DNA of 64,000 nucleotides from an uncultured Ruminococcus sp. GTDB taxonomy: Bacteria > Bacillota > Clostridia > UBA1212. How positions within the stretch are numbered: the first letter of the stretch is position 1; every line of letters begins with the position of its first letter. A program made the translations under genes and the position numbers. Positions 1 to 64,000 of the stretch are shown here, piece by piece. Location: positions 72,441 to 136,440 of the forward strand of contig CADAZX010000001.1 of NCBI GenBank assembly GCA_902792515.1, given 5' to 3'. The notes below the pieces were generated by a model, which did no database searches, had not been told where the DNA came from, and saw nothing but the letters and a program-made list of their open reading frames with translations.

Positions 1-1768
1 TGTACCCCGGGAGATACGGACTTTCCGGAATGAGAAGCAGACTGTAGCTTCTGCCCCTTACGGTGAGCTTTCCGTCTTCGGCGGTGCATTCGGGCAGCAG
101 ATCCTCCCAGATTATGTCAAACGACACGCGAGCTCTGTCAAGCGCCGCCGCGAGCTTTTGGAGCGTCTCGCATTTTCCGCCGCACCACTCAGCTTCCGCG
201 TTGTAGAGGACGGCAACACCGGCAGCAGGCTCACCCGCGGACAGAACGTGGCTCATGCCCGCCATGTATTTCATAAGCAGCCCGAAGGCCTCGAACTGGG
301 CGTTATTGCCGGCCGCGTAGAAGTGGGGCGGGCAGTCCGGATCAGGGAATTTGGGCGAGAACGCGTGCGGCACAAAGTGGTTTATGCCGCCGGCCAGCAT
401 CAGGTCGAGCATCTTCTTCATCATCGGAACGCCTTCCGCCCACCCGAACGCGCCGAATATCTCGCACATCGTCCGGCCTTTCATTTCAGGCGTGAGAGCG
501 GCCAGCGACCGCGGCAGGCTCTCGAGAAGGTGGTTGAAGAAGTCCGGGTCGGCCTCCCCTGCCCAGAGCGGCGCCGTGTGGGGCATTTCCGTCATTCCCG
601 GCACGTACTGCTGAAGAACGATATCGATTCCCGCCATCGCCATCGGTCCGACCGATCTGAAATAGTGCCCCGCGCCGGGTCCGAGCCGCTGGTGCGTGTT
701 CCCGTCCTCGATCACGTGGCCGATGTACTCCACGCCGTGCGCACGGCTCCAATCCGCCAGCATTTGGCTGAAATTGGCGGAAAACTGTCTCGTGGCGACG
801 TCCATGTAGGCGTTCCGGAGCGTTCTCGTCGCAGGATCATTTGCGTTGAGAAACAGCTTGGGGAGGTTTTTCCGCACCTCTCCGGCAGGCATTTCCGCTT
901 TTTCCGCCATCAACTCGCAGAGGTCGTCTCTGTACGGCAGCATCATTCCGCGCTTCCCGAGGATGCAGTCGTAGCCGGACCCGCAGTTCGAAAACGCCGG
1001 TTCGTCAGAGAAAAAGCCCGCGAACGTGTTCCCGAAAAACTCCCGGAAGTGTTCGTAGGTCGGTCCGTACACCGCCTCTATCATCGCTTTGCACGATTCC
1101 GGCGACATCATATCGATCCACTCCGGCTTCGCGGCGAGGTAAGGCGAAACGATTACGTAGCAGATTCTCGAGACGCCGTCGGGAATGTCCCACTCGATCC
1201 TTCCCAACCCGGTTTTCGTTTCTCCCGGAAACGTCAGCGCGCCGAGAAGATCCTCTCCGTCGCCTTCGATCGACACCGTCCTGTCTTCCGCGCATCCGAG
1301 TTTGTAGGCGGTCACCGACACGAACGACTCGCCCTCCCGGAGCGGAACGGTCTGAATCACCGCGTTTTTGCGCGGGCCGGCGAAGTCTCTGAATTCGATT
1401 CTGAGCTCGCGCCTCCTGAGTTCCGGATAAGTCCTCAGCCAGCCGTTCGCGAACCCGGACGGGAACTGCCTGTCGTCAAGCAGCCACACGCGCATCCCCT
1501 TCTCTCTCGCGTAGCGGAGGCAGAAGCCCATGTCGTCCCACCACTTTTCGCGCCCGAACTCCTCGTGAACGCGCGACTCGAGGCAGAACTCTCTTATGTT
1601 GGATGCGTAGATCGCGTCGATCTCCTCGCGCAGCTTTTCGTGCGGCTCCCCGTGCATCCACAGGAACGGGAAAATGTACTCGCCGGGAACGTTCCCGCTC
1701 ACCGCGTCGCGAACGCGGTCTTTTACCGTTTTGTACTCTCCTTGGCTATATTCCGTCTGTTTTTCCAT
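1..1768 (-). CDS. Large glycoside-hydrolase-like protein, 5'-complete and 3'-truncated by the window edge. It is a paralogue of the 3057..6281 protein.
   Basis: The minus-strand frame is open from ATG at 1766-1768 (RBS AAAGGAAAG upstream) to beyond position 1, so it is absent from the ORF track. Its N-terminus (FPFLWMHGE...FCLESR...GMRVWLLDDRQFPSG) parallels the N-terminus of the 3057..6281 protein (FWSWNGE...FMHSR...GMEPWLYDEDRWPSG). The plus-strand ORF 158..1828 is its antisense shadow. Confidence 0.6.
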   Translation of the reverse strand, partial: MEKQTEYSQGEYKTVKDRVRDAVSGNVPGEYIFPFLWMHGEPHEKLREEIDAIYASNIREFCLESRVHEEFGREKWWDDMGFCLRYAREKGMRVWLLDDRQFPSGFANGWLRTYPELRRRELRIEFRDFAGPRKNAVIQTVPLREGESFVSVTAYKLGCAEDRTVSIEGDGEDLLGALTFPGETKTGLGRIEWDIPDGVSRICYVIVSPYLAAKPEWIDMMSPESCKAMIEAVYGPTYEHFREFFGNTFAGFFSDEPAFSNCGSGYDCILGKRGMMLPYRDDLCELMAEKAEMPAGEVRKNLPKLFLNANDPATRTLRNAYMDVATRQFSANFSQMLADWSRAHGVEYIGHVIEDGNTHQRLGPGAGHYFRSVGPMAMAGIDIVLQQYVPGMTEMPHTAPLWAGEADPDFFNHLLESLPRSLAALTPEMKGRTMCEIFGAFGWAEGVPMMKKMLDLMLAGGINHFVPHAFSPKFPDPDCPPHFYAAGNNAQFEAFGLLMKYMAGMSHVLSAGEPAAGVAVLYNAEAEWCGGKCETLQKLAAALDRARVSFDIIWEDLLPECTAEDGKLTVRGRSYSLLLIPESPYLPGY

Positions 1769-1835
1769 AAGTCTTTCCTTTCGGGAACAGACGGCCGCCG
1801 TGAGCCGGCGGCCGTCTGTCCTTTATGAATTAATA

Positions 1836-2948
1836 TTACTGTTCGTCAACGAAAACCTTTTTGATCGCGTCCAGATAGCCGTAGCCGTATTTCGTGTCGG
1901 GCTCAAGGTAACTCGACTCGGTCCACTCGTTCCAGCTGTTCACGGTGATGAGTCTCGCCCTGTCCGGGTGGTCGTCAAGGTATTTTTTCGCCTTTCTGAG
2001 CATTTTTTCGATATTTTCCGGCGTGTTGTCGGTAAGCGTGCCGCGCTCGGTAGTTCTGAAGCGCGGGTCGTTGTTCCAGCCCACCGAAACGTGCGGGTAG
2101 TAGACGGCCGTCGAATTCCTGTCGATCTCCGCCCACTCGCGGTCGACGATATCGAACATGTCGTTGTAGCTTCTGTCTTTCCAGAGCGGCACGAAATGCA
2201 CGAACTGGTAGTGGGAAATGCTGTCGAACCCGAGCAGCCGCACCGCGTCGTATGCCGACCCTTCGTGATTCGCGTCGACCCCGCTGAGGTTCACGGACAT
2301 CGAGTTCCAGAACGTCATCTGCAGCTCCAGCCCCGGGAAGCCCGCCTTTTTCGTCTCCTCGCGGAACCACTCGAGCGCCTCGCACGTCTTGTCGATGCCG
2401 CCGAGACCCTTTATCAGATTGCCGACGTCGTAGATCATAAACACCGGCTTTCCGTCGATCAGATAGTACTCAGGCTGCGAAAAATAGTTGTCGATGATCC
2501 TGTGAACTACCGTTTCGAAATTCGCGCGGTCCTGAGAGCCCTGCCAGATTGTCGTGTCGACAGGCAGGTCGCTGTTCCTGCGGTCCCACGTGAGACCGAC
2601 GTCGTGGTTCGCCCACATAATGTAGAATCTCATTTTCGAGCGGTTGGCAGCCTTCAAAAAGCCGTTGTCGAGGCACTGCTCAAGGAACGGCAGCCTGTCG
2701 TACCAGTACCAGTCGTAAATGAAAACGTTGACGCCGTGCGAGACCGCCTCGTCGATCTGCTTTTCCATCACCTTCGGGTCGGCCTCTTCCTCGAATCCCC
2801 AGAGCGGAAGCGGTCTCTCCGGATGCTCCTCGTGGGATTTGCGTACCGTCTGCCACTCGCCGATGCCTTCCTCCCAGAATATTCTCGATCTGATCTCCGT
2901 CCCGGTGTAGGACGGCCAGATATACGCCGCTACGTCGTATTTTTGCAT
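1836..2948 (-). CDS. Glyco_tran_WbsX-like (GH99-like fold) carbohydrate-active protein
   Basis: The N-terminus AAYIWPSYTGTE...IFWEEGIGEWQTV resembles the WbsX-family signature (YxPQFH...WWGKGFTEWTNV). A C-terminal SWNEWTE motif is present. RBS AAGGAGA precedes the ATG. Confidence 0.55.
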   Translation of the reverse strand: MQKYDVAAYIWPSYTGTEIRSRIFWEEGIGEWQTVRKSHEEHPERPLPLWGFEEEADPKVMEKQIDEAVSHGVNVFIYDWYWYDRLPFLEQCLDNGFLKAANRSKMRFYIMWANHDVGLTWDRRNSDLPVDTTIWQGSQDRANFETVVHRIIDNYFSQPEYYLIDGKPVFMIYDVGNLIKGLGGIDKTCEALEWFREETKKAGFPGLELQMTFWNSMSVNLSGVDANHEGSAYDAVRLLGFDSISHYQFVHFVPLWKDRSYNDMFDIVDREWAEIDRNSTAVYYPHVSVGWNNDPRFRTTERGTLTDNTPENIEKMLRKAKKYLDDHPDRARLITVNSWNEWTESSYLEPDTKYGYGYLDAIKKVFVDEQ

Positions 2949-2965
2949 GTTTTTTCTCCTTTTCC

Positions 2966-3078
2966 CGCGAAGTTACACAACCGTTCTTGTTTGCGCGAAG
3001 TTACGCAACCGTTCTTGTTTGCGCGAAGTCAAACGACCGTTCTTGTTTGCGCGAAGTCAAACGACCGTCTCTATAAAG
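2966..3078. repeat. Tandem 28-bp direct repeat (cgcgaagtyamacraccgttcttgtttg), about 4 copies. The last copy is degenerate and overlaps the stop codon of the 3057..6281 gene.
   Basis: Read directly: unit copies at 2966-2993, 2994-3021, 3022-3049 and 3050-3078, with 2-4 substitutions between copies. Confidence 0.85.
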
Positions 3079-6000
3079 AACCGTCCGGGTGCGTTGTCAG
3101 CCAGCGCGTAGTCCTCCGTGAAGCTTCCGCCGCCTGTCACGAACGTGTCCGGTCCAACCGCGCCCGTTATCGCCGGCACCACGTGAAGCGGCCCGAAAAG
3201 GTTCTTGCGCGTGCACACCAGCGTCACGTTAAAGCCCGTCTTCAGCCACTCCGTAACGTCTGCCTCGTAGGGCTCCCATCCGAGGATCTGCTTCCCGGAG
3301 CCGTCCGGGCCTTCGACCGTCACCAAACTTCCCGCGAAATCCGCGCACCTCAGCACTGCTTTCTCCCCTGTGCGCAGGTCGACGCCGGCGAGCATTTCCG
3401 GCGTTATTTTGTACGTGACCGTGCCCGTATACGAGAGGAGGTTCTGCTCCGCGAGGTCCGCGGGCGTCAGCTTGTCCGGAAGCACCGTCATCTTTTTGTG
3501 ACGCGAGTAGAAGCTTCCGCGGTCGCCCGGCCGCCTTCCGGGGCCTTTTTCGATGAGCTCGGATCTGACTCCGAAATCGCCGACGATATACGCCGCCTCG
3601 ATGTTGGTGGTGCGTCTGAAATGGGTCAGCGCGGTGACGACGTTTTCGCCCACTTTGAGGAGGTCGCGGCTGACGGGAATGGTCTTCAGGCAGTTGTCGG
3701 TCCAGAAGCCGCCGTCGGGAACGAGTTTCTCGCCGTTGACGAAATACGTGATCTTTTCGGGCCTCTCGGCGCAGAGCAGCACGTCGCCCTCGGGAAGGGT
3801 CTCGATCTCAAACGTGTAGTTCAGCGCGATCTGGCCGTAGTCGCTGTCGGCGTACTTTTTCGCGTACCAGGGCTGGAGCATGCCGCCGCCCCTGTGTTCG
3901 ATGCCCACGAAATCGCGCACCGCGCGGTCGAGCTTCAGCACCTCCTGCTCCGGAAAATGCTTCACTGTGCCGTCGGTCGTTATCATGTTCGCGTCGGCAA
4001 AGTCGAGCACCATCGCGTTCTTTTCGCCGAGCTCATAGTCGAATTCGCCCGCGAGCTCCTTAGAAAAGATTACTTCGCGCTTCACGCGCCTTGAAACGCC
4101 GCTCTCCTCCGCGGTCTCCGGCAGCTCGCCGCCGAAGTAGAACACAAAGAAGCGCTCGCCCGCCGGCATAAAGTCTGTCGTGACCGACACCGCGCCGCCG
4201 TTGATCTCAAGCCCGCGCACGTTGTATTTTTTGCCGTCCTCGAGGCACCACTCGACGCATCCGGTGACACCCTCGAATCCGTTTAGAGTCAGTTTCACGT
4301 TTTCCGCTCCGCGCTCCCTGTCGGTGTTCACGACCGCCAGAATGACTATTCCGTCCTTTTCGCGGGCGTCGCGCACCTGGAAGTGAAGTTCGTCGCGTTC
4401 GATATTCTCCGCTGTGAGCGAGACCGAAGCGGCGGGTTTGACGCTTCTCACGACTGCCTCGGGCGTGAACTCGTCGCGCACGCATCCGATTCCGTCAAAC
4501 GCGTTGGAATCCCTCGCGTCGACCATGTAAGGCGCGTCGCCGAGCAGCACGATCCGGCCGCCCGCCTCCGAGAACTCTTTAAGAAGCGCAAGCGTCGTGC
4601 CTCTTACTGTCTTGAGACCGCTGACAACGACCGTCTTGTACTCCATCGAGCCGACCTTCAGGACAGGTCCGTCCTCCCTCTTTTCGACGCGGCCGTGCTT
4701 CGCCATGATCTCCTCTTCGCCGTAGTCGAAGTCGACGTGCGCCGCGCGCATGTAGGCGAAAAGCTTTCTGTAGTGGTCTTCCTGCGCGTTGACGTCCGGG
4801 TCTACCGGCTGTATCCAGCGCGCCCAACCGGCGTAAACGTCCGTCCAGACGCTCTCGATTGGGTTCATTACAAGCACGTCGCACGCCGGCACGCCCTCGG
4901 TCATCAGCACGTTGAACCTCGCGAAGTAGTCCTCCACATATTTATAGTATTTATAATAAGTCGCCTGGTGCAGAATGCTGGCCGGGTAGTCGCGCTTCGC
5001 CTCGCCCTCCATCGTATACCAGGAGAGGTGCGGGCATCTGACGTTGACGCCGTAGAGCGCCTGCCAGTCGCCGACCGCCTTGTGGCCCTTGAAGTTGAAC
5101 TGCCAGCCTGAGCAGCCGTAGAGCTCGGAGAGTATCCACTTTTTGTCGAGCTGCCGCGCCGCCGACTGGATCTGCTTGGCCGCCCAGAAAACGTTCGCGA
5201 ACTCGGACAGGTTGTCGATGCCAGGAACGCCCATGTGCTCGTAAAATCTCATCAGCGAGCCGTTCGGAACGGTCTGGTTGGCAAGGCTGTCCTCGTGGAG
5301 GACGTGGCCCGTAAAGTCGATTCCGTTTTCGACGCACCAGCGGTTGATCGGCTCCGCGAACCTCTCGATGAAGAGGTTGTTGCCGAGGTCGACGTAGTCG
5401 TGCTTGACCGCCCGCGAAGTCGGGAAATCAGGCGCCTTGTAGAAAAACTCCGGCAGCTTTTCCGTGATCGAGTAGCCGTACCTTTTTTCGAACTCGTCGA
5501 AAATGTCGTCCGTGTAGAAAACCGAGCACTTCAGGAAGCCGTTTTCGTCGCGCGTGGCGTTGTCGAGCATGTGTCCTCTGTGCGGTTCGTCGGTGAAAAT
5601 GCCGCGGATCGTCTTCCAGATCTTCCTGCCGGCGTGCTTTTTGTACGCCTCGTGGGTGATCCTGATGAACTCCTCCGTCGCCGCCAGCATCATCGTGTCG
5701 ATGTAGGTCGTCCCGTTGTAACCGCTGCTCGGCCTGTCGTATTCGACAAAAAATTTAAGCAGAACGTGCCTCTGCCCCTCCTGCGCCACGTAAAGCGCCC
5801 GCTCGTTGCTTTTGATCATACGGTAGCGGAGCAGGTTGCCGGTATCTTTCTCGAAAATCGCCTCAAACGTATACAAAAGGTTCTCGGGTTCAGTTCTGTC
5901 GTCCGGCGCCGACTCCTTTACCACAAGCGACTTCATTCTGTACTTCGGGTCGCGCGTGACGATTCCGCCCGCGCATCCGCTCGGCCAGCGGTCCTCGTCG

Positions 6001-6281
6001 TAAAGCCACGGTTCCATCCCGTTTTCGTCGCCGTAGACGGCGACCTTGTTGCAGAGGTCGAACCACTCCTCTCCGAGATACTCGGTAATGAGTCCCGCGC
6101 GGCTGTGCATAAAATACCCGCCGAAGCCCATCTCTTTAAGAACGTCGACCTGCCGCTTCAGTTCCTTCTCCTCGAGTTCGCCGTTCCACGACCAGAAAGG
6201 CTTGCCCCTGAACTCATGACCCGGTGCCGAAAATTCCTTTTCAAGCGCCCCGTAACCTCTGTTTAATATACTGTTATCCAT
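3057..6281 (-). CDS. Large multidomain glycoside-hydrolase-like protein (1074 aa)
   Basis: Long ORF with RBS GGAGGAA. The N-terminal region KPFWSWNGELEE...GYFMHSRAGL...GMEPWLYDEDRWPSG is typical of a TIM-barrel GH-like family and is paralogous to the truncated gene at 1..1768. Family assignment is not secure without a search. Confidence 0.6.
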   Translation of the reverse strand: MDNSILNRGYGALEKEFSAPGHEFRGKPFWSWNGELEEKELKRQVDVLKEMGFGGYFMHSRAGLITEYLGEEWFDLCNKVAVYGDENGMEPWLYDEDRWPSGCAGGIVTRDPKYRMKSLVVKESAPDDRTEPENLLYTFEAIFEKDTGNLLRYRMIKSNERALYVAQEGQRHVLLKFFVEYDRPSSGYNGTTYIDTMMLAATEEFIRITHEAYKKHAGRKIWKTIRGIFTDEPHRGHMLDNATRDENGFLKCSVFYTDDIFDEFEKRYGYSITEKLPEFFYKAPDFPTSRAVKHDYVDLGNNLFIERFAEPINRWCVENGIDFTGHVLHEDSLANQTVPNGSLMRFYEHMGVPGIDNLSEFANVFWAAKQIQSAARQLDKKWILSELYGCSGWQFNFKGHKAVGDWQALYGVNVRCPHLSWYTMEGEAKRDYPASILHQATYYKYYKYVEDYFARFNVLMTEGVPACDVLVMNPIESVWTDVYAGWARWIQPVDPDVNAQEDHYRKLFAYMRAAHVDFDYGEEEIMAKHGRVEKREDGPVLKVGSMEYKTVVVSGLKTVRGTTLALLKEFSEAGGRIVLLGDAPYMVDARDSNAFDGIGCVRDEFTPEAVVRSVKPAASVSLTAENIERDELHFQVRDAREKDGIVILAVVNTDRERGAENVKLTLNGFEGVTGCVEWCLEDGKKYNVRGLEINGGAVSVTTDFMPAGERFFVFYFGGELPETAEESGVSRRVKREVIFSKELAGEFDYELGEKNAMVLDFADANMITTDGTVKHFPEQEVLKLDRAVRDFVGIEHRGGGMLQPWYAKKYADSDYGQIALNYTFEIETLPEGDVLLCAERPEKITYFVNGEKLVPDGGFWTDNCLKTIPVSRDLLKVGENVVTALTHFRRTTNIEAAYIVGDFGVRSELIEKGPGRRPGDRGSFYSRHKKMTVLPDKLTPADLAEQNLLSYTGTVTYKITPEMLAGVDLRTGEKAVLRCADFAGSLVTVEGPDGSGKQILGWEPYEADVTEWLKTGFNVTLVCTRKNLFGPLHVVPAITGAVGPDTFVTGGGSFTEDYALADNAPGRFFIETVV

Positions 6282-6337
6282 AGATTCCTCCGGACGCGCC
6301 GCCTTGCCTTAGCGGCGCACACTTTTTTATTGCCTTA

Positions 6338-6365
6338 ATTATATCAAACGGGCGGCTTTTTTCAA
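6338..6365 (-). promoter_or_regulatory. Sigma70-type promoter (TTGAAA-N16-TATAAT) for the 3057..6281 gene
   Basis: Minus-strand read: cggTTGAAAaaagccgcccgtttgaTATAATtaagg, about 55 nt upstream of the ATG. Tandem GCAAAACG repeats lie just upstream (see findings). Confidence 0.55.
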
Positions 6366-6496
6366 CCGTTTTCGCCGTCGAAAAGATGCCCCGTGCCGCG
6401 TTTCGCACCGTTTTGCTTCGTTTTGCTCCGTTTTGCGGCTTTTGGCACTGTTTGCGTCTTTACGCACCGTTTGCGACCGCGGAAAGACGCAAAACG

Positions 6497-6530
6497 GCGG
6501 CGCTGCCATCGCAGCGCCGCCGCCCTTAAC
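6497..6530 (-). terminator. Rho-independent terminator after the 6567..8249 gene
   Basis: GC hairpin GGCGGCGCTGC-gatg-GCAGCGCCGCC followed on the minus strand by GTTTTGCGTCTTT. Confidence 0.55.
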
Positions 6531-6566
6531 TAAATAATTATTGTCCGGTTCGTCAACCGGAGTTCA

Positions 6567-8249
6567 TCAGAAAGCCTTCTTCTTGAGAACTACGAGAACG
6601 ATTGCCGCCGCCGCGACGATGAAGAGAACCATCGTCATATCGGATGTCTCGGTAGGAGTCTCGGGGGTCGTGTCGTCAGCGAGCTTCGCGAAGTCGCCGC
6701 CGTCGTTGAAGTTGACCAGGAATCTCCAAGCCTCATTGGCCTCGCTTCCGCCAAAGTAGTACGCAATGTACTCTTTGTCGTAGTTGCGGTCTTCAGCCTT
6801 CTTGGTGGAAGGAAGAACGATGTACGAACCTGCCGCGGCATCGTTTTCGACAACTACCACATACTGTCCCGCGGGAGCAGCTTCCTTAAGCTGGAATTTG
6901 AAGCCCTGGTTCTCGCCGTCGTAAGGAACGAGAGTTGCGTTGGTGCCTTCTGCAGAGAATCCCTTCTGGAGCTGGTTGTCACCCTCAACACCGCTGAGAG
7001 TAGCTTCCGCAACGGGAGTTCCCGCTACGGAGTCTGCGTACGTGCCCGCGAACTTGTAAAGCTTAACAATGATGTTCGCGTTCACAGTGCCGGTTCCGGC
7101 AACAGGGTTGCTTGCCCAGAACATGTGTGAAGAGATCGAAGTGAACGGCTTGTTCGCGTTGAAGACTGCGCCGTAATCCGGATAGTTGCCGTCAACGTCA
7201 CAACGTAGCCAAATGCCTTCTACGCCGCCCTGAGAAGCGCTTGCTCTCTCAACGGGCTCTGCGGGCTGCTCTACGGGCGGATCAACGGGAGTCTCGCCGC
7301 CGTCTTTGCCGTTCGGGTTGTGGAACGTGATGGACTTGATGGTGAGCTTGCCGCCGGGCTTAGCGCCGGGGAAGCGGACACCGGTGAGGAGCGTATCGGT
7401 CAAAAGGCTGAATTCGTCGCTGATGATGAACGTTCTCTCGGTCTTGCCGTCCATTGCCGGAGGCGCCCACGTTCCGCCTGTTGGGGAGTAGCCGGGGTTC
7501 TTCTCGGTGTCACGGAGATATACGTTGTTGCCGTGCATCTGGCCTTCGAGCTCGTAAACAACCGTGAACGAGGTGTAGTACTTTGTTTCGACTTCGTCGA
7601 GTTCGATCGAGAAGAAGGGGTCGCCCGCTCCGTCCTGAGTCTCGGCAGTGATCGATCCGTCGTCGTTTTCGGTAACGTCAACGCCGACGGTGTTGTTCGC
7701 ATCGGGAATGAGCTCTACTACAAGAGTCTTCGGAAGGTCGTTAGGCTGAGCCTGTTCTTCCTCCTCGGGTCCTACTACGAGAGTAAATTCGCTCTTAACG
7801 TCCGCTTCAGTGTCGTCGGCATACTTCGCGACGATAGCGACAGCATAAGTGCCGTTGTCGAGAGCGTCGACTCCGAGCATCTCCATGTAGCCGTCGTCCT
7901 TGCCGAAGCCGGCGTGAACGAAATCATCGGCTACCCAGCCTGCATTCGCGAAATTCTCGTTTTTCGCGATCTCGGTTCTGTCTCTGTAAACGTCGGAGCA
8001 CTCTTTCTCGGCGCCGTCAAGCGTCCAGTAGATCTTCTCGAGAGTCGTTCCCTGCTTTGCCATCCATCCGAGGATGAAAAGCTTGTCGCCCTTTTCGATA
8101 TTGACCTTGGCTTTGCCTGCCTCGCCGGCGATGTTCGATGAGTCAAGCGTGTTCGCGTTGATGTACAGCGAATCGAGTCCCGCGAACGAGCTGATGCAAA
8201 GTGCCGCGGTCAGTGCGAGAGCGACGATGATTGCAAATAACTTTTTCAT
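6567..8249 (-). CDS. Secreted cell-surface protein with an N-terminal signal peptide and a C-terminal TSDMT-TM-KKKAF anchor (paralogue family)
   Basis: N-terminus MKKLFAIIVALALTAALC (signal peptide). C-terminus ...PTETSDMTMVLFIVAAAAIVLVVLKKKAF. An internal ILGWMAKQGTTLEKIYWTLDG motif is shared with 8295..9335 and 63166..end. RBS GGAGGAG. Confidence 0.7.
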   Translation of the reverse strand: MKKLFAIIVALALTAALCISSFAGLDSLYINANTLDSSNIAGEAGKAKVNIEKGDKLFILGWMAKQGTTLEKIYWTLDGAEKECSDVYRDRTEIAKNENFANAGWVADDFVHAGFGKDDGYMEMLGVDALDNGTYAVAIVAKYADDTEADVKSEFTLVVGPEEEEQAQPNDLPKTLVVELIPDANNTVGVDVTENDDGSITAETQDGAGDPFFSIELDEVETKYYTSFTVVYELEGQMHGNNVYLRDTEKNPGYSPTGGTWAPPAMDGKTERTFIISDEFSLLTDTLLTGVRFPGAKPGGKLTIKSITFHNPNGKDGGETPVDPPVEQPAEPVERASASQGGVEGIWLRCDVDGNYPDYGAVFNANKPFTSISSHMFWASNPVAGTGTVNANIIVKLYKFAGTYADSVAGTPVAEATLSGVEGDNQLQKGFSAEGTNATLVPYDGENQGFKFQLKEAAPAGQYVVVVENDAAAGSYIVLPSTKKAEDRNYDKEYIAYYFGGSEANEAWRFLVNFNDGGDFAKLADDTTPETPTETSDMTMVLFIVAAAAIVLVVLKKKAF

Positions 8250-8294
8250 AATGGTTTCTCCTCCAAAATATCTAAAAATGTCTCTGTCAACAGT

Positions 8295-9335
8295 TTAGAA
8301 TGCTTTTTTTCTGAGAATTACGAGGACGATGGCAGCCGCCGCAACGATGAAGAGAACCATCGTGGCGTCTCCTGTTACGGGGGTCGGGTCGGTTCCGGGT
8401 TCTGTGCCGGGATCTGTGCCGGGATCGTCACCGGGAACGGTGCCGTTCGGGTTGCCGTTGATCGAGAACTCAAGCGGGAGCTCGACAACGGTGCCGTTGG
8501 TGAGCTTCGCGATAAGTCTCGCTTCTTTTCCGCCCTCAAAAACGGTCGGGACCCAGATGCGGAAACGCGTAGCGTACTGTCCGCCCGCTTTGATAACGTC
8601 CTGTCCTGTCTCGAGCTTGAAATCGCCGTACGTCTCGACGCCGTCGAGTTTGTATCCGAGCTTGTCGATCTCGCCCTTGAAGCCTACCCAGCCGTAGAAG
8701 CCGATCTTGCTGAGGTTTTCAGCCGCAGCGTCGATGACGCCGTCCGGATAGTTTTCGTTGAACCAGTTTTGTGCCATCGAGGAAACGACCGGCGTGTCGT
8801 TGAAGTGGATCTCGTCGAACGAGTATCCCTTCATCTCCGCCAGCGGATCGGCTACTTCGCCGCCTGCTACGATGGTGATATCGGCCTCGTAGAACTCGGC
8901 CTCCGCTCCGTTGTTGTCAACGAAAATGAACGTAAAAACGTATTCGCCCGCATCAAGTCCGGTAAGCGGAACCTCAATGTTAACGCCCGGGGTCGCGTTG
9001 AGCGCTCTGTCATATGCCGAGAATTGGCCGAAAACGTCGTCTCTCGAGCCCTGCTCCACGGCGATGTCTTTGGCGTCGCCCGCGTCAATGTAGTACTTGA
9101 AGCTCTTGGGTCCGAACTCGGAAAGGAGCCATCCGCGAATGGATACCGACTCGGTGCCGAGACCGACTTCGAACGAAGTCACCGCGAGCCTCGAGGGGTT
9201 GCCGTCGGGAATGCTGACCTTTCCGCCCTGGTCGATATAGCAGTTGAACTGGCCGACGTCACCGTCAGCGTGTACCGCGATAGCTCCCATGCAGATGATC
9301 GCAACCGCGAGCATTATCGAAAGTATCTTTTTCAT
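8295..9335 (-). CDS. Secreted cell-surface protein with a C-terminal PVTGDAT-TM-RKKAF anchor (paralogue family)
   Basis: Signal peptide MKKILSIMLAVAIICMGAIAVHA. An internal GFYGWVGFKGEIDKLGYKLDG...YGDFK motif is shared with 63166..end. A PGTDPGTEPGTDPTP linker precedes a C-terminal tail nearly identical to that of 6567..8249. Confidence 0.7.
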   Translation of the reverse strand: MKKILSIMLAVAIICMGAIAVHADGDVGQFNCYIDQGGKVSIPDGNPSRLAVTSFEVGLGTESVSIRGWLLSEFGPKSFKYYIDAGDAKDIAVEQGSRDDVFGQFSAYDRALNATPGVNIEVPLTGLDAGEYVFTFIFVDNNGAEAEFYEADITIVAGGEVADPLAEMKGYSFDEIHFNDTPVVSSMAQNWFNENYPDGVIDAAAENLSKIGFYGWVGFKGEIDKLGYKLDGVETYGDFKLETGQDVIKAGGQYATRFRIWVPTVFEGGKEARLIAKLTNGTVVELPLEFSINGNPNGTVPGDDPGTDPGTEPGTDPTPVTGDATMVLFIVAAAAIVLVILRKKAF

Positions 9336-9530
9336 AGTTAACCTCCTAAAATAAGGTGCCGGAAAGGCACTTACCTTTATACAGCTACGGGTATTTTAAC
9401 ATCTTTCCGCATCCGGTGCAACATTTTTTTACCGGTTTTCAGATTATTTCAGATTATTCTCGCGAATATTTTTCACCTATTTTTCAAAATTGCGCGCAAA
9501 AAGCCTTCAATCAGGCGTTAATCAGGCGTT

Positions 9531-9576
9531 TTGACGCTGTTCGTGTTGCATGTTTTGATGATTATGTGATAAAATA
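9531..9576 (+). promoter_or_regulatory. Candidate promoter for the 9613 gene (TTGACG / TTGCAT -35 candidates, extended -10 TGnTAAAAT)
   Basis: ttgacgctgttcgtgttgcatgttttgatgattatgtgataaaat lies 35-80 nt upstream of the ATG. A tandem aatcaggcgtt x2 sits just upstream at 9508-9530. Confidence 0.35.
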
Positions 9577-9612
9577 CCGGCATACGTTAATTGCGAAAAC
9601 GGGAGGCGCTAA

Positions 9613-10920
9613 ATGTCTGACTGTTGTTTTCTCGCCGGCGCGGCGAAAGCTGATATCACCCCGGAAGTCGGTACTCTTCTTTACGGTTACAGGCCGGACT
9701 CTGTAAGCACGTCCGTTCACGACCCGCTTGAGGCGACAGCCGTCATGTTCCGCCAGGGCGACTCGTCGGCCTTGTTCATTTCCCTATCCGTGGGAGATCT
9801 CGGCACCGCCCTTGCGGACGAATTGCGCGATATCGCGGGAAAAGCCGCCGGAACCGCGTCCGGAAACGTTGTCATTGCCGCCACTCACACCCACTCCGCC
9901 CCGAACGTCTCGGGAATGGAAGGCTGGGGCGACATCGACAGACCTTACGTCGACAGCATCCTTATCCCCGCCGTCAAAAAATGTTCCGCCGCGGCGCTCG
10001 CTTCGCTCGCGCCCGCCGAACTTGCCTTTTCGACTGTCCGCTCCGAAGTCGGCATCAACCGGCGGCAACAGTTCCCGGACGGCTTCATCGGCCTTGGCCA
10101 GAACCCCTGGGGCTGCTTCGACCCGACGCTCACACTCATCGCGATCAGGCGCAAAACCGACAAAAAAGGCATCGTCAACATGCTCCACTACGGCTGCCAC
10201 GGCACCGCGGCCGGCGACAACCGCGAGATAACGCGCGACTGGCCGGGGGTGATGACCGACAGGCTTGAGAAAGAAACAGGTGTTTTGACCGGCTTCTGGA
10301 ACGGAGCGATCGGCGACGTTGGCCCGAGGCTCAGCAACGGCCGGACCACCGGAAACATAAGCTACGTCGAAGAACTCGGCGCGATCGCGGGCGACGACGC
10401 CGTAAGAGCTTACAAGGCGCTCGGAGAATACTCCGACGGCCTCCTGAAAGTCATTCCGTGCCTCATTTCCCTTCCCCGCAAGCCGCTCCCGCCGTACGAA
10501 GACGCCCGTGCCGCTCTCGACTCGTACAAAGAGCCCGAAAAGCTGATCAACATAAGCCGCCTCACGTACGCATATTATAAAGCGGTCTGCGACGAGTACG
10601 CTGCCGGCTGCCCGGATTACGAGCGCGAATTCACTTATCCCGCCGCGGTCGTCGCCATAGGCGAAGCGGTGTTCGTCCCGTTCCCGTTCGAGATCTTTTC
10701 GGAGATATCGATGCGCCTTCGCGCGTATTCCCCGTTCCCGCACACGCTCTGCCTCTCGAACGCCAACGGCTACAACGCCTATCTGCCCTCACAGGACCAG
10801 TTCGTGCGCGGAGGCTACGAGGTCGCGTGCTTCAGGTTCAGCGACGCCCACCCGCTGGCGGACAACTCAGACCAGCTGCTTATAGACAGGAATCTGGAAA
10901 TCATTTCGAAAATGTTTTAA
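9613..10920 (+). CDS. Neutral/alkaline ceramidase-like hydrolase
   Basis: N-terminus GAAKADITPEVG..LYGY...VHDPLEATAV resembles the neutral ceramidase N-terminal domain. RBS GGGAGG. Confidence 0.5.
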   Translation: MSDCCFLAGAAKADITPEVGTLLYGYRPDSVSTSVHDPLEATAVMFRQGDSSALFISLSVGDLGTALADELRDIAGKAAGTASGNVVIAATHTHSAPNVSGMEGWGDIDRPYVDSILIPAVKKCSAAALASLAPAELAFSTVRSEVGINRRQQFPDGFIGLGQNPWGCFDPTLTLIAIRRKTDKKGIVNMLHYGCHGTAAGDNREITRDWPGVMTDRLEKETGVLTGFWNGAIGDVGPRLSNGRTTGNISYVEELGAIAGDDAVRAYKALGEYSDGLLKVIPCLISLPRKPLPPYEDARAALDSYKEPEKLINISRLTYAYYKAVCDEYAAGCPDYEREFTYPAAVVAIGEAVFVPFPFEIFSEISMRLRAYSPFPHTLCLSNANGYNAYLPSQDQFVRGGYEVACFRFSDAHPLADNSDQLLIDRNLEIISKMF

Positions 10921-10972
10921 AACCAAAACATCATTTCAGCGTTAACTTTGTTCATACCTTTAGGAGGAAAAC

Positions 10973-12145
10973 ATGTACAGAATAGGTCAGGAAGAAATCG
11001 ACGCCGTCGCGAGAGCGATAATGAGCCGGCAGTTTTTCAAGATCAACGCCGCCGGGCAGGAAGTTTACAACTTTGAGGAGGAGTGGAAAAAGCTCACCGG
11101 CTCCGGATATATGATAACGATGACGTCCGGTTTTGCGGCGCTCTCGTCCGCCCTTATCGGTCTCGGCATCGGCCCGGGCGACGAGGTAATCGTTCCCGCT
11201 TACACATACATCGCCTCCGCGCTCGCGGTAACATCCGTCGGCGCAATTCCTGTGATTGCTGACGTCGACGACACGCTGACGCTCGACATGGACGACGTCG
11301 AACGCAAGCTCTCGTCCCACACAAAAGCCGTCATGCCGGTCTACATTCAGGGCTTCCCCGCCGACCTCGACAGGCTCACCGCCCTCGCGAAAAAACACGG
11401 CTTCGCGATCGTTGAGGACGCCTGCCAGGCCGACGGAGGAATGTACAAGGGCCGCTATCTCGGCACGATCGGCGACGCCGGCGCCTACTCGTTCAACTAC
11501 TTCAAGGTCATCACCTCGGGCGAAGGCGGCGCTCTCGTCACCAACAAGCGCGAGGTCTACGAGCGGGCTCTCATCTACCACGACGCAAGCGCCGTCGCGT
11601 TTTTCGGCGACCAGTTAAGCGGCATCTCGCAGCCCCTTTTCGGCGGCACCGAGTTCAGAATTTCCGACATCACCGGCGCGATCCTCCGCGAGCAGCTCAA
11701 GAAAATGCCCGCCATTCTGGCCGATCTGAGGCGCAACCGCGACGCGCTCTCCGAGCTCGTGTGCGAAAACGGTCCCTTCACGCAGGCACCCTCCCACGAC
11801 ATCGAAGGCGACTGCGGCACCACGCTCGCTCTCCGCTTTGAGACGGCCGAAGAGTGCCGCGCGGTCCAGGCCCGCTGCCTCGAAAAAGGCCTCTGGCTGA
11901 CCGTCCCGATTGACACCGGCAAGCACATCTACACGAACTGGACCCAGATCATGGAAAAGCGCGGCGCCCTGCACCCCGCCATGGACCCGTTCCTCATGAA
12001 AGAAAACCAAGGTCTTCAGATGAACTACACCATGGACATGTGCCCGCGGACGCTCGACCTCCTCTCCAGAACCGTCTACGTCGGCATAAGCCCCGACTGG
12101 ACTCCCGCCGACATCGAGTCCACCGCAGCGATTCTCAAAGGCTGA
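10973..12145 (+). CDS. DegT/DnrJ/EryC1/StrS-family PLP-dependent (sugar) aminotransferase
   Basis: GDEVIVPAYTYIASA, AYSFNYFKVITSGEGGALVTN and the DegT-family lysine region. RBS AGGAGG. Confidence 0.8.
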   Translation: MYRIGQEEIDAVARAIMSRQFFKINAAGQEVYNFEEEWKKLTGSGYMITMTSGFAALSSALIGLGIGPGDEVIVPAYTYIASALAVTSVGAIPVIADVDDTLTLDMDDVERKLSSHTKAVMPVYIQGFPADLDRLTALAKKHGFAIVEDACQADGGMYKGRYLGTIGDAGAYSFNYFKVITSGEGGALVTNKREVYERALIYHDASAVAFFGDQLSGISQPLFGGTEFRISDITGAILREQLKKMPAILADLRRNRDALSELVCENGPFTQAPSHDIEGDCGTTLALRFETAEECRAVQARCLEKGLWLTVPIDTGKHIYTNWTQIMEKRGALHPAMDPFLMKENQGLQMNYTMDMCPRTLDLLSRTVYVGISPDWTPADIESTAAILKG

Positions 12146-12162
12146 AATCCCCTATAATTAGT

Positions 12163-12207
12163 AAAAAAGTGCGGGCGGAGCCACCGGCTCCGCCCGCACT
12201 TTTTTAC
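12163..12207. terminator. Bidirectional rho-independent terminator between the convergent genes 10973..12145 and 12251..13390
   Basis: aaaaaaGTGCGGGCGGAGCC-accg-GCTCCGCCCGCACtttttt: a perfect 15-bp stem flanked by an A-run and a T-run. Confidence 0.8.
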
Positions 12208-12250
12208 TGTACGATTTTCCCTTTTTAAAGAAGCATTTTTAACCGATACT

Positions 12251-13390
12251 TTAAGGAAGCATCTTTCCGAATACTCTGTCGAGCACCGCGCCGATCTGGC
12301 CCGCATCCGGGTCGACCGGATTTGCCGTCGTGCAGATATCCTCAAGCGCCGCCTGAATGATTCTGCTTCTGTGCTCGGTGTAGTTCGGCAGGTTCACGCC
12401 GGCCTGGAGAAGCGACGACGGAATCTGAAGCTCGTTGATTAGCTTGTTGATCTCGCGGACAAGATACTGAACGGAGAGTCTCGTTCCCGCCGCGGGCAGC
12501 CCTATTATTCTCGCGATCTCCGCGTACCTTTTCGCCGTGGGCGACTTGTCAGCGCCGAACGGCACGTTTAGAGCCGAGTTGAACGCGATCACGTGGGGCA
12601 GCGTTATCGCGTTTGCCTCGCCGTGAGGAATGTGGAACGCCGCGCCGACTGCGTGTGAGATCGAGTGGCAGATGCCGAGCCCCGCCTTCGTGAACGCCAG
12701 TCCCGCCAGGTACGAAGCCATCATCATATTTTCGCGGGCTGCATCGTCGTCACCGTTTTTGAACGCCTCGGGCAGCCACTCGAACGCGAGCTTGAGCGCC
12801 TTTTCGGCATACGCATCTGTAATCGGGTTCGCGCCCTTCGCGACGTACGCCTCGAACGCGTGTGTAATGACGTCCATTCCCGTGAAAGCGGTGACCTTGG
12901 GCGGCACCGTCTTCGTGAGCTTGTAGTCGAGGATCGCGAGGTCCGGGATCATCCTGTCGTCTGCGAGCGGAATCTTCCTGCCCGCGTCCTCGTCCCTGAT
13001 TACCGTGTAGTTCGTAACCTCCGAGCCCGTTCCGCTTGTCGTCGGAATCGCCACGAATTCCGGGTGAACGTTCATGCCGTCCAGCACCAGAATGACCGCC
13101 TTGGCCGTGTCGATCGCGCTTCCGCCTCCGAGCGCCACAATTACCTCCGCTCCCTTGTCCGTAACGAACTTCAGGCAGTCGGTCACGAGCGTCAGCGTCG
13201 GATCCGGCATAACCTTGTCGTAAACGCTCACGTTGCACGTCCTTAGAAGGTTCACGATCCTGTCGCAGATCCCGTTTTCCTTCATGACCGCGTCGGTAAT
13301 AACGGTCACGTTTTTCTTGCAGTACCTGCCGAGCGCGTCAGTCGCGCCCGCTCCGAATATTAAGTTTGAGCTGATTTGAAATTCCGTCAT
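12251..13390 (-). CDS. Iron-containing (group III) alcohol dehydrogenase, likely lactaldehyde/propanol oxidoreductase (FucO/PduQ-like)
   Basis: GGGSAIDTAKAV, the metal-binding HxxxH region and the Fe-ADH fold. It sits next to the DeoR regulator at the edge of the microcompartment locus. Confidence 0.8.
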   Translation of the reverse strand: MTEFQISSNLIFGAGATDALGRYCKKNVTVITDAVMKENGICDRIVNLLRTCNVSVYDKVMPDPTLTLVTDCLKFVTDKGAEVIVALGGGSAIDTAKAVILVLDGMNVHPEFVAIPTTSGTGSEVTNYTVIRDEDAGRKIPLADDRMIPDLAILDYKLTKTVPPKVTAFTGMDVITHAFEAYVAKGANPITDAYAEKALKLAFEWLPEAFKNGDDDAARENMMMASYLAGLAFTKAGLGICHSISHAVGAAFHIPHGEANAITLPHVIAFNSALNVPFGADKSPTAKRYAEIARIIGLPAAGTRLSVQYLVREINKLINELQIPSSLLQAGVNLPNYTEHRSRIIQAALEDICTTANPVDPDAGQIGAVLDRVFGKMLP

Positions 13391-13453
13391 AAAAAGCTCC
13401 GAAACTCTCTAAAATGTCGTTTTGTCTCCGCCGCGGCCCCTGCGCTTTTCCGC

Positions 13454-14227
13454 TCAGGCCTCCTGCAGCGGGTAGAGAAGCCCGATCTGCCTCTCCGCAA
13501 AAAACTCCGTCCACTCGATGCCCGGGTTCCTGTCCGTGACAACTATGTCCACGTCCTCGACCTTGCAGATTTCCACCAGCGACACCCGGTTGAACTTCGT
13601 ACTGTCGATCGCGAGAATTTTCGTCCTCGCCGCCCCGATTATCGCCTTTTTGATCTCCGCGTCCTCGTCGTTCGAGTCCGTCAGACCGTTGCGCATGTCG
13701 ATTCCCTTGCACGAAAATATCGCGTAGTCAACGTGGAACGACTTTATCGCCTCGACCGCCCGCGCCCCGACGAACGCGTAGCCGCCCTCCTTGAGCATGC
13801 CCCCTGTCGCGAAAACCCTCCAAAACGGCTTGTCGCACAGCTCGCAAACGATCTCGGACGAATTCGTGATGACCGTCAGGTTCTTCCTGACCTTGAGCGC
13901 CTTGATCACGAAAAGCGCCGTCGAGCTGCCGTCGAGCATCACGTTCGAGCTCTCGGGAATGATATCCCCGGTCACGTTCGCTATCGCCTGCTTGAGTTCC
14001 ACGTTCGACAGCTTTCTGACCGAATACGGCAGGTCGACGTCCGAGCTCTCCGCCAAAACCGCGCCGCCGTAGATTTTCCTCGCGACGCCCTCGTTTTCAA
14101 GCTTGAGAAGGTCTCTCCTGACGGTCTCCTCCGTAACGTCAAAATGCGTCGCAAGGTCGCTGACTATTACCTTTTTCTCTTTCTGAAGCAAGTCCTTAAT
14201 GTACTGCTTCCTCTCGATTGCCAGCAT
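13454..14227 (-). CDS. DeoR/GlpR-family transcriptional regulator
   Basis: N-terminal HTH (RKQYIKDLLQKEKKVIVSDLATHFDVTEETVRRDL) plus a C-terminal DeoR sugar-binding domain. Confidence 0.9.
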   Translation of the reverse strand: MLAIERKQYIKDLLQKEKKVIVSDLATHFDVTEETVRRDLLKLENEGVARKIYGGAVLAESSDVDLPYSVRKLSNVELKQAIANVTGDIIPESSNVMLDGSSTALFVIKALKVRKNLTVITNSSEIVCELCDKPFWRVFATGGMLKEGGYAFVGARAVEAIKSFHVDYAIFSCKGIDMRNGLTDSNDEDAEIKKAIIGAARTKILAIDSTKFNRVSLVEICKVEDVDIVVTDRNPGIEWTEFFAERQIGLLYPLQEA

Positions 14228-14266
14228 CTCTGAAACGCGCCTGCTCTTTCTTCTGTAAAATCCGAT

Positions 14267-14391
14267 GTGTCTCCGCTTGGTCTCCGGTTTAGCTGCCGCA
14301 CTTACCTTAATTCAACGACGCCGCAGCTTTATGTTGGCGGCATGAACGATTCCGCGAAGCGGTCAAGTGAAGGACGCAACTTAAAGTGCGG
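14267..14391. repeat. Intergenic modular repeat, copy A (block X 14267-14295 plus hairpin block Y 14320-14391)
   Basis: Block X is near-identical to 25857-25887. Block Y is near-identical to 25941-26012 and to the reverse complement of 47030-47107. Y has a long imperfect stem enclosing ccgc-gaa-gcgg. Confidence 0.8.
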
Positions 14392-14619
14392 CTGATAATT
14401 TTAGTTGTGTCTACAGCCGGAAATCTGCTGTCCCGAAAATCTGCGCTCTGGAAACTGCAAAGTCCGGAGCTATTTTTGCGTGCGGTCGTCCGAAGCTGTA
14501 CGAAGGTACTGCGAGCGGCGACCTCGCGCAAAGCAGTTTGCCGGGCAATCGCCATAGGCCCCTTATTTTTATATTACAATTCGGCAAACTGCGTAAAGAG
14601 CCCGGAATCTGCAGTTTCC

Positions 14620-15180
14620 TTAGACTATGGTTTCCCAGAGCTTCTTGTCCGGGCGAGGAATGATCGCGCTGTCGAGGCACATGCCTTCCTCCGCGACCGT
14701 CGCTATCGCCTTTTCCACCGCCGCCGTAACCGCCGCCACGTCGCCGGTAAAGAGTACGTACGACTTTCCGGCCATACCGTTCGCGAGCCTCAGCTCAACG
14801 AGCCGGACCTCCGCGGTTTTCGCCGCCACATCAGCCGCGACGATTGCGCCGGCTACCGAAAAAGTCTCAACGATTCCGAGCGCCTCGACCTCTCCGAACT
14901 CCGCGGCACCGAACATTGCCGAGAAGATCGACTCGTGCGGGTTGCCGAGCACGAAGCTGTCCACGAGCATTTCCGGGAAATTCGTTTTCGCCGCTTCGAT
15001 CGCGGCCTTCACGCTTCCGAGCCTTCCCGAGACGAGAATCACGTACTTTCCGGGGCAAACCGGGTGCGCGTCAAGCACCTCGACCTCGGCCGCCTTGATA
15101 AGGATATCGGCCGCTTTGAGACCCGTTGAAATCGTTCTGTATTCGACTAAGCCAATTGCACTGCTCATACCGGTTTTCAC
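14620..15180 (-). CDS. pduT: Tandem-domain BMC-T shell protein, PduT-like
   Basis: Two Pfam00936-type BMC domains. EMLVDSFVLGNPH, GIVETFSVAG and IPRPD motifs, and a Cys in the first domain (HPVCPGKY), match PduT. Confidence 0.8.
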   Translation of the reverse strand: MKTGMSSAIGLVEYRTISTGLKAADILIKAAEVEVLDAHPVCPGKYVILVSGRLGSVKAAIEAAKTNFPEMLVDSFVLGNPHESIFSAMFGAAEFGEVEALGIVETFSVAGAIVAADVAAKTAEVRLVELRLANGMAGKSYVLFTGDVAAVTAAVEKAIATVAEEGMCLDSAIIPRPDKKLWETIV

Positions 15181-15224
15181 CTTTCGTGTATTGCAAACAA
15201 ATCAAACCTCCGCCTTGCCGCTGT

Positions 15225-16562
15225 TTACTGACGGCGCGCGGTAATAACTATCTCTTTATCAGTTACGCTCTCGACTGTTCCGTCGATCGGAGAGTGGAGC
15301 GCGACGCCGAGGCTGGTTGCGGGGGTTGCCGCGATCAGCTGGTTTTTCGTCACCTCATCGCCCGCTTTAACGGAAGGAACGCACGGTACGCCGATGTGCT
15401 GCGAGAGCTTCAGGCGCAGGCGCGTGTATTTCGTTCCTGTCTCGGTGAGGGGCGCGGGAATGTCGTACCTGGAAAGTCCGAGCCTCGCGGTAAGCCTCTC
15501 CTTAGAGAGCATTCTGTGCGGTCTCGTCGCGGAAACGGGCTTCAGCTCCGCCTGTCCGGCCATCGCCACGCCGTGCTTTCTGAGACCTGCCTTGTACTCG
15601 TTGATGAGCGTTTTCGGCGAGAGGCCCTGAGGGCAGGCGTACATCTCGCATACGCCGCAGCCGCAGCAGTAAAGCGTCCCGAGGAACGGTTTCACGTTGT
15701 CCGATCTGAGGCTGACGCCGGCGGTCATAAAGTCGGCCGGTGATATCGGCTCGCCGAGAAGGTGGCGCGGGCAGAGATCCGAACACATGTGGCAGTTGCA
15801 GCAGACGGCTTTCGCCCTTCTGAACTGGAGCTTGATGTTCGGTCTGTGGTGCGTTACCACGTAGGAGTTGTCCGGGAGCAGAATGATGCTGCTCGTCGTC
15901 TTCGTCACAACTCCGTCGGGTCCGGTGAGCGTGCCCATCATCGGTCCGCCGCAGAGGTAGACCGGATTTTCGATCGTCGCGCCGCCGGCTGCCTCAACGA
16001 GCTCCGCGAAAGTAACTCCGAGCGGAACCTTGAGCGTGACGGGGTTCCTGACCTCGCCGCAAACGGTCACGAACTTTTCGGTGACAGGCGTGTCCGCGTG
16101 GATCGCGTTATATATGTTGAGCATCGTCTCGACGTTGTAAACAACGCACCCCACCGCGATCGGAATGCTTCCGGGCGGCACGACTCTGCCTGTTGTCTCG
16201 TAAATCGTCACAACCTCGTCGCCTGCCGGGTAGATCTCGGGCAGAAGGCCGATCTTGATGTGGCGGAACGACGAAAGATTCGCCGTGATCGCCTCCACAG
16301 CGCGTCCGTACGACTGCTTGATTGCGATAATGACATTCGAAACTTCAAGCGCATCTGCGACGTCCTCGAGCGCGGTCATGATCTCGTAAGCGTACTTTTC
16401 CATGACCTGGCGGTGCAGCTTGAGAAGAGGCTCGCACTCGGCGCAGTTAAGAATAACCGTGTCGGCAGACTTGTTGAGTTTGGCGTGCGAAGGGAATCCC
16501 GCTCCGCCGCAGCCGACGATGCCGTTGTTCCGCAATATTTCGATAAGCCTTGACAGTTCCAT
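15225..16562 (-). CDS. pduS: RnfC/NuoF-like Fe-S flavoprotein, PduS-like (cobalamin reductase / electron-transfer protein of microcompartments)
   Basis: GCGGAGFP NADH-binding motif, two 4Fe-4S Cys clusters (CCNCHMCSDLCP; CCGCGVCEMYACP), ~445 aa. Confidence 0.75.
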   Translation of the reverse strand: MELSRLIEILRNNGIVGCGGAGFPSHAKLNKSADTVILNCAECEPLLKLHRQVMEKYAYEIMTALEDVADALEVSNVIIAIKQSYGRAVEAITANLSSFRHIKIGLLPEIYPAGDEVVTIYETTGRVVPPGSIPIAVGCVVYNVETMLNIYNAIHADTPVTEKFVTVCGEVRNPVTLKVPLGVTFAELVEAAGGATIENPVYLCGGPMMGTLTGPDGVVTKTTSSIILLPDNSYVVTHHRPNIKLQFRRAKAVCCNCHMCSDLCPRHLLGEPISPADFMTAGVSLRSDNVKPFLGTLYCCGCGVCEMYACPQGLSPKTLINEYKAGLRKHGVAMAGQAELKPVSATRPHRMLSKERLTARLGLSRYDIPAPLTETGTKYTRLRLKLSQHIGVPCVPSVKAGDEVTKNQLIAATPATSLGVALHSPIDGTVESVTDKEIVITARRQ

Positions 16563-16881
16563 AAATCAATGTCTCTTTCCACCGTGATGCAAAGGCCGTC
16601 CCGCCCTTCCGGTTTTTCACCTTCAAATAGGCGAAAATCGCACGCGCAGCCTCTGCGGTAAAAGTTATTCGTTCGCGCCGCCTCCGCCTTAAGTCTTACC
16701 GTATTTCCGGGAAATATCCCGCGAAGGCAAAACCGCATCGCTCCACTAAGTGGCAGAGCTTTCCGCGGCGCGTTGTTATCCTGTTCAGCCCGTGCGGAAA
16801 GCCTTCCGCAACAGGATCAAAGGTTCCGTTTGCGGCCGCCCCGCTTGTTTTTAAAAGGCGGGGCGGCCTTCAGCGGACCTT

Positions 16882-17145
16882 TTACTCGAGTCCTATGCTG
16901 TCGTCGACGATACCCACAATCGCGGCGTCGATGGGACAGTTGACAAGACCGCAGCCGATTCTGGCCGCGCTTCCTTCGGCGACAAGCACGATTTCGCCTA
17001 TGCCGGCGCCGACGTTGTCGATGGCAACAATTCGCTTTTTGTCGGCCATGCTCTCCATGGGCTCGATGATCATGAACTTATTGCCTATAAGATTTTCGTT
17101 TTTTCTCGTGGCAACGACGCTGCCAACCACTCTTCCTACCAGCAT
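16882..17145 (-). CDS. pduN: BMC vertex (pentamer) protein, EutN/PduN/CcmL family
   Basis: 87 aa. MLVGRVVGSVVAT...KFMIIEP is typical of Pfam03319. Confidence 0.9.
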   Translation of the reverse strand: MLVGRVVGSVVATRKNENLIGNKFMIIEPMESMADKKRIVAIDNVGAGIGEIVLVAEGSAARIGCGLVNCPIDAAIVGIVDDSIGLE

Positions 17146-17197
17146 AAAACCACCCGCTTTATCTGCTTTGCTTGATTAATCTTATTAACCCTTTTCT

Positions 17198-17833
17198 TTA
17201 CTTGACGATCATACCGATGTCGCCGGTCTTGATCTGCGAAGCGTTCGCCTCGTCGGTGTCGATGTGCATCTCGAGCGAGAACGAAGGGTCGACGCGAATC
17301 GCGACGTTGTTGAAAATCGTTCCTCTGTCGTTGTTGAACTTCACAGAAACGACGTCTCCGTCCTTGACTCCCGCCATTTCAGCGTCGTGAGGCGTCATAT
17401 GAATGTGACGCGCCGCGACGATGCAGCCCTCGTCGAGTTGCACCATTCCGCAAGGTCCGACAAGGTTGATCGGAGCGCTTCCGGCAATGTGACCCGAAAG
17501 TCTGACCGGCGCCGGAACGCCGAGCGTGCGGGCATCCGTAAGCGATACTTCAACCTGGGTCTTGCTTCTGCAAGGTCCGAGGATCCTCACGTTCGCTATC
17601 GGGCGAAGTTTGAGGCCGACGATCATAACCTGCTCGTTGCAGGCGTACTGTCCGCCCATGAGGTCCTTCTTCTTGGTCAGATGGTAGCCCTTGCCGAAGA
17701 GTTTCTCAACGTCTTCCTGCGTCAGATGGATGTGTCTCGCGGACACGCCCACGGGCACCTGAAACCCGGTTTCGGACTGCTTTTGGATCACCTCAAGCAC
17801 AGCTCTTGTGATTTCTTCTATCGACTGATTCAT
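17198..17833 (-). CDS. pduL: Phosphate propanoyltransferase PduL
   Basis: Duplicated PduL/EutD-type domains (ARHIHLT...; AARHIHMTPHDA), ~211 aa. Confidence 0.9.
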   Translation of the reverse strand: MNQSIEEITRAVLEVIQKQSETGFQVPVGVSARHIHLTQEDVEKLFGKGYHLTKKKDLMGGQYACNEQVMIVGLKLRPIANVRILGPCRSKTQVEVSLTDARTLGVPAPVRLSGHIAGSAPINLVGPCGMVQLDEGCIVAARHIHMTPHDAEMAGVKDGDVVSVKFNNDRGTIFNNVAIRVDPSFSLEMHIDTDEANASQIKTGDIGMIVK

Positions 17834-18074
17834 TTTCTTCCGCCTTTATTTCTTCCGTTCTTTCCGCCCGGGCGCCTTTCCTTCCTTTAAGAAGGCGGTA
17901 CGCTTTTTTGCAAGCGCTCCGGCGCCCGCGGCATAAAAACTCAACGTTTCCCGGGCAATACTTCAAAGCGCGATACGTCGATTTGATACGTCAATTCGAT
18001 AAGTCAACGCAATGCGTCAACGCGATACCGCAATGATATCCCGCACCGTCCGGGAATTATAAATACGGGGATAA

Positions 18075-18353
18075 TTACTTCAGTACGGGAAGAATTCTCT
18101 CGACGTCGTTGTGAGGTCTGGGGATCACGTGGGTGGCTACGAGTTCGCCGAGCTTGGCAGCGTTTGCGCCGCCGGCTTCAACAGCGGATTTAACGGCGCC
18201 GACGTCGCCTCTTACCATAACGGTAACGAGTCCGGAACCGATCTTCTCGGTGCCGACAAGTTCAACGTTAGCAGCTTTGAGCATTGCATCGGCCGCTTCG
18301 ATCGCAGCTGTAAGTCCTCTTGTTTCAACCATTCCTAAAGCCTGTTGTACCAT
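18075..18353 (-). CDS. BMC-H shell protein (PduA/PduJ-like). The start was probably miscalled in the ORF track, which gives an upstream Lys-rich extension to 18494.
   Basis: [30 protein letters not shown]...IPRPH. A strong RBS AAGGAGG lies immediately upstream of the internal ATG at 18351-18353. Confidence 0.85.
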
Positions 18354-18498
18354 TTTCTTTTCCTCCTTAATTGTTTCAACATTTCCGCTTCCCGCGGATT
18401 CAGTTTTGATTTCTTTTACATTCGGAGCCGCCGGCTTCTTTACGTCAGCCTTCGGCTTTCCGGTGTTTGCCGGTGTTTTCTTAGTTTCTGCCATAATG

Positions 18499-18819
18499 TC
18501 ACACCTTCTTGAGTCTGCTGGCGCTTATAGCAACCATTCTGGCGGTCTCCTCGTGGGGGTTCGCGATCACGGCGTGCGCGCAGGGTTTGACAAGGCTTCG
18601 CGCCAGCGCGGCTTCCACAGCTTCGGTAACGGCCGAGACCGTTCCCTCTATTACGATTGTGACAAGCCAGCCGCCGAGTCTGCGTTCCCACGTGACGAAC
18701 CTGACGTCTGCGGTTTTGCACATTATGTCAAGCGCGTCGATCGCGGCCGTAACGCCTCTGACCTCGATAAATCCCAATGACTCCATTTTCTGCCGTTCCT
18801 CCCTGAGAAACTTTTTCAA
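18499..18819 (-). CDS. BMC-domain shell protein (106 aa)
   Basis: [30 protein letters not shown]...[20 protein letters not shown] is a single BMC domain. Confidence 0.8.
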
Positions 18820-18950
18820 GTTTTCGAGCTTCCGCCCTTTTCAAAATCCGACCGTAACGTAACGCGACGGTTCCGTCCTCTGACGTCTCGTGAGGCGCCG
18901 TTTTAACGTTCTTTACGTCAAGAACACTAAATCAGCGTTTTCCGATTATT

Positions 18951-19229
18951 TTATTTCGCCTGGGGAAGGATCTTCTCCACGTCGTTGTGCGGTCTCGGAA
19001 TAACATGAACCGCTATGAGCTCGCCGAGTTTGCCTGCGTTTGCGGCGCCGACTTCGGTAGCCGCCTTAACAGCCGCGACGTCGCCTCTTACCATAACGGT
19101 AACGAGTCCGGAGCCGATCTTCTCGGTGCCGATGAGGGTGACCTCTGCCGCTTTAACCATTGCGTCGGCCGCTTCGATAGCCGCTGTAAGACCTCTGGTC
19201 TCAACCATGCCCAATGCTTCCTGTACCAT
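18951..19229 (-). CDS. BMC-H shell protein (PduA/PduJ-like), paralogue of 18075..18353
   Basis: [30 protein letters not shown]...IPRPH. RBS GGAGG lies before the ATG at 19227-19229. The track ORF extends upstream, probably spuriously. Confidence 0.85.
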
Positions 19230-19377
19230 AACATTTACCTCCATTAGAATTTCAAGTTGTTTCACTCTGCCGGGTCTTGCGCTCCGTCTGCGTTCCGCGT
19301 CGCTTTTCGCACCGGAAACGTCATTTTCGCGCATGCCCGAAAATAATTACATTGCCGTTCCGCCGCCCGCCTCAAGG

Positions 19378-19692
19378 TCAGCTCTTGTCGAGTCCACTCA
19401 GCTTCAGCATCTTTTCGGTTCCGGGTTCCGGGTTCGCTATTATATAAGACGTAACCACTCCCGAGACCTTTTCGGCCGCCTCTACTGCCGCCTCGACCGC
19501 AGCCTGAACCGCGGCGACGTCCCCCCGGAATTTCACCAAAACGATAAGAGGCACCTTCAGCTTTTCCGGGTGAGCCGGTTTGTTTCTGTCGAAAACCTCC
19601 ATATGTACGTTGGCCGCCTTGCATCCGGCGTCTCCCGCAACGAACGCCGCGACCAGTCCGTATACTTCCACAAATCCAACTGCTTCTGCCAT
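19378..19692 (-). CDS. BMC-domain shell protein (104 aa)
   Basis: AVGFVEVYGLVAAFVAGDAGCKAANV...FRGDVAAVQAAVEAA, then IIANPEP. Confidence 0.75.
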   Translation of the reverse strand: MAEAVGFVEVYGLVAAFVAGDAGCKAANVHMEVFDRNKPAHPEKLKVPLIVLVKFRGDVAAVQAAVEAAVEAAEKVSGVVTSYIIANPEPGTEKMLKLSGLDKS

Positions 19693-19927
19693 TTTCGTAA
19701 AATTCTCCGGGTTTTAATCTTTTCCTCCCCGCGGCAGTCCGCCGTTTTTAGGAAGGACGTTATTTTCTGCAGCGGGCATTCTCGAAAATCCTCAAACCGG
19801 GAATCCGGGAACGCTCTGCCGCTCATTCAAAGTCAGCCGGTCTTTTTAAGGGAATGCGCTCTTACGCTTGACATCAAATATTCGCCGCTTGCGTAAAGAG
19901 CATTAAATCTCTGCATTTCCGTGCCGG

Positions 19928-21148
19928 TCACTTGTTGACGATCGCGATCTTGAGACCTTCCTGTCTCAGGTTCACGCCCATCGCCTCGTTGATCTGGTCA
20001 AGCGGGAACTTGTGGGTGATGAGCTCTTTGATCGGGAGCCCGATGCCCTGCGCCCTCTTGAGGAAGTCGAACGTCGTCGCGTAGTCCCTGAGAGTGTAGA
20101 CCCAGGAGCCGACGATCGTGATCTCCTTCGAGCAGATGTCGAAGTGCGGGTTGATTGTCGCGTCGCCGCCGTTGATGAAGAAGCCCAGCTCGCAAAGACC
20201 GCCGCCGTTGCGGATGAACTTGTAGATGTTGGAATGTCCGCCGGGAGCGCCGGTGCACTGGAATCCGAAGTCCGCAAGATGTCCGCCGAACGCGTCCTTG
20301 ACCGCCTCTGTGAGAGCCTCGATGCCCTTGATCTCTCTGTAGTTGACAGAACCCATGGCGCCCATTCTCTTCGCGAATTCAAGTCTCTTCGGGTTTCCGT
20401 CGACCGCCACGATGTTCTGGACGCCGAGCGTTCTCAGAACCGCGATGCAGATGAGTCCGATCGGTCCGCATCCCTGTACAACAACTCTGGAGTTGAATCT
20501 GAGGATGTTCGTGCTCTTCGCTCTCTCGACAGCGTGAACGAGTACCGCGCAGGGCTCGATGAGGATTCTGGAGTCGAGGTCAAGGTCGCTCACGTTGAAG
20601 AACGTGGAGCCGAGCTTGCCGCGAATCAGAATGTAGTCCGAGAACCATCCGTTGAGGTGCACGTCGTCGTCCGGAAGAAGTCCGTAGACGTCCGCACCGC
20701 CGACGTTCTGCTTGTTGAGGTCGAACATCGTGATTTCGGGGTTGTCTTTAAATATCATGCAGGTGACGATCTTGTCTCCGAGGCCCACCGGCTTGCCGGC
20801 GCTGTCGACCTTGACGTTTTTGCCGATCTTCACGATCTCGCCGGTTCCCTCGTGTCCGAGAGCGACCGGGATAAGACTGAACGGGTCTTTTCTGAATTCG
20901 TGAGCGTCGGTTCCGCAAATGCCGCAGCCTTCGACCTTGACGAGAATGTCGTCGTCGCCGACCTCAGGGATCGGATATTCCCTGATTTCGAATTTTTCAA
21001 GAGCGGTAAGGAACGCTACGTGGGCCGTCTTCGGGATCGAGCCGCTCTGTCCTCCCGCGGTATAACCGGAGGCGGGGCGTACCGGAGAGCTGTTCATGGC
21101 CTCAAGCACTTTCCTGACAATCTCTTGAATGTCACGTTGGTTGTCCAT
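19928..21148 (-). CDS. Zinc-dependent (MDR-family) alcohol dehydrogenase with an N-terminal encapsulation-peptide-like amphipathic helix
   Basis: GHEGTGEIV and GCGPIGL Rossmann motifs, plus a structural-zinc Cys region. N-terminus MDNQRDIQEIVRKVLEAMNS, then a ~25-aa G/S/P-rich linker. Confidence 0.75.
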   Translation of the reverse strand: MDNQRDIQEIVRKVLEAMNSSPVRPASGYTAGGQSGSIPKTAHVAFLTALEKFEIREYPIPEVGDDDILVKVEGCGICGTDAHEFRKDPFSLIPVALGHEGTGEIVKIGKNVKVDSAGKPVGLGDKIVTCMIFKDNPEITMFDLNKQNVGGADVYGLLPDDDVHLNGWFSDYILIRGKLGSTFFNVSDLDLDSRILIEPCAVLVHAVERAKSTNILRFNSRVVVQGCGPIGLICIAVLRTLGVQNIVAVDGNPKRLEFAKRMGAMGSVNYREIKGIEALTEAVKDAFGGHLADFGFQCTGAPGGHSNIYKFIRNGGGLCELGFFINGGDATINPHFDICSKEITIVGSWVYTLRDYATTFDFLKRAQGIGLPIKELITHKFPLDQINEAMGVNLRQEGLKIAIVNK

Positions 21149-21162
21149 TTGTTTTTCCTCCC

Positions 21163-22548
21163 TTATCTGATGCAGAGACTGTCTGACATGATGCAGTGTC
21201 TGCGCTTTGTGAATGTCTGAGCGGAAGTGAGTCCCTCACCTGTGCGGCTCGCGATCGTAAACGTGCAGTAGCCTTCGCCGCCGAATCCGAGCGCCGCGTA
21301 GGAAGGCGCGTTCTTGACCAGGATCGCGGTGTCTATCGCCTTGCCGTACTTGGTGATGTTGTCGATGTTCTTCGAGTGGATGTGGGCCGAATGGCGGTTG
21401 CCGTGCTCGAGCCACACCGCTTTCTCGATCGCGTCGTCAATGTCCTTCGCCCTTACGATACCGAGGATCGGCATCATGAGCTCGGTGGCGATGAGCGGGT
21501 GTTCCTTCTCGCCCTCGAAAATGATGCAGCGCACGTTCGACGGAACGTCGACGCCTATCATCTTCATAAGGGTCTTCGCGTCTCTTCCGACGCACTTGCG
21601 GTTGAGCGCGCCCTTCGGCGTGATAACGGTCTCGACGAGCTTCTGAATCTCTTCGGGAGTTGCCTCGTAGCAGCCGTTTTCAAGCAGATGGTACTTGAGC
21701 TCGTCCGCGATCGACTCGACGGCGACAATTTCCTTCTCCGCGATGCACGGGAGGTTGTTGTCGAACGTGCAGCCGTTCACGATGTCTCTCGCCGCCTTCG
21801 GGATGTCGGCCGTGTCGTCAACGAGTGCCGGCGGGTTGCCCGCGCCTGCGCCGATGCCCCTGCGTCCCGACGAGAGAACCGTGGTTACAACGCCCGGTCC
21901 GCCTGTCGCGGCGATGAGCTGGATGGCCTTGTGGGACATCATGATCTTGGACGTATCCAAAGTGGGTTTGACAACGGAAGTCGCGACGTTGTTCGGGCCG
22001 CCCGCCTCGATCGAAGCTCTGTTCACGAGCTCGATCGCGAACTGGGAGGTTTTGATTGCCGCCGGGTGCGGGTTGAAAACGACTGTGTTGCCGCCCGCGA
22101 TCATTCCGATGCTGTTGCAGAGGATCGTCTCGCTGGGGTTGGTCGTGGGCGTGATGGCGCCGATAACGCCGAACGGGCCCATTTCGACAAGGGTAAGTCC
22201 CCTGTCGCCCGACCAAACGCGCGTGGTGATGTCCTCGGTTCCGGGCGTCTTTTCGGCGAGAAGCTTGTGCTTCAAAATCTTGTCGCCTACGTTGCCCATT
22301 CCCGTCTCCTCAACGCCCATTCTCGCGAGGAGTTCCGCATTTTCAATAGTAAGTCTTCTGATGTTGGAGATAATTTTCTCCCTGAAATCCATAGGCATTT
22401 TCTGCATGACCTTTTGGGCCTCGATTGCAGCCGCTATGGCATCGTTCATGTCCTCAAAAATACCGAGTCTTTTTTCTGCCGGCGTATCGTGGAGCTGCAT
22501 GCTTGCCACAACCTGCGCTACGATTGCCTGAATATCGTTCTCGTTCAT
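21163..22548 (-). CDS. pduP: CoA-acylating aldehyde dehydrogenase (PduP/EutE family) with an N-terminal encapsulation peptide
   Basis: ALDH fold with catalytic Cys context (NNLPCIAEKE). N-terminus MNENDIQAIVAQVVASMQ resembles known encapsulation peptides. It overlaps the next gene by 4 nt, which suggests operon coupling. Confidence 0.85.
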   Translation of the reverse strand: MNENDIQAIVAQVVASMQLHDTPAEKRLGIFEDMNDAIAAAIEAQKVMQKMPMDFREKIISNIRRLTIENAELLARMGVEETGMGNVGDKILKHKLLAEKTPGTEDITTRVWSGDRGLTLVEMGPFGVIGAITPTTNPSETILCNSIGMIAGGNTVVFNPHPAAIKTSQFAIELVNRASIEAGGPNNVATSVVKPTLDTSKIMMSHKAIQLIAATGGPGVVTTVLSSGRRGIGAGAGNPPALVDDTADIPKAARDIVNGCTFDNNLPCIAEKEIVAVESIADELKYHLLENGCYEATPEEIQKLVETVITPKGALNRKCVGRDAKTLMKMIGVDVPSNVRCIIFEGEKEHPLIATELMMPILGIVRAKDIDDAIEKAVWLEHGNRHSAHIHSKNIDNITKYGKAIDTAILVKNAPSYAALGFGGEGYCTFTIASRTGEGLTSAQTFTKRRHCIMSDSLCIR

Positions 22549-23084
22549 TTTTTCGCGATCGCCTCCTTAAATAATTTTAGTCCGTATTCTGCCAAAAAAG
22601 TGTCCTGTTCCTCCGTGCCGCCGCTGACGCCTATGCCGCCGATCACCGTTCCGCCGCACTCAAACGGTTCCCCGCCTCCGAAAATCACTATTCTCTGATT
22701 GTTCGTAAACTGGATCCCGTAGAGCGGCTTCCCGGGCTGGGCGAGCTTTTTGAGCGTCGAGGTGGACATCTTGAGCGCCGCCACCGTGAAAGCCTTGTCA
22801 AAAGCGATGCCGTAGCTCGCTATGTAAGAGCCGTCCATACAGTGGACCGCCACCGGATTCGCGCCCCTGTTCGAGATCGCCACGACCGCGTTGACTCCGA
22901 TTTCGGCCGCCTTCTTCTCCACGCCTTCGATGATCTCGAGCGCGAGCGCGAGCGTCATATCGGAGTAGGAGTTTCCCGGCGTTTCCGGAGCAGGTTTTAC
23001 CGTCTGCGGCCGGCCGCCCTCAAGGGATGCGACTACGTCACGCACTATCTGTTCGATTGCCGCGTCCGAAAGTTTCCGGTCCAT
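22545..23084 (-). CDS. GlcG / DUF336 (PduO C-terminal domain-like, haem-binding) protein with an encapsulation-peptide-like N-terminus
   Basis: AAIEQIVRDVVASLEGG N-terminal helix. The C-terminal region ...VIGGIGVSGGTEEQD is typical of DUF336. Confidence 0.65.
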   Translation of the reverse strand: MDRKLSDAAIEQIVRDVVASLEGGRPQTVKPAPETPGNSYSDMTLALALEIIEGVEKKAAEIGVNAVVAISNRGANPVAVHCMDGSYIASYGIAFDKAFTVAALKMSTSTLKKLAQPGKPLYGIQFTNNQRIVIFGGGEPFECGGTVIGGIGVSGGTEEQDTFLAEYGLKLFKEAIAKK

Positions 23085-23209
23085 AACACTTTCCGTTTCT
23101 TTTTGTTTCTTTTTTCCGGGTCTCCCGTACGCCGGCTTTTCGAAAAAGCCGCTTCGGGAATATCCCGGTCTGTTTTTAATAAATTCTCATTTAGATTTTA
23201 AGGCGTCGC

Positions 23210-24022
23210 TTATTTGCCGAGCTGCGCCATAACCTTCTTTGTGATTTCGGCGATCAGAGCGTCGTCGGAGCTGCTCGAAGAGGAGGTGTGATGACCCGAG
23301 CATGAACCGCCGCAGTTGTGGCAGCTGGGCTTGCCTTCAAGCGTGTTCGGGCAGAGGTTCGCGGGATGGCGTCCGGGCATACCGAACTTTCTCCTGATCT
23401 CGTAGAGGTCCTCAACCTGCTGGGGAGTGAACTCCTTCGGGCCGCCGAGCATTTTCGACTGGTAGAGGAGCCGGGCGTAGAACTCGGTGGATTCCATCTT
23501 GTAGTACGCGTTGAGGAGCGTGTTCGAATACGTGAGAGCGCCGTGGTTCTCAAGCAGAACGGCGTCGAAATACTGAACGTACTCGGAAACCGCGTCCGGA
23601 ATCTCCTCGGTGGAAGGACGTCCGTACTTCGCGATCGGAACGCAGCCGAGAGCGATGACCGCCTCAGGCATAATGGGCTGAGTCAGCGGAATTCCCGCGA
23701 TCGCGAACGAGGTCGCGTACAGCGGGTGTGCGTGTACGACCGCGTTGACGTCCGGTCTCTCTTTATAGACGCGCATGTGCATTTTGATTTCGGAGGACGG
23801 TTTGAATCCGGCGTTCGCCTGGATGACCTTTCCTTCTCTGTCAACTTTGCAGATGAAGTCGGGCGTCATAAAGCCCTTACTCACACCTGTAGGTGTGCAA
23901 AGGAACTCGTTGTCGTTCAGCTTTACGGAGATGTTGCCGTCGTTGGCGGCGACCATTCCCCTGTCGTAAATACGACGGCCGATGTCGCAGATTTCCTTTT
24001 TGATCTCATACTCTGATTTCAT
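23210..24022 (-). CDS. Class II aldolase (L-fuculose-/rhamnulose-1-phosphate aldolase family) with a Cys/His-rich C-terminal linker and a terminal encapsulation-peptide-like helix
   Basis: The aldolase_II core carries metal-ligand His residues (HAHPLYAT). The C-terminal ~70 aa is an extra: ...CPNTLEGKPSCHNCGGSCSGHHTSSSSSSDDALIAEITKKVMAQLGK. Confidence 0.75.
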   Translation of the reverse strand: MKSEYEIKKEICDIGRRIYDRGMVAANDGNISVKLNDNEFLCTPTGVSKGFMTPDFICKVDREGKVIQANAGFKPSSEIKMHMRVYKERPDVNAVVHAHPLYATSFAIAGIPLTQPIMPEAVIALGCVPIAKYGRPSTEEIPDAVSEYVQYFDAVLLENHGALTYSNTLLNAYYKMESTEFYARLLYQSKMLGGPKEFTPQQVEDLYEIRRKFGMPGRHPANLCPNTLEGKPSCHNCGGSCSGHHTSSSSSSDDALIAEITKKVMAQLGK

Positions 24023-24119
24023 TGAAAAAGCCTCCTGTAAAAAAGTATGTTTATCTGTGGTATTTTTTGCCGGCCCCGCGGCCGTTTGTTTTCGTATTTC
24101 CCGGAAATAATATTGAATA

Positions 24120-24554
24120 TTATTCGCGGCTCAGGTACTCCCTGATTTTTTCCACTCCCTGGCCGGCCACCGAGTCGACGAGGAAGATCTTTTGCGGTTC
24201 GACCCCCATTATGTCCATCCAGTTCATCACCATCGGCACGTTCGCGTCAGGATCGTTTATCTTGGTGATGATCCCTATCACGTCCCTGTTGCAGAACGCG
24301 GTGCTGCCCGGGTCGAAAAGGCAGTACGTCTCGTTCGCGGCTATCAGGAATCCGACCACGTCGGCTTCGTAGGTGTAGAGCCCTATGGCCCTCGCGAACT
24401 CTCTGCTCTGTATGTACTCGCCCGGGGTGTCGATGACGTCGTCGTCGTAGTTGACGTACTGCGTCTTGTGGTAGTGTATCTCCTCGCCCCTGAGCGCCTG
24501 CGTTAAAGTCGTCTTGCCGGCCTCGCTGCGGCCGATCAGAATGATTTTTCTCAT
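24120..24554 (-). CDS. EutP/PduV-family small GTPase
   Basis: P-loop GRSEAGKTTL, ~144 aa, in the microcompartment operon. Confidence 0.85.
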   Translation of the reverse strand: MRKIILIGRSEAGKTTLTQALRGEEIHYHKTQYVNYDDDVIDTPGEYIQSREFARAIGLYTYEADVVGFLIAANETYCLFDPGSTAFCNRDVIGIITKINDPDANVPMVMNWMDIMGVEPQKIFLVDSVAGQGVEKIREYLSRE

Positions 24555-24576
24555 GACGGCCGTCCGCCTTTCCGCG

Positions 24577-24960
24577 TCACGTCTTGGTGATTGCGACCAC
24601 GGTGAACTTGAGCGTTTCCCTCAAGTAGTCCACGACCGCGTGCACCGCCGCCTCGACCTCTGAAACCGTGCCTGTCATTATGAGCGTTCCGCTGAACCTG
24701 TCCACGAATCCGATCTCCGCGCCGGAGGCCTTCATCGCTATGTCGCCCGCGATTATCGACGTCTCCGCCGGCGTCATCGTCATGATTCCGATCGAACTGT
24801 TTGAGTAGTCGACCGACGGGTTGAGTCCCATCTTCCTGTACAGGATCGGCTCAGGGTTCGCGATAATGTGCGCCAGCGTCACCTGCTTGCCGGGAACGAG
24901 CTCCTGCACGATCCTCATTTTCGTGTCGTCGGACTGTTTGATTAATCCCTGAAGATCCAT
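24577..24960 (-). CDS. pduU: Circularly permuted BMC shell protein, PduU/EutS-type
   Basis: GFVDRFSGTLIMTGTVSEVEAAV and an N-terminal beta-barrel-forming segment, ~127 aa. Confidence 0.8.
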   Translation of the reverse strand: MDLQGLIKQSDDTKMRIVQELVPGKQVTLAHIIANPEPILYRKMGLNPSVDYSNSSIGIMTMTPAETSIIAGDIAMKASGAEIGFVDRFSGTLIMTGTVSEVEAAVHAVVDYLRETLKFTVVAITKT

Positions 24961-24961
24961 T

Positions 24962-25753
24962 TTATCCTCCGATCTGGCATCTCAGGCCGCTCTTTTTCGC
25001 GACCTCCAGAAGCGATTCCATGTACGACTGCGACATCGGCTCGATTCCGTCCAGAAGGTATTCCCTGCCGAGTCCCGTGTACTTGTCCTGCCCGAGCCTG
25101 TGGTACGGAAGCAGGTGGAGCTGCTCAACGCCGGGAAGCGAGGCCGCGAACGTCGCGATCTGCCTTATCTCCTCGGGCGTGTTGTTGAACGTCGGGATGA
25201 CCGGCACCCTTATAATAAGCTCGACGTCGCTCTCCGCGACCTTGCGCGCGTTTTCGAGAATGCGCGTGTTCGGCTTCCCGGTGAACTCCTCGTGCTTTCT
25301 CGGGTCCATGTGCTTGATGTCCATCAAATAAGTGTCGAGGTAAGGGAGAAGCTTTTGGATGTTTTCGAACGGCAGCGTCGCGGCCGACTCGATCGCGGTG
25401 TTGATTCCGTTCTCCTTGGCAGCCCTCAGAAGCGCCGCCGCGAAGTCCGGCTGGCAGAGGCACTCGCCTCCGGAAAGCGTCAGACCTCCGTTCGAGTTCC
25501 GGTAGTAGTCGCCGTCCTTCATGACCTCTTCCATGACTTCAGCCACGGTGACGTCCCTGCCGATTATTTTTTTCTTGCCGGCTACGGTCATCTCCTGGAT
25601 CTTGTACTCCTGGGACTCCGGGTTGCAGCACCATCTGCATCTCAAGACGCAGCCCTTCAAAAAGACTATCGTCCTGATGCCGGTGCCGTCGTGGATCGAA
25701 TATCTCTGGATGTCGAAAATCCTTCCGGTCTGCTGCATGTAGTTGTCGTTCAT
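24962..25753 (-). CDS. Glycyl-radical-enzyme activating enzyme (radical SAM, PflA family)
   Basis: CxxxCxxC radical-SAM motif (CVLRCRWCCNP), glycine-rich SAM motif (LTLSGGECL), ~263 aa. It lies 289 nt downstream of the glycyl radical enzyme. Confidence 0.9.
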   Translation of the reverse strand: MNDNYMQQTGRIFDIQRYSIHDGTGIRTIVFLKGCVLRCRWCCNPESQEYKIQEMTVAGKKKIIGRDVTVAEVMEEVMKDGDYYRNSNGGLTLSGGECLCQPDFAAALLRAAKENGINTAIESAATLPFENIQKLLPYLDTYLMDIKHMDPRKHEEFTGKPNTRILENARKVAESDVELIIRVPVIPTFNNTPEEIRQIATFAASLPGVEQLHLLPYHRLGQDKYTGLGREYLLDGIEPMSQSYMESLLEVAKKSGLRCQIGG

Positions 25754-25829
25754 TGTCGGTTGATTTTTCCTTGAGTTTCAGTGTTTTCCGCTGCTTTGGA
25801 AGCAGTTGTTCGTTGAAATCGCCAGGTTT

Positions 25830-26027
25830 CGAGCTATTTTCGCGTGCGCGGACCCGCGTGTGTCTCCGCTTGGTCTCCGGTTTAGCTGGCGCTAAAAGTC
25901 GCCCTCGCGCGAGACGCACGCGATTCTACCTTATAAACGTCGACGCAGCTTGATATTGCGACATGAACGATTCCGCGTTAGCGGTCAAGTGAGGGACGCA
26001 ACATAAAGTGCGGACTGCGTAAAGAGC
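25830..26027. repeat. Intergenic modular repeat, copy B (blocks Z, X, Y, W), lying between the glycyl radical enzyme and its activase
   Basis: Z 25830-25851, X 25857-25887, Y 25941-26012, W (ctgcgtaaagagc) 26015-26027. The blocks match copies at 14267-14600. Confidence 0.8.
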
Positions 26028-26042
26028 CGAAAGCCGGCGATT

Positions 26043-28571
26043 TTAGAAATTGTTAGCCTGAGTCGTCCTCGAAATAATGTCGTCCTGGAGGGATCTGGAA
26101 AGCGTCGTGAACAGCGCGCTGTATCCCGCGACCCTTACCACGAGCGCTTTGTACTTCTCGGGGTGCTGCTGAGCGTCGAGCAGCGTCTCGCGGCTGACCA
26201 CGTTGAACTGCACGTGCATGCCCTTTCTGTTGAAGTACGTTCTCAGGTAGGTGATGAAGTCGTTGATGCCCTTCGGGCCCGAGAGCGCCGACGGGTGGAA
26301 CTTCTGGTTGTAGAGAGTTCCGTTGGAGGCGATCAGGTGGTCGATCTTCGCGACCGAGTTTGCCGCCGCCGTGGGTCCGAGCTTGTCCCTGCCCTGTGCG
26401 GGGCCGATGCCGTCCGCGATAGGAGCCTGCGAAAGTCTGCCGTCGGGAGTCGCGCACGACTGGGCGCCGAGCGGAACGTTCGCGGAGACCGGATAGAGGC
26501 CCGCCTGGAAGATGCCGCCGCGAGGATTCCTGAACGTCTCAAGCGGCTTTGTGTATGTGTACGCGACGTCTCTCGCGAAAAGGTCGATCTCGTCGATGTC
26601 GTTGCCGTACTTGGGAAGCGCCTCGATGTCGTCGAGCATCTTTTCGTAGAAATCGACACGCTCTTTGGGGAGCTGCTTGGATGCCGCCGCGCTCGCGTAT
26701 ACCGCCTTGATGACTTCGGGGGTGATCTCCCTGCCGTCCTTGGCGAGCTTAGCGCAGACCGTCTTCACGATGTGCTCCATATCGAGCGGCGTGAGCCCTT
26801 TTCCGAAGTTGTCCGCCATAGCCTGCTTGAAATCGGCCATCGTGTACTTTTTCTCCTCGAAAACGAGCTTTTTGATCGCGAACAGGCCGTCCGCGACGTT
26901 GGCGATACCGAAGCCTTGAGGGCCGGTGAAGTTGTAGATCGCTCCGCCCTCTTCCACGCACTTGCCGGATTCGAAGCACCCGTCTGTGAGGCAGGACTCG
27001 AACGGAAGCGGGCTTCTCTGAGCGTGGGCGTAATCTATCGCGTTGATTGCGTTTACCATCAGCGCGATGGAGGTTGTCATCTGCTTCTTGTAGGCGTTGT
27101 AGAGCTCGTCGAACGTAGTCATCTTGAGCACGTCGCCCGTCTCGACAGTTACAAGCTCGCCGTCCTCCCAGCCGTTCGTGAACGTGAGCTCGAGAGGTCT
27201 GAGCATGTTGAAGAACGCCGCGTCGTGCCAGCCGTCGGTCTTGCCCGGAACCTGGGGCTCCACGCAGCCGATAATGTTGTACTCGCGCGCCTCTTCAAGC
27301 GGAATTCCGCGGTTCATGAGGGCGGGAATGATGACCTCGTCGTTGTAGTAAGCCGGGAGGCCGATACCGGTTCTGGTGAGCTCGACCGCCTTCACAAGGA
27401 TCTCGTGGGGCGTTCCGTTCCAGATCCTGATGGAAAGAGAAGGCATCGGCAGTCCGGTGTGCATGGAAGCTTCGATGCACATCGCGGAAAGGTCGTTCGT
27501 GACGTCCTTGCCGTCCCTGTCCTGGCCGCTTACGATCAGGTTCTGGAAGAGGCTGTAGCCGGCGAATCCCTCCGCGGAAGCGGCGTCGCGGCACTTGTTG
27601 AGGTCGTTCAGCTTGATCCAGATGCAGTCGAGAAGCTCCTGCGCGGACTCTCTCGTGATCGTACCTGCGTCGAGGTCCTTTTTATAATAAGGATACATAT
27701 ACTGGTCGAATCTTCCGGGCGAGATCGAGTGGCCGCTCGACTCAAGCTGGAGGAGCTGCTGCACGAACCAGAAAGCCTGGCACGCCTCGTGGAACGACTT
27801 GGCCGGATTCTCGGGAACGTTGCGGCACACCTGCGCGATCTTAAGCAGGTCGGTGCGCCTCTCGCCGCTCGCGGACTGAGCCATTTTCTCAGCCAGATCA
27901 GCGTATCTGTTGGCATATCTGATGACCGCCTTGCAGCTTCTGATGACCGCCTCATAGAAGATCCTGCGCTTGCACGCGTCTGCCTTGCCTACGCACATCT
28001 CCGCCATTTCCTTTTCGGCTCTCGCGATGACGCCCTTGAGGCCCTCGCCGAGAACGGTCCAGTATGTGACCGTGATGTGGCCGATGCCGTTGTAGAAATA
28101 GTTGCCCGGCGTGAAAATGTTGTGGTTAATCGCCCTGAGAGCTCTCGGGTCCATAAACGCCGTCGCGAGCTCGCTTGTAGTCTTGTTCTTCCAGTACTTG
28201 TCCGCCTCCGCGATCCTGCGCTTGGCGTCTTCGCTGATATTGAACGGGTCCGCCTTTCTGTCGGCGACGGTGTCGAACTCCGCCTCGAGCCACTCGTACG
28301 AGAACTCCGGATAAGTCTGGCAGCCTCTCATTTTAATCGTGGTGCTGCCGACGATGAGTTCGTCGTCGCGGATGACGATCGGAATGTTGTCCAGAATGTG
28401 CTCGAACGCCCTCGATTTCCTCTCCACCTCGGGAAGGTTCTCGGTAGCTTTGTACGACTCTGTAATAAGTTCAGCCCTCGCCGGCTCAATCTCCGGTTTA
28501 GCATTATAAAAGGCGTCAAGGAGTCTGTCGATTCTGGCGGTCTTTTTGATTGGGCTCGTATCGAAATTCAT
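26043..28571 (-). CDS. Glycyl radical enzyme, probable B12-independent 1,2-propanediol dehydratase (PFL2/glycerol-dehydratase class)
   Basis: 842 aa. Glycine-radical motif RVAGYSALF near the C-terminus. Eliminase-type active-site loop GCVEP. N-terminal region (ELITESYKATE...AFEHIL...IRDDELIVGSTT) and the internal WFVQQLLQLESSGHSISPGRFDQYMYPYY block match remembered diol-dehydratase sequences. Confidence 0.7.
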   Translation of the reverse strand: MNFDTSPIKKTARIDRLLDAFYNAKPEIEPARAELITESYKATENLPEVERKSRAFEHILDNIPIVIRDDELIVGSTTIKMRGCQTYPEFSYEWLEAEFDTVADRKADPFNISEDAKRRIAEADKYWKNKTTSELATAFMDPRALRAINHNIFTPGNYFYNGIGHITVTYWTVLGEGLKGVIARAEKEMAEMCVGKADACKRRIFYEAVIRSCKAVIRYANRYADLAEKMAQSASGERRTDLLKIAQVCRNVPENPAKSFHEACQAFWFVQQLLQLESSGHSISPGRFDQYMYPYYKKDLDAGTITRESAQELLDCIWIKLNDLNKCRDAASAEGFAGYSLFQNLIVSGQDRDGKDVTNDLSAMCIEASMHTGLPMPSLSIRIWNGTPHEILVKAVELTRTGIGLPAYYNDEVIIPALMNRGIPLEEAREYNIIGCVEPQVPGKTDGWHDAAFFNMLRPLELTFTNGWEDGELVTVETGDVLKMTTFDELYNAYKKQMTTSIALMVNAINAIDYAHAQRSPLPFESCLTDGCFESGKCVEEGGAIYNFTGPQGFGIANVADGLFAIKKLVFEEKKYTMADFKQAMADNFGKGLTPLDMEHIVKTVCAKLAKDGREITPEVIKAVYASAAASKQLPKERVDFYEKMLDDIEALPKYGNDIDEIDLFARDVAYTYTKPLETFRNPRGGIFQAGLYPVSANVPLGAQSCATPDGRLSQAPIADGIGPAQGRDKLGPTAAANSVAKIDHLIASNGTLYNQKFHPSALSGPKGINDFITYLRTYFNRKGMHVQFNVVSRETLLDAQQHPEKYKALVVRVAGYSALFTTLSRSLQDDIISRTTQANNF

Positions 28572-28796
28572 GTCATTCCTCCGTACTTTTCCTTCAAGGG
28601 CGCGTTTTCCGCCCCCTGTCTCAGCTATATATCGTTTTAAAAACGCTTTTCATCTTTAGAAAGCTCTAATTTAACGGCAAACTGCGATAACAAGTATATT
28701 GTAACCCGTTTGCCGCTTGCGCAAAGAGCATTTAATCGGCGTTTCCTTCGGAAAATACCGCAAGGCATAGTAAGGCCTATTACGGAAACTACATAT

Positions 28797-28825
28797 AGTA
28801 TACCACCCGTTTCCCGCACCGTCAA
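28797..28825 (-). promoter_or_regulatory. Sigma70 promoter of the microcompartment operon (TTGACG-N17-TATACT) with an upstream A-tract UP-like region
   Basis: Minus-strand read: gcggTTGACGgtgcgggaaacgggtggTATACTatatg, about 215 nt upstream of the glycyl-radical-enzyme ATG. An A-rich (aacaacaaaaaa)n region lies at 28835-28900. Confidence 0.6.
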
Positions 28826-28998
28826 CCGCTTTTTGAACTTTTTTGTTGTTTTTGAGAAATAATTATAGAATTTTTTGTTGTTTTTTGTTGTTTTCACACA
28901 TTGTTATGACTGATTCCACAACAGCATCCCACATCGCAGTCAAATAATGACGTATTTCAACCGAAACAAGAATCAATTTGCGGGCACTACAGATTGTA

Positions 28999-29032
28999 AA
29001 AACAAAAACCGCCCCGGGGGGCGGCTGAGTTT
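28999..29032 (-). terminator. Rho-independent terminator after the 29106..29894 gene
   Basis: Minus-strand read: CCGCCCCCCGGGGCGG hairpin followed by tttttgttttt. Confidence 0.7.
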
Positions 29033-29105
29033 AATGTATCAATTAAGGGGCCGGAATTACGGCTGAAATTACGGCAGCGCCTCTCCCGCCGGGAAAACCC
29101 GTCTT

Positions 29106-29894
29106 CTATTTCCGCAGTTTTTCCCAGAACAACTCCCAGTCGACGGGAGACGCGTTCGGATCGTTTTTGCGACGTTCGTTCCACCGCTTTCTCGCCCGTT
29201 TGAACTCCAGGGGAATACCGACAGCGACCGTGGCAATCACCCCCAAAACAACGGCCAAAACCGCATAATCAATGATCAACTGCGGCGTATTCGCGTCGTA
29301 CAGTACCGTTTCGACGCCCTCCGGGTTTCTTGAAACAAGCTTGGAATATGACGACGAAAAGATATTAAACAGGCCCTTCTCGTTTTTCGCGGTATATTCG
29401 GTGTCGCCGGCAGTCCGCTTGTCTGCCCAAACGTTTTCGTCCCAGTATTCTCTGTTTGCGGGCGTTTCCTGAATTCTGAGTATGTCGACGATATTCCCGT
29501 CCGGGTCCACGGTTATTGCGAGGTCGCTGCGAACGGAATATATGTCGATGCAGCCGCCGTTGAACGCGACGCCGAAAGACCCCTCTTCGCGGTACGTGAA
29601 CCCGTACTTGAAATTGCCGCCGGCGTCGTACACGCATATGTTGGCGCGGGTGAGCATTTTGGTCCCGATGACTACGTTGCCTTCACCGTCGACGTCAAAA
29701 CTGCGAATGCCCATGATTTGGCGCGGTTCTTCCGCCAAAGCACGCAAGGAAATGTTGCCGGCTATGTTCTTCTTGGACTTCTCCGGCAGTTCTACTGTGG
29801 AAAAGCCGGCAGGGCCCGCAAGCACCGCGGTGCCGAAGCAGGCTGAGACCAGCAAGAATACAAAAAGCGGGAGCAGCAAATATCTTTTCTTCAA
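29106..29894 (-). CDS. Hypothetical secreted/membrane protein (signal peptide plus C-terminal TM helix)
   Basis: MKKRYLLLPLFVFLLVSAC at the N-terminus. A hydrophobic helix AVLAVVLGVIATVAVGIP lies near the C-terminus, followed by a basic tail. Confidence 0.5.
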   Translation of the reverse strand: MKKRYLLLPLFVFLLVSACFGTAVLAGPAGFSTVELPEKSKKNIAGNISLRALAEEPRQIMGIRSFDVDGEGNVVIGTKMLTRANICVYDAGGNFKYGFTYREEGSFGVAFNGGCIDIYSVRSDLAITVDPDGNIVDILRIQETPANREYWDENVWADKRTAGDTEYTAKNEKGLFNIFSSSYSKLVSRNPEGVETVLYDANTPQLIIDYAVLAVVLGVIATVAVGIPLEFKRARKRWNERRKNDPNASPVDWELFWEKLRK

Positions 29895-29949
29895 TGTTCC
29901 CGCCTCCTTATCTAATAATATGTATTGAAACCGTCAAATCAACTTTCCG

Positions 29950-30729
29950 CTATTTCAAGCCAAGCGCGATGTTCCTGATTGTACGGATCACGTCGGACGT
30001 CACGAATTCCGCGATGTCCTCCCTGTCGGCGGCGCTCCCCTCGATCGCGAACGAAAAGTCGACGGCTTTAAGCATGCCGAAATCGTTCACGCCGTCGCCG
30101 AACGCCATCGCCTCAGTGCGCGTGACGCCGAATTTTTCCATCACCACGCCAAGCGCGAACCCCTTGTCGGTGCCGGCCGAGACGAACTCGCACCACTTCC
30201 CGTTCCTGAAAACGCAGTTGAGGTACGGTGCCCAGTCCGCGGCGAGATACTCATAATCGGACGGATTCTCCGAAAAAACCGAGATCTTGTACACCGGTTC
30301 GCGGATCTCCGCGACTGACGCGACCTTTTTGAGATGGCCCCTCATTGTGTCGTCGGCCGCGAGCTGTTTTTCCGCGCGGAGACCGTTTCCGACCGTGAAG
30401 CAGTCGGTCGCGCCGTAGTAGATGACGTCGCACCCGGCTTTCAGCTTTTCGGGAAATCCGTCCGCGAAGGCCCTGACAATGTTCACGTCGACAGGCCTGT
30501 CGGAGATCACCGCGCCGTTAAAAAGGACAAGCGCGCCGTCGTACGCGGCAATCACCGTGCTCTTCCCGGCACCCGGGAAAAGTCTTAAAACGTCGGTAAC
30601 GGGCCGCCCCGTCGCGATCATCGGCAGAATTCCGGTATTGTCAAGCACCCCCGGGAAGCCTTTTCCCGAAGCGGGGTCGTTTTTGTGAAGTAAAGTGTTG
30701 TCGATGTCGCAGCAGACAAGTTTTATCAT
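29950..30729 (-). CDS. HAD-superfamily hydrolase, Cof-type (subfamily IIB)
   Basis: CCDIDNTLL motif I and a C-terminal GDGVND motif. Confidence 0.85.
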   Translation of the reverse strand: MIKLVCCDIDNTLLHKNDPASGKGFPGVLDNTGILPMIATGRPVTDVLRLFPGAGKSTVIAAYDGALVLFNGAVISDRPVDVNIVRAFADGFPEKLKAGCDVIYYGATDCFTVGNGLRAEKQLAADDTMRGHLKKVASVAEIREPVYKISVFSENPSDYEYLAADWAPYLNCVFRNGKWCEFVSAGTDKGFALGVVMEKFGVTRTEAMAFGDGVNDFGMLKAVDFSFAIEGSAADREDIAEFVTSDVIRTIRNIALGLK

Positions 30730-30875
30730 GTCGCCCTCCGTTTTTAATGCTTCCGCCTTTTATTGTACGTCTCCGCGTTTAGAATTGCAAGCGCCGCATG
30801 CTCCCGGGTTCTGCTCCCGGCACGCTGCTTTTCTTGACACATTCTTATTACGGTCACCGGGAATTGCTTTAAAGA

Positions 30876-31949
30876 TCAGTCTTTAAAACACAACCACATC
30901 GCGGGTCGGACACCGGTATCGAGTTGTTGCAGTAAGCCGCCGTATGCCGGCATAACGCCCGCCGGGTCAACGACTGCCATGCCCGAGGTCTTCTGCGGGG
31001 GGGCGAAAGGATTCGTCTGTTCCATGGCGTGCGCCGGATTGCGGGTCCACCAGTAGCTCGCGAGTTCACCGTCCGTGGTCTTATCATATTCCGCTACGTA
31101 CAGTCCCTTTGACTTAGCGTAAGGAGTCCCCGCGCACCTCCTTGCCTCGTATGAATTGAAATATGTTTCGACTTCGAGCATGCTCAGGAGAAATAACCGG
31201 TCGTATGTACTGTTTCCCGGGTCGAGATTGGGATCATCGGGATTTTCGGTATTCTTGTCCGCCGGAACATGCGAAAGTTGTATCGACGACCGCTCTTCCG
31301 GAGTGAACGCACCGTTGAGGAACGTACTGCTTAGCCACTCGCGCAGGTCGCACGTCTCCCATTTCTGCTTATCCTTGTCCGAGCCGGTGTTGACAGGCTG
31401 ACAATCGAGTATGTATTTGCTTACAAGAAGCGCCTTGTTGTCAGCTTTCTTCAAAACCAGCCATTCGATTTTTTCTTTCCCGTTGCCGGCGTTGTTGTCC
31501 TGCTCGTACGATCCGAATTTGATAATGTCGCCGGCCTTTAAATTTTTGTACACTGATAGTGACAGAGGATTAGGCGTCGGCGTAGGAGTAGGCGTGGGAG
31601 TCGGTGTCGGCGTGGGCGTCGGTGTCGGCGTAGGAGTAGGGGTAGGCGTGGGCGTCGGCGTCGGTGTCGGTGTAGGCGTGGGCGTCGGCGTACACTCTGT
31701 GGGGGCAATATCAAGCCAAGATCCTGTAGACGCAGGCGTCGGTTTCGAAGTAATCTCCGGCGTTATCTCCGGCGTGACTCCCTCCGTAACCTCCGGCAGC
31801 TTTGTGGCACCTGGCGTATTCAAAGCCGCAACCTCTTCGGTGTTCTGCGGCGGCGTGAAAGGCAGACAGCCCGCGAGCATTATAACGGCCAGAAGAAGAA
31901 CAGCCGGCAGTATTGCACGTTTCCGCCTCATATTCGTGGTGTTAAACAT
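30876..31949 (-). CDS. Lipoprotein with a (TP)n linker and a C-terminal DUF6273-like domain
   Basis: Start reassigned to MFNTTNMRRKRAILPAVLLLAVIMLAGC (RBS AAAGGAGG, lipobox LAGC). A (TP)30-type linker and a C-terminal GDIIKFGSYEQDN...IEWLVL...YWWTRNP...VRPAMWL domain follow. The upstream part of track ORF 30876..32123 is non-coding repeat DNA. Confidence 0.65.
   Translation of the reverse strand: MFNTTNMRRKRAILPAVLLLAVIMLAGCLPFTPPQNTEEVAALNTPGATKLPEVTEGVTPEITPEITSKPTPASTGSWLDIAPTECTPTPTPTPTPTPTPTPTPTPTPTPTPTPTPTPTPTPTPTPNPLSLSVYKNLKAGDIIKFGSYEQDNNAGNGKEKIEWLVLKKADNKALLVSKYILDCQPVNTGSDKDKQKWETCDLREWLSSTFLNGAFTPEERSSIQLSHVPADKNTENPDDPNLDPGNSTYDRLFLLSMLEVETYFNSYEARRCAGTPYAKSKGLYVAEYDKTTDGELASYWWTRNPAHAMEQTNPFAPPQKTSGMAVVDPAGVMPAYGGLLQQLDTGVRPAMWLCFKD
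31561..31700. repeat. Coding hexanucleotide microsatellite (GGCGTN)n encoding the (TP)n linker
   Basis: About 23 tandem units ggcgtc/ggcgta/ggagta/ggtgtc, read directly. Confidence 0.85.
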
Positions 31950-31975
31950 GTGATCGCCTCCTTTAAAATCATCAG

Positions 31976-32035
31976 TTTGGGAAGTATCAGTCTGAGAAGT
32001 ATCAGTTTGAGAAGTATCAGTCCGAAAAGTATTCG
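31976..32035. repeat. 15-bp tandem direct repeat (gaagtatcagtytga), about 3.5 copies, upstream of the lipoprotein gene
   Basis: ttgggaagtatcagtctgagaagtatcagtttgagaagtatcagtccgaaaagtattcg. Confidence 0.8.
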
Positions 32036-32041
32036 CGAACC

Positions 32042-32524
32042 TCAGCCGCGAACCATTCTTATCACGGTCACGGGGGTCCCGATCACGAGCTCCTGCTCGA
32101 ATCCGTCCCTCACGAAGCCGCACTTTTCATAAAATCTGATTGCGCGCGCGTTGTTTTTCAGCACCCTTACGAACGCGCGCTTCCCTTCAAGCTTTTCAAG
32201 TCCGGCGTCCATCAGCGCCATGCCGATGCCGGTCCCATAGTACTCCGGAAGAACATACAATGCATAAATTTCCCCCGCGCCGGGAAGGTCTTCGACTCTG
32301 CCCTCCCCGTAGGCGCAAAAGCCTGCGACCTTTTCGCCGACCTTGGCGACAAGAGTGTTTTCTGGGTATTTGAACGCCGCCGCGGTGCACTTTTCGAGCG
32401 TCAGCGCTTCAAGGTACGATGCGTCGACGAGCCCCCTGTACGCCTCCTGCCACGATTTCCAGTGCACGTACGCCTTCCCGGCGATCTCGCCGTCCGTCTC
32501 CATTTTTTTGATCTCGAATTCCAC
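32042..32524 (-). CDS. GNAT-family N-acetyltransferase
   Basis: Acetyl-CoA binding motif (YVLPEYYGTGIGMAL), ~160 aa. Confidence 0.85.
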   Translation of the reverse strand: MEFEIKKMETDGEIAGKAYVHWKSWQEAYRGLVDASYLEALTLEKCTAAAFKYPENTLVAKVGEKVAGFCAYGEGRVEDLPGAGEIYALYVLPEYYGTGIGMALMDAGLEKLEGKRAFVRVLKNNARAIRFYEKCGFVRDGFEQELVIGTPVTVIRMVRG

Positions 32525-32575
32525 GGCTGCTCTCCTTAAATTTCACCTGAAAATAGGTTGACACAAAGTTTATGA

Positions 32576-34903
32576 TCACGCGTCGATATCCACCGATACG
32601 TAAACTCCGCGCTCGTTTCTCATGAGCGGAACGGCGTCTTTTTCGTTGAAAACGTTCATCAGCCCGATCAGCGCGTCAACGTCCGCGCTCACCGCCGCAA
32701 ACCGCCAGAAATACCTGTCGTCGATCTTCGGGACAGCCGTGCGGGTGACCCTCATGACTTCGGCGTCAAACCCCGTCTCCGCGTCCTTCAGGGCGGCTTC
32801 GATTTTACCCCTGAACGCCGCCGCGGTGTCGTAAACGTGCCTGTCGTTTTTGCCTGACACCGTCACGAACGCGATCGCCGAAAAAGGCGGGAACCCGACC
32901 GACTCCCTGAAAGCGATCTCCCGTTTGTAGAACGAGTCGTAGTCCTGCGCGCACGCGTCCGCGACAAGGCTTGAATTGGGCTCAAGAGTCTGCAGCACGC
33001 ACCTTCCCGGCTTTTCGGCGGTCCTTCCCGCCCTGCCGAAAACCTGCGTAAGCAGCTGGAACGCGCGCTCCGAGGCGTTGTATTCGCTCATATTCGCGAG
33101 AGAGTCCGCGTTGATAACGCCCACAAGCGTCACGTTCGGGAAGTCGAGTCCCTTGGCGACCATCTGCGTGCCGACGAGCACCGGTACCTTTTCATTTTCG
33201 AAGCGCTCGATTATCTTTCTGTGGCCGTCGACCGAACGCGTGGTGTCGTTGTCCATTCTAAGGACCGGCACGCCCGGGAAGAGCGCCGAGATTTCCTCCG
33301 CGACAGCCTCGGTTCCGTAGGTTTTGCCTGTGATGCTTCTCGAACCGCAGTTCGGGCACACGGAAGGCACCGGCGCGGTCGTGCCGCAGTAGTGGCAGAT
33401 GAGCCTTCCCGCGGACTTGTGGTACGTGACGGGAATGTGACAGTATCTGCACCCGATGGTCTTGCCGCACGCAAGGCACACAAGCCTCGCAGAGTGGCCT
33501 CTCCGCGGTATAAAAATGATAGTCTGCTCGCCCGCCTCAATATTCTTCGCGATCTCCGCGGCGAGTGCGGGCGATACGGGCGAGCGAAGTCCGTTTGCGA
33601 TCTCGGCCTTCATGTCGACCGTGATCACCTCCGGAAGCGCGCCGCTCTGCGCCCTTTTCGACAAATAAGCGTACCCGATCCGGCCCTGCAGCGCTTTATA
33701 ATATGTTGTCACGCGCGGCGTCGCGGAGCCGTAAACGACCGTTCCGCCGGCGATCTTCATGCGCATTGCCGCGACCTCTGTAGCGTTGTAGTACGGCCTC
33801 TGTTCGAACGACTTGTAGGACGGCTCCTGCTCCTCGTCGACTATTATCAGCCCCAAATCCTTGACCGGCGCGAAAACGGCCGACCTGACGCCGAGAACGA
33901 TCTTCGCCTCGCCCGCGAGCATTCTCTCATACTCGCACGCGCGCTGCTTGTCTCCAAGCCTGGAGTGAATTATCGCCACGCCGTCGCCGAACCTTCCCCT
34001 CACGCGCCTTATCATCTGCTCTGTGAGCGCGATTTCGGGAACGAGCAGTATCGCTCCCTTACCTCTCTCTGTCGCGTGTTCGATAACGTCGAAATAGACC
34101 TCCGTTTTGCCGCTTCCGGTGACGCCCCTTAAAAGGAACTCCCCGAACTCTCCGGAGTCCACAATATCTTTTATTTTCCGCGCCGCGCCGCTCTGCTCCT
34201 GTGAAAGGTCCACACGCTTTGCGTACCTGTCGGCGCCGTCCCCTGCCGGAACTGACTTTTTTTCCGCATATTTCCGGGAAATCTCGTCAAGGTCGTCGCC
34301 CGCAAGGCGGCTCACCTTTTCGATCTCGCGCACGATTATTCCCGCGCCGGTCAGCCTTTTCATATCCGCCGGCCCTGTATCGCAAAGGTTCACGGCCTCC
34401 GCCTCTTCCACGCCCTCCGGGTTTTCCGCGAGCAGCTTCACGAGGTCGTACGCCTGTTTTTTCTTTTTCGGAGTGCCGTCGACGAAAGCGACCGCGTCCT
34501 CGTAGGGCACCGCGAGCCGGAGTTTTTTCACCCTTTCGGTCACCTGGACGCGTTTTTGCGCGACGGTTTTATATACCTCCGCCGCCGTGCAGACGTAGCG
34601 TTTCGCCATGACGTCGCAAAGGGCCAGAAGCTCCCTGCCGAGCGGAATGTAGCGGAGGTTTATGCCGGCGATCTCCTTCACGTTCACGGTTCTGCCGCTT
34701 TCCAGGGCCTTCACACGCTCCCCGTTTCCGCCGCCGTCCTTAAGCGACGTCACGATGCCGAGCTCCGTCTTGTCGCCCGCCCCGAAAGGCACATCGACAA
34801 AAACACCCACGTCGAGTCCTTGTTTCAGTTTGTCGGGAACAACGTAGGTGTAATTAATGTCGTATGAGCTGTTGGATCTGATTATGCGAACGTCTGCAAG
34901 CAC
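32576..34903 (-). CDS. priA: Primosomal protein N' (PriA replication-restart helicase)
   Basis: Walker A GVTGSGKTEVY, DEAH-like DEEQE, and a Cys-rich zinc-binding insert (CLACG...CHYCG...CPNCG). 775 aa. Confidence 0.95.
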   Translation of the reverse strand: MLADVRIIRSNSSYDINYTYVVPDKLKQGLDVGVFVDVPFGAGDKTELGIVTSLKDGGGNGERVKALESGRTVNVKEIAGINLRYIPLGRELLALCDVMAKRYVCTAAEVYKTVAQKRVQVTERVKKLRLAVPYEDAVAFVDGTPKKKKQAYDLVKLLAENPEGVEEAEAVNLCDTGPADMKRLTGAGIIVREIEKVSRLAGDDLDEISRKYAEKKSVPAGDGADRYAKRVDLSQEQSGAARKIKDIVDSGEFGEFLLRGVTGSGKTEVYFDVIEHATERGKGAILLVPEIALTEQMIRRVRGRFGDGVAIIHSRLGDKQRACEYERMLAGEAKIVLGVRSAVFAPVKDLGLIIVDEEQEPSYKSFEQRPYYNATEVAAMRMKIAGGTVVYGSATPRVTTYYKALQGRIGYAYLSKRAQSGALPEVITVDMKAEIANGLRSPVSPALAAEIAKNIEAGEQTIIFIPRRGHSARLVCLACGKTIGCRYCHIPVTYHKSAGRLICHYCGTTAPVPSVCPNCGSRSITGKTYGTEAVAEEISALFPGVPVLRMDNDTTRSVDGHRKIIERFENEKVPVLVGTQMVAKGLDFPNVTLVGVINADSLANMSEYNASERAFQLLTQVFGRAGRTAEKPGRCVLQTLEPNSSLVADACAQDYDSFYKREIAFRESVGFPPFSAIAFVTVSGKNDRHVYDTAAAFRGKIEAALKDAETGFDAEVMRVTRTAVPKIDDRYFWRFAAVSADVDALIGLMNVFNEKDAVPLMRNERGVYVSVDIDA

Positions 34904-34971
34904 TTTTCAACGCTCCCGCCAATAATAGATGTGTCCGGTATTCCGGTGTCCGCCGGCACCCGCGGCATAAA

Positions 34972-35373
34972 TCAGACGAATTCCGCGATATACTCGGGAA
35001 TGTTATTCTCGTCGCCGTTGATGCTGATGAAGAAGTCGAGGCAGTTGTCCTTGTTGATGACCTTGAGCCCGTCGAAAAAGGCTTTAAGGTCTGTGTCGCC
35101 GACAATGTAGTTGAGTCCGTCGATAAAGATCGTCTCGATGTCGTAGTTCTGCGACGCGACTCCGCAGATAAAGCCCAAAAAAGAATCGGCGCCCTGCACG
35201 GGGTAGTCCTTGACGTTCACGAATCTGATCTCGCGTGCCAGTTTCATCATCTGTTCGTTGCTGTCGTCTATATAAACAACGTTGCCCTTCGCGTTGACAA
35301 CGATTCCGTTCGCGTTTTCAAGCATGTGCTTCGTCTTGCCGGTACCTTTTTTGCCGTAAAAAACTTTTATCAT
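34972..35373 (-). CDS. Small P-loop NTPase-like hypothetical protein
   Basis: Start reassigned to MIKVFYGKKGTGKTKHML (RBS AACGGAGGA). The Walker A-like motif is GKKGTGKT. Confidence 0.45.
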   Translation of the reverse strand: MIKVFYGKKGTGKTKHMLENANGIVVNAKGNVVYIDDSNEQMMKLAREIRFVNVKDYPVQGADSFLGFICGVASQNYDIETIFIDGLNYIVGDTDLKAFFDGLKVINKDNCLDFFISINGDENNIPEYIAEFV

Positions 35374-35565
35374 GTCGAAGTCCTCCGTTTCTGACAGGCC
35401 GTCCGCCCGCACTTTTATCTTACCACGAATATCGTCCGCTGTCAAGTTGAACGGGGCGGGTTTAAGCGGGTTTAAGCGGGTTTTTAAGCGGCCCCGGGAA
35501 GGCGTTTTACCGCGTAAAATCCGGGCAAAATCGAGGCGCAAAATCGAGGCGGGCCGCGCGGACTC

Positions 35566-35594
35566 TCGACAAACCGGCGGAAATGCGGTATAAT
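35566..35594 (+). promoter_or_regulatory. Sigma70 promoter TCGACA-N17-TATAAT for the 35632 gene
   Basis: ctcTCGACAaaccggcggaaatgcggTATAATccg, 38 nt upstream of the ATG. Confidence 0.6.
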
Positions 35595-35631
35595 CCGTTC
35601 ATGACATTAAACCGGAATCCGGGAGAACCGT

Positions 35632-36882
35632 ATGGATTTGCGAAAAGAGGACCGCGAGACGCTGCGGACGCTTGCCGAAAAGTATATGGGCTACGCGCTG
35701 TCGTACAAAAACGCGGAAAGCCGTACGCTGTGGCGCTCGCTGAACAACGGAATCATGCGAAAACCGATGGTCGCAATCGACCAGATGCCGTGGAACGAAC
35801 TCGACGTCGACGGCTCTCTTGTGTGCGCCGTCGACGATCCGTATTTCAGGAGGATCGAATGGACACTCCGCTCCGAGATCTACAAGTGGGAGCACCTGCG
35901 GGTCGACATGGTCCTCAATCCGTATATTCTTCTGCCGCGTCCGGTCGGAAACACCGGCTACGGGCTGAGGCCGCTTCACGAGGCTCTCGCGGTGACCGAC
36001 GCCGCCAACGACGTCGTTTCCCAGAGGTTTGTCAACCAGATTCGCGGGCCGGAGGACGTCGAAAAGATCATGACGCCGGTCATTACGGTCGACCGCGACG
36101 CCGAAGCGCGGATTCGCGCTGAGGCGGAGCGCGTTTTCGAAGGGATCGCCCCTGTCAGAATGCAGGGAATGATTATGCACCTCGGGTTCTGGGACTGGAT
36201 TGCGCAGTGGATGGGCGCCGAAAACTGCTACATCGAACTCATGGACCGGCCTGAGATGATGCACGCCGTGATGGAAAAGCTCACGGAAGCGACTCTCTCG
36301 GTCATCGATCAGGTCAACAGCCTCGGGCTTTACGATATTAACTCCAACATGTGCCACTGCTCGTACACTTTTTCCGACTCTCTGCCCTCCAAAGACTGCG
36401 ATCCGGACAATCCGGCCACGGGCGACGGTTGGGCTTTCGGAATGGCGCAGATATTCACGTCCGTGTCCCCGAAAACCACCGAGGAGTTCGAGGTCCGGTA
36501 CATGAGCCGGATTTTCGGCCGTTTCGGAGCAATCTACTACGGCTGCTGCGACAGACTCGACGACCGGCTCGACATTATCACGAAAATGCCGAACATCCGC
36601 AAGATCTCGTGCAGCCCGTGGAGCGACCGCGAGAAATTCGCCGCCAACCTGCCGCAGAAATATATTATGTCGAACAAGCCGGGCCCCGCGCTCCTCGCCC
36701 ACCCGACATTTGACGAAGAGGCTGTAAGGGCGGATCTGCGCCGCACTATCGCCGCCGCAAAAAGTAACGGGCTCAGGCTGGAGATGCTTCTCAAGGACAT
36801 CAGCACCGTAAAATACGAGCCCGAAAGGCTGTGGCGGTGGGCAGAGATTGCGGAGGAGGAGACGCTTCGCGCCGCGCTCTGA
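35632..36882 (+). CDS. Hypothetical protein, no confident family assignment (possibly a URO-D-like TIM-barrel protein)
   Basis: 416-aa ORF with RBS GGGAGAA and coding-like composition. Confidence 0.45.
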   Translation: MDLRKEDRETLRTLAEKYMGYALSYKNAESRTLWRSLNNGIMRKPMVAIDQMPWNELDVDGSLVCAVDDPYFRRIEWTLRSEIYKWEHLRVDMVLNPYILLPRPVGNTGYGLRPLHEALAVTDAANDVVSQRFVNQIRGPEDVEKIMTPVITVDRDAEARIRAEAERVFEGIAPVRMQGMIMHLGFWDWIAQWMGAENCYIELMDRPEMMHAVMEKLTEATLSVIDQVNSLGLYDINSNMCHCSYTFSDSLPSKDCDPDNPATGDGWAFGMAQIFTSVSPKTTEEFEVRYMSRIFGRFGAIYYGCCDRLDDRLDIITKMPNIRKISCSPWSDREKFAANLPQKYIMSNKPGPALLAHPTFDEEAVRADLRRTIAAAKSNGLRLEMLLKDISTVKYEPERLWRWAEIAEEETLRAAL

Positions 36883-36984
36883 CCGGGTTCCGTTTCAAGG
36901 ATCCGCGTCTTCGACGGCTGCATAGGCGTTGAACAGTCGCTTTTCGCGAGCGAGTTTGTTAAGGAATAATTTCCATGCTGTAAT

Positions 36985-37032
36985 AACGCGGAAACGCGGA
37001 GCCGGCTGCCGGCTCCGCGTTTCCGCGTTTTC
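36985..37032. terminator. Bidirectional terminator between the convergent genes 35632..36882 and 37063..38637
   Basis: GCGGAAACGCGGAGCCGGC-tgcc-GGCTCCGCGTTTCCGCG hairpin followed by ttttcc. Confidence 0.75.
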
Positions 37033-37062
37033 CAATATAATTTCCGCTTTTCGAAACGTTTT

Positions 37063-38637
37063 CTATTCGGCGACCCTGAGGCTCCCCAGTCCGAAAAACG
37101 CCGCGGTCACGATGTTCGAAAACGTCTCCGTATTCCCGTCAACGTCGCCGTGTACAAGCTCCTCCGGATACGAAGAGAGCTTTTCGACGACAGCGTCCGT
37201 GCCGTCCGGCAGCTCATCAAGATACTTTTCCCGCGCGCTCATCTCCTCGTCGTATTTCGACGCCTCTCCCGTCGTGAGCGTGAACGCCGCCTTCACCGAC
37301 AACGGCTCAAGCGAAAACCTCGCGCCGCCGGCTTCGTTTTCGCTCACTCTGCACATTCCGACGCACCCGACAACGAACACCGCCGCCATTAGCGCCGCGA
37401 AAACACGCGCAGCCCTCGGTCTCGACGCGATCTCCTCGCACGCCTCGCCGAAGCGCGACCCGGCCTGTCCTCCGAAAAATTCCTTGAAACGGCCGTCCAC
37501 GATTCCGCGCCGCACCCAGCCAAGGAAGTAGCACAGATTAAATGCTACCAGCAGGTACGCGTTGAAGTAGATTATGTTGCTCATACGGGGCGGCATTCTG
37601 ATTCCTCGCGCGTAAAAGAGCGCTGTGCCCTGCGAGCAGTACATTCCGAAAGTGAGTATAAGCACCAAAAACGGGTGTTTGAACCTGTACGACGTCCTTC
37701 CGGTGAGCGAAAAGAGAAGCGGCGTCAGACCCGCCCACAGAGCGATGACCGGCACGTCGAGACTGTCCGCGAGCGAATAGCCGCCGTACGCGAACGAGTA
37801 TAAAAGCGCCTTGAAAACGCCCGCGCTCTCGCCCGAGGCATCCTGCCTTACCGCCGTTCCCGGCGCGAAAACGCTGAGAAGCAGCGCGCCGATCCCCACC
37901 AGCGCGACAACGAGCACCGGCCACGCGGCGCGGTTCTTTTTGATAAACAGGAACACACAAAGCACGACTGTCAGCACCGACGTGTAGAGCGCAGTCGAGT
38001 AGTTCCCCAGCCCGACGATAAACGCGAGCACGGCCGCTCCAACCGTCGCCGCGATCTTCGCTCCGGTCTTTTCGGCCTTGACTACGGTTATCACCAGCCC
38101 GTAAAGGAAAAGGCTGAGCGAGAAGAAAAAAGTGTAGTAAATGCCGCCGTTGTACCAGTAAAAGGCGTCCGACGGCTTGTACGTGAACTGTACCGCGCAG
38201 AACGTTATCAGCGCCGCGACCGTCCACGCGACAGCCCTTTCCGCGTTAAGCAGCCTTCGCAGCGCGTTCGTAAAAAAGTACATCATCGCGAGCACGAACG
38301 ACGTCAGCAGCAGCACGGGCGCGACCGGATACCATTTGGCGCCGAAAACAGCCGGCTGCAGACACATCAAAAACAGCGCCGCCGAGTTCCCCTGCCACGT
38401 GTTGTACGATTCGCGCGTCACGCTCCACGCCTCTTTGAGCACCGCGACGAAGCTGTGCGTTTCCCGCCAGACCTCGCCCGTTTTCACGCCGTAGAGATAG
38501 TCGTCGGCGCACGGGTGCGCTTTCATCCCCAGCGCGTAAAGCGGTATCAGCGACAGCACAAGGAGCCCTATCGCGACCGCGAGCGCTGCTTTGTAATTAA
38601 CTTGATTCCGCGCGACTGTTTTCATAGCCTTCCGCAT
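37063..38637 (-). CDS. Polytopic integral membrane protein, possibly a GT-C-type glycosyltransferase
   Basis: More than 10 predicted TM segments. An N-terminal periplasmic-loop motif AHPCADDYLYG is reminiscent of GT-C/DUF6056-like membrane glycosyltransferases. Confidence 0.4.
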   Translation of the reverse strand: MRKAMKTVARNQVNYKAALAVAIGLLVLSLIPLYALGMKAHPCADDYLYGVKTGEVWRETHSFVAVLKEAWSVTRESYNTWQGNSAALFLMCLQPAVFGAKWYPVAPVLLLTSFVLAMMYFFTNALRRLLNAERAVAWTVAALITFCAVQFTYKPSDAFYWYNGGIYYTFFFSLSLFLYGLVITVVKAEKTGAKIAATVGAAVLAFIVGLGNYSTALYTSVLTVVLCVFLFIKKNRAAWPVLVVALVGIGALLLSVFAPGTAVRQDASGESAGVFKALLYSFAYGGYSLADSLDVPVIALWAGLTPLLFSLTGRTSYRFKHPFLVLILTFGMYCSQGTALFYARGIRMPPRMSNIIYFNAYLLVAFNLCYFLGWVRRGIVDGRFKEFFGGQAGSRFGEACEEIASRPRAARVFAALMAAVFVVGCVGMCRVSENEAGGARFSLEPLSVKAAFTLTTGEASKYDEEMSAREKYLDELPDGTDAVVEKLSSYPEELVHGDVDGNTETFSNIVTAAFFGLGSLRVAE

Positions 38638-38991
38638 CCTCCGCGGCGCGGGTTTCTCCGCCCTGCCGCTCTCCTTTCAGGCGCACCGGCGCCCGTTTTT
38701 TCCGCAAATCAAACGATTGTTCCGCCTTTTCATTGTAAGTGAAACACGCGCGAAAATCAAGAGGTTTCCGGGGCCCGGCGGGTCGCATTGTCGCATGGCG
38801 TCATTTAACCGCTCACGAAGGCGTTAACAGGCTTGTACGGCGGCATGTTTTGAGAGAAAAACGCGAAAAAAGCCTCAATTTGGGACAAATTGCGCAAAAC
38901 CTATTGAAATCACTTTAAGTATATTTTATAATAAAACGTATAGGAAAAGGGGCAATGAACCGACCGCCTGAAGCGCCGGATCATTCCGCTT

Positions 38992-39043
38992 AAAAAAAGC
39001 TTAAACCCGCCGTAAAGCAGGCGGCTTTAAGCTTTTTTTGATA
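38992..39043 (-). terminator. Rho-independent terminator after the 39057..41624 gene
   Basis: AAGCTTAAACCCGCC-gtaaagca-GGCGGCTTTAAGCTT flanked by an A-run and a T-run. Confidence 0.75.
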
Positions 39044-39056
39044 TCGAAGAACCGTT

Positions 39057-41624
39057 TTATCCGGCGGTCTTATCCTGATTTTCCTTCTTTTTCTTTGCGA
39101 CGGCTATGCCTGCCGCAACGCCGGCCGCAACCGCGACAGCAGCCGCAGCCGCGCCGCCCGCAATAGCCGCCACAGCGCCTGCCGGGAGAGAGTTTCCCGA
39201 ATGATTCGAAACAGCCCTTTTGTCTGAGAGTTCGCTCCACTCCGAAGGCCACCCCGGGACGGTCTCTTTGCCGTCGCCGTAAACGACCGCGACGCGCTGC
39301 TCTTCTCCGTTCTTAGATGCGCATTCGACCCAGACCCACGCGCTGTCGCCGGAAACAGTCTTTTCGCACGGAACGTCCTGCCCGTTGATCTGCGCCGCAG
39401 CGAACTTGGTTTCAGCCGGGAACGGCCCGAGCCGGAGCTTCACGGAGCCGAGTCCTTCCGTATCCTTCAGCCTGAACTGAGCCGTCTGAACGCCGTCCGA
39501 CGGGTACGTCACCTTCAGGTCAACGAGTCCTTTAGTATTCGTGAGCGGCATCGCGTAGACCTCCTCGGTCCAGCCCTTCGGGAGACGCGGCATAATTTTC
39601 AGCACGTCTCCGTAAACAGGCGAAACGCCCATAGCGATCGAGTAGCATTTCAGAGCCTCGGCCTGCTGAACAAGATTTCCGAGGTCGCCCTGGCGGCGCA
39701 TGATCCCCTCCTCCGCGAGCACCGAAACGCCCTCCGGCACCATGTACGGTTCGGGAAGCCCCGGCGCGTAGCAGATGCGGGAAAGGTTCTCCATAAGCAC
39801 CGTCGCGTCGGCCATGTTGTCGCAGAGCAGCGCGTTCTGGACGAGCATCGAATGGTGGTAGCCTATGCCGCCCGCGCCGTACCAGAAGTATTCGCCTGCC
39901 TTGCCCGTGTCGTTCCCGTACGTCTTGAACGAGAGCTCCGCGAGTTCCCCGTCCATATCGGAAACGTCGTACCCATACACGTCCGACATCATCGTCAGGA
40001 CCGGATCGTGGAAAAAGCCGAACGATTTTACCTTCCAGCCGTCTTTTCCGGAGAGGTTTTCGATCATCGCCTTGCGGAGGCCGTCCGCCAGCGAGTTCCA
40101 TTTTTCCGCCTCTTCGGTGTGTCCGGCTGCGAGCGCCATCTCCGCGTAGCCCTTAAGACCAAGGTAGCACGGAACGTTGCAGTAGAGCGTGTAGTCCTTC
40201 ATTCCCGCCTCCGATTCGGCGTAGAGAAGGCCCTTTTTCACGAGCGAAATGTCCGGATGCTCGAAGCACCAGCCGATCCATTTCGCGCCTTCGTTTATGT
40301 ATTCCCAGTTTTCCTCGACCCACGACGCGGAGCTGCCGTTCGCGCGCCACACGCTAAAGACTGCCATCATAAGAAGGCCGTGACCGTCGGTCTCCTGGTT
40401 GCCGAGGTTTTTGTAGTCGTCGCCGAAGTCCTTTTGGGTGTACGCCGTCGGCCAGTGCGCGACCGGGACAAGCACCTCCTGGTACGTCATCGGCTTGTTG
40501 ATCATGACCGTAAAGTGGCCGGGAACGTCAAAGCCGTTGAATTTTATGCGGTTTTCCGGGAAATACATCAGGCAGCGGTTCGCGTAGCCTGCGGCCGCGG
40601 CTGCTTCTTTAACGTAGCCGTACGGGATAAGTGACATAATCGCCCTGCCGCCGTCTCGGGAATAGTACGCGTCGTAGTAGGAGTTGGCATTTTCGACCCA
40701 CACGCCGAAGCCGTCGTAGCGCCAGGAAGGCGCGTCCTTGTATGACGTGTGGAAAAAGCCGTCCTCGTCGACGCGGCTCGCGAGATTCACGACGTTGGTG
40801 TAGACGGCGCCCGTCGCGATGCGCGCAAACTGATTTCCGGAAAATGTCACCGCGGGACCGCCGAACTCCGCGGGTATTTCAAACACGGGAGCCTCTTCGT
40901 ACTCTTCCTCGTACGTGTAGAGCGCGCGGCGGATCTTTTCGAGGTTCCGCTTTACCTCCTCCGGGTACGGGTCGTCCGGGTCGACTGCCTTCCCTTCAAA
41001 AAACGCGTCGCCGGTGCTGAACGCCGTTTCGCCTTTGGAGAGCGTTTTCACGCCGCCGTCGGTCAGGAACGCGGACTTGAAGACGGGCGAGCCGTCTTTG
41101 TCCTTATTGTCGGCGATAGATATCTTTTTTACCGGCTTTGCGCGAAGCTTCACCTTCAGAACGCACGCCTCGCTGCCCTCGTACGCGCCAAAAAGCGCAA
41201 GCGAGTTCTTGAGCGCGGCGATCAGCTCCGGGTCGGAGTTGCCGTCCTTTAGCGGGGCGACGTTTTCGAGCCAGTGTGCGCGGAACCACATCGTGTATCC
41301 GAAAACGAGCGGAATCCTGTCGGAAGTTCCGTCGGCGTACTCGACGTTCAGCGTGCCCATCTCGTCGCCTATCATCCTGATGTCTTTGCTGTCTGCCGTT
41401 CCCCACGCGGGGCAGCCGCTGTCGATCGAATGGTAGCCGCCGATCACGTACAGTTCCTGCCACACTCTGCCGTCGGGCGAGGTGTACGGAAGCCGTATGC
41501 TCACCGGGTCGCCTCCCGCCGCCAAAGCGCCACGGCCGTTACGTTCCGCGCCTGTCACTCCCAGTGCGCCGCAAATGACGCCCAAAAGTGCCGCAATCAC
41601 CGGAATTCTGTGATTTTTTCTCAT
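39057..41624 (-). CDS. Large secreted, C-terminally membrane-anchored protein, possibly an (alpha/alpha)6 glycoside-hydrolase-like fold
   Basis: Start reassigned to MRKNHRIPVIAALLGVICGALG (signal peptide). An Ala-rich TM helix and a KKKK tail lie at the C-terminus. A central GHGLLMMAVFSVWRANG region is suggestive of a toroidal GH fold. The call is weak. Confidence 0.4.
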   Translation of the reverse strand: MRKNHRIPVIAALLGVICGALGVTGAERNGRGALAAGGDPVSIRLPYTSPDGRVWQELYVIGGYHSIDSGCPAWGTADSKDIRMIGDEMGTLNVEYADGTSDRIPLVFGYTMWFRAHWLENVAPLKDGNSDPELIAALKNSLALFGAYEGSEACVLKVKLRAKPVKKISIADNKDKDGSPVFKSAFLTDGGVKTLSKGETAFSTGDAFFEGKAVDPDDPYPEEVKRNLEKIRRALYTYEEEYEEAPVFEIPAEFGGPAVTFSGNQFARIATGAVYTNVVNLASRVDEDGFFHTSYKDAPSWRYDGFGVWVENANSYYDAYYSRDGGRAIMSLIPYGYVKEAAAAAGYANRCLMYFPENRIKFNGFDVPGHFTVMINKPMTYQEVLVPVAHWPTAYTQKDFGDDYKNLGNQETDGHGLLMMAVFSVWRANGSSASWVEENWEYINEGAKWIGWCFEHPDISLVKKGLLYAESEAGMKDYTLYCNVPCYLGLKGYAEMALAAGHTEEAEKWNSLADGLRKAMIENLSGKDGWKVKSFGFFHDPVLTMMSDVYGYDVSDMDGELAELSFKTYGNDTGKAGEYFWYGAGGIGYHHSMLVQNALLCDNMADATVLMENLSRICYAPGLPEPYMVPEGVSVLAEEGIMRRQGDLGNLVQQAEALKCYSIAMGVSPVYGDVLKIMPRLPKGWTEEVYAMPLTNTKGLVDLKVTYPSDGVQTAQFRLKDTEGLGSVKLRLGPFPAETKFAAAQINGQDVPCEKTVSGDSAWVWVECASKNGEEQRVAVVYGDGKETVPGWPSEWSELSDKRAVSNHSGNSLPAGAVAAIAGGAAAAAVAVAAGVAAGIAVAKKKKENQDKTAG

Positions 41625-41982
41625 TTTCGATCGTTCCCTTCCGGTTTTTGTCATTTTAAACCGTTTTAGTCATACAAAAATCTATTCCCGGCGGCAGGCT
41701 GGCCGCCTCAAACCTCTCAACTCTCAAAGCGCGCTGTTCGCGGCAAGGCTTTAAATGATCTCCTTTGGAGTCGCGTTTTCGCTCATATTATATTTCCCCG
41801 TGTCTTTCTCTGTTCCGACGCCCGGACGCCCACAATCATTTTCAAGTGTGATTATATAAGCCGAGGCGCGCGATGTCAACCGGAAACGGCCGCGCGGAAC
41901 ATGATCGAAACCGCGCGGCCGTCCTTTTTTATATGCATTTACAACCCGGGCAAGGCAGCCGCCGCCCGCAACTTTTATGAAA

Positions 41983-43704
41983 TCATTCCTCCCTGAACTG
42001 GAGCGAGTAAAGGGCACTGTACGTGCCGCCGAGAGCCATCAGTTCCTCGTGCGTGCCGCGTTCGGTAACTCTGCCCTCGCTGACGACAGCGATCTCGTCG
42101 GCGTTGCGTATGGTGGAGAGACGGTGCGCCACAACGAGCGTCGTTCTGCCCTTGCACAGTTCGTCGAGCGACTGCTGGATCAGGACCTCGGTGGTGTTGT
42201 CGAGCGCGCTCGTGGCCTCGTCCAGAATGAGGATCGCGGGGTCCTTCAGGAAGACGCGCGCGATGCTGATGCGCTGCTTCTGGCCGCCCGATAGCTTCAC
42301 GCCGCGCTCACCGATCTCGGTGTCGTAGCCGTCTTCGAGTGTCATCACGTAGTCGTGGATGTTGGCGCGTTTCGCAGCCTCGATCATTTCCGCCTCGGTG
42401 GCGTCGGGTTTGCCGTAGAGGATGTTGTCGCGGACCGTTCCCGCGAACAGGAACACGTCCTGCTGAACGATGCCGATGCTCCTTCTGACCGATTCGAGCG
42501 TGAGCGTGCGGATGTCCTTGCCGTCGATCATGATCGTGCCGTCCTCCGGCCCCAGCTTGTAGAAATTCGGAAGCAGGTGGCAGAGCGTCGTCTTGCCGCC
42601 GCCGGAGGGACCGACGAGGGCGAGCTTTTGGCCTTTTTCGATGTGGAGCGTGACGTCGTGGAGCACCTCTTTCGACGTGTCGTACGCGTACGTGACGTTT
42701 TTGAAGTCGATAACGCCCTCCACGTCCTTAAGCTCCTCCGCGCCGGGTGCGTCGGTCTCAGGCTTTTCGTCCATGATCTCGATGAAGCGCTTGAAGCCGG
42801 ACGCGCCGTTCTGATACTGCTCCATAAAGTTGATAAGCGTGTTCACGGGGCTTATGAAAAGGTTCACGGACACGATAAACGTCGAGTAGTCGCCGAACGA
42901 GATCCGCCCCGCGTAAAGGAACAGACCGCCCGCGATCAGGATGATCACGTTGAAAACGTCGGTAACGAACGACGTCGAAGAGAAAAACTTCGCCATCGCC
43001 TTGTACGCGCGGCTGGAGGCGCTTACAAACTCCTCGTCTCCCTTTTTGAACTTTTCGACCTCGCGCGCCGAGTTCGTGTACGCCTTTGTGACGCGGATGC
43101 CGGTGATGCTGCTCTCGACCGCCGCGTTGATCGTCGCGTTGCTCTTGCGCCGGTCTTCGAACGCCTGCCGCATCCGCTTCCTGAAGTGAAGCGTCACCCC
43201 CACGAGGATCGGAACGCACGCGAAAACGATCAGTGTCAGCAGCGGCTCGATGCTCATCAGGTACGAGAACGACAGAATTATCATCACCGAGCTGATCAGA
43301 AGGTTTTCGGGACCGTGGTGGGCCAGCTCGCACACCTCGAAAAGGTCGCTCGTGATGCGCGTCATCAGCCGCCCCGTCTCGTTGTTGTCGTAAAAATCGA
43401 ACGGCAGCTTCTGCAGGTGGTTGAAAAGGTCGGTGCGCATTTTCGACTGCATTTTGACGCCGATCACGTGGCCGTAGTACTGAACGAAGTACCTGAGCAG
43501 CATCCTGATCACGTAGAGAACGAGCACGGTTGCGCCGGCGATCACGATGGCGGTGTACATTTTTTCAGGAATGTATTTGTTGAGCATTTTGTTCGTGACG
43601 ACCGGGTAGACCATTCCGATGAGCGAGATCAGGAACGACGCGAGCAGGTCGAGCGCGAGCATCTTTTTGTGCGGTTTGTAGTACGAAATGAATCTTTTGA
43701 GCAT
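41983..43704 (-). CDS. ABC transporter ATP-binding/permease fusion (MsbA-like exporter)
   Basis: Six N-terminal TM helices, Walker A GPSGGGKTT, ABC signature LSGGQKQRISIARV, Walker B ILILDEATSALD. Confidence 0.95.
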   Translation of the reverse strand: MLKRFISYYKPHKKMLALDLLASFLISLIGMVYPVVTNKMLNKYIPEKMYTAIVIAGATVLVLYVIRMLLRYFVQYYGHVIGVKMQSKMRTDLFNHLQKLPFDFYDNNETGRLMTRITSDLFEVCELAHHGPENLLISSVMIILSFSYLMSIEPLLTLIVFACVPILVGVTLHFRKRMRQAFEDRRKSNATINAAVESSITGIRVTKAYTNSAREVEKFKKGDEEFVSASSRAYKAMAKFFSSTSFVTDVFNVIILIAGGLFLYAGRISFGDYSTFIVSVNLFISPVNTLINFMEQYQNGASGFKRFIEIMDEKPETDAPGAEELKDVEGVIDFKNVTYAYDTSKEVLHDVTLHIEKGQKLALVGPSGGGKTTLCHLLPNFYKLGPEDGTIMIDGKDIRTLTLESVRRSIGIVQQDVFLFAGTVRDNILYGKPDATEAEMIEAAKRANIHDYVMTLEDGYDTEIGERGVKLSGGQKQRISIARVFLKDPAILILDEATSALDNTTEVLIQQSLDELCKGRTTLVVAHRLSTIRNADEIAVVSEGRVTERGTHEELMALGGTYSALYSLQFREE

Positions 43705-43990
43705 CTCCGGTCTCTTTCCTTTGATGAGCCGCGGCGCGAAAAGCGTGGCAGCCCCCTACGCTTGGCGTCCGTTTTTTAGTCGCTTTAATGGTAGCATACT
43801 TGACGTGTTTCGTCCACCGGTAAAACGCCTGGAAAACGCCGTAATAACGCTGTCCCGGCGCGGAAAGCGTTTTTTTCTTGAATAAAAAGTGCGCGCATTG
43901 TATAATAAATCACACGGCGTAAAACGGTTTGCGGCCGGTTTTCAGATTTCAGACAACGTGTTTTCACACTCGAAAGAGAGGTGCCGCGAT

Positions 43991-44932
43991 TTGAACAAAA
44001 AATATATCACGACAATTATTGTGCTGCTGCTTCTGCTGCCGCTTTGCGCGTGCGGGCTGTTCACGAATTCCGGGAACAAAACCGGCGCGGGGGACGCTCA
44101 CGTGAAGCTGTTGAAAGAGGCGGAAGAGCTCGCGGACGCCGCCGAAAATCAGTACGCGGTGGGGCTGACGTTTCAGAGCGAGTACGTTTTCGGGCTCGCC
44201 CAGGCCGAGGTTTCGTCGCTGCGCCTCGCGGTCGACACCGTGCTCTGGCTGAAAGGCGAAGGCGCGGGCCTTGCAGAGGTCATCGGGGATTCTCCCTACA
44301 AAACCTGGGACGAGATCACCGGCGCGTGCCCCGGAAGCCCGGTGCCCTTCTACTTCGAGGGACTTCTTTACCGGTTTCAGGGCGAAAAGGCCGCGTCCGA
44401 GGAGTGCTTCAGGCGCGCGAAGTTCAACCCGCTTTATGAGGAGCGCGATTTTTACTACCTCCGCCATATGGACACGAAAGAGCTTTACGAGCTGAAAGCG
44501 GCCGCGAGCGGTCTCGAGACGAGAATTTACGAACAGTACACGCCGCGGACGGCGCTGATGGCCGCAAGGACCGGCGCCGAGTTTTCGCCCGCATACCACC
44601 TCGCGATGGCGTCGGAAAACGCCGGAAACCCTGAGGCGGCCGCTCAGTGCGCTCTGAACGCCCTCCTCTCGAGTCCGATGACGCCCTCCCTTTACGCCAC
44701 CGCCGCAGCGTATGAATTGAAAGCCGGCAACGCGGAGCTCGCCCTCGAAATAGTCAACGAAGGCCTGTTCCTGGCTCCGGAGGACGCATCGGTCAACTAT
44801 ATCGCGGCGTCGCTTTCGTATTCGGCCGGCGACGCCGCCTCCGCGAAGGCTTATTTGGAAACCGCGAAAAAGACCGCCTCGGGCAGCCTTCTCGATGAAG
44901 TCAACGCGCTTTACGCGCAGATAGGAGGGTAA
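43991..44932 (+). CDS. TPR-like repeat lipoprotein (hypothetical)
   Basis: A TTG start is proposed (RBS GAGAGGTG). Signal/lipobox LLLLLPLCAC. Helical repeat region resembles TPR. Confidence 0.45.
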   Translation: MNKKYITTIIVLLLLLPLCACGLFTNSGNKTGAGDAHVKLLKEAEELADAAENQYAVGLTFQSEYVFGLAQAEVSSLRLAVDTVLWLKGEGAGLAEVIGDSPYKTWDEITGACPGSPVPFYFEGLLYRFQGEKAASEECFRRAKFNPLYEERDFYYLRHMDTKELYELKAAASGLETRIYEQYTPRTALMAARTGAEFSPAYHLAMASENAGNPEAAAQCALNALLSSPMTPSLYATAAAYELKAGNAELALEIVNEGLFLAPEDASVNYIAASLSYSAGDAASAKAYLETAKKTASGSLLDEVNALYAQIGG

Positions 44933-44936
44933 AAAG

Positions 44937-46340
44937 ATGAAAAAGTTCGTTAAACCCGCCGTATTCGTATTGATTCTGTGCGTCGTCGCGTCGCTTTTCT
45001 GCACGCGTTCCGCCACGCCCCTGTCCGCGAACGCGATCAGCCTTCAGGAACAGTCCTGGCTCTCGCACCTGCGTCCGACAAGCATTCCCGGGCCCCGCGG
45101 CAGAGACTCCTACCCCGCCGAACTTCTCGTTTCCGTCTCGAATCAGAAAGAAATCAAGCTGAAGGGCACCTGCTCCCTCGAGGGCAAGCTCACCGACGAG
45201 GACATTCTCGACGCAATCAAAAAAGCCGCCTCCGAAGCGGGCTACAAGAGCCCCGAGAACGCGGTCGACGACAAGCTGAAAATTGATTCCCTTAAAAGCA
45301 AGCTCTCCTTCACACCGGAGGAGCAGGAGCGCATCATCAAAAACTGGCTGGCACTCGTCGGCATGGACAAGGTCGCGGACCTTCTGCAGGGGCAGCTTCC
45401 CTCCTACGGCGGTTCGGACGCGGTCACGACTGTTGTCGGCATGATCTCGTCGGGCGAGCTTCCCGGCGCGTCCACGCTCTCTCCCGTCCCGACCGACGTC
45501 GGCGGCTTCGCCCAGGGAATGGTCATCAACGGCGTCTTTCTGACGTTCGACCAGTTCAAGCGCGATCAGGAAAAGTACAAAAACATCGTCGAGCTCAGTG
45601 AAGCGAACGCACGTTTCCGCGAGTTCAGCGCACGCCTCAATTCGATCATCAGGGACGAGACGCGCAAGAAGACCGCCTGGACAATCCGCATTCAGGACCA
45701 GGTTGTCGAAACGCAGCTCTACCGCGGCGCCCCCGACATCAACGCGCCGTACATCTACACGTCGGATATCGTTCTCAAGAAAAACGACGGCAACTTCGAT
45801 TCCCCCGCCGGCACCTATCAGGGCAGCTTCGAGCTCAAGGTCGACGTCTCGCTTGAGGACCACGACAGGAATTTCGCGAAACTGCTGGCGGAGTATTACA
45901 ACAATAAGCTCAAGGAGACCATGGGGAACGTGCCGGCTTCGATGTACTGGACCGTAGTCTCGCAGACCGTCAACAGGCCGTCCGTGAACGAGACGACTCT
46001 CAGCGGCGGGAACGTTTACGTGACCCTCGACAGGTCCGGATCGCTGGGCGGCGTTTTCGAGCTGAAACTGAACACGATGGCGCTTGACGTGACCCGCAAC
46101 AGAGTCCTTCACGATTACGTGAGCGTGCTGCAGCAAAAAGGCGAAGCCGCGACGGAAACGCTTACGTGGACCGACATTACCGATTCCGAGACAGGCACCG
46201 CGTACCACCAGGACCACTCTATTGTCGTGACGATCAACGGAGAGACTTTCGAGTCGACAAACACGGACGACGACCCCTACCCGAACATCGACGTGCGCGG
46301 CTACATCGGACTGACGCTCGTCGTCGACATGGCTGAGTAA
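44937..46340 (+). CDS. Secreted hypothetical protein
   Basis: N-terminal signal peptide MKKFVKPAVFVLILCVVASLFC. 467 aa. Second gene of a three-gene plus-strand operon. Confidence 0.5.
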   Translation: MKKFVKPAVFVLILCVVASLFCTRSATPLSANAISLQEQSWLSHLRPTSIPGPRGRDSYPAELLVSVSNQKEIKLKGTCSLEGKLTDEDILDAIKKAASEAGYKSPENAVDDKLKIDSLKSKLSFTPEEQERIIKNWLALVGMDKVADLLQGQLPSYGGSDAVTTVVGMISSGELPGASTLSPVPTDVGGFAQGMVINGVFLTFDQFKRDQEKYKNIVELSEANARFREFSARLNSIIRDETRKKTAWTIRIQDQVVETQLYRGAPDINAPYIYTSDIVLKKNDGNFDSPAGTYQGSFELKVDVSLEDHDRNFAKLLAEYYNNKLKETMGNVPASMYWTVVSQTVNRPSVNETTLSGGNVYVTLDRSGSLGGVFELKLNTMALDVTRNRVLHDYVSVLQQKGEAATETLTWTDITDSETGTAYHQDHSIVVTINGETFESTNTDDDPYPNIDVRGYIGLTLVVDMAE

Positions 46341-46355
46341 GAGAGGAGAAGCATC

Positions 46356-46892
46356 ATGAAAAAAACTCTCTTGATTATTAATGCTCTCGCGCTCGTTCTT
46401 CTTTTGGCGGTCACACTCACCGGCTGTTCTTTCCTGTCGCACCTGTCCGGCCTCGACAACGACGCGCCCCTCACGAGGAAGGACGGCACCGGCAACGCCT
46501 ACGTTACCGGCGGCAAGTCGCTCAACCCGCCCACGGCAGCGCCCGACGACGGTTCATCTGAGGATCCGTACCAGATACCCCAGATCGGAGGAGCGGAGTG
46601 GCCCGACAACGAATACACGAAGCAGGTTCCGAAGCCGGACTTCAAGCTGCTGGCGGTGTCTCTCGACGAAGAGGACGAATCGTTCACGGCGGCGTTCATG
46701 AACGCAACGGCTGAGGAGGTCAAGGCATACGCCGAGAAGGTCAAGGAGGCCGGCTTCACCGTCGACCCCGAGCTTCAGGACGAAACCGTCATGGGCATGA
46801 CGATCTACAGCTACACCGCCTCGAACGGGAACGGCTACACCGTCACCGTCAGCTTCACCGCCTCGACAGGCGCTTTGAAGATTTCGAAATAA
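46356..46892 (+). CDS. Lipoprotein (hypothetical)
   Basis: Signal peptide with lipobox LTGC. 178 aa. The next feature is a terminator. Confidence 0.55.
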   Translation: MKKTLLIINALALVLLLAVTLTGCSFLSHLSGLDNDAPLTRKDGTGNAYVTGGKSLNPPTAAPDDGSSEDPYQIPQIGGAEWPDNEYTKQVPKPDFKLLAVSLDEEDESFTAAFMNATAEEVKAYAEKVKEAGFTVDPELQDETVMGMTIYSYTASNGNGYTVTVSFTASTGALKISK

Positions 46893-46913
46893 GACTTGTA
46901 ACAATATGAGTTA

Positions 46914-46962
46914 GGGCGGCTCCCGCAACTGTTTCGGTTGCGCGGGGCCGCCCTTCTTTTCG
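46914..46962 (+). terminator. Rho-independent terminator of the 43991-46892 operon
   Basis: GGGCGGCTCCCGC...GCGGGGCCGCCC hairpin followed by ttcttttcgttt. Confidence 0.75.
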
Positions 46963-47029
46963 TTTATTCCGTTTTTTCAACTCAGGTAAACGCTGAGTTA
47001 ATAGCTATTTTTTCGAGCGCGACCCCGAA

Positions 47030-47107
47030 GCCGCATTTTATGTTGCGGCCCTCACTTGACCGCTTCGCGGAATCGTTCATGCCGCCAACATAAAACTGTA
47101 CGCGGCT
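47030..47107. repeat. Intergenic modular repeat, copy C (block Y in inverted orientation)
   Basis: The reverse complement of 47030-47107 aligns with 14320-14391 and 25941-26012. The W block (ccgcttgcgtaaagagcatttaatc) lies at 47238-47262. Confidence 0.8.
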
Positions 47108-47261
47108 CTACTGCGAAAGGGGAGCTCTCGAAAAGCAAGCGGCCAGCAATCGTCACAAGACACATTATTCTCTCTGGAGATAGTCGAAGTTAACGAACTA
47201 CGGTCAAATACGCCCATACGCTGGCTGTCAGATCTTCGCCGCTTGCGTAAAGAGCATTTAA

Positions 47262-47846
47262 TCAGCGTTTACACACGAAAAGCCCGTGCCTGTTGCAGTA
47301 CACGAAAAAGTACCTTGTCCCGTTTATGCCAAACCTCGCCTCGGCGGGTCCCTCGGGGTATAGTTTCTTCATCTCGCAGCAGTCGTCGCGAACCGCCGCG
47401 ATGAACGAAACGTAGTGGTTTTTCGTCATTTCATGGCCGGCCGTGACGAAATACTCGTCCTCGATCCGCTGAACCGCGACCGCATGGCCTTCGTCCGGGT
47501 CCGACGCCTCAAGCGGCGGAAGAGTGATCCCGCAGCAGCTGACCACCGCCTCGCCGACGCTTGTAATGACGTTCCCGCACACCGGGCACACGTAGAATTT
47601 CATTTTCAGCAGGTTGAAAGCCCTGTTTTTGTTGACAACGCCGCACCCCTTGAAGAGTTCGATGACCGACACTCCGAGCGCCGCCGCGAGCGGTTCCAGA
47701 AGCGTAATGTCCGGGTAGCCGCGTCCTGTCTCCCACTTGGAAACGGTTTTGTCGCTGACGAAAATCCTCTCCGCGAGCTGCGCCTGCGTCATCCCGCGCT
47801 CTTCCCTGAGGCGCTTGATCATAGTTCCGGTAACGTACTGATCCAT
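47262..47846 (-). CDS. XRE-family HTH domain fused to a desulfoferrodoxin-like (superoxide reductase) module
   Basis: Start reassigned to MDQYVTG (RBS AAGGAGGG). The N-terminus has a Cro/C1 HTH (MTQAQLAERIFVSDKTVSKWETG). The C-terminus carries a desulforedoxin-like CPVCGNVI...SCCG motif and a neelaredoxin-like HxxH...H...YCNRHGLF iron site. Confidence 0.6.
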   Translation of the reverse strand: MDQYVTGTMIKRLREERGMTQAQLAERIFVSDKTVSKWETGRGYPDITLLEPLAAALGVSVIELFKGCGVVNKNRAFNLLKMKFYVCPVCGNVITSVGEAVVSCCGITLPPLEASDPDEGHAVAVQRIEDEYFVTAGHEMTKNHYVSFIAAVRDDCCEMKKLYPEGPAEARFGINGTRYFFVYCNRHGLFVCKR

Positions 47847-47957
47847 AGCCGTCCCTCCTTTCGGAAACATGATACAACGCGCGCGAAAACGGCGCAACCT
47901 GCGCTTCGTAGAGTTCGCGAACCGGAAGTTAAAAAGCCGGAAGTTTTCAACGTGTTT

Positions 47958-48365
47958 TCAAATATCCGGAAAACCGTCTGCGTCCTCCGGGTCTTCATCC
48001 GCCCCGTCCTCAGCCGCCTCATCCTCATCCTCCAAAGCCTCATCCTCCGGAGCCTCGTCCGCCGCCGAAAACAGCCCCTCGACGATCGTTTCCGCGTCCC
48101 CGAGCCGGCTGAAAAACACGTAAAACCGCACTCTTTCGCTCATCATGCCGGTCTTGAACGCCAGCCCCGCGCCGAGAACGTTCCGCTCGACAAACTCGAT
48201 TCCGTTCTGTTTGAGAACGTCCGCCAGAAGACCGCTCCAGATAACGTTCTGCTCCGTCAAATAGCAAAGGTCGTCGTCTTTTGCCTCGCGGCATTTTTTG
48301 CGCCCGCACGAGGGGCACCGCTCTCCTTCAAAAGCCAAAAAACAGTTATCGCAATAAAGAGGCAT
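47958..48365 (-). CDS. Small zinc-ribbon / DUF2007-like protein with an acidic C-terminal tail
   Basis: Start reassigned to MPLYCDNCFLAFEGERCPSCG (RBS AAAGGTGG). Two CxxC pairs. The C-terminal ~45 aa are Asp/Glu-rich. Confidence 0.45.
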   Translation of the reverse strand: MPLYCDNCFLAFEGERCPSCGRKKCREAKDDDLCYLTEQNVIWSGLLADVLKQNGIEFVERNVLGAGLAFKTGMMSERVRFYVFFSRLGDAETIVEGLFSAADEAPEDEALEDEDEAAEDGADEDPEDADGFPDI

Positions 48366-48437
48366 ATCAAAACCACCTTTCCCGGTCAAAAACACCGGAA
48401 CGCCCTTTCACGTTCAAAAAAACGTTCAATCCGTGGA

Positions 48438-48965
48438 TCACTCCACGAAATAGATCCTTCCTTCTCTTCTCTTAACCGGCTTCGGCGCCTCTCCGTCAAT
48501 AAAGCCGACAGCGCAGTGGCCGATTCCCTCCCACTCGCCTTCGATCCCGAGGTCCTTCAAAAACCGCTTATACTCCGGCATTTCGAACTCCTCCTTCGCC
48601 CTGTGGATCCAAATGCTGCCGAGACCGAGCGAGTGCGCCGCGAGCATCAGGTTGCCCATGACGAGGCTGCCGTCGTACTTGTACGTCGGGTGGTTTTTGT
48701 CGGCGAGCACGACTATGATGACCGGCGCTCCGTAGAACGGGTCGAAGCCCTCCGGCCAGCCGCCTATCTTCCTGTTTGCGTCGGAAAGCCTGTCGCGCGC
48801 CTCCTTGTTTGTGATCGCCACCGTGATAACGGGCTGTCTGCCCATTCCGCTCGCGGCGTAAAGACCCGCGTCCAGAATCTCTTCAATATCCTCTTTGGCC
48901 GGCATATCCGGCTTGAATTTTCGAACGCTCCTGCGCTCCCTGATCGCTTTCAATACTTCGTTCAT
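48438..48965 (-). CDS. Nitroreductase-family protein
   Basis: RRSVRKF FMN-binding N-terminal motif, ~175 aa. Confidence 0.85.
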   Translation of the reverse strand: MNEVLKAIRERRSVRKFKPDMPAKEDIEEILDAGLYAASGMGRQPVITVAITNKEARDRLSDANRKIGGWPEGFDPFYGAPVIIVVLADKNHPTYKYDGSLVMGNLMLAAHSLGLGSIWIHRAKEEFEMPEYKRFLKDLGIEGEWEGIGHCAVGFIDGEAPKPVKRREGRIYFVE

Positions 48966-49023
48966 TTCGTCATCCCCTTATAAAAATCCAATTCGGTCAA
49001 AATCAAGTCAAAACCCGCCGTTT

Positions 49024-49590
49024 TTACGCGCCTGTTCCGGTCAGCTCGATGTCCGCGGCGTAGGGCTTCATTCCCTCGATGCAGATCTCCGCGAGCGTCG
49101 CGACGTCCATCCCGAGCATCCCGCACCCGCGCTGAATCAGCTCCCTGTCGCACTTCGCGGCAAACTTTTTGTCCTTGAACTTCTTCATAAAGCTCTTCAC
49201 CTCGAGGTCGGAAATACCGTTCGGCCGCATTCTCGCGCACGCCTGAATGATTCCCGTCAGCTCGTCGACGGCGAAAAGGCTCTTTTCCATATCGGTAACG
49301 GGCTCCACGTCGCTGCAGATCCCGTACCCGTGGCTCATAATAGCCCGGACGTCGTCCGCGTCGACGCCCTCCGCCAGAAGCTCCTTTTCGGTGTGTTTGA
49401 GGTGCTCGTCCGGATATTTTTCGTAGTCGTAGTCGTGAAGGTAGCCGACCGCCATCCAGTGTTCGCGGTCCTCTCCAAAATGGTCCGCCATCGCGCCCAT
49501 CGCGTACATAACGTTTTTCGCGTGGATCACGAGGTGATGTTCCGTCACCTCGCGGTCGTTAAGCTCCTTCGCGCGTTCAAGTGTAAGCAT
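49024..49590 (-). CDS. HD-domain phosphohydrolase
   Basis: Start reassigned to MLTLERAKEL (RBS GAGAGGGGAAG). HD motif H...HD in (VIHAKNVMY...YLHDYDYEKY). Confidence 0.75.
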   Translation of the reverse strand: MLTLERAKELNDREVTEHHLVIHAKNVMYAMGAMADHFGEDREHWMAVGYLHDYDYEKYPDEHLKHTEKELLAEGVDADDVRAIMSHGYGICSDVEPVTDMEKSLFAVDELTGIIQACARMRPNGISDLEVKSFMKKFKDKKFAAKCDRELIQRGCGMLGMDVATLAEICIEGMKPYAADIELTGTGA

Positions 49591-49626
49591 CACACACTTC
49601 CCCTCTCTAATTACAAAAATCAAAAG

Positions 49627-50112
49627 TTATCTCTTGCGGCCGCCCGCAGGCCCGCCGCTTAAAACAGAAGTCAGAAGCCCCTCGCACCCCTCAGAAATGT
49701 CGTCCCACGCCTCGTCAAAATTCCCGGTGTACCACGGGTCGGCGACCTCCTGCCCTTTCCGGCCTGTAAAATCGAGCAGCAGAACAATCTTGCCCTCCGG
49801 GTCGCCGCCCGCGATTGCGGTCGCGTTCCTGACGTTGGCGCGGTCCATGCAGACGATGAGGTCGTAATAATCGTAGTCCTGTCTTGTCATCCTCCGTGCG
49901 TGATGACCCGCACAGCCAATTCCGTTTTCGGCAAGCTTGCGCCTCGCGGGGGGATAGACCGGATTCCCGATTTCCTCATAACTTGTCGCCGCCGACGCAA
50001 TCTCGAACCGCGCCTCACACCGGCGGCGTTTTACAAGATCCTTCATCAAAAACTCCGCCATCGGGCTTCTGCAGATGTTGCCGTGGCAGACGAACAGTAT
50101 TTTTAATGACAT
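49627..50112 (-). CDS. Low-molecular-weight protein-tyrosine phosphatase
   Basis: The CHGNICRSP P-loop (CX5R) is at the N-terminus and a DPWY loop lies further on. Its first 10 codons are duplicated at 51798-51827. Confidence 0.9.
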   Translation of the reverse strand: MSLKILFVCHGNICRSPMAEFLMKDLVKRRRCEARFEIASAATSYEEIGNPVYPPARRKLAENGIGCAGHHARRMTRQDYDYYDLIVCMDRANVRNATAIAGGDPEGKIVLLLDFTGRKGQEVADPWYTGNFDEAWDDISEGCEGLLTSVLSGGPAGGRKR

Positions 50113-50135
50113 TTTTCTCTCTCTTTATTCTTTTA

Positions 50136-51467
50136 TCATTTACTGCGCAAATAGTCTTTTAAGAGAAACACAAGATAATGAGGGAATGATCGTATATTAC
50201 CTTCCACACCGATATTACCATCAATCAATTTGATGCCAAAGTGAATATCCGGATATGAATCACTCTTAATCAATGTACGGAGCGATTTACTATTTCCGTT
50301 TCTGGCCTTAACCTCTACCGGAATAAGGGTTTCAGTATTACGAACAAAGAAATCTTCTTCTAAAGTAGAGTTTTCTTTTGAATAATAATACAGGTCAAAC
50401 CCTGCCTTAACCAGCATATCTCCTACTATATTTTCATATAGTCCCCCTCGATAGGTTCCTATGTTTTTGCGGCTTCTCAGATCCTCCTGAGTTTCATCGT
50501 CAAGCATTGCAATCAGCAAACCGGTATCTGCCATATAAATCTTGTATTTTGTTTCATCATAGTTCCCCTTAAGGGGAAGTTCAGGGTAATTCAAGCAATA
50601 ACACACATTGATGATCCCGGCATTTGACAGCCACTCTATTGCCCCTCTGTAGTCCTTAAACCTGGCGCCTGAAGCAACTTTACTGATCTGGAATTTTTTG
50701 TTTTCTTTTGCTAACTGAACCGGTATATGTCTGAATACATTAAGAATTCGGCTTTGGTCCAATCCTTCCGCATATTTTGTAATATCCTCCTCATAGTCGG
50801 ACAATAGTTGCCTTTGAAGCTCCAATGTATTTGAAAACATACCGTTTCTGACATATTCCAAAACTACTGCCGGCATTCCTCCAACTATTACATAATCCAA
50901 AAAAGCTTCCGCCATAACCTGTACCAATGAAGCCTGTAGCGGAGTTCCGTCCTGCATTGCTTTAAAAAGATCTGCCTTCAATCCGTCATCATAACCTTTG
51001 GCCCATAAAAACTCTTCAAAATCCAACGATCTCAAAGTGTAATCGGTTTTATATCCAACACTATTGCTCTCAATCTTCTTGTAATAAACTCCAAGCAACG
51101 AGCCGCTGCAAATCACATCATAACGCCTGTCAATGCAGTATGCCTTTAGTGTGGTTGCAATGTCCGGATGATCTTGTATTTCATCAAAAAAAATCAGAGT
51201 TTTTCCCTCAATAAATTTCTTAGAAGGATCTATCCGGCTGATTGCTTTATTGACTGTCTCCACAGTGTATCCATCTTCGGTGATTACGCAATATTTCTTC
51301 TCCAATGCAAAATTGATATATATGATGTTGTCATAAAAACCTTTAGCGAAACGCATTATACTTTCGGTCTTCCCAACCTGTCTGGCACCTTTAATGATCA
51401 ATGGCTTTCGGTTCGGGTTTTCATGCCACTCACTTAAGATTTTATCCACCTTACGCTTTAAGTACAT
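50136..51467 (-). CDS. AAA+ ATPase with a DUF4143-type C-terminal domain (AAA_14/DUF4143 family)
   Basis: Start reassigned to MYLKRKVDKI (RBS GAGGAGG). Walker A GARQVGKTE and Walker B IFFDEIQ. Low GC. Confidence 0.75.
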   Translation of the reverse strand: MYLKRKVDKILSEWHENPNRKPLIIKGARQVGKTESIMRFAKGFYDNIIYINFALEKKYCVITEDGYTVETVNKAISRIDPSKKFIEGKTLIFFDEIQDHPDIATTLKAYCIDRRYDVICSGSLLGVYYKKIESNSVGYKTDYTLRSLDFEEFLWAKGYDDGLKADLFKAMQDGTPLQASLVQVMAEAFLDYVIVGGMPAVVLEYVRNGMFSNTLELQRQLLSDYEEDITKYAEGLDQSRILNVFRHIPVQLAKENKKFQISKVASGARFKDYRGAIEWLSNAGIINVCYCLNYPELPLKGNYDETKYKIYMADTGLLIAMLDDETQEDLRSRKNIGTYRGGLYENIVGDMLVKAGFDLYYYSKENSTLEEDFFVRNTETLIPVEVKARNGNSKSLRTLIKSDSYPDIHFGIKLIDGNIGVEGNIRSFPHYLVFLLKDYLRSK

Positions 51468-51896
51468 AATAGGACCTCCTCTCAATCTAAATAGTATTAT
51501 AGAGCAACAGCGATAATTTTTCAACTATTTTATGAGCGAGTTAGTCGCGGGTTTTGCATTTTTATGAGCGTGTTTTTATGTTCCCACACCTTTTTATGTC
51601 AAAAAAGGCCTCGCCGCATCACAGCATCACAGCAAAGTCCTAAAAACCGCTTGTATAAAATTTAATGTATATAAAAAATGTTGTATTGGAGTCCGTATTG
51701 ATTGGTTACTTAAGGGTGCAATTAAGGTGCAAACTCACGATCAAAACAGCTCTCAAAGCTTGATATTTAAGGCTTTTCACCGCTCGGTTGGTAGAGTGCC
51801 GTGGCAGACGAACAGTATCTTAATCATATCGTTTTCATGTTTTATCGGGGTTTGGATGCCTTTCTATACCCGGATTCCTGCATTATTAATTATCGT

Positions 51897-53195
51897 TTAT
51901 CTTAATACTGCCCATTTCCCGGTTTTATTTCCACCACGACGTTCAATCACCTTTTTCCTCTTTAATGCTGCAAGTATTTTTCTTATATATCCGTCAGAGT
52001 ATCCACTTGCAGCAACCATTTCCTTTATCGTGATACCGGAATTATGACTTATATAATCGATAACTCGCCGCTCCGCATCATTAATACTGATTTTATTATC
52101 AGGCTCAGTTACACTATTGTCATTTTTCTCATAATTAAACGGAATAGTTACATTAACAAAGTTCTCCGTAATATCAAAAGCCTGCTTTCCATAATTACTA
52201 ATTATAAGAGGAACGCCATGACCTGTTTGTTCCACGTATCCCAATTGACCGAATATCTTTTGAAGTTTGGAATTAACCGGCTTACTTATTCCTTTGAAAA
52301 ACTCTTCCTTATTTAAATCTACAGGTAATCCTCCCGTAGAAATGATTTCTATTCTATCTGAAAAAACGTAAACCGCCGGTGGATTCCCTTTTATCCATTT
52401 CGTATGAATACATGCATTTTGCCAAGCTTCTTTAAAACTGGCCATGTCAAAAAGTCTTTCTTCTATTCGTCTGTGATTGCCCATCGTGACCATAGTTTCA
52501 TTAACGGATTCCATGTAATCCAACACTCTATCCATAGCGGTAACGAGACATGTTCCTCCGTATTCGTTTCTCTTTATTAGAACTGTCTTATCTTTTCCTG
52601 CAAAAGTAACCACTTTGATTGAGATGTCATTTTCGTCAGCAAGCAAAAAAGCCATTAGATTATACTTCCCATCGCTGTTTTTCAGCCCGGTATTATCTTC
52701 GAAAGTTGTTTGGTCGACTGTCAGCCCCGCCGTTACAAAAGCAATTTTGAGTTTATTAAAAGTAAGCGTCTGAACAGGCGCCGGAACCAAAGTCAAAACA
52801 TCTGATGATGCTTGTCTGTCTATTAACTCCTTTAATGCTGTCGGACTCAATTCTCTATCTTCATCCGCAGATCGCATATAATAGCGTCCATATGCCGAGT
52901 ATGGTTTTTCAGAGCCACGTACTTCAATCTTAATTACGTTTTTATCATCTATCAATCCATGTTCTATAATTGGTATAATCTGCGGTTTAATGAAATTTGC
53001 TATTGCCTGGGATATTTCTCTAAGCGTTCTATCACCCATTTGTTGACCAACTACGTCCCCATTGTCCTTAACCCCAAAATACAGAATTCCATATCCATTC
53101 TTGTTGAGCATAGAAGCCAATGAAGTGATTCCTTCCCGGAGTTCTCCCGTTGTCCTCTTAAACTCTATTTTTTCAGTCTCCACTCCTATATTCAC
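51897..53195 (-). CDS. AlbA_2 / Schlafen-like divergent AAA domain protein with a C-terminal wHTH (putative ATP-dependent DNA-binding regulator)
   Basis: Probable GTG start (RBS AGGAGG) giving MNIGVETEKIEFKRTTGEL. The N-terminal AlbA_2-type motif (ESE.IEFK) and the C-terminal GYIRKILAALKRKKVIERRG HTH-like segment are present. Low GC. Confidence 0.65.
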   Translation of the reverse strand: MNIGVETEKIEFKRTTGELREGITSLASMLNKNGYGILYFGVKDNGDVVGQQMGDRTLREISQAIANFIKPQIIPIIEHGLIDDKNVIKIEVRGSEKPYSAYGRYYMRSADEDRELSPTALKELIDRQASSDVLTLVPAPVQTLTFNKLKIAFVTAGLTVDQTTFEDNTGLKNSDGKYNLMAFLLADENDISIKVVTFAGKDKTVLIKRNEYGGTCLVTAMDRVLDYMESVNETMVTMGNHRRIEERLFDMASFKEAWQNACIHTKWIKGNPPAVYVFSDRIEIISTGGLPVDLNKEEFFKGISKPVNSKLQKIFGQLGYVEQTGHGVPLIISNYGKQAFDITENFVNVTIPFNYEKNDNSVTEPDNKISINDAERRVIDYISHNSGITIKEMVAASGYSDGYIRKILAALKRKKVIERRGGNKTGKWAVLR

Positions 53196-53512
53196 TGCTC
53201 CACGCCTCCTAAACATCAATTGTTGGATTTGAACAGTTTTTCGCTTGCTTGGTCAGCTAACTGCTCTCCGCTATTTTGAATTATACTCCATTTGCTTTCT
53301 TTTTGCTACTCTTTTTTGCCACTTTATTTGCTACTTTATTTGCCACTTTAATTACTACCAACCCGGGTTTCTTTTCAACATCTGCTGCCGTTGCCATAAA
53401 AGAAACTAACCAAATAAGTACCGTTTCTTAAATACCCGGCTTTATATCGCCGCAGGTATAAAGAAACAGCAGCCGGAACGAACAGAACCCTCATCATAGA
53501 ATCAAATTCCTA

Positions 53513-53953
53513 TCAATCAAGCTTCGCGAGCTCCTCCGGATCGTCCTTCGGCTGGCAGAGGTGGATTATTTTCGCGTCCGGGTACTCTTTTCTCAAACGT
53601 TTGTCGGCGTTTTTCGCGAAGCCGCTGGCGCTGTAAAGAACGAACGTCAGCTTTTTCCCGGAAAAATCCGTGTCCCTGAGGACCGTGTTAACGGGGCTCG
53701 CGAGACGCGCGTTCCAGACAGGTGCGCCGACCCAGACCTCGTCGTAGCCGCTTACGTCGCTGTCGTAGCCCTTGAGCTTCGGTTTCTGTCCGATTCCCGC
53801 CGAGAAACCGCCCTTCAGCAACTGCGGAAGCAGCTTTTTGCTGAGCGTGAACTCCGATTCGACTTTGCGGAGCTCGAAACCTTTTTCGGCGAGTTTTGCG
53901 GCGACCGCGTCACCGTTTCCGCTGAAACTGTAGTAAACGAACAACTTTGCCAT
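53513..53953 (-). CDS. Flavodoxin-family protein
   Basis: MAKLFVYYSFSGNGDAVAAKLAEKG N-terminal FMN-binding loop, ~146 aa. Confidence 0.75.
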   Translation of the reverse strand: MAKLFVYYSFSGNGDAVAAKLAEKGFELRKVESEFTLSKKLLPQLLKGGFSAGIGQKPKLKGYDSDVSGYDEVWVGAPVWNARLASPVNTVLRDTDFSGKKLTFVLYSASGFAKNADKRLRKEYPDAKIIHLCQPKDDPEELAKLD

Positions 53954-54149
53954 GGTATATTGCCCCTTTCCTCAGGCTGAAATCATTTTTGAACCCTTTC
54001 CGTTCATATCTAATTGTATAAGTTTTCCGGTGTTTGTCAATATCCCACGCGACGTTCACGCGACGTTCACGGCCTAAAAAGCTGTTCCAAAAAGCGCTCG
54101 AATGTGATATCATTGGCTCATCCATCAAAAACCGGGAGGAGACCTTCAG

Positions 54150-55493
54150 ATGAGTATGCAGACCGGGGCGGAGACCTTGAAAGTTAAAGTTGATTTTTCC
54201 GAAAAGAAAGGGCCCGTGAAGCCCCTGCACGGTGTGGGACAGCCGCCGTTTTACGGCCTCGACTTCTCGATGTTCCGCTACCTGACCGATGCGGGGATTC
54301 CGTTTTCGCGTCTTCACGACGTTGGCGGGTGGTTCGGCGGGTCGATGTTCGTCGACATTCCGAACCTGTTCCCGGATTTCGGTAAGGACCCGGCCGACCC
54401 GGCATCGTACGATTTCACGTTCACGGACATGCTCATTTCCGCGCTCACGGAAGCGTCCGTCGAGCCCGTTTTCAGGCTTGGCGTCTCGATCGAAAACTTC
54501 GTCGAGATCAAGGCGTACCGCGTGTTCCCGCCGGCAGACAATCTAAAATGGGCGAAGATCTGCGAGGGCGTCATCCGCCACTACACCGAAGGCTGGGCAG
54601 ACGGCTTTTACCACAAAATCCGCTACTGGGAGATCTGGAACGAGCCCGACAACGAGGAGGACCCCCTCAAAAATCCGATGTGGCGCGGCACGATGGAGCA
54701 GTATTTCGAGCTTTACGGCACCGCTTCCCGCTACCTCAAAAACCGCTTTCCGCACCTGAAAATAGGCGGATACGCGTCCTGCGGCTTCTACGCGATAGCC
54801 GGTATCGAGACCGACCCGAACGCGAAGGCAACCGCGCGTGAAGAGTATTTTGTCGAGTACTTCGAAAAGTTCCTGGAGTACGTCAAGACAAACGGCTGCC
54901 CGCTCGACTTTTTCTCGTGGCACAGCTACGCCTCGATCGAAAACACCGCGATCTTCGCGCGGTACGCGCGCAAAATGCTTGACGGATACGGCTTCACGGA
55001 GACCGAGACGATGTGCAACGAGTGGAACTGCGAGGTCTTCCACCGCGGGACCGCCCACCACGCCGCCGTGACCGCCGCGATGATGCTCTCGTTCCAGCAC
55101 CTGCCGGTCGATTCGGCAATGTTCTACGACGCGCAGCTCAGCCCGAGCGTTTACGGCTCGCTTTTCAACCCGTTGACTCGCGAACCCCTTCCCTCTTACG
55201 AGGCGTTCCTCGCGTTCAACGAGCTGTACAAGCGCGGAACTGAGACCGGACTCACTTTTGAAGGCGCCGCCGCGGGAATTTACGGAGCGGCATCATTCGA
55301 CGAAGAAAAAGGCGGCGCGATAGTAATCGCGAACGTCTCGCCGTCGGAGAAGCGCCTTGAGTACTGTTCCGGCGGGAGAAACATTGTTTCGTACCGCCTC
55401 CTGACAGAAGAAGGCCTCCGTGCGGAAGCCCCATGCTCAGGCCTTCCCGCCACGCTCCCCGGTAACTCGATTTTGACGGTCATAACGGAATGA
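54150..55493 (+). CDS. Clan GH-A glycoside hydrolase, GH39-like (beta-xylosidase family)
   Basis: The YWEIWNEPDN motif carries the acid/base Glu. It has a (beta/alpha)8 organisation and no signal peptide. Confidence 0.55.
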   Translation: MSMQTGAETLKVKVDFSEKKGPVKPLHGVGQPPFYGLDFSMFRYLTDAGIPFSRLHDVGGWFGGSMFVDIPNLFPDFGKDPADPASYDFTFTDMLISALTEASVEPVFRLGVSIENFVEIKAYRVFPPADNLKWAKICEGVIRHYTEGWADGFYHKIRYWEIWNEPDNEEDPLKNPMWRGTMEQYFELYGTASRYLKNRFPHLKIGGYASCGFYAIAGIETDPNAKATAREEYFVEYFEKFLEYVKTNGCPLDFFSWHSYASIENTAIFARYARKMLDGYGFTETETMCNEWNCEVFHRGTAHHAAVTAAMMLSFQHLPVDSAMFYDAQLSPSVYGSLFNPLTREPLPSYEAFLAFNELYKRGTETGLTFEGAAAGIYGAASFDEEKGGAIVIANVSPSEKRLEYCSGGRNIVSYRLLTEEGLRAEAPCSGLPATLPGNSILTVITE

Positions 55494-55509
55494 TCTGTTT
55501 ATACGCGAA

Positions 55510-55557
55510 GCGCGCCTGCCCCGGCCGGGGCAGGCGCGCCGTTTTTACCTAAACAAA
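55510..55557. terminator. Bidirectional terminator between the convergent genes 54150..55493 and 55566..56630
   Basis: GCGCGCCTGCCCCGGCCGGGGCAGGCGCGC palindrome followed by cgtttttacc. Confidence 0.75.
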
Positions 55558-55565
55558 GGCAAAAT

Positions 55566-56630
55566 TTATTCAAGAACAATTTCTTTTCCCGCAGCAGATG
55601 AGTCGTACATCGCCTGCATCATTTTCGCGGTGATTATCACGGTATCGATATGCGACGGCTGCTTTTCGCCCGTTCTGACGGCGCGCACAAACGAGTCGAT
55701 CTCCTCCTGGAACATGTCGTTCGGTTTGAACTCCGGTTTGTAGCTCACGAGCTTTCCGCCGCCGGTGGTGTAAAACGTGAAATCCGAGCCGTAGTTCAAG
55801 CGGATGCCGCCCTTCGTGCCGAGGAAGTCGATAAAGGACTCGCCGACGCCGATGTTCTGTGCCCAGGCGCCGTTAAACGTTACGGTCGGGCCGGACGTAC
55901 GCACGAAGCCCGTCACAAAATCGTCCACGTCGTACGTTCCGTTCAAGTCTTTTGTGTTCTCCGCCCACATGCCCTCGTATACGTAGTTTTTCATATCGAC
56001 TCCGAGCTTGCAGAACGCCTTCGCGGAAACGGTCTCCGGCCGCGGGTCGCCCGTGCAGAACATCATGATGTCAAGATAGTGAACGCCCCAGTCGATCAGG
56101 ACGCCGCCGCCCGATATCGCGTTCGTCGTAAACGCGCCGCCAAGGCCGGGAATCGAGCGCTGCTGGCGAAAGCTCACGTAGACGTGGTAGACCTCGCCAA
56201 GGTCGCCGTTCGAGATCATTTCCCGGATCTTGCGGACCGCGGAGCTGAAACGGTTCACGACGCCGATGTTCAGAGTCTTTCCGTATTTGTGCTGCGCCTC
56301 CTGCATTTTGAGCGCGTCCGCGTACGTCCTCGCGGCGGGCTTTTCGCACAAAACGTGCTTCCCCGCGGCGAGCGCGTCGCAGGTGATCGTCATGTGCATT
56401 CTGTTCGGGGTGCATACGGACACAGCGTCGATTTCGGGGTCGTTTATCACGTCGTGATAGTCGGTGCAGGCGGTGCCGCAGCCGTACTTTTCGACCGCCC
56501 CGAACGCTTTTTCGGGAATGATGTCGCAAAAATACTTGATCCGAACGTCCGGATTTTTGAGATACGCGGGAATGTGCGCGCTGTTGGCGATCGTGCCGCA
56601 TCCGATGATTCCGATTACCGTTTTTTCCAT
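55566..56630 (-). CDS. Gfo/Idh/MocA-family NAD(P)-dependent oxidoreductase
   Basis: Start reassigned to MEKTVIGIIGCGTIANSAH (RBS AAAGAGGGA). Rossmann GxGxxA and the EKP motif (LCEKPAA). Confidence 0.85.
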   Translation of the reverse strand: MEKTVIGIIGCGTIANSAHIPAYLKNPDVRIKYFCDIIPEKAFGAVEKYGCGTACTDYHDVINDPEIDAVSVCTPNRMHMTITCDALAAGKHVLCEKPAARTYADALKMQEAQHKYGKTLNIGVVNRFSSAVRKIREMISNGDLGEVYHVYVSFRQQRSIPGLGGAFTTNAISGGGVLIDWGVHYLDIMMFCTGDPRPETVSAKAFCKLGVDMKNYVYEGMWAENTKDLNGTYDVDDFVTGFVRTSGPTVTFNGAWAQNIGVGESFIDFLGTKGGIRLNYGSDFTFYTTGGGKLVSYKPEFKPNDMFQEEIDSFVRAVRTGEKQPSHIDTVIITAKMMQAMYDSSAAGKEIVLE

Positions 56631-56704
56631 TTTCCGTCCCTCTTTCAAACTTTTAGCAAAAATTACCGTATTTTCAAGCCTTTTGCCTAAAACCGCGTGC
56701 GTTT

Positions 56705-57556
56705 CTACCTGTCGTACCTGCTGTGGTCGTCTTCATCACAGGTGCCTTTGCCGTCCGGTCCCGTGAGGAAAGGCCGGTACATCATGATCGCGGAATTCGC
56801 GACCACAAACTCCTCGCGCACAAACTCTCCGTCTCGGGTGTAAACCTCCCTGTAGAGCTCGTTGTGCCTCGAGTAGCCGCCCCAGAACTCCTGCCGCATC
56901 TCGTGGTTGTTTTCGACGATCTCGTACTTGAACAGCGGCGGTTCGACCGACCTCCACTCGCCGGTGAGATACTCCTCGCCGACGTTCACCAGAAGCTGGA
57001 ACGGTATGTCAGTGTCGTTCCGGATCATCAGGTCGAGGTGCGGGTAGTAGCAGGTGGCGCCGCTTGCGAAAGGCTGCGTGCGGTTGGAGTCCGGGAAGAC
57101 GTCGTAGCCGTGGCGGTAGCGTTCGGTAACGGTGAGCGGAGTGTGGAGCGTCATCCAGTAGATCAGGTTCGTCATCTGGCAGAGCCCGCCGCCGATGCCC
57201 TTCCCGACCGTTCCGTTGCTGAGGACGAGCCCCTCTTTGTAGCCTTTTTTGGCGGACGTTTTGCCCACGAGGTACCAGAAGCTGAACGTCTGGCCGGGCT
57301 TCACGACGACGCCGTTTATCTTCGCGGCCGCGAGCTTAAGGTTGGTGATCTTGTTGTACTGGAGGTACATGTCGACGTCCTTGAGCTTTCTGAGGAGCGG
57401 CGTTTTGTGCGTGAACTGAAGCTCGGGAAGCGGCTCCGTACTGCGTTCGGTAGCGAACCTTTTCCGCATCCTCAGCCAGAGGAGCTTCCGCTTTGTCTTG
57501 TAATAAAGCATGCCGCACGCGGCGCGAATTTTTGATCTTTTTATAGGCTTTTTCAT
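56705..57556 (-). CDS. VanW-family protein
   Basis: GQTFSFWYLVG...GYKEG core typical of Pfam VanW, ~283 aa. Confidence 0.7.
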   Translation of the reverse strand: MKKPIKRSKIRAACGMLYYKTKRKLLWLRMRKRFATERSTEPLPELQFTHKTPLLRKLKDVDMYLQYNKITNLKLAAAKINGVVVKPGQTFSFWYLVGKTSAKKGYKEGLVLSNGTVGKGIGGGLCQMTNLIYWMTLHTPLTVTERYRHGYDVFPDSNRTQPFASGATCYYPHLDLMIRNDTDIPFQLLVNVGEEYLTGEWRSVEPPLFKYEIVENNHEMRQEFWGGYSRHNELYREVYTRDGEFVREEFVVANSAIMMYRPFLTGPDGKGTCDEDDHSRYDR

Positions 57557-57597
57557 TGTTTGACACCTCCCGTTTACGTACGGACGTTTCCTTTCTT

Positions 57598-58692
57598 TTA
57601 TTTTACGAGAAGAGTTTTAACGTTCTTTCCCGCGATGGCATCGTCGAAGGCGCGGTTCACGTCGGAAACCTTGTAGCACGTCGCGAGCGACTTCACCGCC
57701 GGCTGAAGTTCCGGGCGGTTCTTCAGGAACTCCAGGTAGATTCTTACGTCCTTGATAGAATACTGGGACGAGCCGATGAACCTGAGCGCCTTGAACGTGA
57801 TCGTCTGCGGGTCGATTTTGACGGAGCCGCTGTCGCTGTACTGGCCGGGAATTATGTAGACGCCGCGGTTCCGCAGGATGTCCATGCCGAGGGGGACGGC
57901 CGAAGGCGCGCCTGAGCACTCGATGCAGACGTCCGCGCCGAGGCCGCCGTTTTCCGCGAGGATCTTGGCCTTGATCGCGTTTTCGCCGTCCTTTTCGAGG
58001 CTCAAAACCTCGTCGGCGCCGAGCTTTTTCAAAAGTCCGGTGCGTTCCGGCTTGCTGCGGGCGCCTATCGCAAAGAGCTTTTTCACGCCGAGCGCTTTAA
58101 GATACATGACCGCGAAGCAGCCGACCGGGCCGAGTCCCTGCACGACCGCGACCGTCTCACCGCCGATCGTGTAACCCGCCTGTTCCGCGAGCCGCACGCC
58201 GTGAATGACAGTCGGCCCGGGGCACGCGAAAACAGCCGTCGCAACCGGGTCGACGCCTTCGGGAATCTTCAGAAGGTTCGTAAGAGGCGTGTAGTTTACC
58301 TCCGCGTAGCCGCCGTAGAGGTAGGGAGGGACTGTGATGTCGCCTTCGTTCGTGACGCCCATGTTGACGCAGTTGGCGTCGTCGCCCGTTCTGCAAAGGA
58401 GGCATTTCCCGCACGGAACCGCGATGTCCGCGATAACGTTGTCGCCCTCTTTAAGACCGAACCGCGCGGCCTCTTCCGGGTCGCAGCCCGTGAGTTTTCC
58501 GACGAACTCGTGTCCGATTATCGACGGCGCGCCCATCGCGAGCCTGCCCTTGAAAATGTGAACGTCCGTGCCGCACACGCCGCTTGCTATGAGCTCGCTC
58601 TTTCCGTAGCCCTTCGGCACGTCCGTGATTTCAAATTCCCTGACGCTGAACGGAACGTTCGCGCCCTCAAATACAGCCGCTTTTGCTTTCAT
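57598..58692 (-). CDS. Zinc-dependent MDR alcohol/polyol dehydrogenase (sorbitol/threonine dehydrogenase-like)
   Basis: GVCGTDVH, GHEFVG and the structural-zinc Cys cluster CGKCLLC. The start is taken at MKAKAAV. Confidence 0.8.
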   Translation of the reverse strand: MKAKAAVFEGANVPFSVREFEITDVPKGYGKSELIASGVCGTDVHIFKGRLAMGAPSIIGHEFVGKLTGCDPEEAARFGLKEGDNVIADIAVPCGKCLLCRTGDDANCVNMGVTNEGDITVPPYLYGGYAEVNYTPLTNLLKIPEGVDPVATAVFACPGPTVIHGVRLAEQAGYTIGGETVAVVQGLGPVGCFAVMYLKALGVKKLFAIGARSKPERTGLLKKLGADEVLSLEKDGENAIKAKILAENGGLGADVCIECSGAPSAVPLGMDILRNRGVYIIPGQYSDSGSVKIDPQTITFKALRFIGSSQYSIKDVRIYLEFLKNRPELQPAVKSLATCYKVSDVNRAFDDAIAGKNVKTLLVK

Positions 58693-58796
58693 TTTGCACA
58701 CATGCCTTTCCCGCTGTTTTTAGCTAAATTTAGTAAAATTTGTCATTTTCTCCCGCCGGAGTCTCCCGACGGAGCCTGCCGGCTGTTCCGGCCTTT

Positions 58797-59951
58797 TTAG
58801 TCCTCCCATTCCGGGACGTCTATTCTCACCCATTCCGGCAGCGGTTCTCCGAGAACCGGAAAGTTCCGCTTGTCGAATTTGATTCTCTGTATATACGCGT
58901 AGCGCCCCTCGACACCCGCGTCCGGGGTGCTCATTCCGTGGTACGCGATCCACGTCTCCTCGCCGTCCGGCGACGTGAAGAACGAGCAGTGGCCGACGCC
59001 GTAAACGCAGTTTGCCTTTTCGAAAACGGGCTTTTTGCTCTTTTTCCAGTTGGCCGGGTTCAAAAAATTCTGCCGCGAGGTGTCCTTTCCGGTGTAGTGG
59101 AGCAGGCCGAGCGAGTAGAATTCGCTCCAGCAGCCGCTCGCGGAGTAGATCAAAAATATCTCGCCGTTGTGAGTGATGAACACCGGGCCCTCGTTCACCC
59201 TGCCGTCGTTGGTGCCGTCGGAACCGCGCTTTTCCCAGTCGTACTCCGGGTACGTCGCCGTGACACGCTCCTCTCCGACAGTCCACGGGTTGTCCATCGC
59301 CGCGAGCATCACGACCTGCCCCTTGTCGGTGAAATCGCAGTACGCGGTGTAGAGCTCGCCGCTCGCCTCGTCGTAGTAGACGGTCTGGTCGATGCATATC
59401 TTTCCGTCAAGCGTAATTCCCTTGAACGTGTAGTTGCCGAACGGGTCGCCGCCGTCCGATTCGAGGCAGAACATACGCATGTCGCCGAAGTCAAAGCTTC
59501 CGATCGTCGAGCACGAGTAGGCGTACCACCTGCCGGTCACCGGGTAGTAGTGGAGCTCGGGCGCCCAAATATTGCCGCCCATGGTCCTGCCGCCCCCTAT
59601 GGCGTCGCCTGTTTTAACCAGGTCCTTGCTCTCGCCTTTCGTGAATAGATCCTCCACGGTCTTGTTTTTGTACAGTCTGACCTGAAACGCCTCCGTGGCG
59701 AGACCGTAAAAATATCCTTCGTGGTAGAAAATGAAAGGGTCGGGCATCGATTTTGTTGAAATCGGGTTGTAAAACGTTCTCAAGCCTTCCGTCCCCTTTC
59801 CGTGGCGGGCCCAGTTTTCGTCAAAGGCTTCCTTTTTCGCGCATCCCGCCGGCCCCGCGCAAAAAACGGTCGCGCACAGCAGAAGTACCGCGATAGCCGC
59901 AAATGCCGCAGGCCGCGCCGCTTTTTTTCTCATACTCATAACCGTGTCCAT
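58797..59951 (-). CDS. GH43-family glycoside hydrolase (beta-xylosidase/arabinofuranosidase-like), lipoprotein or secreted
   Basis: DPFIFYHEGYFY N-terminal GH43 motif (catalytic Asp). Five-bladed propeller repeats. Signal peptide with Cys (LLLCATVFCAG). Confidence 0.8.
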   Translation of the reverse strand: MDTVMSMRKKAARPAAFAAIAVLLLCATVFCAGPAGCAKKEAFDENWARHGKGTEGLRTFYNPISTKSMPDPFIFYHEGYFYGLATEAFQVRLYKNKTVEDLFTKGESKDLVKTGDAIGGGRTMGGNIWAPELHYYPVTGRWYAYSCSTIGSFDFGDMRMFCLESDGGDPFGNYTFKGITLDGKICIDQTVYYDEASGELYTAYCDFTDKGQVVMLAAMDNPWTVGEERVTATYPEYDWEKRGSDGTNDGRVNEGPVFITHNGEIFLIYSASGCWSEFYSLGLLHYTGKDTSRQNFLNPANWKKSKKPVFEKANCVYGVGHCSFFTSPDGEETWIAYHGMSTPDAGVEGRYAYIQRIKFDKRNFPVLGEPLPEWVRIDVPEWED

Positions 59952-60050
59952 TTCCGTGTCTGTCTTAATGTCCGTCCCGGTTGTCCGTCTAAACCGTCTG
60001 TCATAATTGTCTGTATAAACCGTCTGCCCCGGTTTTTGCCGGCCGGCGGT

Positions 60051-60821
60051 CTATTCAATGCCTGTCTCGATATATTTTCCGAGCATTTCCCCGGCTCTCG
60101 CGACCTCCTCCGCCGCCGGCGGAGACGTTTTCGCGAAAACGTACTCGCGCCCCATGGCCTTGTACTTCGCGCTGCCCAGGCGGTGGAACGGTATCAGGTC
60201 CGCGTGTTTTACGCCGGCTTCGAGCAGCGTCGAGAGGATCAGCCGGAGCTCCCCGTCCGACGTGTTGACGCCGGGAATGAACGGAATCCGCGCCGTCACG
60301 TTCGCGCCGCATGCAACGAGCTTTTTGAGGTTCGAAACGATCAGGTCGAAGTCGCCGCCCGTGACCGAGGCGTACTTTTCGCGCGAACCCGCTTTAATAT
60401 CGTAGTAAAAAGCGTTCACGCTGCCGAGCACCACCTCGAAATTCCGCCACGGAACGCACCCGGCCGTATCGACAAGCGTGCTTATCCCGCGCTCTTTCAG
60501 GATCGCCGCGAGCTCCGCGACGCCCTCGTACTGGAGCATCGGCTCGCCGCCGCTCACGGTGACGCCGCCTCCTCCCGCATTGTAAAAATCCGCGTCCTCC
60601 GACACGTCGTCTGCGACCTCCAACGGCGTCATAAGTTTTCCGTAGGTGACCGTTTTGCCGGCCGCCGCGAAAACGAGCGTCTCGGGCTTCGCGGAGATGT
60701 TTTCCGGGTTGTGGCACCACGGGCAGCGCAGGTTGCAGCCTTTCAGGAAAACGGTCGTCCTGATGCCGGGGCCGTCGCCCGTCGAGAACCGCTGTATGTT
60801 GCTGACGTTCAGAACTGCCAT
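60051..60821 (-). CDS. Second glycyl-radical-enzyme activating enzyme (radical SAM)
   Basis: CNLRCPWCHNPE radical-SAM motif and VTVSGGEP SAM motif. Its start lies 3 nt from the stop of the upstream short glycyl radical enzyme. Confidence 0.9.
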   Translation of the reverse strand: MAVLNVSNIQRFSTGDGPGIRTTVFLKGCNLRCPWCHNPENISAKPETLVFAAAGKTVTYGKLMTPLEVADDVSEDADFYNAGGGGVTVSGGEPMLQYEGVAELAAILKERGISTLVDTAGCVPWRNFEVVLGSVNAFYYDIKAGSREKYASVTGGDFDLIVSNLKKLVACGANVTARIPFIPGVNTSDGELRLILSTLLEAGVKHADLIPFHRLGSAKYKAMGREYVFAKTSPPAAEEVARAGEMLGKYIETGIE

Positions 60822-60824
60822 GGT

Positions 60825-62960
60825 TTAAACTTCTTCATGCTGGGTGCGGCTCAGAATGTCCTCCTGCACCTCGTCCGCTAGCGTCACGTACAGCGCCGAA
60901 AAGCCGGAAACGCGCACCACGAGCGACTGATAGTTCTCGGGGTGGATCCTGGCGTCCTGAAGCACCTCGCGCGACGTGGAGTTGATCTGGATCTCCTGGC
61001 CGCCGCGGGAAAAATACACCCTTATCAGCTGCGCGAGCTTTTCGCGCTTGCCGTCCTTGAAAGCGGAGGGTGAAAACTTCTGGTTGACGACGGAGCCGCA
61101 GGCGCAGCGCGTGTAGTCGGGTTTGGAGACGCTCAGAAGCGTCGACGTGACGCCTTTTACGTCGCAGCCGTACGTCGGCGAGGCGGCGTCGGAAAGAGGC
61201 CTTCCGGCGAGCCTTCCGTCGGGTGTGGCGCCGAGTCCGTGGCCTGCGTAAATGTTCGACACGTTGGCCGCCTGTGCCGTGTAGACAGGTCCGCCGTCAA
61301 GAGTCGTGTACCTGTCGAACATGTCGGAAAGCGTGCTCGTGTACCACACCGCGTACTTGTCGACGAACGCGTCGTTGTTCCCGTACTTCGGCGCGGCCAG
61401 CACCGTCTCTCTGATGTCCCCGTAGCCTTCATAATTGGCCTTAATTGCCGCCGCGAGCGTCGAGAGGGGTATTTTCCTGTCCTCGAACACAACGCGCTCT
61501 ATGGCTGCGAGAGAGTCGCTGACGGTGCCTATGCCCATAAGCGCCGCGCCGTGCGCCGACGGATACTTCGCGCCTCCCATGTTAATGTCGCGTCCCCTCT
61601 CGATGCAGCATTGGCAGAAGCACGACAAAAAAGGTGCCGTCATGTTTTCCGGCTCGGCCACGAACTGGCCTCGCCTCATCCACTCAATATAATTTTCAAC
61701 GCCCTCTTTGAGCCGCTCCTCGTAGATCCTCATGAACGCGTCCATCGACTCTATCGAATCGAGTTCCTCCGCGGTTTTACCCACGAGAATCGCCTCAAGA
61801 TAGTTGATCGGGTCGAACCTGCCGTCCGACCACGGGGGCTGCATGCCGGTGATGAAATTCTCGATGCAGCCAACCATGCAGTAGTTTCTGACGTCCTTAA
61901 GCTCGTAGCCCTTTCTGAGAAGCGCCGCCATATTGACCGTGTCGTTCATCAGAGCCGGGTATCCGAGACCCGTGCCGATGACCTTCAGGCACTCGTCCAG
62001 GAATTCGTCCGGACAGTCCGGAGTGATCCTCGCGGAAAGGTTCGGTCCGGGAAGGTTCACGTCTCTCACCGCGCGCAGAACGCAGTACGACAGCCCGTTC
62101 ACCGAGCACACGCCCTCTTCGTCGACGCCGCCGATGCAGATGTTGACAACGTCGTCGCAGCCCCTGTACCTGAACTCGCAGATCTTCGCGAACGTGTTGG
62201 CGACAAGCTCCTCGCAGCGTTCGTCCGTAAGCGTTCCGTTCGCGATATCCTTCAAATAGAGCGGATAAAGGTAGCGGTCGATCCTTCCGAGAGCCATCGC
62301 GTACCTGCCCTCGAGCACGAAGCAGTTGTGGATCATCCACACAAGCTGAAGCCCCTGCGCGAACGTCCCCGGCGCACCCTCAAGAAGCGCCCGCATGTTG
62401 CCCGCGATAAAATCGAGCTTCTCCGCGTCGTACCCCTCCGCGCCTTTCAGCGATTCGGCCTTTTCCGCGTAGTTTTCGATGCGCTTCAAAAGTCCCTCGA
62501 GCGTCCGCTTCATCGCCTTCAAAAAGCCTGTCGCCTCCGCGTCGCCCGCGTGCTTCTCCGCCGAAGCGTCGATGTCGCGAATCATTCCCGGGATGCCCTT
62601 TTCGACAGCCGTGAAATAGTCTGCCGCGTAGTGGTCGGTGTTGCACGAAAACGTGCGTTCCGGGTATTTTGCGAAAACCGCCGCCGCGCGCCCGCGCTCG
62701 TCGTCAGGCACCTCGAGAATTACGTCTCTGAGGCTGCCCGCGATCAGGTCGTTTTTATAAATATGCGGCTCCGGCATGGCGAAAAGCGCGTAAAGCCCGT
62801 CCGCGCGAACGTTCGCGTTAATTGTATTTGCACTCTCCGAAAGGCCGCGCGCCCTGAATATCTCAGGGCAGAAAACCCCCTTCGGGAAGCTCAGAATCTC
62901 ACTTTTCAGTTCGGAAATATTACTCACAGTGTGCTCCGTTTCCGCGCGGCTTGCGCGCAT
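60825..62960 (-). CDS. Second, unusually short (~700 aa) glycyl radical enzyme of the eliminase/dehydratase class, substrate unknown
   Basis: C-terminal glycine-radical motif RVSGFSALYVTL. Thiyl-loop GCIENF (Cys-x-Glu, as in dehydratases/lyases). The N-terminus is ~100-140 aa shorter than typical members. A GTG start with RBS GGAG is possible, which would give MSNISELKSE. Confidence 0.75.
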   Translation of the reverse strand: MRASRAETEHTVSNISELKSEILSFPKGVFCPEIFRARGLSESANTINANVRADGLYALFAMPEPHIYKNDLIAGSLRDVILEVPDDERGRAAAVFAKYPERTFSCNTDHYAADYFTAVEKGIPGMIRDIDASAEKHAGDAEATGFLKAMKRTLEGLLKRIENYAEKAESLKGAEGYDAEKLDFIAGNMRALLEGAPGTFAQGLQLVWMIHNCFVLEGRYAMALGRIDRYLYPLYLKDIANGTLTDERCEELVANTFAKICEFRYRGCDDVVNICIGGVDEEGVCSVNGLSYCVLRAVRDVNLPGPNLSARITPDCPDEFLDECLKVIGTGLGYPALMNDTVNMAALLRKGYELKDVRNYCMVGCIENFITGMQPPWSDGRFDPINYLEAILVGKTAEELDSIESMDAFMRIYEERLKEGVENYIEWMRRGQFVAEPENMTAPFLSCFCQCCIERGRDINMGGAKYPSAHGAALMGIGTVSDSLAAIERVVFEDRKIPLSTLAAAIKANYEGYGDIRETVLAAPKYGNNDAFVDKYAVWYTSTLSDMFDRYTTLDGGPVYTAQAANVSNIYAGHGLGATPDGRLAGRPLSDAASPTYGCDVKGVTSTLLSVSKPDYTRCACGSVVNQKFSPSAFKDGKREKLAQLIRVYFSRGGQEIQINSTSREVLQDARIHPENYQSLVVRVSGFSALYVTLADEVQEDILSRTQHEEV

Positions 62961-63093
62961 GCATAATTCTAACGGTATTATACCACGTCCGCGCAGGGTT
63001 TTAAAGCCCGCGAAAAGAATTTAAGCATGATTCCGGCACCGCCCACGGCAGTCTTTTTCCGCCCGTTTTCGCTCCTTTTAACACCCGGAAGCC

Positions 63094-63130
63094 AAAAAAA
63101 TCCGGACCCGAAGGTCCGGACCTTTTTAAT
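63094..63130 (-). terminator. Rho-independent terminator after the 63166..end surface-protein gene
   Basis: aaaaaaaTCCGGACC-cgaa-GGTCCGGAccttttt. Confidence 0.75.
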
Positions 63131-63165
63131 TATTTAAGATTCGGCACGCCTGAGCGCGCTTTGTC

Positions 63166-64000
63166 TCAATAGGATTTCCTGCGGATGAAAACGAACGCAG
63201 CGCTCATAGCGAGAACAACGATAACCGCGAACATCGCAACGGTTGCGTCGCCCGTCGTAGGCTGAGGAACTTCGCCGCCGGGCTCTTCACCGGGAACACC
63301 GATGAACGTGAAGCTGGTGTTGGCACCGCCGTAGTTGGCGTCCATAAGAACGGGCTCCTCACGGTTGAGCAGTTTGACAACCACGACAACGTTCTTCTCA
63401 CCCTTGATGGTCGTAGCGTCGATCTCGATCGCGAATCTGGAGGCAAGAGGTCCGCCGGCGCCGAGCACGCCCGCTTCGGTGGTCGTCTTGAAGTCGCCGT
63501 AAACAGGAGCGGCGTCGCCGATCTTGTAACCGAACGATTCAATCTCGTCAGCAAAGCCTACCCAGCCGCGGATAACCAACTTGGTAACGCTGCCGTCGGA
63601 GCCGTCAACGGTTCTGTCATGTTTGTCGAGCTTGCCGGAAGCACCGCCGTCGCCCTCGCCGAAGTTGATGACGTCGTTAACATAGAACGTGTCGAAAGAG
63701 CTGCCAACAACAGTTGCCGGATCCGGAGTGTCGGTGATCTCGGGCAGAGCGCCGTAGATGGCGTCCTTCTCGAAGGATCTGACGCCGAAGTTGAAGGTCT
63801 GAGTGCCGTCGTCAACGTTGGTCGCGTAAATAGCCTTTTCAGTGTTTCCTTTGACCGGGATTACGAAGTAGCCTCCGTTCTCCTGGCTGAGCAGACGGAT
63901 CGCGAACACGTACTGACCCTTCGGAAGAGCCTCGAATTCCATAGCGTCTCCGCCGGCGTGGTCACCGTCGGGAGAGTATTCCTGTCTTACCAGAGGAGTC
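63166..64000 (-). CDS. Cell-surface protein, third paralogue with a PTTGDAT-TM-RRKSY tail. Its 5' end lies outside the window.
   Basis: The reading frame stays open upstream of the Met at 63942, through to the window edge. The IRGWVGFADEIESFGYKIGD...YGDFK motif and the C-terminal ...PQPTTGDATVAMFAVIVVLAMSAAFVFIRRKSY match the paralogues at 6567 and 8295. Confidence 0.65.
   Translation of the reverse strand, partial: TPLVRQEYSPDGDHAGGDAMEFEALPKGQYVFAIRLLSQENGGYFVIPVKGNTEKAIYATNVDDGTQTFNFGVRSFEKDAIYGALPEITDTPDPATVVGSSFDTFYVNDVINFGEGDGGASGKLDKHDRTVDGSDGSVTKLVIRGWVGFADEIESFGYKIGDAAPVYGDFKTTTEAGVLGAGGPLASRFAIEIDATTIKGEKNVVVVVKLLNREEPVLMDANYGGANTSFTFIGVPGEEPGGEVPQPTTGDATVAMFAVIVVLAMSAAFVFIRRKSY

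Follow-up and report, generated by a model that had tools for sequence, protein, structure and literature searches.

Proteins in which an N-terminal helix-turn-helix (HTH) is followed by a desulforedoxin-like Cys4 centre and a superoxide reductase (SOR) His4Cys centre were named as the 'HTH-Dx-SOR' class in the SORGOdb database in 2011, which comprised 19 proteins without an assigned function (Lucchetti-Miganeh et al., BMC Microbiol 2011, PMC3116461). No functional study of, or experiment on, any member was found in the searchable literature. The iron-binding part of these proteins is to be compared with the canonical desulfoferrodoxins (2Fe-SORs), whose motif reads (E)(K)H with the spacings H-x19-27-H-x5-H-x40-63-C-x2-H (PMC11980386); work on the D. 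baarsii enzyme ties the Glu-Lys pair (Glu47/Lys48) to catalysis. On the DNA-binding side, the XRE/Cro-C1 repressors (P22 c2, phage 434 repressor, DdrO, ClgR) likewise have a five-helix HTH_3 domain and a short palindromic site at their own promoter, whereas the partner domain in HTH-Dx-SOR is a two-iron redox module and not a peptidase, oligomerisation or toxin-antitoxin domain. A likeness in concept extends to SoxR, PerR, FNR and NsrR, in which a single polypeptide combines a metal or cofactor centre with the DNA-binding domain, and to the trigger enzyme PutA, which represses its own operon according to redox state. These regulators have no sequence or fold relationship to HTH-Dx-SOR, and we know of none among them that uses an SOR-type Fe(His)4Cys site or a desulforedoxin centre.

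Here we describe an HTH-Dx-SOR gene in a 64-kb stretch of DNA from an uncultured Ruminococcus sp. (hereafter the window; Table 1). The family itself has been known and catalogued since 2011 and is uncharacterised; what is new is a conserved candidate operator at the gene's own promoter.

Table 1. Features of the HTH-Dx-SOR locus, in window coordinates
Feature	Position	Strand	Description	Basis
HTH-Dx-SOR gene	47262..47846	-	194 codons + TGA stop (47262-47264)	ORF list
SOR (neelaredoxin-type) centre II domain	47265..47513	-	residues 112-194; His121/His138/His144/Cys184/His187	PDB alignment and fold match
Desulforedoxin-like centre I domain	47514..47603	-	residues 82-111; Cys87/Cys90/Cys104/Cys105	aligns to Dfx residues 5-36
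Interdomain linker	47604..47648	-	residues 67-81; G..V.N.NR.FN.L	alignments of relatives
XRE/Cro-C1 helix-turn-helix domain	47649..47828	-	residues 7-66; five helices	Pfam HTH_3 and model
Shine-Dalgarno AGGAGG	47854..47859	-	7 nt before ATG	read from sequence
Inferred -10 hexamer TATCAT	47869..47874	-	17 nt after -35	read from sequence
Inferred -35 hexamer TTGCGC	47892..47897	-	directly abuts operator	read from sequence
Candidate operator TCTACGAAGCGCAGG	47898..47912	-	centre ~43 bp upstream of inferred transcription start	family consensus TCTACGnnnCGTAGG

An XRE domain fused to a divergent desulfoferrodoxin-type module

The gene is an uninterrupted open reading frame on the minus strand that opens with ATG at 47846 and encodes a 194-residue product. 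Relatives share the start position of this protein (MNQYVTG...), and their aligned upstream regions keep an aagggg/AGGAGG signal at the Shine-Dalgarno position. A longer version beginning at TTG 47897 was rejected: this codon overlaps the -35 hexamer, and the relatives use the ATG with its strong Shine-Dalgarno sequence. Judged by its sequence, the product is an HTH-Dx-SOR member in which an XRE HTH is joined to a divergent two-iron desulfoferrodoxin-type module, its place in the SORGOdb clade being read from the shared three-part architecture.

The preliminary description had assigned the N-terminal ~65 residues to a Cro/C1-type HTH, and Pfam HTH_3 indeed matched residues 10-64 well above its cut-off (E 2e-15, 57 bits versus 23). 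The AlphaFold2 model of the whole protein (pLDDT 91.5) consists of five helices (residues 7-16, 21-28, 32-39, 47-57 and 61-66) followed by a beta module, so that the HTH of the SORGOdb class is present both as a family match and as a five-helix fold. Foldseek placed the domain close to P22 c2, the 434 repressor and DdrO (TM 0.84-0.88), and a SKWE.G...PD motif is kept in the alignment of relatives.

The desulforedoxin-like and neelaredoxin-type motifs proposed for the remainder of the chain are both present, with all nine iron ligands, in the patterns C87-x2-C90-x13-C104-C105 (centre I) and H121-x16-H138-x5-H144-x39-C184-x2-H187 (centre II). The centre I spacer is 13 residues long, as opposed to x15 in canonical Dfx and in the SORGOdb motif CXXCX15CC, with all four Cys in place; the five centre II residues line up with H49, H69, H75, C116 and H119 of D. 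baarsii SOR and supply the four His and one Cys of the class. In a phmmer search against the PDB, residues 82-190 matched positions 5-122 in the desulfoferrodoxin chains of D. baarsii and D. desulfuricans, which are 126 residues long (E 2.6e-10 to 1.3e-8), identity to canonical desulfoferrodoxin being just 26-28%. Superposition of the predicted beta module on solved SOR structures gave TM values of 0.76-0.79 and an rmsd of 2.2-2.8 Å, with Foldseek matches to 2ji1, 2ji2, 1dfx and 1vzg (E 1e-10 to 2e-9, TM 0.76) and to 1y07 (TM 0.79), and the model thus contains the Dx domain and the immunoglobulin-like beta-sandwich of the Dfx fold. Compared with the canonical 2Fe-SORs of D. baarsii (2JI1) and D. 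desulfuricans (1DFX; TM 0.76, rmsd 2.7-2.8 Å for the predicted fold), the protein is collinear and alike in its nine ligands, but differs by small deletions (the x13, x16 and x39 spacers), by a Lys-to-Gly replacement and by the added 66-residue HTH and linker.

Curated models gave a more reserved picture. TIGR00320 (dfx_rbo) was matched over positions 4-122 of 125 with an E value of 4.7e-14, but at 52.7 bits versus a cut-off of 146.9; PF01880 scored 15.5 bits (cut-off 22.2) and PF06397 14.1 bits (cut-off 23), so that the 194-residue protein reaches none of these three cut-offs for canonical desulfoferrodoxin or 2Fe-SOR. PF01880 was found at E<=0.01 in 49 of 86 family members. SOR similarity was picked up by TIGR00320, by the PDB sequence search, by the fold and, in those 49 relatives, by Pfam. 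The canonical (E)(K)H motif with its spacings is absent from the protein, in which the spacings are x16, x5, x39 and x2 and the first ligand is preceded by Glu119 and Gly120 (E119-G120-H121 in place of E-K-H). The module had been called a complete desulfoferrodoxin: this stands as far as end-to-end alignment, predicted fold and the nine ligands are concerned, and is qualified by the sub-threshold Pfam and TIGR scores and by Gly120 at the position of the Lys.

All four centre I Cys recur in 119-120 of 120 close relatives and the centre II ligands in 117-120 of 120, which implies that both centres are selected to bind metal; in divergent members, His187 is replaced by Asp in 8 of 35 and Cys105 by His in 4 of 35. 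Position 120 is Lys in a single one of the 120 relatives, and the Glu of the pair is found in 57. As the Glu-Lys pair is not conserved, catalysis by the SOR module may be impaired or altered.

The fusion is genuine. The protein (P0001) occurs with 100% identity on four public, independent contigs; the best 120 database matches are all of ~194-221 residues with a query coverage of at least 98%, and the genomes of at least 80 species contain full-length orthologues, among them Clostridium sp. ASF356 (a complete chromosome, NZ_CP097810.1), Treponema bryantii and Butyrivibrio isolates such as Butyrivibrio sp. MB2005. The pairing, initially thought uncommon, is abundant in gut and rumen anaerobes and had its class name as early as 2011. 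Within the linker, G67 hardly varies, and two alignments show relatives to share the pattern of this segment, which speaks against a chance or frameshift junction. Stand-alone 116-residue Dx-SOR-like forms of the same subfamily, with their own promoter, also occur, and such genes could in principle have been joined by a frameshift or in assembly; with orthologues that are not always split, a conserved linker and identical independent contigs, the probability of such an artefact is negligible, and we regard it as already refuted by the contigs and the at least 80 genomes. Plasmid and phage collections yielded a handful of matches annotated only as 'helix-turn-helix domain-containing protein'. 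Two candidate homologues were rejected: OseR of C. difficile belongs to the unrelated Spx/YusI family, and TrtA of Treponema denticola is a 104-residue XRE protein without an SOR module.

A conserved palindrome next to the inferred promoter of the gene

The -35 element of the promoter in front of the gene is directly preceded by a 15-bp palindrome, TCTACGnnnCGTAGG, in 75 of 76 genomes; in the 76th the palindrome lies one gene further upstream, before a two-gene operon. The two half-sites, CTACG and CGTAG, have their centres 8 bp apart. The promoter was inferred from a comparative alignment of upstream regions: T(T/A/G)G stands at the same position after the palindrome in the 74 aligned loci, and the full succession of palindrome, TTG, 17-nt spacer and TAnnnT is found in 65 of the 74. 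A generic promoter scan did not call this promoter, whose -35 hexamer matches only 3/6 bases. A site that abuts the -35 with its centre near -43 resembles the arrangement of lambda cI at OR2/PRM.

The search for further sites took in the 64-kb window of this genome, 12-kb flanks elsewhere and exact-consensus matches in metagenomes. In the window, the 23-nt matrix scored 28.7 bits at 47893-47915, the sole site of at least 10 bits, and no second site of at least 13 bits was found in 810 kb of flanking DNA; a double operator-like match in one locus (L147) lies antisense inside a coding gene and was judged to be due to chance. Exact 17-mer matches in metagenomes (n=120) lay directly upstream of an HTH-Dx-SOR gene in 66 cases, ~4 more preceded HTH-Dx-SOR genes cut by contig ends, and the remainder fell mostly in coding-region, high-GC DNA. 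Promoter-type sites in these metagenome matches stood at about 70 self to 6 non-self.

Gene and palindrome occur together across phyla (among them Bacillota, Spirochaetota, and MAGs labelled Coriobacteriaceae and Riflebacteria). In distant members (39-46% identity) the layout of the cassette is kept and the half-sites are changed symmetrically, as in Monoglobus (CAAACGgagCGTTTG-TTGTGC-17-TATAAT), which is what is expected if a dimeric regulator co-evolves with its own site. The palindrome in fixed register with the promoter and the symmetric half-site change strongly suggest a DNA-binding, regulatory role for the protein, as the preliminary description had proposed, and on this comparative evidence it probably controls its own synthesis.

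The same observations bear on the view that the protein is an enzyme only, with a structural HTH-like domain and a palindrome that belongs to an unlinked regulator. A precedent exists in HppE, HEPD and MPnS, which also have an XRE-like helical domain fused to a mononuclear non-haem iron domain and whose HTH-like domain has, to our knowledge, no regulator role; their whole-chain Foldseek similarity to our model is weak (TM about 0.3), their iron domain is a cupin and not an SOR beta-sandwich, and they are phosphonate-metabolism enzymes without an associated operator. Set against the bona fide HTH_3 domain, its closeness to operator-bound repressors with the SKWE.G...PD motif kept, and half-sites that change together with the protein across phyla, we consider an enzyme-only reading very improbable.

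Partner genes and possible modes of action

All-against-all clustering of the ORFs within 4 kb in 80 genomes revealed no neighbour family conserved in more than seven loci. By targeted tblastn, an FMN_red/Flavodoxin_2 gene was found in four lineages, either in operon with the fusion gene or close behind it, with both gene orders represented; such a gene also adjoins a decayed additional copy of the fusion, and in another contig it lies directly behind the operator. Three non-self genes behind the operator, encoding chloramphenicol acetyltransferase (four contigs) or an LCM methyltransferase (one contig), are not oxidative-stress genes. The idea of a regulator with an oxidative-stress regulon was not borne out in the DNA scanned, in which the main conserved target is the fusion gene itself, though a regulon of dispersed, weaker sites may exist. 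The small zinc-ribbon protein with an acidic tail, earlier taken for a divergent neighbour, is encoded upstream at 47958-48365 on the same strand and co-directionally; it matched no Pfam or NCBIfam family and was rejected as a part of the system, being absent from the recurrent neighbour clusters of other genomes.

The reading that we favour, and to which we give an even chance, is that of an autoregulated iron protein whose DNA binding is set by the redox state of its iron centres. One polypeptide would carry an Fe(Cys)4 and Fe(His)4Cys module tethered by the conserved linker to the XRE HTH; it would dimerise via the SOR module, as desulfoferrodoxins do, and the dimer would bind the palindrome next to the -35 of its own sigma-A-type promoter and, by virtue of this position, mainly control its own synthesis, with its control extending in some genomes to an FMN-reductase-like flavoprotein or to a few further genes. 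Superoxide or O2-derived species would oxidise the centres, a flavoprotein or rubredoxin-type donor would re-reduce them, and oxidation or ligand state would set the affinity for DNA, in the sense of repression or of activation, such that the amount of protein follows the oxidant load. We infer superoxide or redox state as the signal from the conserved iron ligands and the recurrent flavoprotein partner; the latter, an FMN_red-like protein encoded in the same operon, is also the one indirect hint at a putative superoxide reductase activity with a physiological electron donor. Since the only conserved target is its own gene, the protein is probably also an effector (a scavenger or reductase) and not a pure signalling factor.

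A further step would be a trigger enzyme, that is, a (partly) working superoxide reductase of strict anaerobes in which the catalytic iron reports oxidant flux to the fused repressor or activator domain, the scavenger being made to demand and reset by the FMN-reductase-like flavoprotein. We regard this version as possible, though doubtful.

Rather unlikely, in our estimate, is a pure sensor-regulator in which the SOR module has been repurposed without useful catalysis, a dispersed oxidative-stress regulon lies outside the scanned DNA and autoregulation is a side feature. The loss of the second-sphere catalytic residues (the Glu47/Lys48 equivalents) and the sub-threshold scores against curated SOR models would suit it, as would the extent of the scan and the occurrence of the same operator at a few non-self promoters. 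The preponderance of self over non-self sites and the lack of a second site in the flanks or in the window are at odds with such a regulon, and centre I, which is the electron relay in 2Fe-SORs, is conserved as strictly as centre II; moreover, the stand-alone versions with their own promoter imply that the module functions without any HTH.

Improbable, too, is a Fur-like metal sensor that, through reversible binding of Fe(II) or a different metal at its His4Cys site, reports metal availability instead of redox state. Iron-uptake genes were not found behind the operator, and what recurs as a partner is a flavoprotein reductase rather than a metal transporter. Directly downstream in Monoglobus there is a gene for a ZIP metal transporter, but in this one locus only, in neighbourhoods that are not conserved; what agrees with reversible binding are the conserved His/Cys ligands and the solvent-exposed mononuclear site.

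Gut and rumen strict anaerobes are regularly exposed to oxygen, and this very widespread family unites a putatively superoxide-reactive iron site and a DNA-binding domain in one chain. With a predicted exact operator at a defined promoter position, a predicted self-regulatory circuit and the FMN-reductase-like flavoprotein as candidate redox partner, a database category of 15 years' standing becomes open to testing. If redox-controlled DNA binding holds true, the protein would be a new type of sensor beside SoxR, PerR and FNR and would account for the tuning of oxidative defence in many anaerobes; if it does not, the protein is an ordinary member of a known uncharacterised family. Should the trigger enzyme described above be real, Clostridia and spirochaetes would possess a transcription factor that senses superoxide/O2 directly, by means of a metal site for which no role in gene regulation has been known.

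Flanking repeats and the rest of the window

No second copy of the fusion and no canonical SOR were detected in the window by tblastn; in light of this result, a 36-nt similarity between 15340-15375 and 47416-47451 was attributed to chance. With Rfam, gathering thresholds gave no match anywhere in the window, and a cut-off of E<=1 gave none in 46880-47980; no tRNA genes were found. Repeated DNA, noted earlier at the 3' end of the gene, is indeed present there: a 26-nt motif (47238-47263) starts within the stop codon and has three copies in the window versus 0 expected by chance. It is accompanied by a second repeated element of ~70-140 nt (47029-47170), which recurs at 14266-14393 and at 25859-26013.

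Domain architecture and predicted fold of the HTH-Dx-SOR protein

The HTH-Dx-SOR gene, which joins an HTH domain to a desulfoferrodoxin-like two-iron module, is a single open reading frame (see the table of features). A longer reading from a TTG at 47897 was rejected as spurious, since a Shine-Dalgarno sequence precedes the ATG and the relatives start at the same MNQYVTG position. In Pfam searches, HTH_3 matched residues 10-64 above its gathering score (E 2e-15), and Desulfoferrodox (15.5 bits) and Desulfoferrod_N (14.1 bits) matched weakly, both below their cut-offs. The NCBIfam desulfoferrodoxin model TIGR00320 aligned over positions 4-122 of 125 with residues 81-190 (E 4.7e-14), its 52.7 bits lying far under the equivalog cut-off of 146.9. 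In a PDB sequence search, the D. baarsii and D. desulfuricans enzymes aligned collinearly, over their residues 5-122, with residues 82-190 (E 2.6e-10 to 1.3e-8), and all nine metal ligands were matched: Cys87, Cys90, Cys104 and Cys105 of centre I, the Fe(Cys)4 site, and His121, His138, His144, Cys184 and His187 of centre II, the Fe(His)4Cys site. An AlphaFold2 model made with 86 relatives as input (mean pLDDT 91.5) predicted five helices (residues 7-66) and, after them, a module made up entirely of beta structure (83-193). By Foldseek, the helical domain resembled P22 c2, 434 repressor and DdrO (TM 0.84-0.88), and the beta module resembled solved superoxide reductases (SORs; TM 0.76 for 2ji1, 2ji2, 1dfx and 1vzg, 0.79 for 1y07). 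Domain matches, ligand alignment and predicted-fold superpositions thus bear out the initial observation of an HTH domain and a desulfoferrodoxin-like module on one chain.

The preliminary description had called this module a complete desulfoferrodoxin, which holds for the nine ligands, the collinear alignment and the fold, and goes too far in view of the sub-cut-off Pfam and TIGR00320 scores, the spacers and one active-site residue. The spacers (CxxC-x13-CC and H-x16-H-x5-H-x39-C-x2-H) are shorter than those of canonical 2Fe-SORs, which are x15, x19-27 and x40-63 (PMC11980386). Gly120 occupies the Lys position of the canonical Glu-Lys-His motif; among 120 close relatives, Lys is found there in one and Glu at the preceding position in 57, and the nine iron ligands are retained in 117-120. 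A D. baarsii study listed among the references of SORGOdb reportedly examined how Glu47 and Lys48 contribute to catalysis. SORs naturally without the canonical Lys or Glu, such as the Ignicoccus hospitalis enzyme, are said to be still active, so that loss of the pair alone does not exclude catalysis, and we regard retained catalysis by the fusion protein as possible, if somewhat less likely than not. Lys142, between His138 and His144, is near-invariant in the family alignment and, as a matter of speculation, might substitute for the missing Lys.

Distribution and earlier record of the fusion

The same protein (100% identity), with the same neighbours, was present on four independent public contigs. 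The best 120 database matches were all 194-221 aa long, with 98-100% query coverage and 66-100% identity, and the named ones were mostly called 'helix-turn-helix domain-containing protein'. In one-genome-per-species GTDB contigs, where 596 candidate relatives were found by an HTH peptide pattern and some may be HTH-only, the 80 best loci were all full-length orthologues (54-73% identity). Their hosts, most of rumen or gut origin, included Oscillospiraceae, Ruminococcaceae, Lachnospiraceae (with Butyrivibrio isolates), Mogibacterium, Erysipelotrichaceae, Treponema (T. bryantii and strain C6A8) and Clostridium sp. ASF356, the last as a complete chromosome. With four contigs in agreement, a conserved interdomain linker and these 80 loci, the fusion is genuine, and the probability that an assembly or frameshift artefact joined two genes is negligible.

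Queried alone against 1.84 billion cluster representatives, the C-terminal 125 residues matched 1044 clusters (E<=1e-3), 449 of which reached E<=1e-10; the best 150 matches included 35 complete HTH fusions, 15 stand-alone proteins of ~116 aa and many fragments. Stand-alone Dx-SOR-like genes of 116-118 aa, of the same divergent subfamily and without HTH, occur for example at 341-697 of relative contig L204 (protein P0184); the promoter of the one that was examined was its own TTGAAT-17-TATAAT, with no clear palindrome.

The pairing, first described as uncommon, is abundant in gut and rumen anaerobes, and had been catalogued in 2011 by SORGOdb as the class 'HTH-Dx-SOR', with 19 proteins of exactly the same architecture and no function assigned (PMC3116461). 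The fusion protein is a new member of this known, uncharacterised class and would not surprise an SOR specialist. Full-text literature searches yielded no functional study of HTH-Dx-SOR; OseR and TrtA proved to be unrelated proteins, not characterised homologues. A homologue, second in gene order behind a 117-aa ORF, also occurs on NZ_CP154629.1 (PLSDB, L207), a 2.63-Mb Acetoanaerobium noterae replicon filed as 'plasmid' with 4 annotated features, which is chromosome-sized and may be mislabelled.

A palindrome at the promoter and a candidate autoregulatory circuit

In an alignment of the orthologues' upstream regions (250 nt each), nearly all contained TCTACGnnnCGTAGG followed directly by T(T/A/G)G. 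Of 76 such regions, 75 had a site by a 23-nt matrix (consensus AACTCTACGAAGCGTAGGTTGCT); in the remaining genome (Lachnospiraceae NC2008, L060) it lay 762 nt upstream, before a two-gene operon. The sole site of at least 10 bits in the window was that at 47893-47915 (-), with 28.7 bits, and no other of at least 13 bits was seen in the 810 kb of flanking DNA of the loci fetched to that point. The distance between the palindrome and a sigma-A-type promoter is fixed: TTG and TAnnnT follow it, separated by 17 nt in 65 of 74 loci. The -35 of this promoter is weak (median 3/6 matches), and TG stands at -15/-14 in 38 of 74 loci. In the window the palindrome is centred ~43 bp upstream of the inferred transcription start, a geometry that suits autorepression by occlusion of the -35 and equally autoactivation by class-II or lambda-cI-like contact with RNA polymerase. 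To our knowledge, the motif is unlike the Rex, PerR, LexA, CIRCE and CRP/FNR boxes.

The palindrome accompanies the HTH-Dx-SOR gene across phyla, and none was seen elsewhere in the scanned DNA. Metagenome contigs scanned for the exact 17-mer CTCYACGAAGCGTAGGT returned 120 loci: 66 directly upstream of an HTH-Dx-SOR gene, ~4 more alike but cut by contig ends, ~40 inside high-GC coding DNA, which we took to be chance matches, and only six of promoter type before other genes. Distant members (39-46% identity) kept the cassette layout with altered half-sites, as in Monoglobus pectinilyticus (CAAACGgagCGTTTG-TTGTGC-17-TATAAT, where both arms carry two symmetric substitutions), L213 (CCTACcgagaGTAGG-TTGCCC), L211 (TCTACGctgCGTTTG-TTGCAA), L209 (TCTACGgagCGTGGA-TAGGCT) and Acetoanaerobium noterae (TCTACGgagCATGGA-TTGTCC). 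Symmetric co-variation of this kind, between a palindrome and the HTH gene beside it, would be expected of a dimeric autoregulator. In light of the co-occurrence, the 17-mer counts and the co-variation, we infer that the fusion protein binds the palindrome, and consider DNA binding with autoregulation probable. That the protein is an enzyme whose HTH-like domain plays no regulatory part, in the manner of HppE, is highly improbable beside a site that varies together with the HTH gene.

Other genes also stood behind the site. Chloramphenicol acetyltransferase (PF00302) followed a complete cassette in L094, L113, L151 and L149, the fusion gene being absent from that place, a case of promoter capture or of a resistance gene under trans regulation; an LCM-type methyltransferase (L130) and an FMN_red/Flavodoxin_2 flavoprotein of ~226 aa with a CRGCFxC motif (L192) followed promoter-type sites. 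A gene of this flavoprotein type lies 3 nt before the fusion gene in L060, 14 nt after it in Clostridium sp. ASF356 (L067), overlapping its end in L138, ~213 nt after it in L056 and, in L211/L212, directly after an eroded second copy. The latter (66-248 of L211, also in L212) is a 60-aa ORF made of the first ~31 and last ~28 HTH-Dx-SOR residues, an internally deleted remnant 10 nt before the flavoprotein gene and ~1.25 kb upstream of an intact fusion gene. The 64-kb window holds no such partner gene, and no other conserved neighbourhood of HTH-Dx-SOR was found. The flavoprotein reductase might plausibly pass electrons to the iron centres or serve as a co-regulated detoxifier.

The conserved self target, the strict selection on both centres, the stand-alone modules and the recurring reductase-like partner are best fitted by a self-regulating desulfoferrodoxin-type iron protein, a model to which, taken whole, we give an even chance. 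The HTH would bind the palindrome at its own promoter, DNA affinity would shift as the iron centres change redox or ligand state, synthesis would track oxidant load, and the protein itself would probably also be the effector; redox coupling falls just short of an even prospect. The redox-sensing transcription factor first proposed stays a plausible hypothesis, in a more specific form. A pure sensor with an undiscovered regulon could accommodate the few sites before other genes and is rather unlikely next to the prevailing self target; a metal sensor, compatible with the retained ligands, is improbable beside the recurring reductase-like partner. The candidate operator, the flavoprotein partner, the putative autoregulatory circuit and the loss, across the family, of the Glu-Lys pair are additions of the present analysis, not found in the searchable literature, and decisive experiments on this widespread family can now be designed.

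Neighbouring genes and repeats in the window

Positions of the HTH-Dx-SOR gene, its promoter elements and other features of the window
Feature	Position	Strand	Remarks
HTH-Dx-SOR ORF, uninterrupted	ATG 47846, TGA 47262-47264	-	194 aa
Shine-Dalgarno AGGAGG	7 nt before ATG at 47846	-	read from sequence
Candidate operator core	47898-47912	-	read from window sequence
-35 TTGCGC	47892-47897	-	inferred
-10 TATCAT	47869-47874	-	inferred
Co-directional string upstream of zinc-ribbon gene	48438-50112	-	low-molecular-weight phosphatase (LMWPc), HD-domain protein, nitroreductase
Terminator-like hairpin after nitroreductase gene	48427-48398		
AAA_14 + DUF4143 ATPase	50136-51524	-	within low-GC island
Schlafen AlbA_2 + HATPase_c_4 + winged-helix protein	51897-53219	-	within low-GC island
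Flavodoxin_4 gene	53513-53953		
26-nt motif GATTAAATGCTCTTTRCGCAAGCGGC	47238-47263	-	begins within TGA stop of HTH-Dx-SOR gene
26-nt motif GATTAAATGCTCTTTRCGCAAGCGGC	19884-19909	-	~19 nt after stop of 406-aa (-) ORF
26-nt motif GATTAAATGCTCTTTRCGCAAGCGGC	28712-28737	-	
Dispersed intergenic element	47029-47170	-	~70-140 nt
Dispersed intergenic element	14266-14393	+	~70-140 nt
Dispersed intergenic element	25859-26013	+	~70-140 nt

The zinc-ribbon neighbour, taken in the preliminary description to be divergent, lies upstream of the fusion gene on the same strand (47958-48365, -). Its 135-aa product, which has a CxxC...CxxC zinc ribbon at the N-terminus and whose tail is strongly acidic, matched no Pfam or NCBIfam family, and the gene was not among the recurrent fusion-gene neighbours in other genomes. 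The three copies of the 26-nt motif in the window, at <=1 mismatch, compare with 0 expected by chance; the motif is probably part of the 'W repeat' noted earlier at the 3' end of the gene. In the dispersed element a long conserved hairpin (UUUAUGUUGGCGGC...GCCGCAACAUAAA) surrounds an inner CCGCGAAGCGG hairpin. Rfam returned nothing for it with the threshold relaxed to E<=1, and the element may represent a small RNA or a repeat of REP/MITE type; the 372-nt spacer after the fusion gene has, as a whole, a folding z-score of -4.0.

Positions 50001-54000 form a low-GC island (0.39-0.42, vs ~0.57 elsewhere) that looks like horizontally acquired DNA. GC-rich tandem repeats of short period (12/18-nt and 15-nt), at 31548-31703 and 31971-32030, probably code for a low-complexity, repetitive stretch of protein, and a tandem array at 2957-3068, with ~four copies of the 28-nt unit TCTTGTTTGCGCGAAGTTACGCAACCGT at 80-100% identity, resembles iterons or a set of repeated binding sites.

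What the first reader, a model, noticed from the sequence alone, without database searches (positions are those of the whole stretch)
50078..53510. AT-rich island inserted at the 5' end of the phosphatase gene, with duplication of the gene start; cargo is an AAA+ (DUF4143) ATPase and an AlbA_2/Schlafen-like ATPase
GC content drops from ~60% to ~38% between 50113 and ~53510. The first 30 nt of the phosphatase gene (atgtcattaaaaatactgttcgtctgccacggc, minus strand, 50112-50080) are repeated at 51827-51798 (atgattaagatactgttcgtctgccacggc). There they form a truncated ORF (MIKILFVCHGTLPTER*), so the DUF4143 AAA+ ATPase gene (50136..51467) is exactly bracketed by a 21-nt perfect / 30-nt imperfect direct repeat. 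This is the signature of site-specific insertion or cassette exchange. Beyond the second repeat lies an AlbA_2 (Schlafen-like) divergent-AAA protein with a C-terminal wHTH. The island ends in 13-bp tandem repeats (ctttatttgcyac, 53290-53350). Both cargo genes belong to families recurrently found in defence islands with no assigned mechanism. The pair could be an uncharacterised anti-phage or abortive-infection module, or regulatory cargo of a degraded integrative element with no integrase left.
Basis: partly seen in the sequence, partly recalled or inferred. Interest (0 to 1): 0.7.

Follow-up and report, generated by a model that had tools for sequence, protein, structure and literature searches.

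The report
Integrase-less defence-gene cassettes re-heading a phosphatase gene
Two foreign single-gene cassettes, both candidate anti-phage genes, sit at the start of a rumen bacterium's phosphatase gene, a spot that mobile elements with their own integrase use in related species; each cassette brought a replacement gene start, a tidy but fairly ordinary case of a decayed mobile-element hot spot.

Summary
GC falls from about 0.58 to 0.38 over 50113-53512. A 22-nt perfect repeat (50079-50100 and 51797-51818) brackets the DUF4143 gene, and the domain calls are correct.

The island is two independent modules, not one unit.
- Module D (1718 bp) carries an AAA_14+DUF4143 ATPase-nuclease, PADLOC candidate PDC-S01. 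It is absent from two same-species contigs as a clean indel at the repeat.
- Module A carries an AlbA_2/HATPase_c_4/wHTH gene with its own 12-bp repeat promoter array. It is 97-100% identical in a second species whose flanks are only 58-93% identical, so it was transferred recently.

A related contig keeps the ancestral layout: flavodoxin, a DUF6440 gene, then the native phosphatase start MVKV.

Each module ends in its own AT-rich surrogate phosphatase start.

In at least nine related species a tyrosine integrase (Tn916-type, full length in L041) lies directly upstream of the same phosphatase motif. In five of them it sits on a horizontally shared element. The gene start is therefore a real attachment site.

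Best reading: integrase-less remnants (CIME-like) accreted at this site. The two genes do not form an obligate pair. Defence function is untested. This is a new member of a known kind, of moderate interest.

The parts
49627..50112 (-). LMW phosphotyrosine phosphatase gene (161 aa). Its body is GC-rich host DNA. Its first roughly 11 codons (MSLKILFVCHG) are supplied by module D.
   Evidence: Pfam LMWPc E 7e-35. The same phosphatase body carries alternative heads in the population: MSLK, M(KND)MIK, MVKV and MKIMYQSVADVIK.
50079..50100 (-). Core repeat copy 1 (attR-like). It encodes (I)LFVCHG of the CX5R P-loop, within the functional gene.
   Evidence: The alignment with L004 shows this segment matched twice.
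50101..50135 (-). Right end of module D: the surrogate AT-rich gene start (ATGTCATTAAAA, 50112-50101) plus a 23-nt spacer with a purine-rich RBS after the DUF4143 stop.
   Evidence: Sequence. The same layout follows the 92%-identical DUF4143 gene in L094/L095.
50136..51467 (-). Module D cargo: AAA_14 + DUF4143 protein (443 aa), a STAND/AAA+-like ATPase with a C-terminal PD-(D/E)xK nuclease; PADLOC PDC-S01.
51468..51682 (-). Upstream region conserved with the DUF4143 gene. It holds a promoter-like site (TTGAAA-17-TATAAT, 51524-51496) and two CGCTCATAAAA motifs (51528-51542 and 51560-51574).
   Evidence: Promoter scan 11/12. Repeat family D8. The region is conserved with the gene in at least six unrelated contexts.
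51683..51796 (-). Left arm of module D (about 115 nt). It starts CTCTACCAACCGAGCGG directly after the core. It was found only here and in L091.
   Evidence: No match in viral contigs, plasmids or phages.
51777..51827 (-). Displaced earlier gene start, now a 16-codon stub (MIKILFVCHGTLPTER*). Core repeat copy 2 (attL-like) is 51797-51818. This head is itself AT-rich and was supplied by module A.
   Evidence: In L004, L090, L010 and L104 this same head is the functional start of the phosphatase gene.
51828..51896 (-). Spacer between the AlbA_2 stop and the module A surrogate head.
   Evidence: It lies inside the block that is 97-100% identical to species 2.
51897..53195 (-). Module A cargo: SLFN_AlbA_2 + HATPase_c_4 + winged-helix protein (432 aa from GTG 53195; 440 aa from TTG 53219).
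   Evidence: Pfam. The best solved-structure match of the AF2 model is the uncharacterised DIP2311 (3lmm, E 1e-16), followed by Schlafen N-domains and MecI/BlaI winged helices. No meaningful PADLOC hit.
53264..53358 (-). AlbA_2 promoter region: four to five tandem 12-nt units (GTRGCAAAWARR on the gene strand, 53298-53358) abutting a TATAAT box (53285-53280).
   Evidence: TRF period 12. The array is conserved upstream of 78-80%-identical AlbA_2 genes in L105 and L106 (Anaerovibrio sp. RM50), and survives as a remnant in L094. Copy number differs between strains.
53359..53512 (-). Left flank of module A, up to the flavodoxin stop. It contains a possible older phosphatase-start stub, ATGATGAGGGTTCTGTTCGT (53497-53478, ORF MMRVLFV...).
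   Evidence: It is part of the block shared at 97-100% with species 2, and differs from the native sequence of L091 from the base after the flavodoxin stop. The stub reading is tentative: no phosphatase with an MMRVLFVCHG head was found.
53513..53953 (-). Flavodoxin gene, the GC-rich host flank on the other side.
   Evidence: Pfam Flavodoxin_4. Identity to species 2 is 0.73-0.95 here, against 0.97-1.0 inside the island.

Best explanation
The island is two integrase-less, single-gene mobile-element remnants. They are comparable to cis-mobilisable elements (CIMEs). They accreted in tandem at an attachment site lying inside the first ~11 codons of the LMW phosphotyrosine-phosphatase gene, the stretch that encodes ILFVCHG(N) of the catalytic P-loop.

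How the site works. In related Oscillospirales, elements carrying a tyrosine integrase (Tn916-type where the full-length gene was read) integrate at this stretch. Each carries its own copy of the gene start, so the phosphatase stays intact after integration. Every integration displaces the previous start upstream as a stub.

Inferred order of events in this lineage.
1. The ancestor was flavodoxin, a DUF6440 gene, then the phosphatase with native head MVKV.
2. Module D entered by a single crossover of a circular form at the core. It consists of a left arm, a promoter, the DUF4143/PDC-S01 ATPase-nuclease gene and the surrogate head MSLK. This produced the 22-nt direct repeat.
3. Later, module A replaced the DUF6440 segment. 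It consists of a 12-mer promoter array, the AlbA_2-HATPase_c_4-wHTH gene and the surrogate head MIK. It came from, or was shared with, another species, and its right-hand junction lies in the same core.
4. The with-D and without-D forms now coexist in the species.

Inferred function. Each cargo gene has its own promoter. The phosphatase, 23 nt downstream of DUF4143, is probably read through from the D promoter.
- D is most likely an ATP-dependent, STAND-like sensor coupled to a PD-(D/E)xK nuclease that acts in phage defence.
- A is most likely a self-regulating nucleic-acid-binding protein. Its winged helix would bind the 12-mer array. Its role is defence-related or regulatory.

What is shown: the anatomy, the presence/absence polymorphism, the inter-species transfer, and integrase elements at the same site in other species.
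What is inferred: which recombinase acted here, the order of events, co-transcription, and any defence activity.
For: (1) The D indel is clean. L004 aligns to window 57584-51799 and to 50107-48804, with 26 nt matched twice. L090 behaves the same way.

(2) L091, whose flanks are about 95% identical, has flavodoxin, a DUF6440 ORF, then the native GC-rich head ATGGTCAAAGTACTGTTCGTCTGCCACGGCA. That head is joined at the same nucleotide to D's left arm. D and the phosphatase were then deleted.

(3) Intact phosphatases with the native MVKV head exist in this species cluster, alongside the MSLK, MIK and a fourth head.

(4) Module A is 97-100% identical to species 2 (L010 Mageeibacillus sp. UBA1212, and L104). 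Identity in the flavodoxin gene is 0.73-0.95 and in the phosphatase gene 0.58-0.93. The switch points lie at the flavodoxin stop and at the core.

(5) A 92%-identical D gene in a low-GC Clostridiales genome (L094/L095) is also followed by a phosphatase head. That head is truncated after the same CACGGCA. A further GNICRS fragment and the 12-mer array follow it.

(6) A tyrosine integrase lies 180-290 nt upstream of the phosphatase head, on the same strand, in L061, L033, L042, L027, L041, L071, L032, L038 and L047.
- In the first five species the integrase, arm and head are 89-97% identical. The phosphatase body is only 70-81% identical, and no alignment extends beyond the phosphatase body.
- In the three of those five loci with 8 kb of upstream sequence (L042, L027, L041) GC jumps at the motif from 0.42-0.43 to 0.63-0.66; in L061 and L033 the rise is smaller and falls in the next 500-nt bin.
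- The L041 copy is a 434-aa Tn916-type integrase (PF02920 + PF00589). A VapE-like gene and an XRE gene lie further upstream.
- The L061 copy is truncated, which suggests decay in progress.

(7) The island holds only the two cargo ORFs. No homolog of that integrase occurs anywhere in the window.

(8) D matches PDC-S01 with intact ATPase and nuclease motifs. PDC-S01 is the most frequent single defence-candidate locus in rumen MAGs and is still unvalidated (PMC13356809, PMC12988326).
Against: - No integrase lies in or near the island, so no recombinase can be assigned for this genome.
- The left ends (attL) of the integrase-bearing elements were outside the fetched DNA. D's left arm could therefore not be compared with them.
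- D's and A's phosphatase-proximal ends look nothing like the 250-nt integrase-arm region of those elements.
- The D +/- polymorphism is equally explained by RecA recombination between the two 22-nt cores. It is also explained by an incoming A block resolving at either core.
- D's left arm is about 95% identical between the window and L091, similar to the flanks. D is therefore old here, not recently mobile.
- None of the other species-representative loci fetched with the phosphatase query shows a duplicated head within about 8 kb.
- No circular form of D was seen.
- Defence activity is untested for both genes.
Confidence: 0.6

Rival explanations
1. No site-specific recombinase was involved. 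The phosphatase P-loop coding stretch is so conserved at the nucleotide level that host homologous recombination uses it as a short anchor. Foreign blocks that already lie next to a phosphatase gene in a donor are then imported. Import is by Campbell-type single crossover of circularised DNA, which gives the duplication. Alternatively it is by double crossover between the flavodoxin 3' end and the core, which gives block replacement. The D +/- polymorphism is loss by recombination between the repeats, or alternative resolution at either core copy.
For: - Block A replaces the DUF6440 segment rather than inserting. Its boundaries fall in the two short stretches conserved between the species: the flavodoxin stop region and a roughly 30-nt core.
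- D's left arm shows lineage-level divergence, consistent with vertical inheritance plus later loss.
- No integrase lies in the window.
- Variable defence islets flanked by core genes are commonly exchanged this way (my own knowledge of published hot-spot surveys).
Against: - Identity of 22-30 nt is marginal for RecA-dependent recombination (my own knowledge of minimal homology lengths).
- Three different foreign modules each carry their own phosphatase head: window D, window A and L094 D.
- The stub in L094 breaks at exactly the same nucleotide as in the window, although a different sequence follows it.
- Integrase-bearing elements demonstrably use this site in at least nine related species.
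Confidence: 0.27
2. The DUF4143 gene is itself a selfish mobile gene. Its PD-(D/E)xK nuclease would cut a conserved target, here the phosphatase P-loop coding sequence. The gene would then be copied in by repair, like a free-standing homing endonuclease. Its abundance would reflect mobility rather than defence.
For: - The gene with only about 110-215 nt of upstream DNA recurs at 78-92% nucleotide identity in at least six unrelated contexts, with sharp boundaries at the stop codon.
- Up to four paralogs lie in one 11-kb stretch (L096).
- PDC-S01 is extremely abundant (PMC13356809, PMC12988326).
Against: - Homing does not create a target duplication with a surrogate head.
- The other contexts show no phosphatase fragments, except L094.
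- The AlbA_2 module behaves the same way at the same site without any such nuclease.
- Sharp boundaries are expected anyway at this level of divergence.
Confidence: 0.04
3. The two genes form one co-functioning two-gene defence or abortive-infection system acquired as a unit.
For: They are adjacent, on the same strand and both AT-rich. Both belong to families seen in defence islands.
Against: - A occurs without D in L004, L090, L010, L104, L105 and L106.
- D occurs without A in L091, L094, L102, L096-L101, L111-L123.
- Each has its own conserved promoter region.
- They have different histories in this lineage: A is a recent inter-species transfer, D is older.
Confidence: 0.04

Closest known systems
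Cis-mobilisable elements (CIMEs) and tandem accretion at ICE/IME attachment sites (ICESt1/ICESt3-type elements of Streptococcus thermophilus; reviewed in PMC5704250)
   Same: The segments lack integration and transfer genes but remain bounded by att-derived repeats. They lie in tandem at one attachment site that includes the end of a target gene. Related elements with integrases use the same site in other genomes.
   Different: - The site is the 5' end of a protein gene, not a 3' end or a tRNA gene.
- Each module is a single gene of about 1.7 kb.
- No cognate integrase has been identified in this genome.
- Trans-mobilisation is not shown.
Integrative elements that target the 5' end of a gene and supply a new start: SXT/R391 in prfC, and dusA-specific genomic islands (PMC8409611, PMC8386438)
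   Same: Integration occurs inside the first codons of a conserved gene. The reading frame is restored by an element-borne surrogate N-terminus and expression signals.
   Different: The target gene is different (LMW-PTP). The hosts are Oscillospirales. The integrase is Tn916-type where the full-length gene was read, rather than SXT or DusA-type. The window copies have lost the integrase.
PADLOC phage-defence candidate PDC-S01 (AAA_14 + DUF4143; COG1373)
   Same: Full-length HMM match. ATPase plus PD-(D/E)xK architecture with intact motifs. Typical rumen-MAG occurrence.
   Different: Nothing distinctive in the protein. The family itself has no experimentally shown activity (PMC12988326).
COG2865-type AlbA_2/Schlafen-like + HATPase_c_4 + wHTH proteins (structure 3lmm, DIP2311)
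   Same: The same three-part architecture. The best structural match is 3lmm.
   Different: No function is known for the family. Characterised prokaryotic Schlafen nucleases (CRISPR-associated Cash, SLFN-pAgo) have other fusion partners.
Integrons
   Same: Serial capture of single-gene units at one site, all in the same orientation.
   Different: There is no adjacent integrase. No attC sites were identified. Each unit has its own promoter. The recombination site lies inside an ORF.

Membership tests
CIME-like decayed integrative element | Bounded by attL/attR-type direct repeats derived from the target site | tested here: met
   A 22-nt perfect repeat plus imperfect heads brackets module D. 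Module A ends in the same core. Its left-hand stub is only tentative.
CIME-like decayed integrative element | No integrase, excisionase or transfer genes inside the element | tested here: met
   The island holds only the two cargo ORFs. No homolog of the site's integrase occurs in the whole window.
CIME-like decayed integrative element | Related integrase-bearing elements use the same attachment site | tested here: met
   Tyrosine integrases directly upstream of the phosphatase head in at least nine species. In five of them the integrase lies on a shared element that is 89-97% identical, against 70-81% for the phosphatase body. All of these are in other species, not in this genome.
CIME-like decayed integrative element | Excision or integration in trans by a cognate integrase | not testable with these tools
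   Needs an experiment, or read-level detection of circular junctions.
5'-end-targeting integrative elements (SXT/prfC, dusA islands) | Integration within the first codons, with an element-borne surrogate N-terminus that keeps the gene intact | tested here: met
   Heads MSLK (D), MIK (A) and native MVKV all sit on the same phosphatase body. The surrogate head codons (ATGTCATTAAAA, ATGATTAAG) use AT-rich codons where the native head reads ATGGTCAAAGTA.
PDC-S01 (PADLOC) | Full-length match to the family HMM | tested here: met
   PDLC04786, E 1.9e-153, residues 1-439 of 443.
PDC-S01 (PADLOC) | P-loop ATPase motifs and PD-(D/E)xK nuclease motif intact | tested here: met
   Invariant G32-K33-T34, D95-E96, D372 and K387 in a 30-sequence alignment; E385 is nearly invariant. 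DUF4143 is listed in the PD-(D/E)xK superfamily (PMC3424549).
PDC-S01 (PADLOC) | Protects against phage | not testable with these tools
   The family itself is unvalidated (PMC12988326).
AlbA_2-HATPase_c_4-wHTH (COG2865-type) proteins | Three-domain architecture | tested here: met
   Pfam PF04326 + PF13749 + MarR_2/HTH_24. Foldseek top hit 3lmm, E 1e-16. The N-terminal domain of the model is low-confidence.
Known anti-phage defence system (for the AlbA_2 gene) | Match to a defence-system model | tested here: not met
   Only a 19-bit partial PADLOC hit.
Two-gene defence system | The two genes co-occur across genomes | tested here: not met
   Each is found without the other in most contexts examined.
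Integron | Adjacent intI-type integrase with an attI site | tested here: not met
   No recombinase lies in or next to the island.
Prophage or plasmid fragment | DNA similarity to known phages or plasmids | tested here: not met
   No phage hit. One 65%-identity plasmid hit, to a paralogous ATPase gene only. No viral-contig hit to the left arm.

The most novel reading that the evidence does not exclude
The start of the LMW-PTP gene works as a reusable docking site. Integrase-less single-gene cassettes, each with its own promoter and a surrogate gene head, would be captured, stacked and swapped there. The work would be done in trans by Tn916-type integrases of elements resident elsewhere in the community. 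This would be a functional analogue of an integron whose recombination site lies inside an open reading frame, distributing defence candidates such as PDC-S01 among rumen Clostridia.
Probability: 0.12. Interest if true: 0.65.

Novelty: new member of a known kind. Interest (0 to 1): 0.36.

Why it matters
- It gives a worked, population-level example of how single defence-candidate genes are stacked and exchanged at one chromosomal site in uncultured rumen Clostridia.
- It identifies the 5' end of the LMW-PTP gene as an attachment site for tyrosine-integrase elements in Oscillospirales. I found no description of this site in the literature searched.
- It shows that PDC-S01, the most abundant unvalidated defence candidate in the rumen, travels as a compact unit of promoter plus gene.
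- It offers a natural pair of near-isogenic strains, with and without the gene, for testing whether PDC-S01 protects against phage.
- It does not reveal a new mechanism.

Tried and rejected
- **tRNA-derived att site.** D's left arm begins with a D-arm-like GGTTGGTAGAG. ARAGORN found no tRNA in the window, and Rfam found nothing in 49500-54200 at E<=1. Rejected.
- **Phage or plasmid origin.** Nothing useful came back. A viral-contig scan for the core gave three chance matches that are not phosphatase genes.
- **Third, older stub.** I looked for a phosphatase with an MMRVLFVCHG head to validate the putative stub at 53497-53478. None appeared among 30 cluster members. Species 2 has one variant headed MKVLFVCHG instead. 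The stub stays tentative.
- **Same re-heading signature at another DUF4143 indel (L096 versus L097).** That case is an intergenic block replacement with no duplicated gene start.
- **Duplicated phosphatase heads in the other species-representative loci.** None was found within about 8 kb.
- **Second att copy of the integrase elements.** None was found in the fetched DNA.
- **Solved-structure sequence homologs of either protein.** None.
- **Integron reading.** Rejected, because there is no adjacent integrase.

Full report
**1. Observation**

The AT-rich tract is real and unique in the window. In 300-nt windows GC is 0.35-0.42 from about 50000 to 53450. It is 0.54-0.63 on both sides.

All four genes lie on the minus strand:

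| Coordinates | Product |
|---|---|
| 53513-53953 | Flavodoxin_4 protein |
| 51897-53195 | SLFN_AlbA_2 + HATPase_c_4 + winged-helix protein |
| 50136-51467 | AAA_14 + DUF4143 protein |
| 49627-50112 | LMW phosphotyrosine phosphatase (LMWPc) |

The repeat TGCCGTGGCAGACGAACAGTAT is perfect over 22 nt at 50079-50100 and 51797-51818. It continues imperfectly to the two ATGs. A 19-mer from it allowing up to 3 mismatches occurs twice, against 0.03 expected. The upstream copy heads the stub ORF MIKILFVCHGTLPTER*.

The tandem repeat near 53300 has a 12-nt period and spans 53298-53358. The AT-rich block continues about 150 nt beyond it, to the flavodoxin stop.

**2. Module D is a discrete 1718-bp unit that is present or absent in the species**

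Exact-protein look-ups returned contigs of the same species.
- L003, L005 and L002 are 99.8-99.99% identical to the window and carry the same arrangement.
- L004 aligns to window 57584-51799 (98.8%) and to 50107-48804 (97.5%). 26 nt of L004 are matched twice. That is a clean indel bounded by the repeat.
- L090 likewise lacks D, and its core is identical to the window's over the 19 nt searched (CTGTTCGTCTGCCACGGCA). L093 carries D.

In the contigs without D, the stub's head (ATGATTAAG...) is the working start of the phosphatase gene.

**3. The ancestral layout and the order of events**

L091 has flanks about 95% identical to the window. Its layout is:
- flavodoxin;
- a 72-aa DUF6440 ORF;
- a GC-rich native phosphatase start, ATGGTCAAAGTACTGTTCGTCTGCCACGGCA;
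- then, at the same nucleotide as in the window, D's left arm (CTCTACCAACCGAGCGG...);
- then a deletion that removed the DUF4143 gene and the whole phosphatase.

So D's junction also exists on a background that never had the AlbA_2 block.

D's left arm is 94.9% identical between L091 and the window. That is similar to the flanks (95.9% and 88.2%). D is therefore old in this lineage.

The members of the phosphatase's 90%-identity cluster carry four different heads on one body:

| Head | Source |
|---|---|
| MSLKILFVCHG | D-borne |
| M(KND)MIKILFVCHG | A-borne |
| MVKVLFVCHG | native, intact gene |
| MKIMYQSVADVIKILFVCHG | unexamined fourth form |

**4. Module A was transferred between species recently**

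The best genome-collection relative is L010 (Mageeibacillus sp. UBA1212). Its proteins compare with the window's as follows:

| Protein | Amino-acid identity to the window |
|---|---|
| Phosphatase | 80% |
| Flavodoxin | 87% |
| GH39 | 68% |
| AlbA_2 (same slot) | 99.5% |

L104 is a second contig of that species.

A sliding identity profile shows a sharp pattern.
- Identity is 0.73-0.95 across the flavodoxin gene.
- It is 0.97-1.0 from about 53510 through the core.
- It drops to 0.58-0.80 immediately downstream of the core, and stays at or below 0.93 through the phosphatase coding region.

Block A replaces the DUF6440 segment seen in L091. It differs from L091 from the base after the flavodoxin stop.

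Its head codons (ATGATTAAG) use AT-rich codons and are identical in both species, whereas the native head seen in L091 (ATGGTCAAAGTA) and carried by the window-species proteins P0379 and P0387 differs. So A also brought its own surrogate head.

**5. Both cargo genes are independent, compact units**

D plus about 110-215 nt of upstream DNA (window 51682 to 50136) recurs at 78-92% nucleotide identity in at least six unrelated contexts:
- L094/L095, a low-GC Clostridiales genome;
- L102/L103;
- L096-L101, which carry up to four DUF4143 paralogs per fetched locus;
- L111, next to a large serine recombinase and a MobA fragment;
- L112;
- L117-L123.

The conserved upstream DNA holds a strong promoter-like site (51524-51496) and two CGCTCATAAAA motifs.

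The AlbA_2 ORF plus its 12-mer array (53347 to 51900) recurs at 78-80% identity in L105 and in L106 (Anaerovibrio sp. RM50).

The array of four to five GTRGCAAAWARR units abuts a TATAAT box. Its copy number varies between strains. I read it as an operator or promoter array for the protein's own winged helix. That reading is inference.

Because each gene occurs without the other, they are not an obligate pair.

**6. L094 links the pieces**

Downstream of its 92%-identical D gene, L094 has, in order:
- the same spacer as the window;
- a phosphatase head, ATGATAAAAGTACTGTTTGTCTGTCACGGCA, truncated after the same CACGGCA but followed by a different sequence;
- about 130 nt later, a second phosphatase fragment (GNICRS);
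- the 12-mer array, 84% identical to window 53347-53264, without an AlbA_2 gene.

This is a graveyard of phosphatase-start scars. It shows that modules of this kind travel with phosphatase heads.

**7. The phosphatase start is a genuine attachment site**

Among the 61 species-representative loci with at least 1.5 kb upstream of the motif, several had AT-shifted DNA upstream of the phosphatase.

A tyrosine integrase lies 180-290 nt upstream of the LFVCHG motif, on the same strand, in L061, L033, L042, L027, L041, L071, L032, L038 and L047. Partial copies sit at contig ends in L052 and L028.

In L061, L033, L042, L027 and L041, five different species, two results stand out.
- The integrase, the 250-nt arm and the head are 89-97% identical. 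The phosphatase body is 70-81% identical, and no alignment extends beyond the phosphatase body.
- In L042, L027 and L041, which have 8 kb of upstream sequence, GC jumps from 0.42-0.43 to 0.63-0.66 at the motif; in L061 and L033 the rise is smaller and falls in the next 500-nt bin.

The L041 gene encodes a 434-aa Tn916-type integrase (PF02920 + PF00589). A VapE-like gene and an XRE regulator lie further upstream. The L061 copy is truncated to 260 aa.

Each element has paired short direct repeats just after the integrase stop, for example TTTACCAAY twice. They look like arm-type sites.

The window has no homolog of this integrase.

Integration into a gene's 5' end with a surrogate start is known for SXT/R391 in prfC and for dusA islands (PMC8386438, PMC8409611). 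Integrase-less remnants bounded by att sites, and their tandem accretion, are the CIME concept (PMC5704250).

**8. What the proteins are**

*D.* It matches PADLOC PDC-S01 over its full length. The Walker A and B motifs and D372 and K387 are invariant, and E385 is nearly so. DUF4143 is listed in the PD-(D/E)xK superfamily (PMC3424549).

The AF2 model has pLDDT 79 and pTM 0.83. Its closest solved structures are the archaeal Walker ATPases 2qen and 2fna, followed by NLR, CED-4 and Avs STAND proteins. I therefore describe it as a STAND/AAA+-like ATPase coupled to a nuclease.

PDC-S01 is the most frequent single candidate locus in rumen MAGs. It is the fourth most common across prokaryotes. It is not experimentally validated (PMC13356809, PMC12988326).

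*A.* It has no PADLOC match. Its model has pLDDT 70, with a weak N-terminal domain. The best match is the uncharacterised DIP2311 (3lmm), followed by Schlafen N-domains and MecI/BlaI winged helices.

Neither protein has a sequence homolog among solved structures.

**9. Mechanism and rivals**

The duplication with a foreign head requires a single-crossover (Campbell-type) integration of a circular form that carries a phosphatase-head copy.

I favour an origin as tyrosine-integrase elements that later lost their integrase (probability about 0.6). Four things support this: the site is demonstrably used by such elements; three independent foreign modules carry heads; decay is visible in L061; and L094's stub breaks at the identical nucleotide.

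The main rival is RecA recombination on the 22-30-nt conserved core and the flavodoxin 3' end (about 0.27). It explains the block-A replacement and the D +/- polymorphism equally well. It cannot be excluded without the experiments listed under next steps.

Self-mobility of the DUF4143 nuclease, and a two-gene system, are both unlikely.

**10. Verdict**

It is a new example of a known kind: decayed integrative elements carrying defence candidates, at a 5'-end attachment site that I did not find described in the literature searched. It is not a new mechanism.

Noticed in passing
L091 6692-7040: In this related lineage a deletion runs from the -35 box of the DUF4143 promoter to just past the phosphatase stop. 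It removed both genes, so the phosphatase is dispensable there.
   Followed up: partly
L096 3351-11332 versus L097: Up to four AAA_14+DUF4143 paralogs (three in L097), a DUF234 gene and acetyltransferases lie in one same-strand stretch of about 11 kb. Between strains, a 2.5-kb block (a 397-aa DUF4143 gene plus a 252-aa ORF) is swapped for 246 bp, with no duplicated gene start.
   Followed up: partly
L111 816-5332: A 92%-identical (amino-acid) DUF4143 gene lies just downstream of a 541-aa large serine recombinase (Resolvase + Recombinase + Zn_ribbon + DUF4368) and a MobA/MobL fragment. A Macro-domain gene follows. This is a different mobile context for the same cargo.
   Followed up: partly
P0381, P0384, P0385, P0245 (phosphatase cluster of the window species): A fourth head variant, MKIMYQSVADVIKILFVCHG, sits on the same phosphatase body. 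It diverges from the module A head a few codons upstream of the start, which implies yet another upstream block at this locus.
   Followed up: no
window 53298-53358; L004 4230-4280; L007 820-880: The copy number of the 12-nt unit upstream of the AlbA_2 gene differs between strains: five units in the window, L007 and L010, four in L004.
   Followed up: partly
window 54046-54071: An 11-nt perfect tandem repeat (CACGCGACGTT, 2.4 copies) lies just upstream of the strong promoter-like site at 54040-54013 that precedes the flavodoxin gene. In L007 the same stretch holds only a single CGTCGCGTG, so the repeat is shorter there.
   Followed up: no
window 55510-55539: A 30-nt perfect palindrome lies between the convergent GH39 gene (54150-55493, +) and the GFO/IDH/MocA gene (55566-56648, -). 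It is probably a bidirectional terminator.
   Followed up: no
window 28001-29000: A milder GC dip (0.48, against about 0.57 around it). It is the only other compositional departure in the window.
   Followed up: no
L090 3108-5912 versus window 50103-47275: The right flank (phosphatase to HTH gene) is only 93.4% identical to the window, while the left flank is 98.5%. This suggests a recombination breakpoint at or near the phosphatase core in that strain.
   Followed up: no
P0371, P0373 (species-2 phosphatase cluster): Two 140-aa gene calls start at MAEF, directly after the P-loop. They may mark further contigs in which the phosphatase head is disrupted or replaced.
   Followed up: no

Follow-up and report, generated by a model that had tools for sequence, protein, structure and literature searches.

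Glycyl radical enzymes (GREs) run difficult anaerobic chemistry in the gut and rumen, including that behind trimethylamine, H2S, p-cresol, and propionate precursors. Whole clades of these enzymes are still without a known function, according to a 2026 review (PMC13450708). The same review (PMC13450708) provides the Cys-loop criterion used here for C-O dehydratase-type 1,2-eliminases (glycerol dehydratase, GD; propanediol dehydratase, PD; HypD; HpfG), together with the roles of the CXE motif and of the histidine on barrel strand beta-1 (His164 of glycerol dehydratase), the proposed general acid. Some GRE eliminases work alongside an NAD(P)H alcohol dehydrogenase in side pathways of fermentation or respiration, as in HpfG/HpfD (DHPS dehydratase and sulfopropionaldehyde reductase) and IslA/SarD. 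YbiW and PflD of E. coli are associated with ring opening of 1,5-anhydrohexitol-6-phosphate and have a PTS/aldolase context. The closest described systems in fold are the PD dehydratases (Roseburia inulinivorans 5i2g; 9rco/9rcp) and the B12-independent glycerol dehydratase of C. butyricum (DhaB1, 1r8w). The latter forms a module with DhaB2 and DhaT, whose gene order we take to be dehydratase-activase-alcohol dehydrogenase and whose presumed logic is dehydration followed by reduction as an electron sink.

The window analysed here is a stretch of 64,000 nucleotides from an uncultured Ruminococcus sp. and carries two GREs. One is an 842-aa GRM5 enzyme, probably of the 1,2-propanediol dehydratase type. 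The other is a compact GRE followed by its own activase, and the features of this pair are as follows.

60825..62927, minus strand: GRE coding sequence, 700 aa, GTG start (MSNISELKSE); based on Pfam, GGAG, and homologue lengths
60894..60914, minus strand: glycyl radical motif R672-V-S-G675-F-S-A678 (RVSGFSA)
61854..61871, minus strand: Cys loop G353-C354-I355-E356-N357-F358 (GCIENF), with the thiyl-radical Cys and the CXE glutamate
62631..62636, minus strand: Asp98-His99 on barrel strand beta-1; His99 aligns with His164 of glycerol dehydratase
61824..61826, minus strand: Asp368, aligned with Asp447 of glycerol dehydratase and followed by the family-specific invariant Arg370
60051..60821, minus strand: GRE-activating radical-SAM enzyme, 256 aa (Pfam Radical_SAM and Fer4_12; TIGR02494)
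60714..60737, minus strand: activase CX3CX2C (CNLRCPWC), binding the radical-SAM [4Fe-4S] cluster

The GRE matches the Pfam PFL-like domain PF02901 (E 1.8e-106) and Gly_radical PF01228 (E 8.6e-25), and it combines a catalytic Cys354 with an adjoining activase bearing CX3CX2C. A second GRE with a dedicated activase, as the preliminary description of this DNA had proposed, is therefore genuine. The two motifs quoted in that description lie where it had placed them. Among 104 distinct family sequences (45-100% identity), Gly675 is invariant, as are the C, I, E, and N of the Cys loop, while its F is almost so. The AF2 model of the enzyme (pLDDT 89.2, pTM 0.90) superimposes on GRE structures with TM 0.84-0.91, the best Foldseek matches being glycerol dehydratase 1r8w and the PD dehydratases (TM 0.91).

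The compact enzyme is 87 residues shorter than 1r8w and 90-140 residues shorter than the PD dehydratases. It had been described as 100-140 residues shorter at the N-terminus. The shortness holds but its site does not, since the extreme N-terminus aligns with other GREs, and about 58 residues are instead absent as internal deletions within the pre-barrel helical region, with more deletions in loops. This trimmed region forms the dimer interface in other GREs. The notion that the protein is a degenerate, non-functional remnant, or that its length is an assembly or annotation artefact, might draw on scores that fall short of the curated cut-off for each NCBIfam GRE model. However, it is effectively refuted by the existence of over 100 distinct homologues, full-length at about 700 aa, in independent assemblies, by the invariant catalytic and radical motifs, by the retained cognate activase, and by the confident model, in which the N-terminal 100 residues reach pLDDT 83-97. 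The compact length is a genuine family trait and does not stem from a frameshift or assembly error.

With about 26-30% identity to every characterised GRE, including the solved ones, and scores far under all NCBIfam equivalog cut-offs, the enzyme stands outside the characterised families, as had been supposed. Pyruvate formate-lyase was rejected (TIGR01255, 98.6 against a cut-off of 994), and a reaction of this type is unlikely because the Cys loop has a lone Cys (VGCIE) and no Cys-Cys pair (ACCVS in PflB). CutC (TIGR04394, 332 against 1050) and HypD (NF043068, 315.5 against 1100; Foldseek identity 24%) were likewise rejected. K. pneumoniae CutC, whose pocket type lacks the post-Cys-loop Asp, has W-T-S where the compact GRE has W-S-D. 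The HpfG and HpsG models give 257-288 bits against cut-offs of 1000. The YbiW/PflD isomerase was also rejected (30% identity; PRK09983, 296 against 1109). The CXE motif and the beta-1 His are common to these enzymes and the compact GRE, but YbiW has Thr at the position of Asp368, and the compact GRE scores only 260-273 bits against the pair, whereas YbiW against PflD gives about 480 bits, and each of them gives 458-538 bits against the 842-aa GRE of the window. For TIGR01774, the PFL2-3 eliminase subfamily, the compact GRE reaches 381.8 bits and the other GRE of the window 750.6, with the cut-off at 678.2; this shortfall (382 against 678) is a point against an eliminase model. In a rough NJ tree that left out labelled GDH, CutC, and HypD sequences, PflD and YbiW of E. 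coli were the nearest included references. The group is a real, intact family of oxygen-sensitive radical enzymes of rumen and gut bacteria, without a characterised member. It is abundant: clustering at 90% identity gives over 120 clusters, and uncultured Clostridia account for all of them.

Gene neighbourhoods were compared across about 120 related loci from rumen, gut, and other metagenome assemblies. In the window, the genes beyond the activase are the following.

57598..58692, minus strand: Zn medium-chain alcohol dehydrogenase (Zn-ADH), 364 aa, third gene of the module (Pfam ADH_N, ADH_zinc_N)
58693..60050, minus strand: lineage-specific 1358-bp insertion between activase and Zn-ADH (blastn against locus L004)
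58797..59951, minus strand: GH43 lipoprotein coding sequence inside the insertion (Pfam GH43)
56705..57556, minus strand: VanW-family gene (Pfam), co-directional, outside the conserved module
55566..56648, minus strand: Gfo/Idh/MocA oxidoreductase gene (Pfam), co-directional, outside the conserved module

The conserved unit is GRE, activase, and Zn-ADH, an order kept in 58 of the 69 deduplicated loci with sufficient downstream sequence. The Zn-ADH homologues adjoining the GRE show 49-92% identity. Comparison with L004 sets the start of the window copy at ATG 58692 rather than GTG 58701. Its closest solved structure is the uncharacterised T. maritima TM0436 (1vj0), and its best NCBIfam match is TIGR03366, a phosphonate-catabolism-associated ADH (125 against a cut-off of 328). 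Of the neighbours listed previously, only the Zn-ADH thus proved to be a conserved partner; GH43, VanW, Gfo/Idh/MocA, and GH39 are not. Blastn shows the window to be collinear with the 98%-identical L004 save for the 1358-bp GH43 segment, and in L004 the activase stop and the ADH start lie 9 nt apart. Homologues of the GH43 lipoprotein are absent from L004 and every other family locus. The VanW, Gfo/Idh/MocA, and GH39 neighbours occur in the two closest relatives only, L004 and L056 being the sole loci with both VanW and Gfo; in L014, L038, L116, L078, and L119, the GRE has other Gfo-family genes in its vicinity. A lack of microcompartment association had also been claimed, and this agrees with the absence of any BMC-domain ORF near the GRE in the window and of any tblastn match in the about 120 family loci to one BMC protein of the window, a single query of limited sensitivity.

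These comparisons bear on the proposal, made in the preliminary description, that the substrate is sugar-derived. In the version considered here, a compound such as a deoxy-sugar, sugar alcohol, or anhydro-sugar would be supplied by the neighbouring glycoside hydrolases and processed by an eliminase or a YbiW/PflD-like ring-opening isomerase. The GH43, Gfo/Idh/MocA, and GH39-like neighbours on which the proposal was built are not conserved, the GH43 insertion being unique to the window genome and VanW, Gfo, and GH39 being confined to its nearest relatives, so the inference from them is not supported. Moreover, the about 120 loci share no conserved sugar transporter, kinase, PTS, or aldolase, and PTS and aldolase genes are absent from them, in contrast to the context of YbiW/PflD. 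Identity to YbiW/PflD is a mere 30%, and their nearness in the NJ tree, which would favour this proposal, comes from a tree without labelled GDH, CutC, and HypD sequences. Other loci offer it some support: a cytoplasmic GH43/GH32-like gene stands upstream of the GRE in 7 loci, at least 14 have a gene of the SASA carbohydrate-esterase family, and L014, L038, and L116 combine Gfo with a putative xylose-isomerase-like TIM gene (ORF reading). Such genes, the esterases found in about one third of the loci, and the polar pocket suggested by alignment make a carbohydrate link conceivable, yet triacylglycerol-type lipases adjoin the GRE as well, and a sugar-derived substrate appears quite unlikely.

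Esterases of three families adjoin the GRE in different lineages, namely SASA, GDSL, and a family I.5-like triacylglycerol lipase. SASA or GDSL esterases account for the one third of loci, and triacylglycerol-lipase homologues occur in three, being in tandem directly upstream in L121 and L122 and single and nearby in L099. A divergent AraC regulator is found in 28 of 72 loci. Together with the polar pocket, these genes suggest a small polar alcohol freed from an ester as the substrate.

By alignment, the catalytic residues are of the C-O dehydratase type. In the HMMER alignment to 1r8w, His99, Cys354, Glu356, and Asp368 correspond to His164, Cys433, Glu435, and Asp447 of glycerol dehydratase, and all four are invariant in the 104 family sequences (His99 in 104/104; the preceding Asp98 in 103/104). 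The invariant C354-I-E356 agrees with the Cys loop of C-O dehydratase-type 1,2-eliminases, and His99 and Asp368 supply their beta-1 His and post-Cys-loop Asp. The PD dehydratases share the same His/Cys/Glu/Asp set, but they are only 26-29% identical, have a microcompartment context, and possess a hydrophobic methyl pocket that is not conserved in the compact GRE. Eleven invariant polar or charged residues are particular to the family, and the alignment thus predicts an invariant polar pocket of its own. Arg208 and Arg370 are invariant and family-specific, and D98, D258, and D259 are invariant too. Since the active site is invariant and distinctive, all family members probably share one substrate.

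Our preferred reading, which we consider probable, is that the GRE is an inducible 1,2-eliminase (dehydratase) and that the Zn-ADH then reduces the carbonyl it forms, a net reductive deoxygenation. The analysis shows the fold, the motifs, the catalytic residues, the linkage of the genes, and their order in the operon. The chemistry, dehydrogenase reaction direction, and physiological role that we infer would be as follows. The self-contained operon is probably induced by its substrate. With S-adenosylmethionine and a single [4Fe-4S] cluster, the 256-aa activase would remove a hydrogen from Gly675, and the glycyl radical would generate a thiyl radical on Cys354. This radical would take a hydrogen from the carbinol carbon of the substrate, Glu356 would deprotonate the hydroxyl of that carbon, and an adjacent oxygen leaving group would be eliminated, probably a hydroxyl to which His99 donates a proton, with Asp368 aiding binding. 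The product radical would regain the hydrogen to give an aldehyde or ketone, which the co-transcribed Zn-ADH would reduce with NAD(P)H. Anaerobic radical 1,2-elimination followed by reduction would thereby deoxygenate a vicinal diol or polyol and serve fermentation as an electron sink, a logic parallel to dhaB1-dhaB2-dhaT and HpfG/HpfD. Against this model stand a subclade with SASA, GRE, and activase but without the ADH (L012, L017, L062, L063, L079, L094), the presence of esterases in just about one third of loci, and the absence of a conserved transporter among the about 120 loci. Furthermore, the ADH could act first and supply the GRE with its substrate, in the way that SarD serves IslA.

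A narrower version would make the enzyme a second, compact B12-independent glycerol (or short-chain 1,2-diol) dehydratase, in which glycerol freed by lipases or esterases is converted to 3-hydroxypropanal and then by the Zn-ADH to 1,3-propanediol. The GRE-activase-ADH order is presumably that of C. butyricum dhaB1-dhaB2-dhaT, 1r8w is the top Foldseek match, the enzyme keeps the CXE Cys loop together with the His, Glu, and Asp residues, and lipase homologues stand upstream in L121 and L122 and nearby in L099. However, the compact GRE is 28% identical to 1r8w, and DhaB1 was rejected on its residues: Ser282, Tyr339, and Tyr640 are replaced by Ala210, Val260, and Ala553, invariant or nearly so in the family, and the GHS motif by R-YA with a one-residue deletion. 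Therefore, known substrates are not simply transferable to the compact enzyme, and the 11 family-specific residues suggest a larger or charged ligand. Lipases occur in only three loci, glpF and dha genes are not recurrent across family loci, the reductase is a Zn-MDR instead of a DhaT-type Fe-ADH, and the activase differs from that of C. butyricum in having no ferredoxin-like domain. Glycerol dehydration is thus unlikely; if the substrate were glycerol or propanediol, the finding would amount to no more than a compact dehydratase that arose by convergence, one of interest for biotechnology.

The charged residues raise another alternative. Arg208 and Arg370, placed beside pocket positions by alignment, could imply that the substrate is anionic and that something other than hydroxyl leaves, while D98, D258, and D259 might serve to bind an ammonium group. 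The enzyme might then cleave a C-S, C-P, or C-N bond adjacent to a hydroxyl in a sulfonate, phosphonate, or amino alcohol, with the ADH acting first to convert aldehyde to alcohol as in the SarD/IslA taurine pathway. IslA, IseG, and HpsG hold the sulfonate with two Arg and a Gln (PMC13450708), and the sulfonate-binding sites of the HpfG/HpfD and IslA/SarD systems could be comparable with the two invariant Arg of the family. The TIGR03366 match of the ADH, though far below cut-off, and CitMHS or EamA transporters near the GRE in L052 and L094 also fit. On the other hand, His99 is kept as in dehydratases, whereas C-S lyases presumably have Gln at this position (Gln193 in IslA), and HpsG and HpfG scores are far under their cut-offs. 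No sulfur-metabolism genes lie near the compact GRE, and the about 120 loci show no recurring sulfite reductase, aminotransferase, or phosphonate gene. Overall, cleavage of such a bond seems improbable.

The activase scores 235.9 bits with TIGR02494 (cut-off 174.35), the match being split into two stretches. A PFL2-type activase of this model would be expected to carry an insert whose roughly 8 Cys serve auxiliary clusters, but this one has just 5 Cys in total and, when aligned with YbiY, PflC, and PflA, lacks the ferredoxin-like insert. The interval from CX3CX2C to SGGE spans 53 residues without Cys, whereas deep family members have 91-96 residues there, with 7-10 Cys, and two family activases have 4 Cys. 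PFL-AE and the GRM5 activases are likewise single-cluster radical-SAM cores without the insert. The GRM5 activase of the window (24962..25753) has an equally short spacing, and GRM5 activases are the sole GRM type without the insert according to the literature. Since the family activases cluster together in a rough NJ tree and deep members keep insert Cys, the ferredoxin-like domain seems to have been lost within the compact GRE family, separately from GRM5 activases and PFL-AE. Such stepwise loss in one family bears on the purpose of the auxiliary clusters.

The chances are about even that the GRE acts on a substrate of no characterised GRE (for example, an ester-derived polar or anionic polyol) and forms with the Zn-ADH a new reductive-deoxygenation pathway widespread in rumen and gut Clostridia, accompanied by an activase series with 8-9, 4, or 0 auxiliary-cluster Cys. 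If so, this natural series could reveal the role of the ferredoxin-like domain. The compact operon is a good experimental target, not something categorically new. The 700-aa GRE and its minimal activase are attractive for expression and structural work, and the tightly linked NAD(P)H-dependent ADH would act as a reporter enzyme, making coupled activity screening simple.

The start and upstream region of the GRE gene include two further features.

62977..63005, minus strand: promoter-like site TTTAAA-N17-TGgTATAAT upstream of the GRE, a consensus match only (10/12 plus extended -10)
63105..63122: terminator-like hairpin for the gene upstream of the GRE

The promoter sequence reported earlier is present at 63005..62977, but its significance is just suggestive, because it is one of two matches in the 7.9 kb scanned (55400..63300), where shuffles expect 1.9. 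The longer ORF runs from ATG 62960 (60825..62960, minus strand; 711 aa). This start is less likely than GTG 62927, the alternative already suggested in the preliminary description: GGAG stands 6 nt 5' of the GTG, and the 99%-identical homologue and most relatives have 697-701 aa. At the other end of the gene, the stop codon is separated from the activase ATG by 3 nt (TAA acc ATG), and the two genes are probably translationally coupled.

The compact glycyl radical enzyme (GRE) and its activase are encoded on the minus strand with a spacer of 3 nt between the GRE stop and the activase start (TAA acc ATG). The features of this region are as follows.

60825 to 62960, minus strand: GRE open reading frame (Pfam PFL-like domain, E 1.8e-106; glycine-radical domain, E 8.6e-25)
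61854 to 61871, minus strand: GCIENF, containing Cys354 and Glu356
60894 to 60914, minus strand: RVSGFSA, glycyl radical motif containing Gly675
60051 to 60821, minus strand: activase open reading frame, a radical-SAM protein scoring 235.9 bits against the GRE-activase model TIGR02494 (curated cut-off 174.35)
60714 to 60737, minus strand: CNLRCPWC, activase motif
63005 to 62977, minus strand: promoter-like site TTTAAA-17 nt-TG-TATAAT, a consensus match only
63105 to 63122: terminator-like hairpin for the gene upstream of the GRE

The RVSGFSA and GCIENF motifs cited in the preliminary description were both found, and the GTG codon proposed there as an alternative start proved the better one. 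If translation began at the ATG at 62960, the leader would be about 10 nt long and would lack a ribosome-binding site. The GTG at 62927 is preferred because GGAG lies 6 nt upstream of it and its product of 700 aa has the length of a 99%-identical database protein and of most relatives. The promoter-like match occurs at about the density expected by chance. Upstream of the operon, separated from it by the terminator-like hairpin, a 258-aa protein without a Pfam match (63166 to 63942, minus strand) ends in a hydrophobic anchor followed by basic residues; it is kept only in L004, the locus of a 98%-identical relative, and in the family locus L056.

The GRE belongs to the known kind of GRE 1,2-eliminases with an activase, and its family is a distinct compact variant featuring a minimal activase, a dedicated Zn-dependent alcohol dehydrogenase (Zn-ADH) and an unassigned substrate. 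The earlier view that it lies outside the characterised families holds, as equivalog scores, sequence identities and tree placement cluster it with none of them. All NCBIfam equivalog scores are far under their cut-offs, namely CutC (332 vs 1050 bits), HypD (315 vs 1100), PflD-type (296 vs 1109), PFL (99 vs 994), HpsG (288 vs 1000) and HpfG (257 vs 1000). The broad subfamily model TIGR01774 gives 382 bits, under its cut-off of 678, whereas the other GRE of the window, an 842-aa enzyme, passes with 751 bits. In blastp, the compact GRE shares 30% identity (260–273 bits) with YbiW, PflD and the 842-aa GRE, which score 458–538 bits among themselves. In the PDB, it matches CutC and glycerol dehydratase best by sequence (about 300 bits), and its top fold matches are glycerol dehydratase 1r8w and propanediol dehydratases (TM 0.91, 26–28% identity). 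Among 1.84 billion cluster representatives scanned with HMMER, other compact GREs of 690–726 aa form a graded set (37–56% identity, 400–683 bits) from Armatimonadota, Elusimicrobiota and Lentisphaerota as well as Clostridia, and below it lies the bulk of 750–850-aa GREs at about 300 bits. A rough neighbour-joining (NJ) tree places the window family within a clade of mostly compact enzymes containing none of the included references. Neither the literature searched for a characterised match nor the 2026 GRE review contains a counterpart of the family, and the searched sources give it no specific name, cluster names being only 'hypothetical protein' or 'formate C-acetyltransferase'. Since many unassigned clades are already expected in the GRE field (2026 review, PMC13450708), a specialist would regard the family as a good, tractable target more than a surprise.

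The short length is genuine, although not, as had been described, a shortening at the N-terminus. Among 5.8 billion proteins searched, more than 120 clusters matched at 58–99% identity, with members nearly all of 697–726 aa and from uncultured Clostridia, and the length was confirmed in independent assemblies (42 genome loci and 80 metagenome loci). The closest genome is a rumen MAG labelled Mageeibacillus sp. UBA1212 (98% identity). An AlphaFold2 model built with 42 family sequences is confident (pLDDT 89.2, pTM 0.90; 83–97 over the first 100 residues), and together with the independent homologues of about 700 aa it rules out a frameshift or assembly artefact. Alignment with E. coli YbiW, PflD and PflB and the 842-aa GRE indicates that the extreme N-terminus is kept, while about 58 residues are absent as three internal deletions between family positions of about 65 and 88, within the helical region leading up to barrel strand 1. 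Additional deletions precede the GGDDVVN strand and, by comparison with the 842-aa enzyme, occur at about position 500. In GREs, the conserved dimer interface is built from the helices that come before the barrel (2026 review, PMC13450708). Only the invariant GTGLG at residues 318–322 (window about 61962 to 61976) falls below a pLDDT of 50; it could be a mobile loop.

The chemistry is most likely a dehydratase-type 1,2-elimination, judging from the conserved catalytic set, the roles of its CXE and His residues and the single Cys of the Cys loop, which also speaks against a PFL-type reaction. The catalytic and pocket residues are assigned purely by HMMER alignment to glycerol dehydratase, which equates His164, Cys433, Glu435 and Asp447 of that enzyme with His99, Cys354, Glu356 and Asp368, and this set is invariant across 104 distinct family sequences of 45–100% identity. 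The CXE glutamate of every GRE eliminase and isomerase forms a hydrogen bond with the substrate hydroxyl and takes its proton, and in glycerol dehydratase the leaving hydroxyl receives a proton from His164 (2026 review, PMC13450708). In the same alignment, His281/Ser282, Tyr339, Tyr640 and Ser642 are replaced by Tyr209/Ala210, Val260, Ala553 and Asn555, respectively. The residues D98, R208, Y209, A210, D258, D259, V260, Y323, M327, N357, F358, Q363, R370, H459, A553 and N555 are family-specific and invariant or nearly so in the 104 sequences. The invariance of this pocket suggests one substrate for the whole family, and the substitutions speak for a compound other than glycerol or propanediol; the pocket seems to be larger, with a more polar and possibly charged character. 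Glycerol or a short diol as the specific substrate, to which the nearest folds would point, is considered unlikely. An anionic or amino substrate, as for a C–S, C–P or C–N lyase, could be accommodated by two invariant arginines (Arg208 and Arg370) and three acidic residues (D98, D258 and D259); such a lyase is the least probable of the substrate classes weighed here.

The preliminary description had also placed the GRE in a carbohydrate-active cluster. The neighbours of the window were searched by tblastn against all family loci (about 120); ADH counts were taken from tblastn and not from ORF clusters, as the caller took antisense ORFs over some ADH genes owing to high GC. The order GRE, activase, Zn-ADH is kept almost everywhere, with the activase in 70 of 79 deduplicated loci and the Zn-ADH in 58 of the 69 having at least 3.6 kb downstream. 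The ADH is 49–92% identical across the family, being conserved as well as the GRE itself, and a divergently transcribed AraC-family regulator is found in 28 of 72 loci. The window and L004 are collinear but for 1358 bp (58693 to 60050), which carry the GH43 lipoprotein gene and lie precisely between the stop codon of the activase and the start codon of the ADH; the corresponding distance in L004 is 9 nt. The GH43 gene of the window is absent from every other family locus by tblastn, and the VanW, Gfo/Idh/MocA and GH39-like genes come after the module in L004 and L056 alone. What looked like a carbohydrate-active cluster thus amounts to local synteny combined with an insertion, and the locus comparison rules it out as a conserved feature. 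A sugar-derived substrate, for which this context had spoken, is accordingly rated improbable, below glycerol or a short diol. Beyond the core, housekeeping or unrelated neighbours such as polC and pyrR vary by lineage; the recurrence of PolC, PyrR and NCS2 reflects lineage synteny, and clustering of all neighbouring ORFs in about 120 loci gave no conserved transporter or kinase.

A general eliminase-plus-reductase model is moderately favoured from these comparisons. The operon comprises the GRE, its activase and an NAD(P)H alcohol dehydrogenase with an AraC regulator; radical dehydration by the GRE would give a carbonyl compound to be reduced by the ADH, so that a vicinal diol would be deoxygenated and the cell would gain an electron sink. 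Its architecture is that of C. butyricum dhaB1-dhaB2-dhaT, and its logic is presumably that of HpfG/HpfD. The likelihoods assigned to this model and to the three substrate rivals overlap in part. The reversed order, following SarD/IslA logic, is an alternative in which an alcohol made by the ADH would be the compound cleaved by the GRE. Among solved structures the ADH is closest to TM0436, on which the literature search yielded nothing useful.

The esterases adjoining the GRE in the various lineages belong to three families, SASA, GDSL and lipase. At least 14 genome loci, along with further metagenome loci, encode a cytoplasmic SASA-family protein (PF03629), its gene following the ADH or the activase or preceding the GRE; one subclade keeps SASA, GRE and activase and has no ADH. 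GDSL-type proteins occur in L052, L109, L113, L129 and L134, and homologues of family I.5 triacylglycerol lipases, matching solved Geobacillus-type lipases (E about 1e-57 to 1e-60), in L099, L121 and L122, being in tandem directly upstream in the latter two. As esterases occur in just about one third of the loci, they give only a hint that the substrate might be an alcohol released from an ester. Rarer neighbours include an aldo-keto reductase fused to a 4Fe-4S domain, a cytoplasmic GH43/GH32-like gene (7 loci of one lineage), a Gfo gene with a xylose-isomerase-like TIM gene, an SDR, Eis-like GNAT acetyltransferases, and EamA or CitMHS transporters.

The more distant short GREs P0125, P0127 and P0129 have no ADH in their loci and hence provide no substrate clue. 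P0125 stands alone, with neither activase nor ADH adjacent, and P0129 sits on a 3-kb contig. P0127 (L053:6968-10956, 694 aa, 41% identity, Elusimicrobiota) lies between a stand-alone pyruvate-kinase barrel-domain gene and a 304-aa activase with ferredoxin-type (Fer4) matches; as L053 has no ADH, its function is probably different from that of the window family. Additionally, some genomes carry two short-GRE copies in tandem or nearby (L096:5801-7906; L033, with the second ORF about 6 kb downstream), and the MAG SIG629 has two separate loci (L028, L029), both without an adjacent activase.

The activase of the compact GRE does not have the ferredoxin-like insert of E. coli YbiY and PflC, its only cysteines being the CX3CX2C set and two others. 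The ferredoxin-like domain, of unknown function, occurs in the vast majority of GRE activases (2026 review, PMC13450708), and among microcompartment types only GRM5 activases are without it (earlier review). The spacing from CX3CX2C to SGGE is about 53 (50–64) residues with 0–2 Cys in nearly all members with GRE identity of at least 53%, 91–96 residues with 7–10 Cys in most deeper members, and 69 residues with 4 Cys in L038 and L116. The activases of these two loci, which lie downstream of the GRE, are intermediate between the other two forms, their 4 Cys sufficing for a single auxiliary cluster. Some loci depart from this pattern: in L073 (61% identity) the activase is of the 94-residue, 10-Cys form and is encoded on the opposite strand, and in the deep loci L096, L100/L101 and L131 it is of the short form. 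All family activases group together in a rough NJ tree (distance-based, no support values), the insert-less ones being nested among the insert-bearing ones and apart from the GRM5 activase. The domain thus seems to have been lost stepwise inside the family. The same rough tree speaks against acquisition from the GRM5 locus of the same genome, as the activase of the compact GRE falls inside the family.

That GRM5-type microcompartment locus (19928 to 28571, minus strand), probably a fucose/rhamnose-to-propanediol organelle, also encodes an HbpS-like protein and contains the following genes.

26043 to 28571, minus strand: 842-aa GRE (TIGR01774, about 750 bits)
24962 to 25753, minus strand: 263-aa activase without the ferredoxin insert, 38% identical to the activase of the compact GRE operon
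24577 to 24960, minus strand: BMC-domain protein
24120 to 24554, minus strand: PduV/EutP
23210 to 24022, minus strand: class II aldolase
21163 to 22548, minus strand: aldehyde dehydrogenase
19928 to 21148, minus strand: second Zn-ADH

Furthermore, a low-GC island spans about 50000 to 54000 (GC 0.39–0.42 vs about 0.57 elsewhere). It carries a Schlafen AlbA_2/HATPase_c_4/HTH protein (51897 to 53219), and a similar gene lies near the distant short GRE in L053. At its edge, a Flavodoxin_4 protein (53513 to 53953) is a possible electron donor for the activases.
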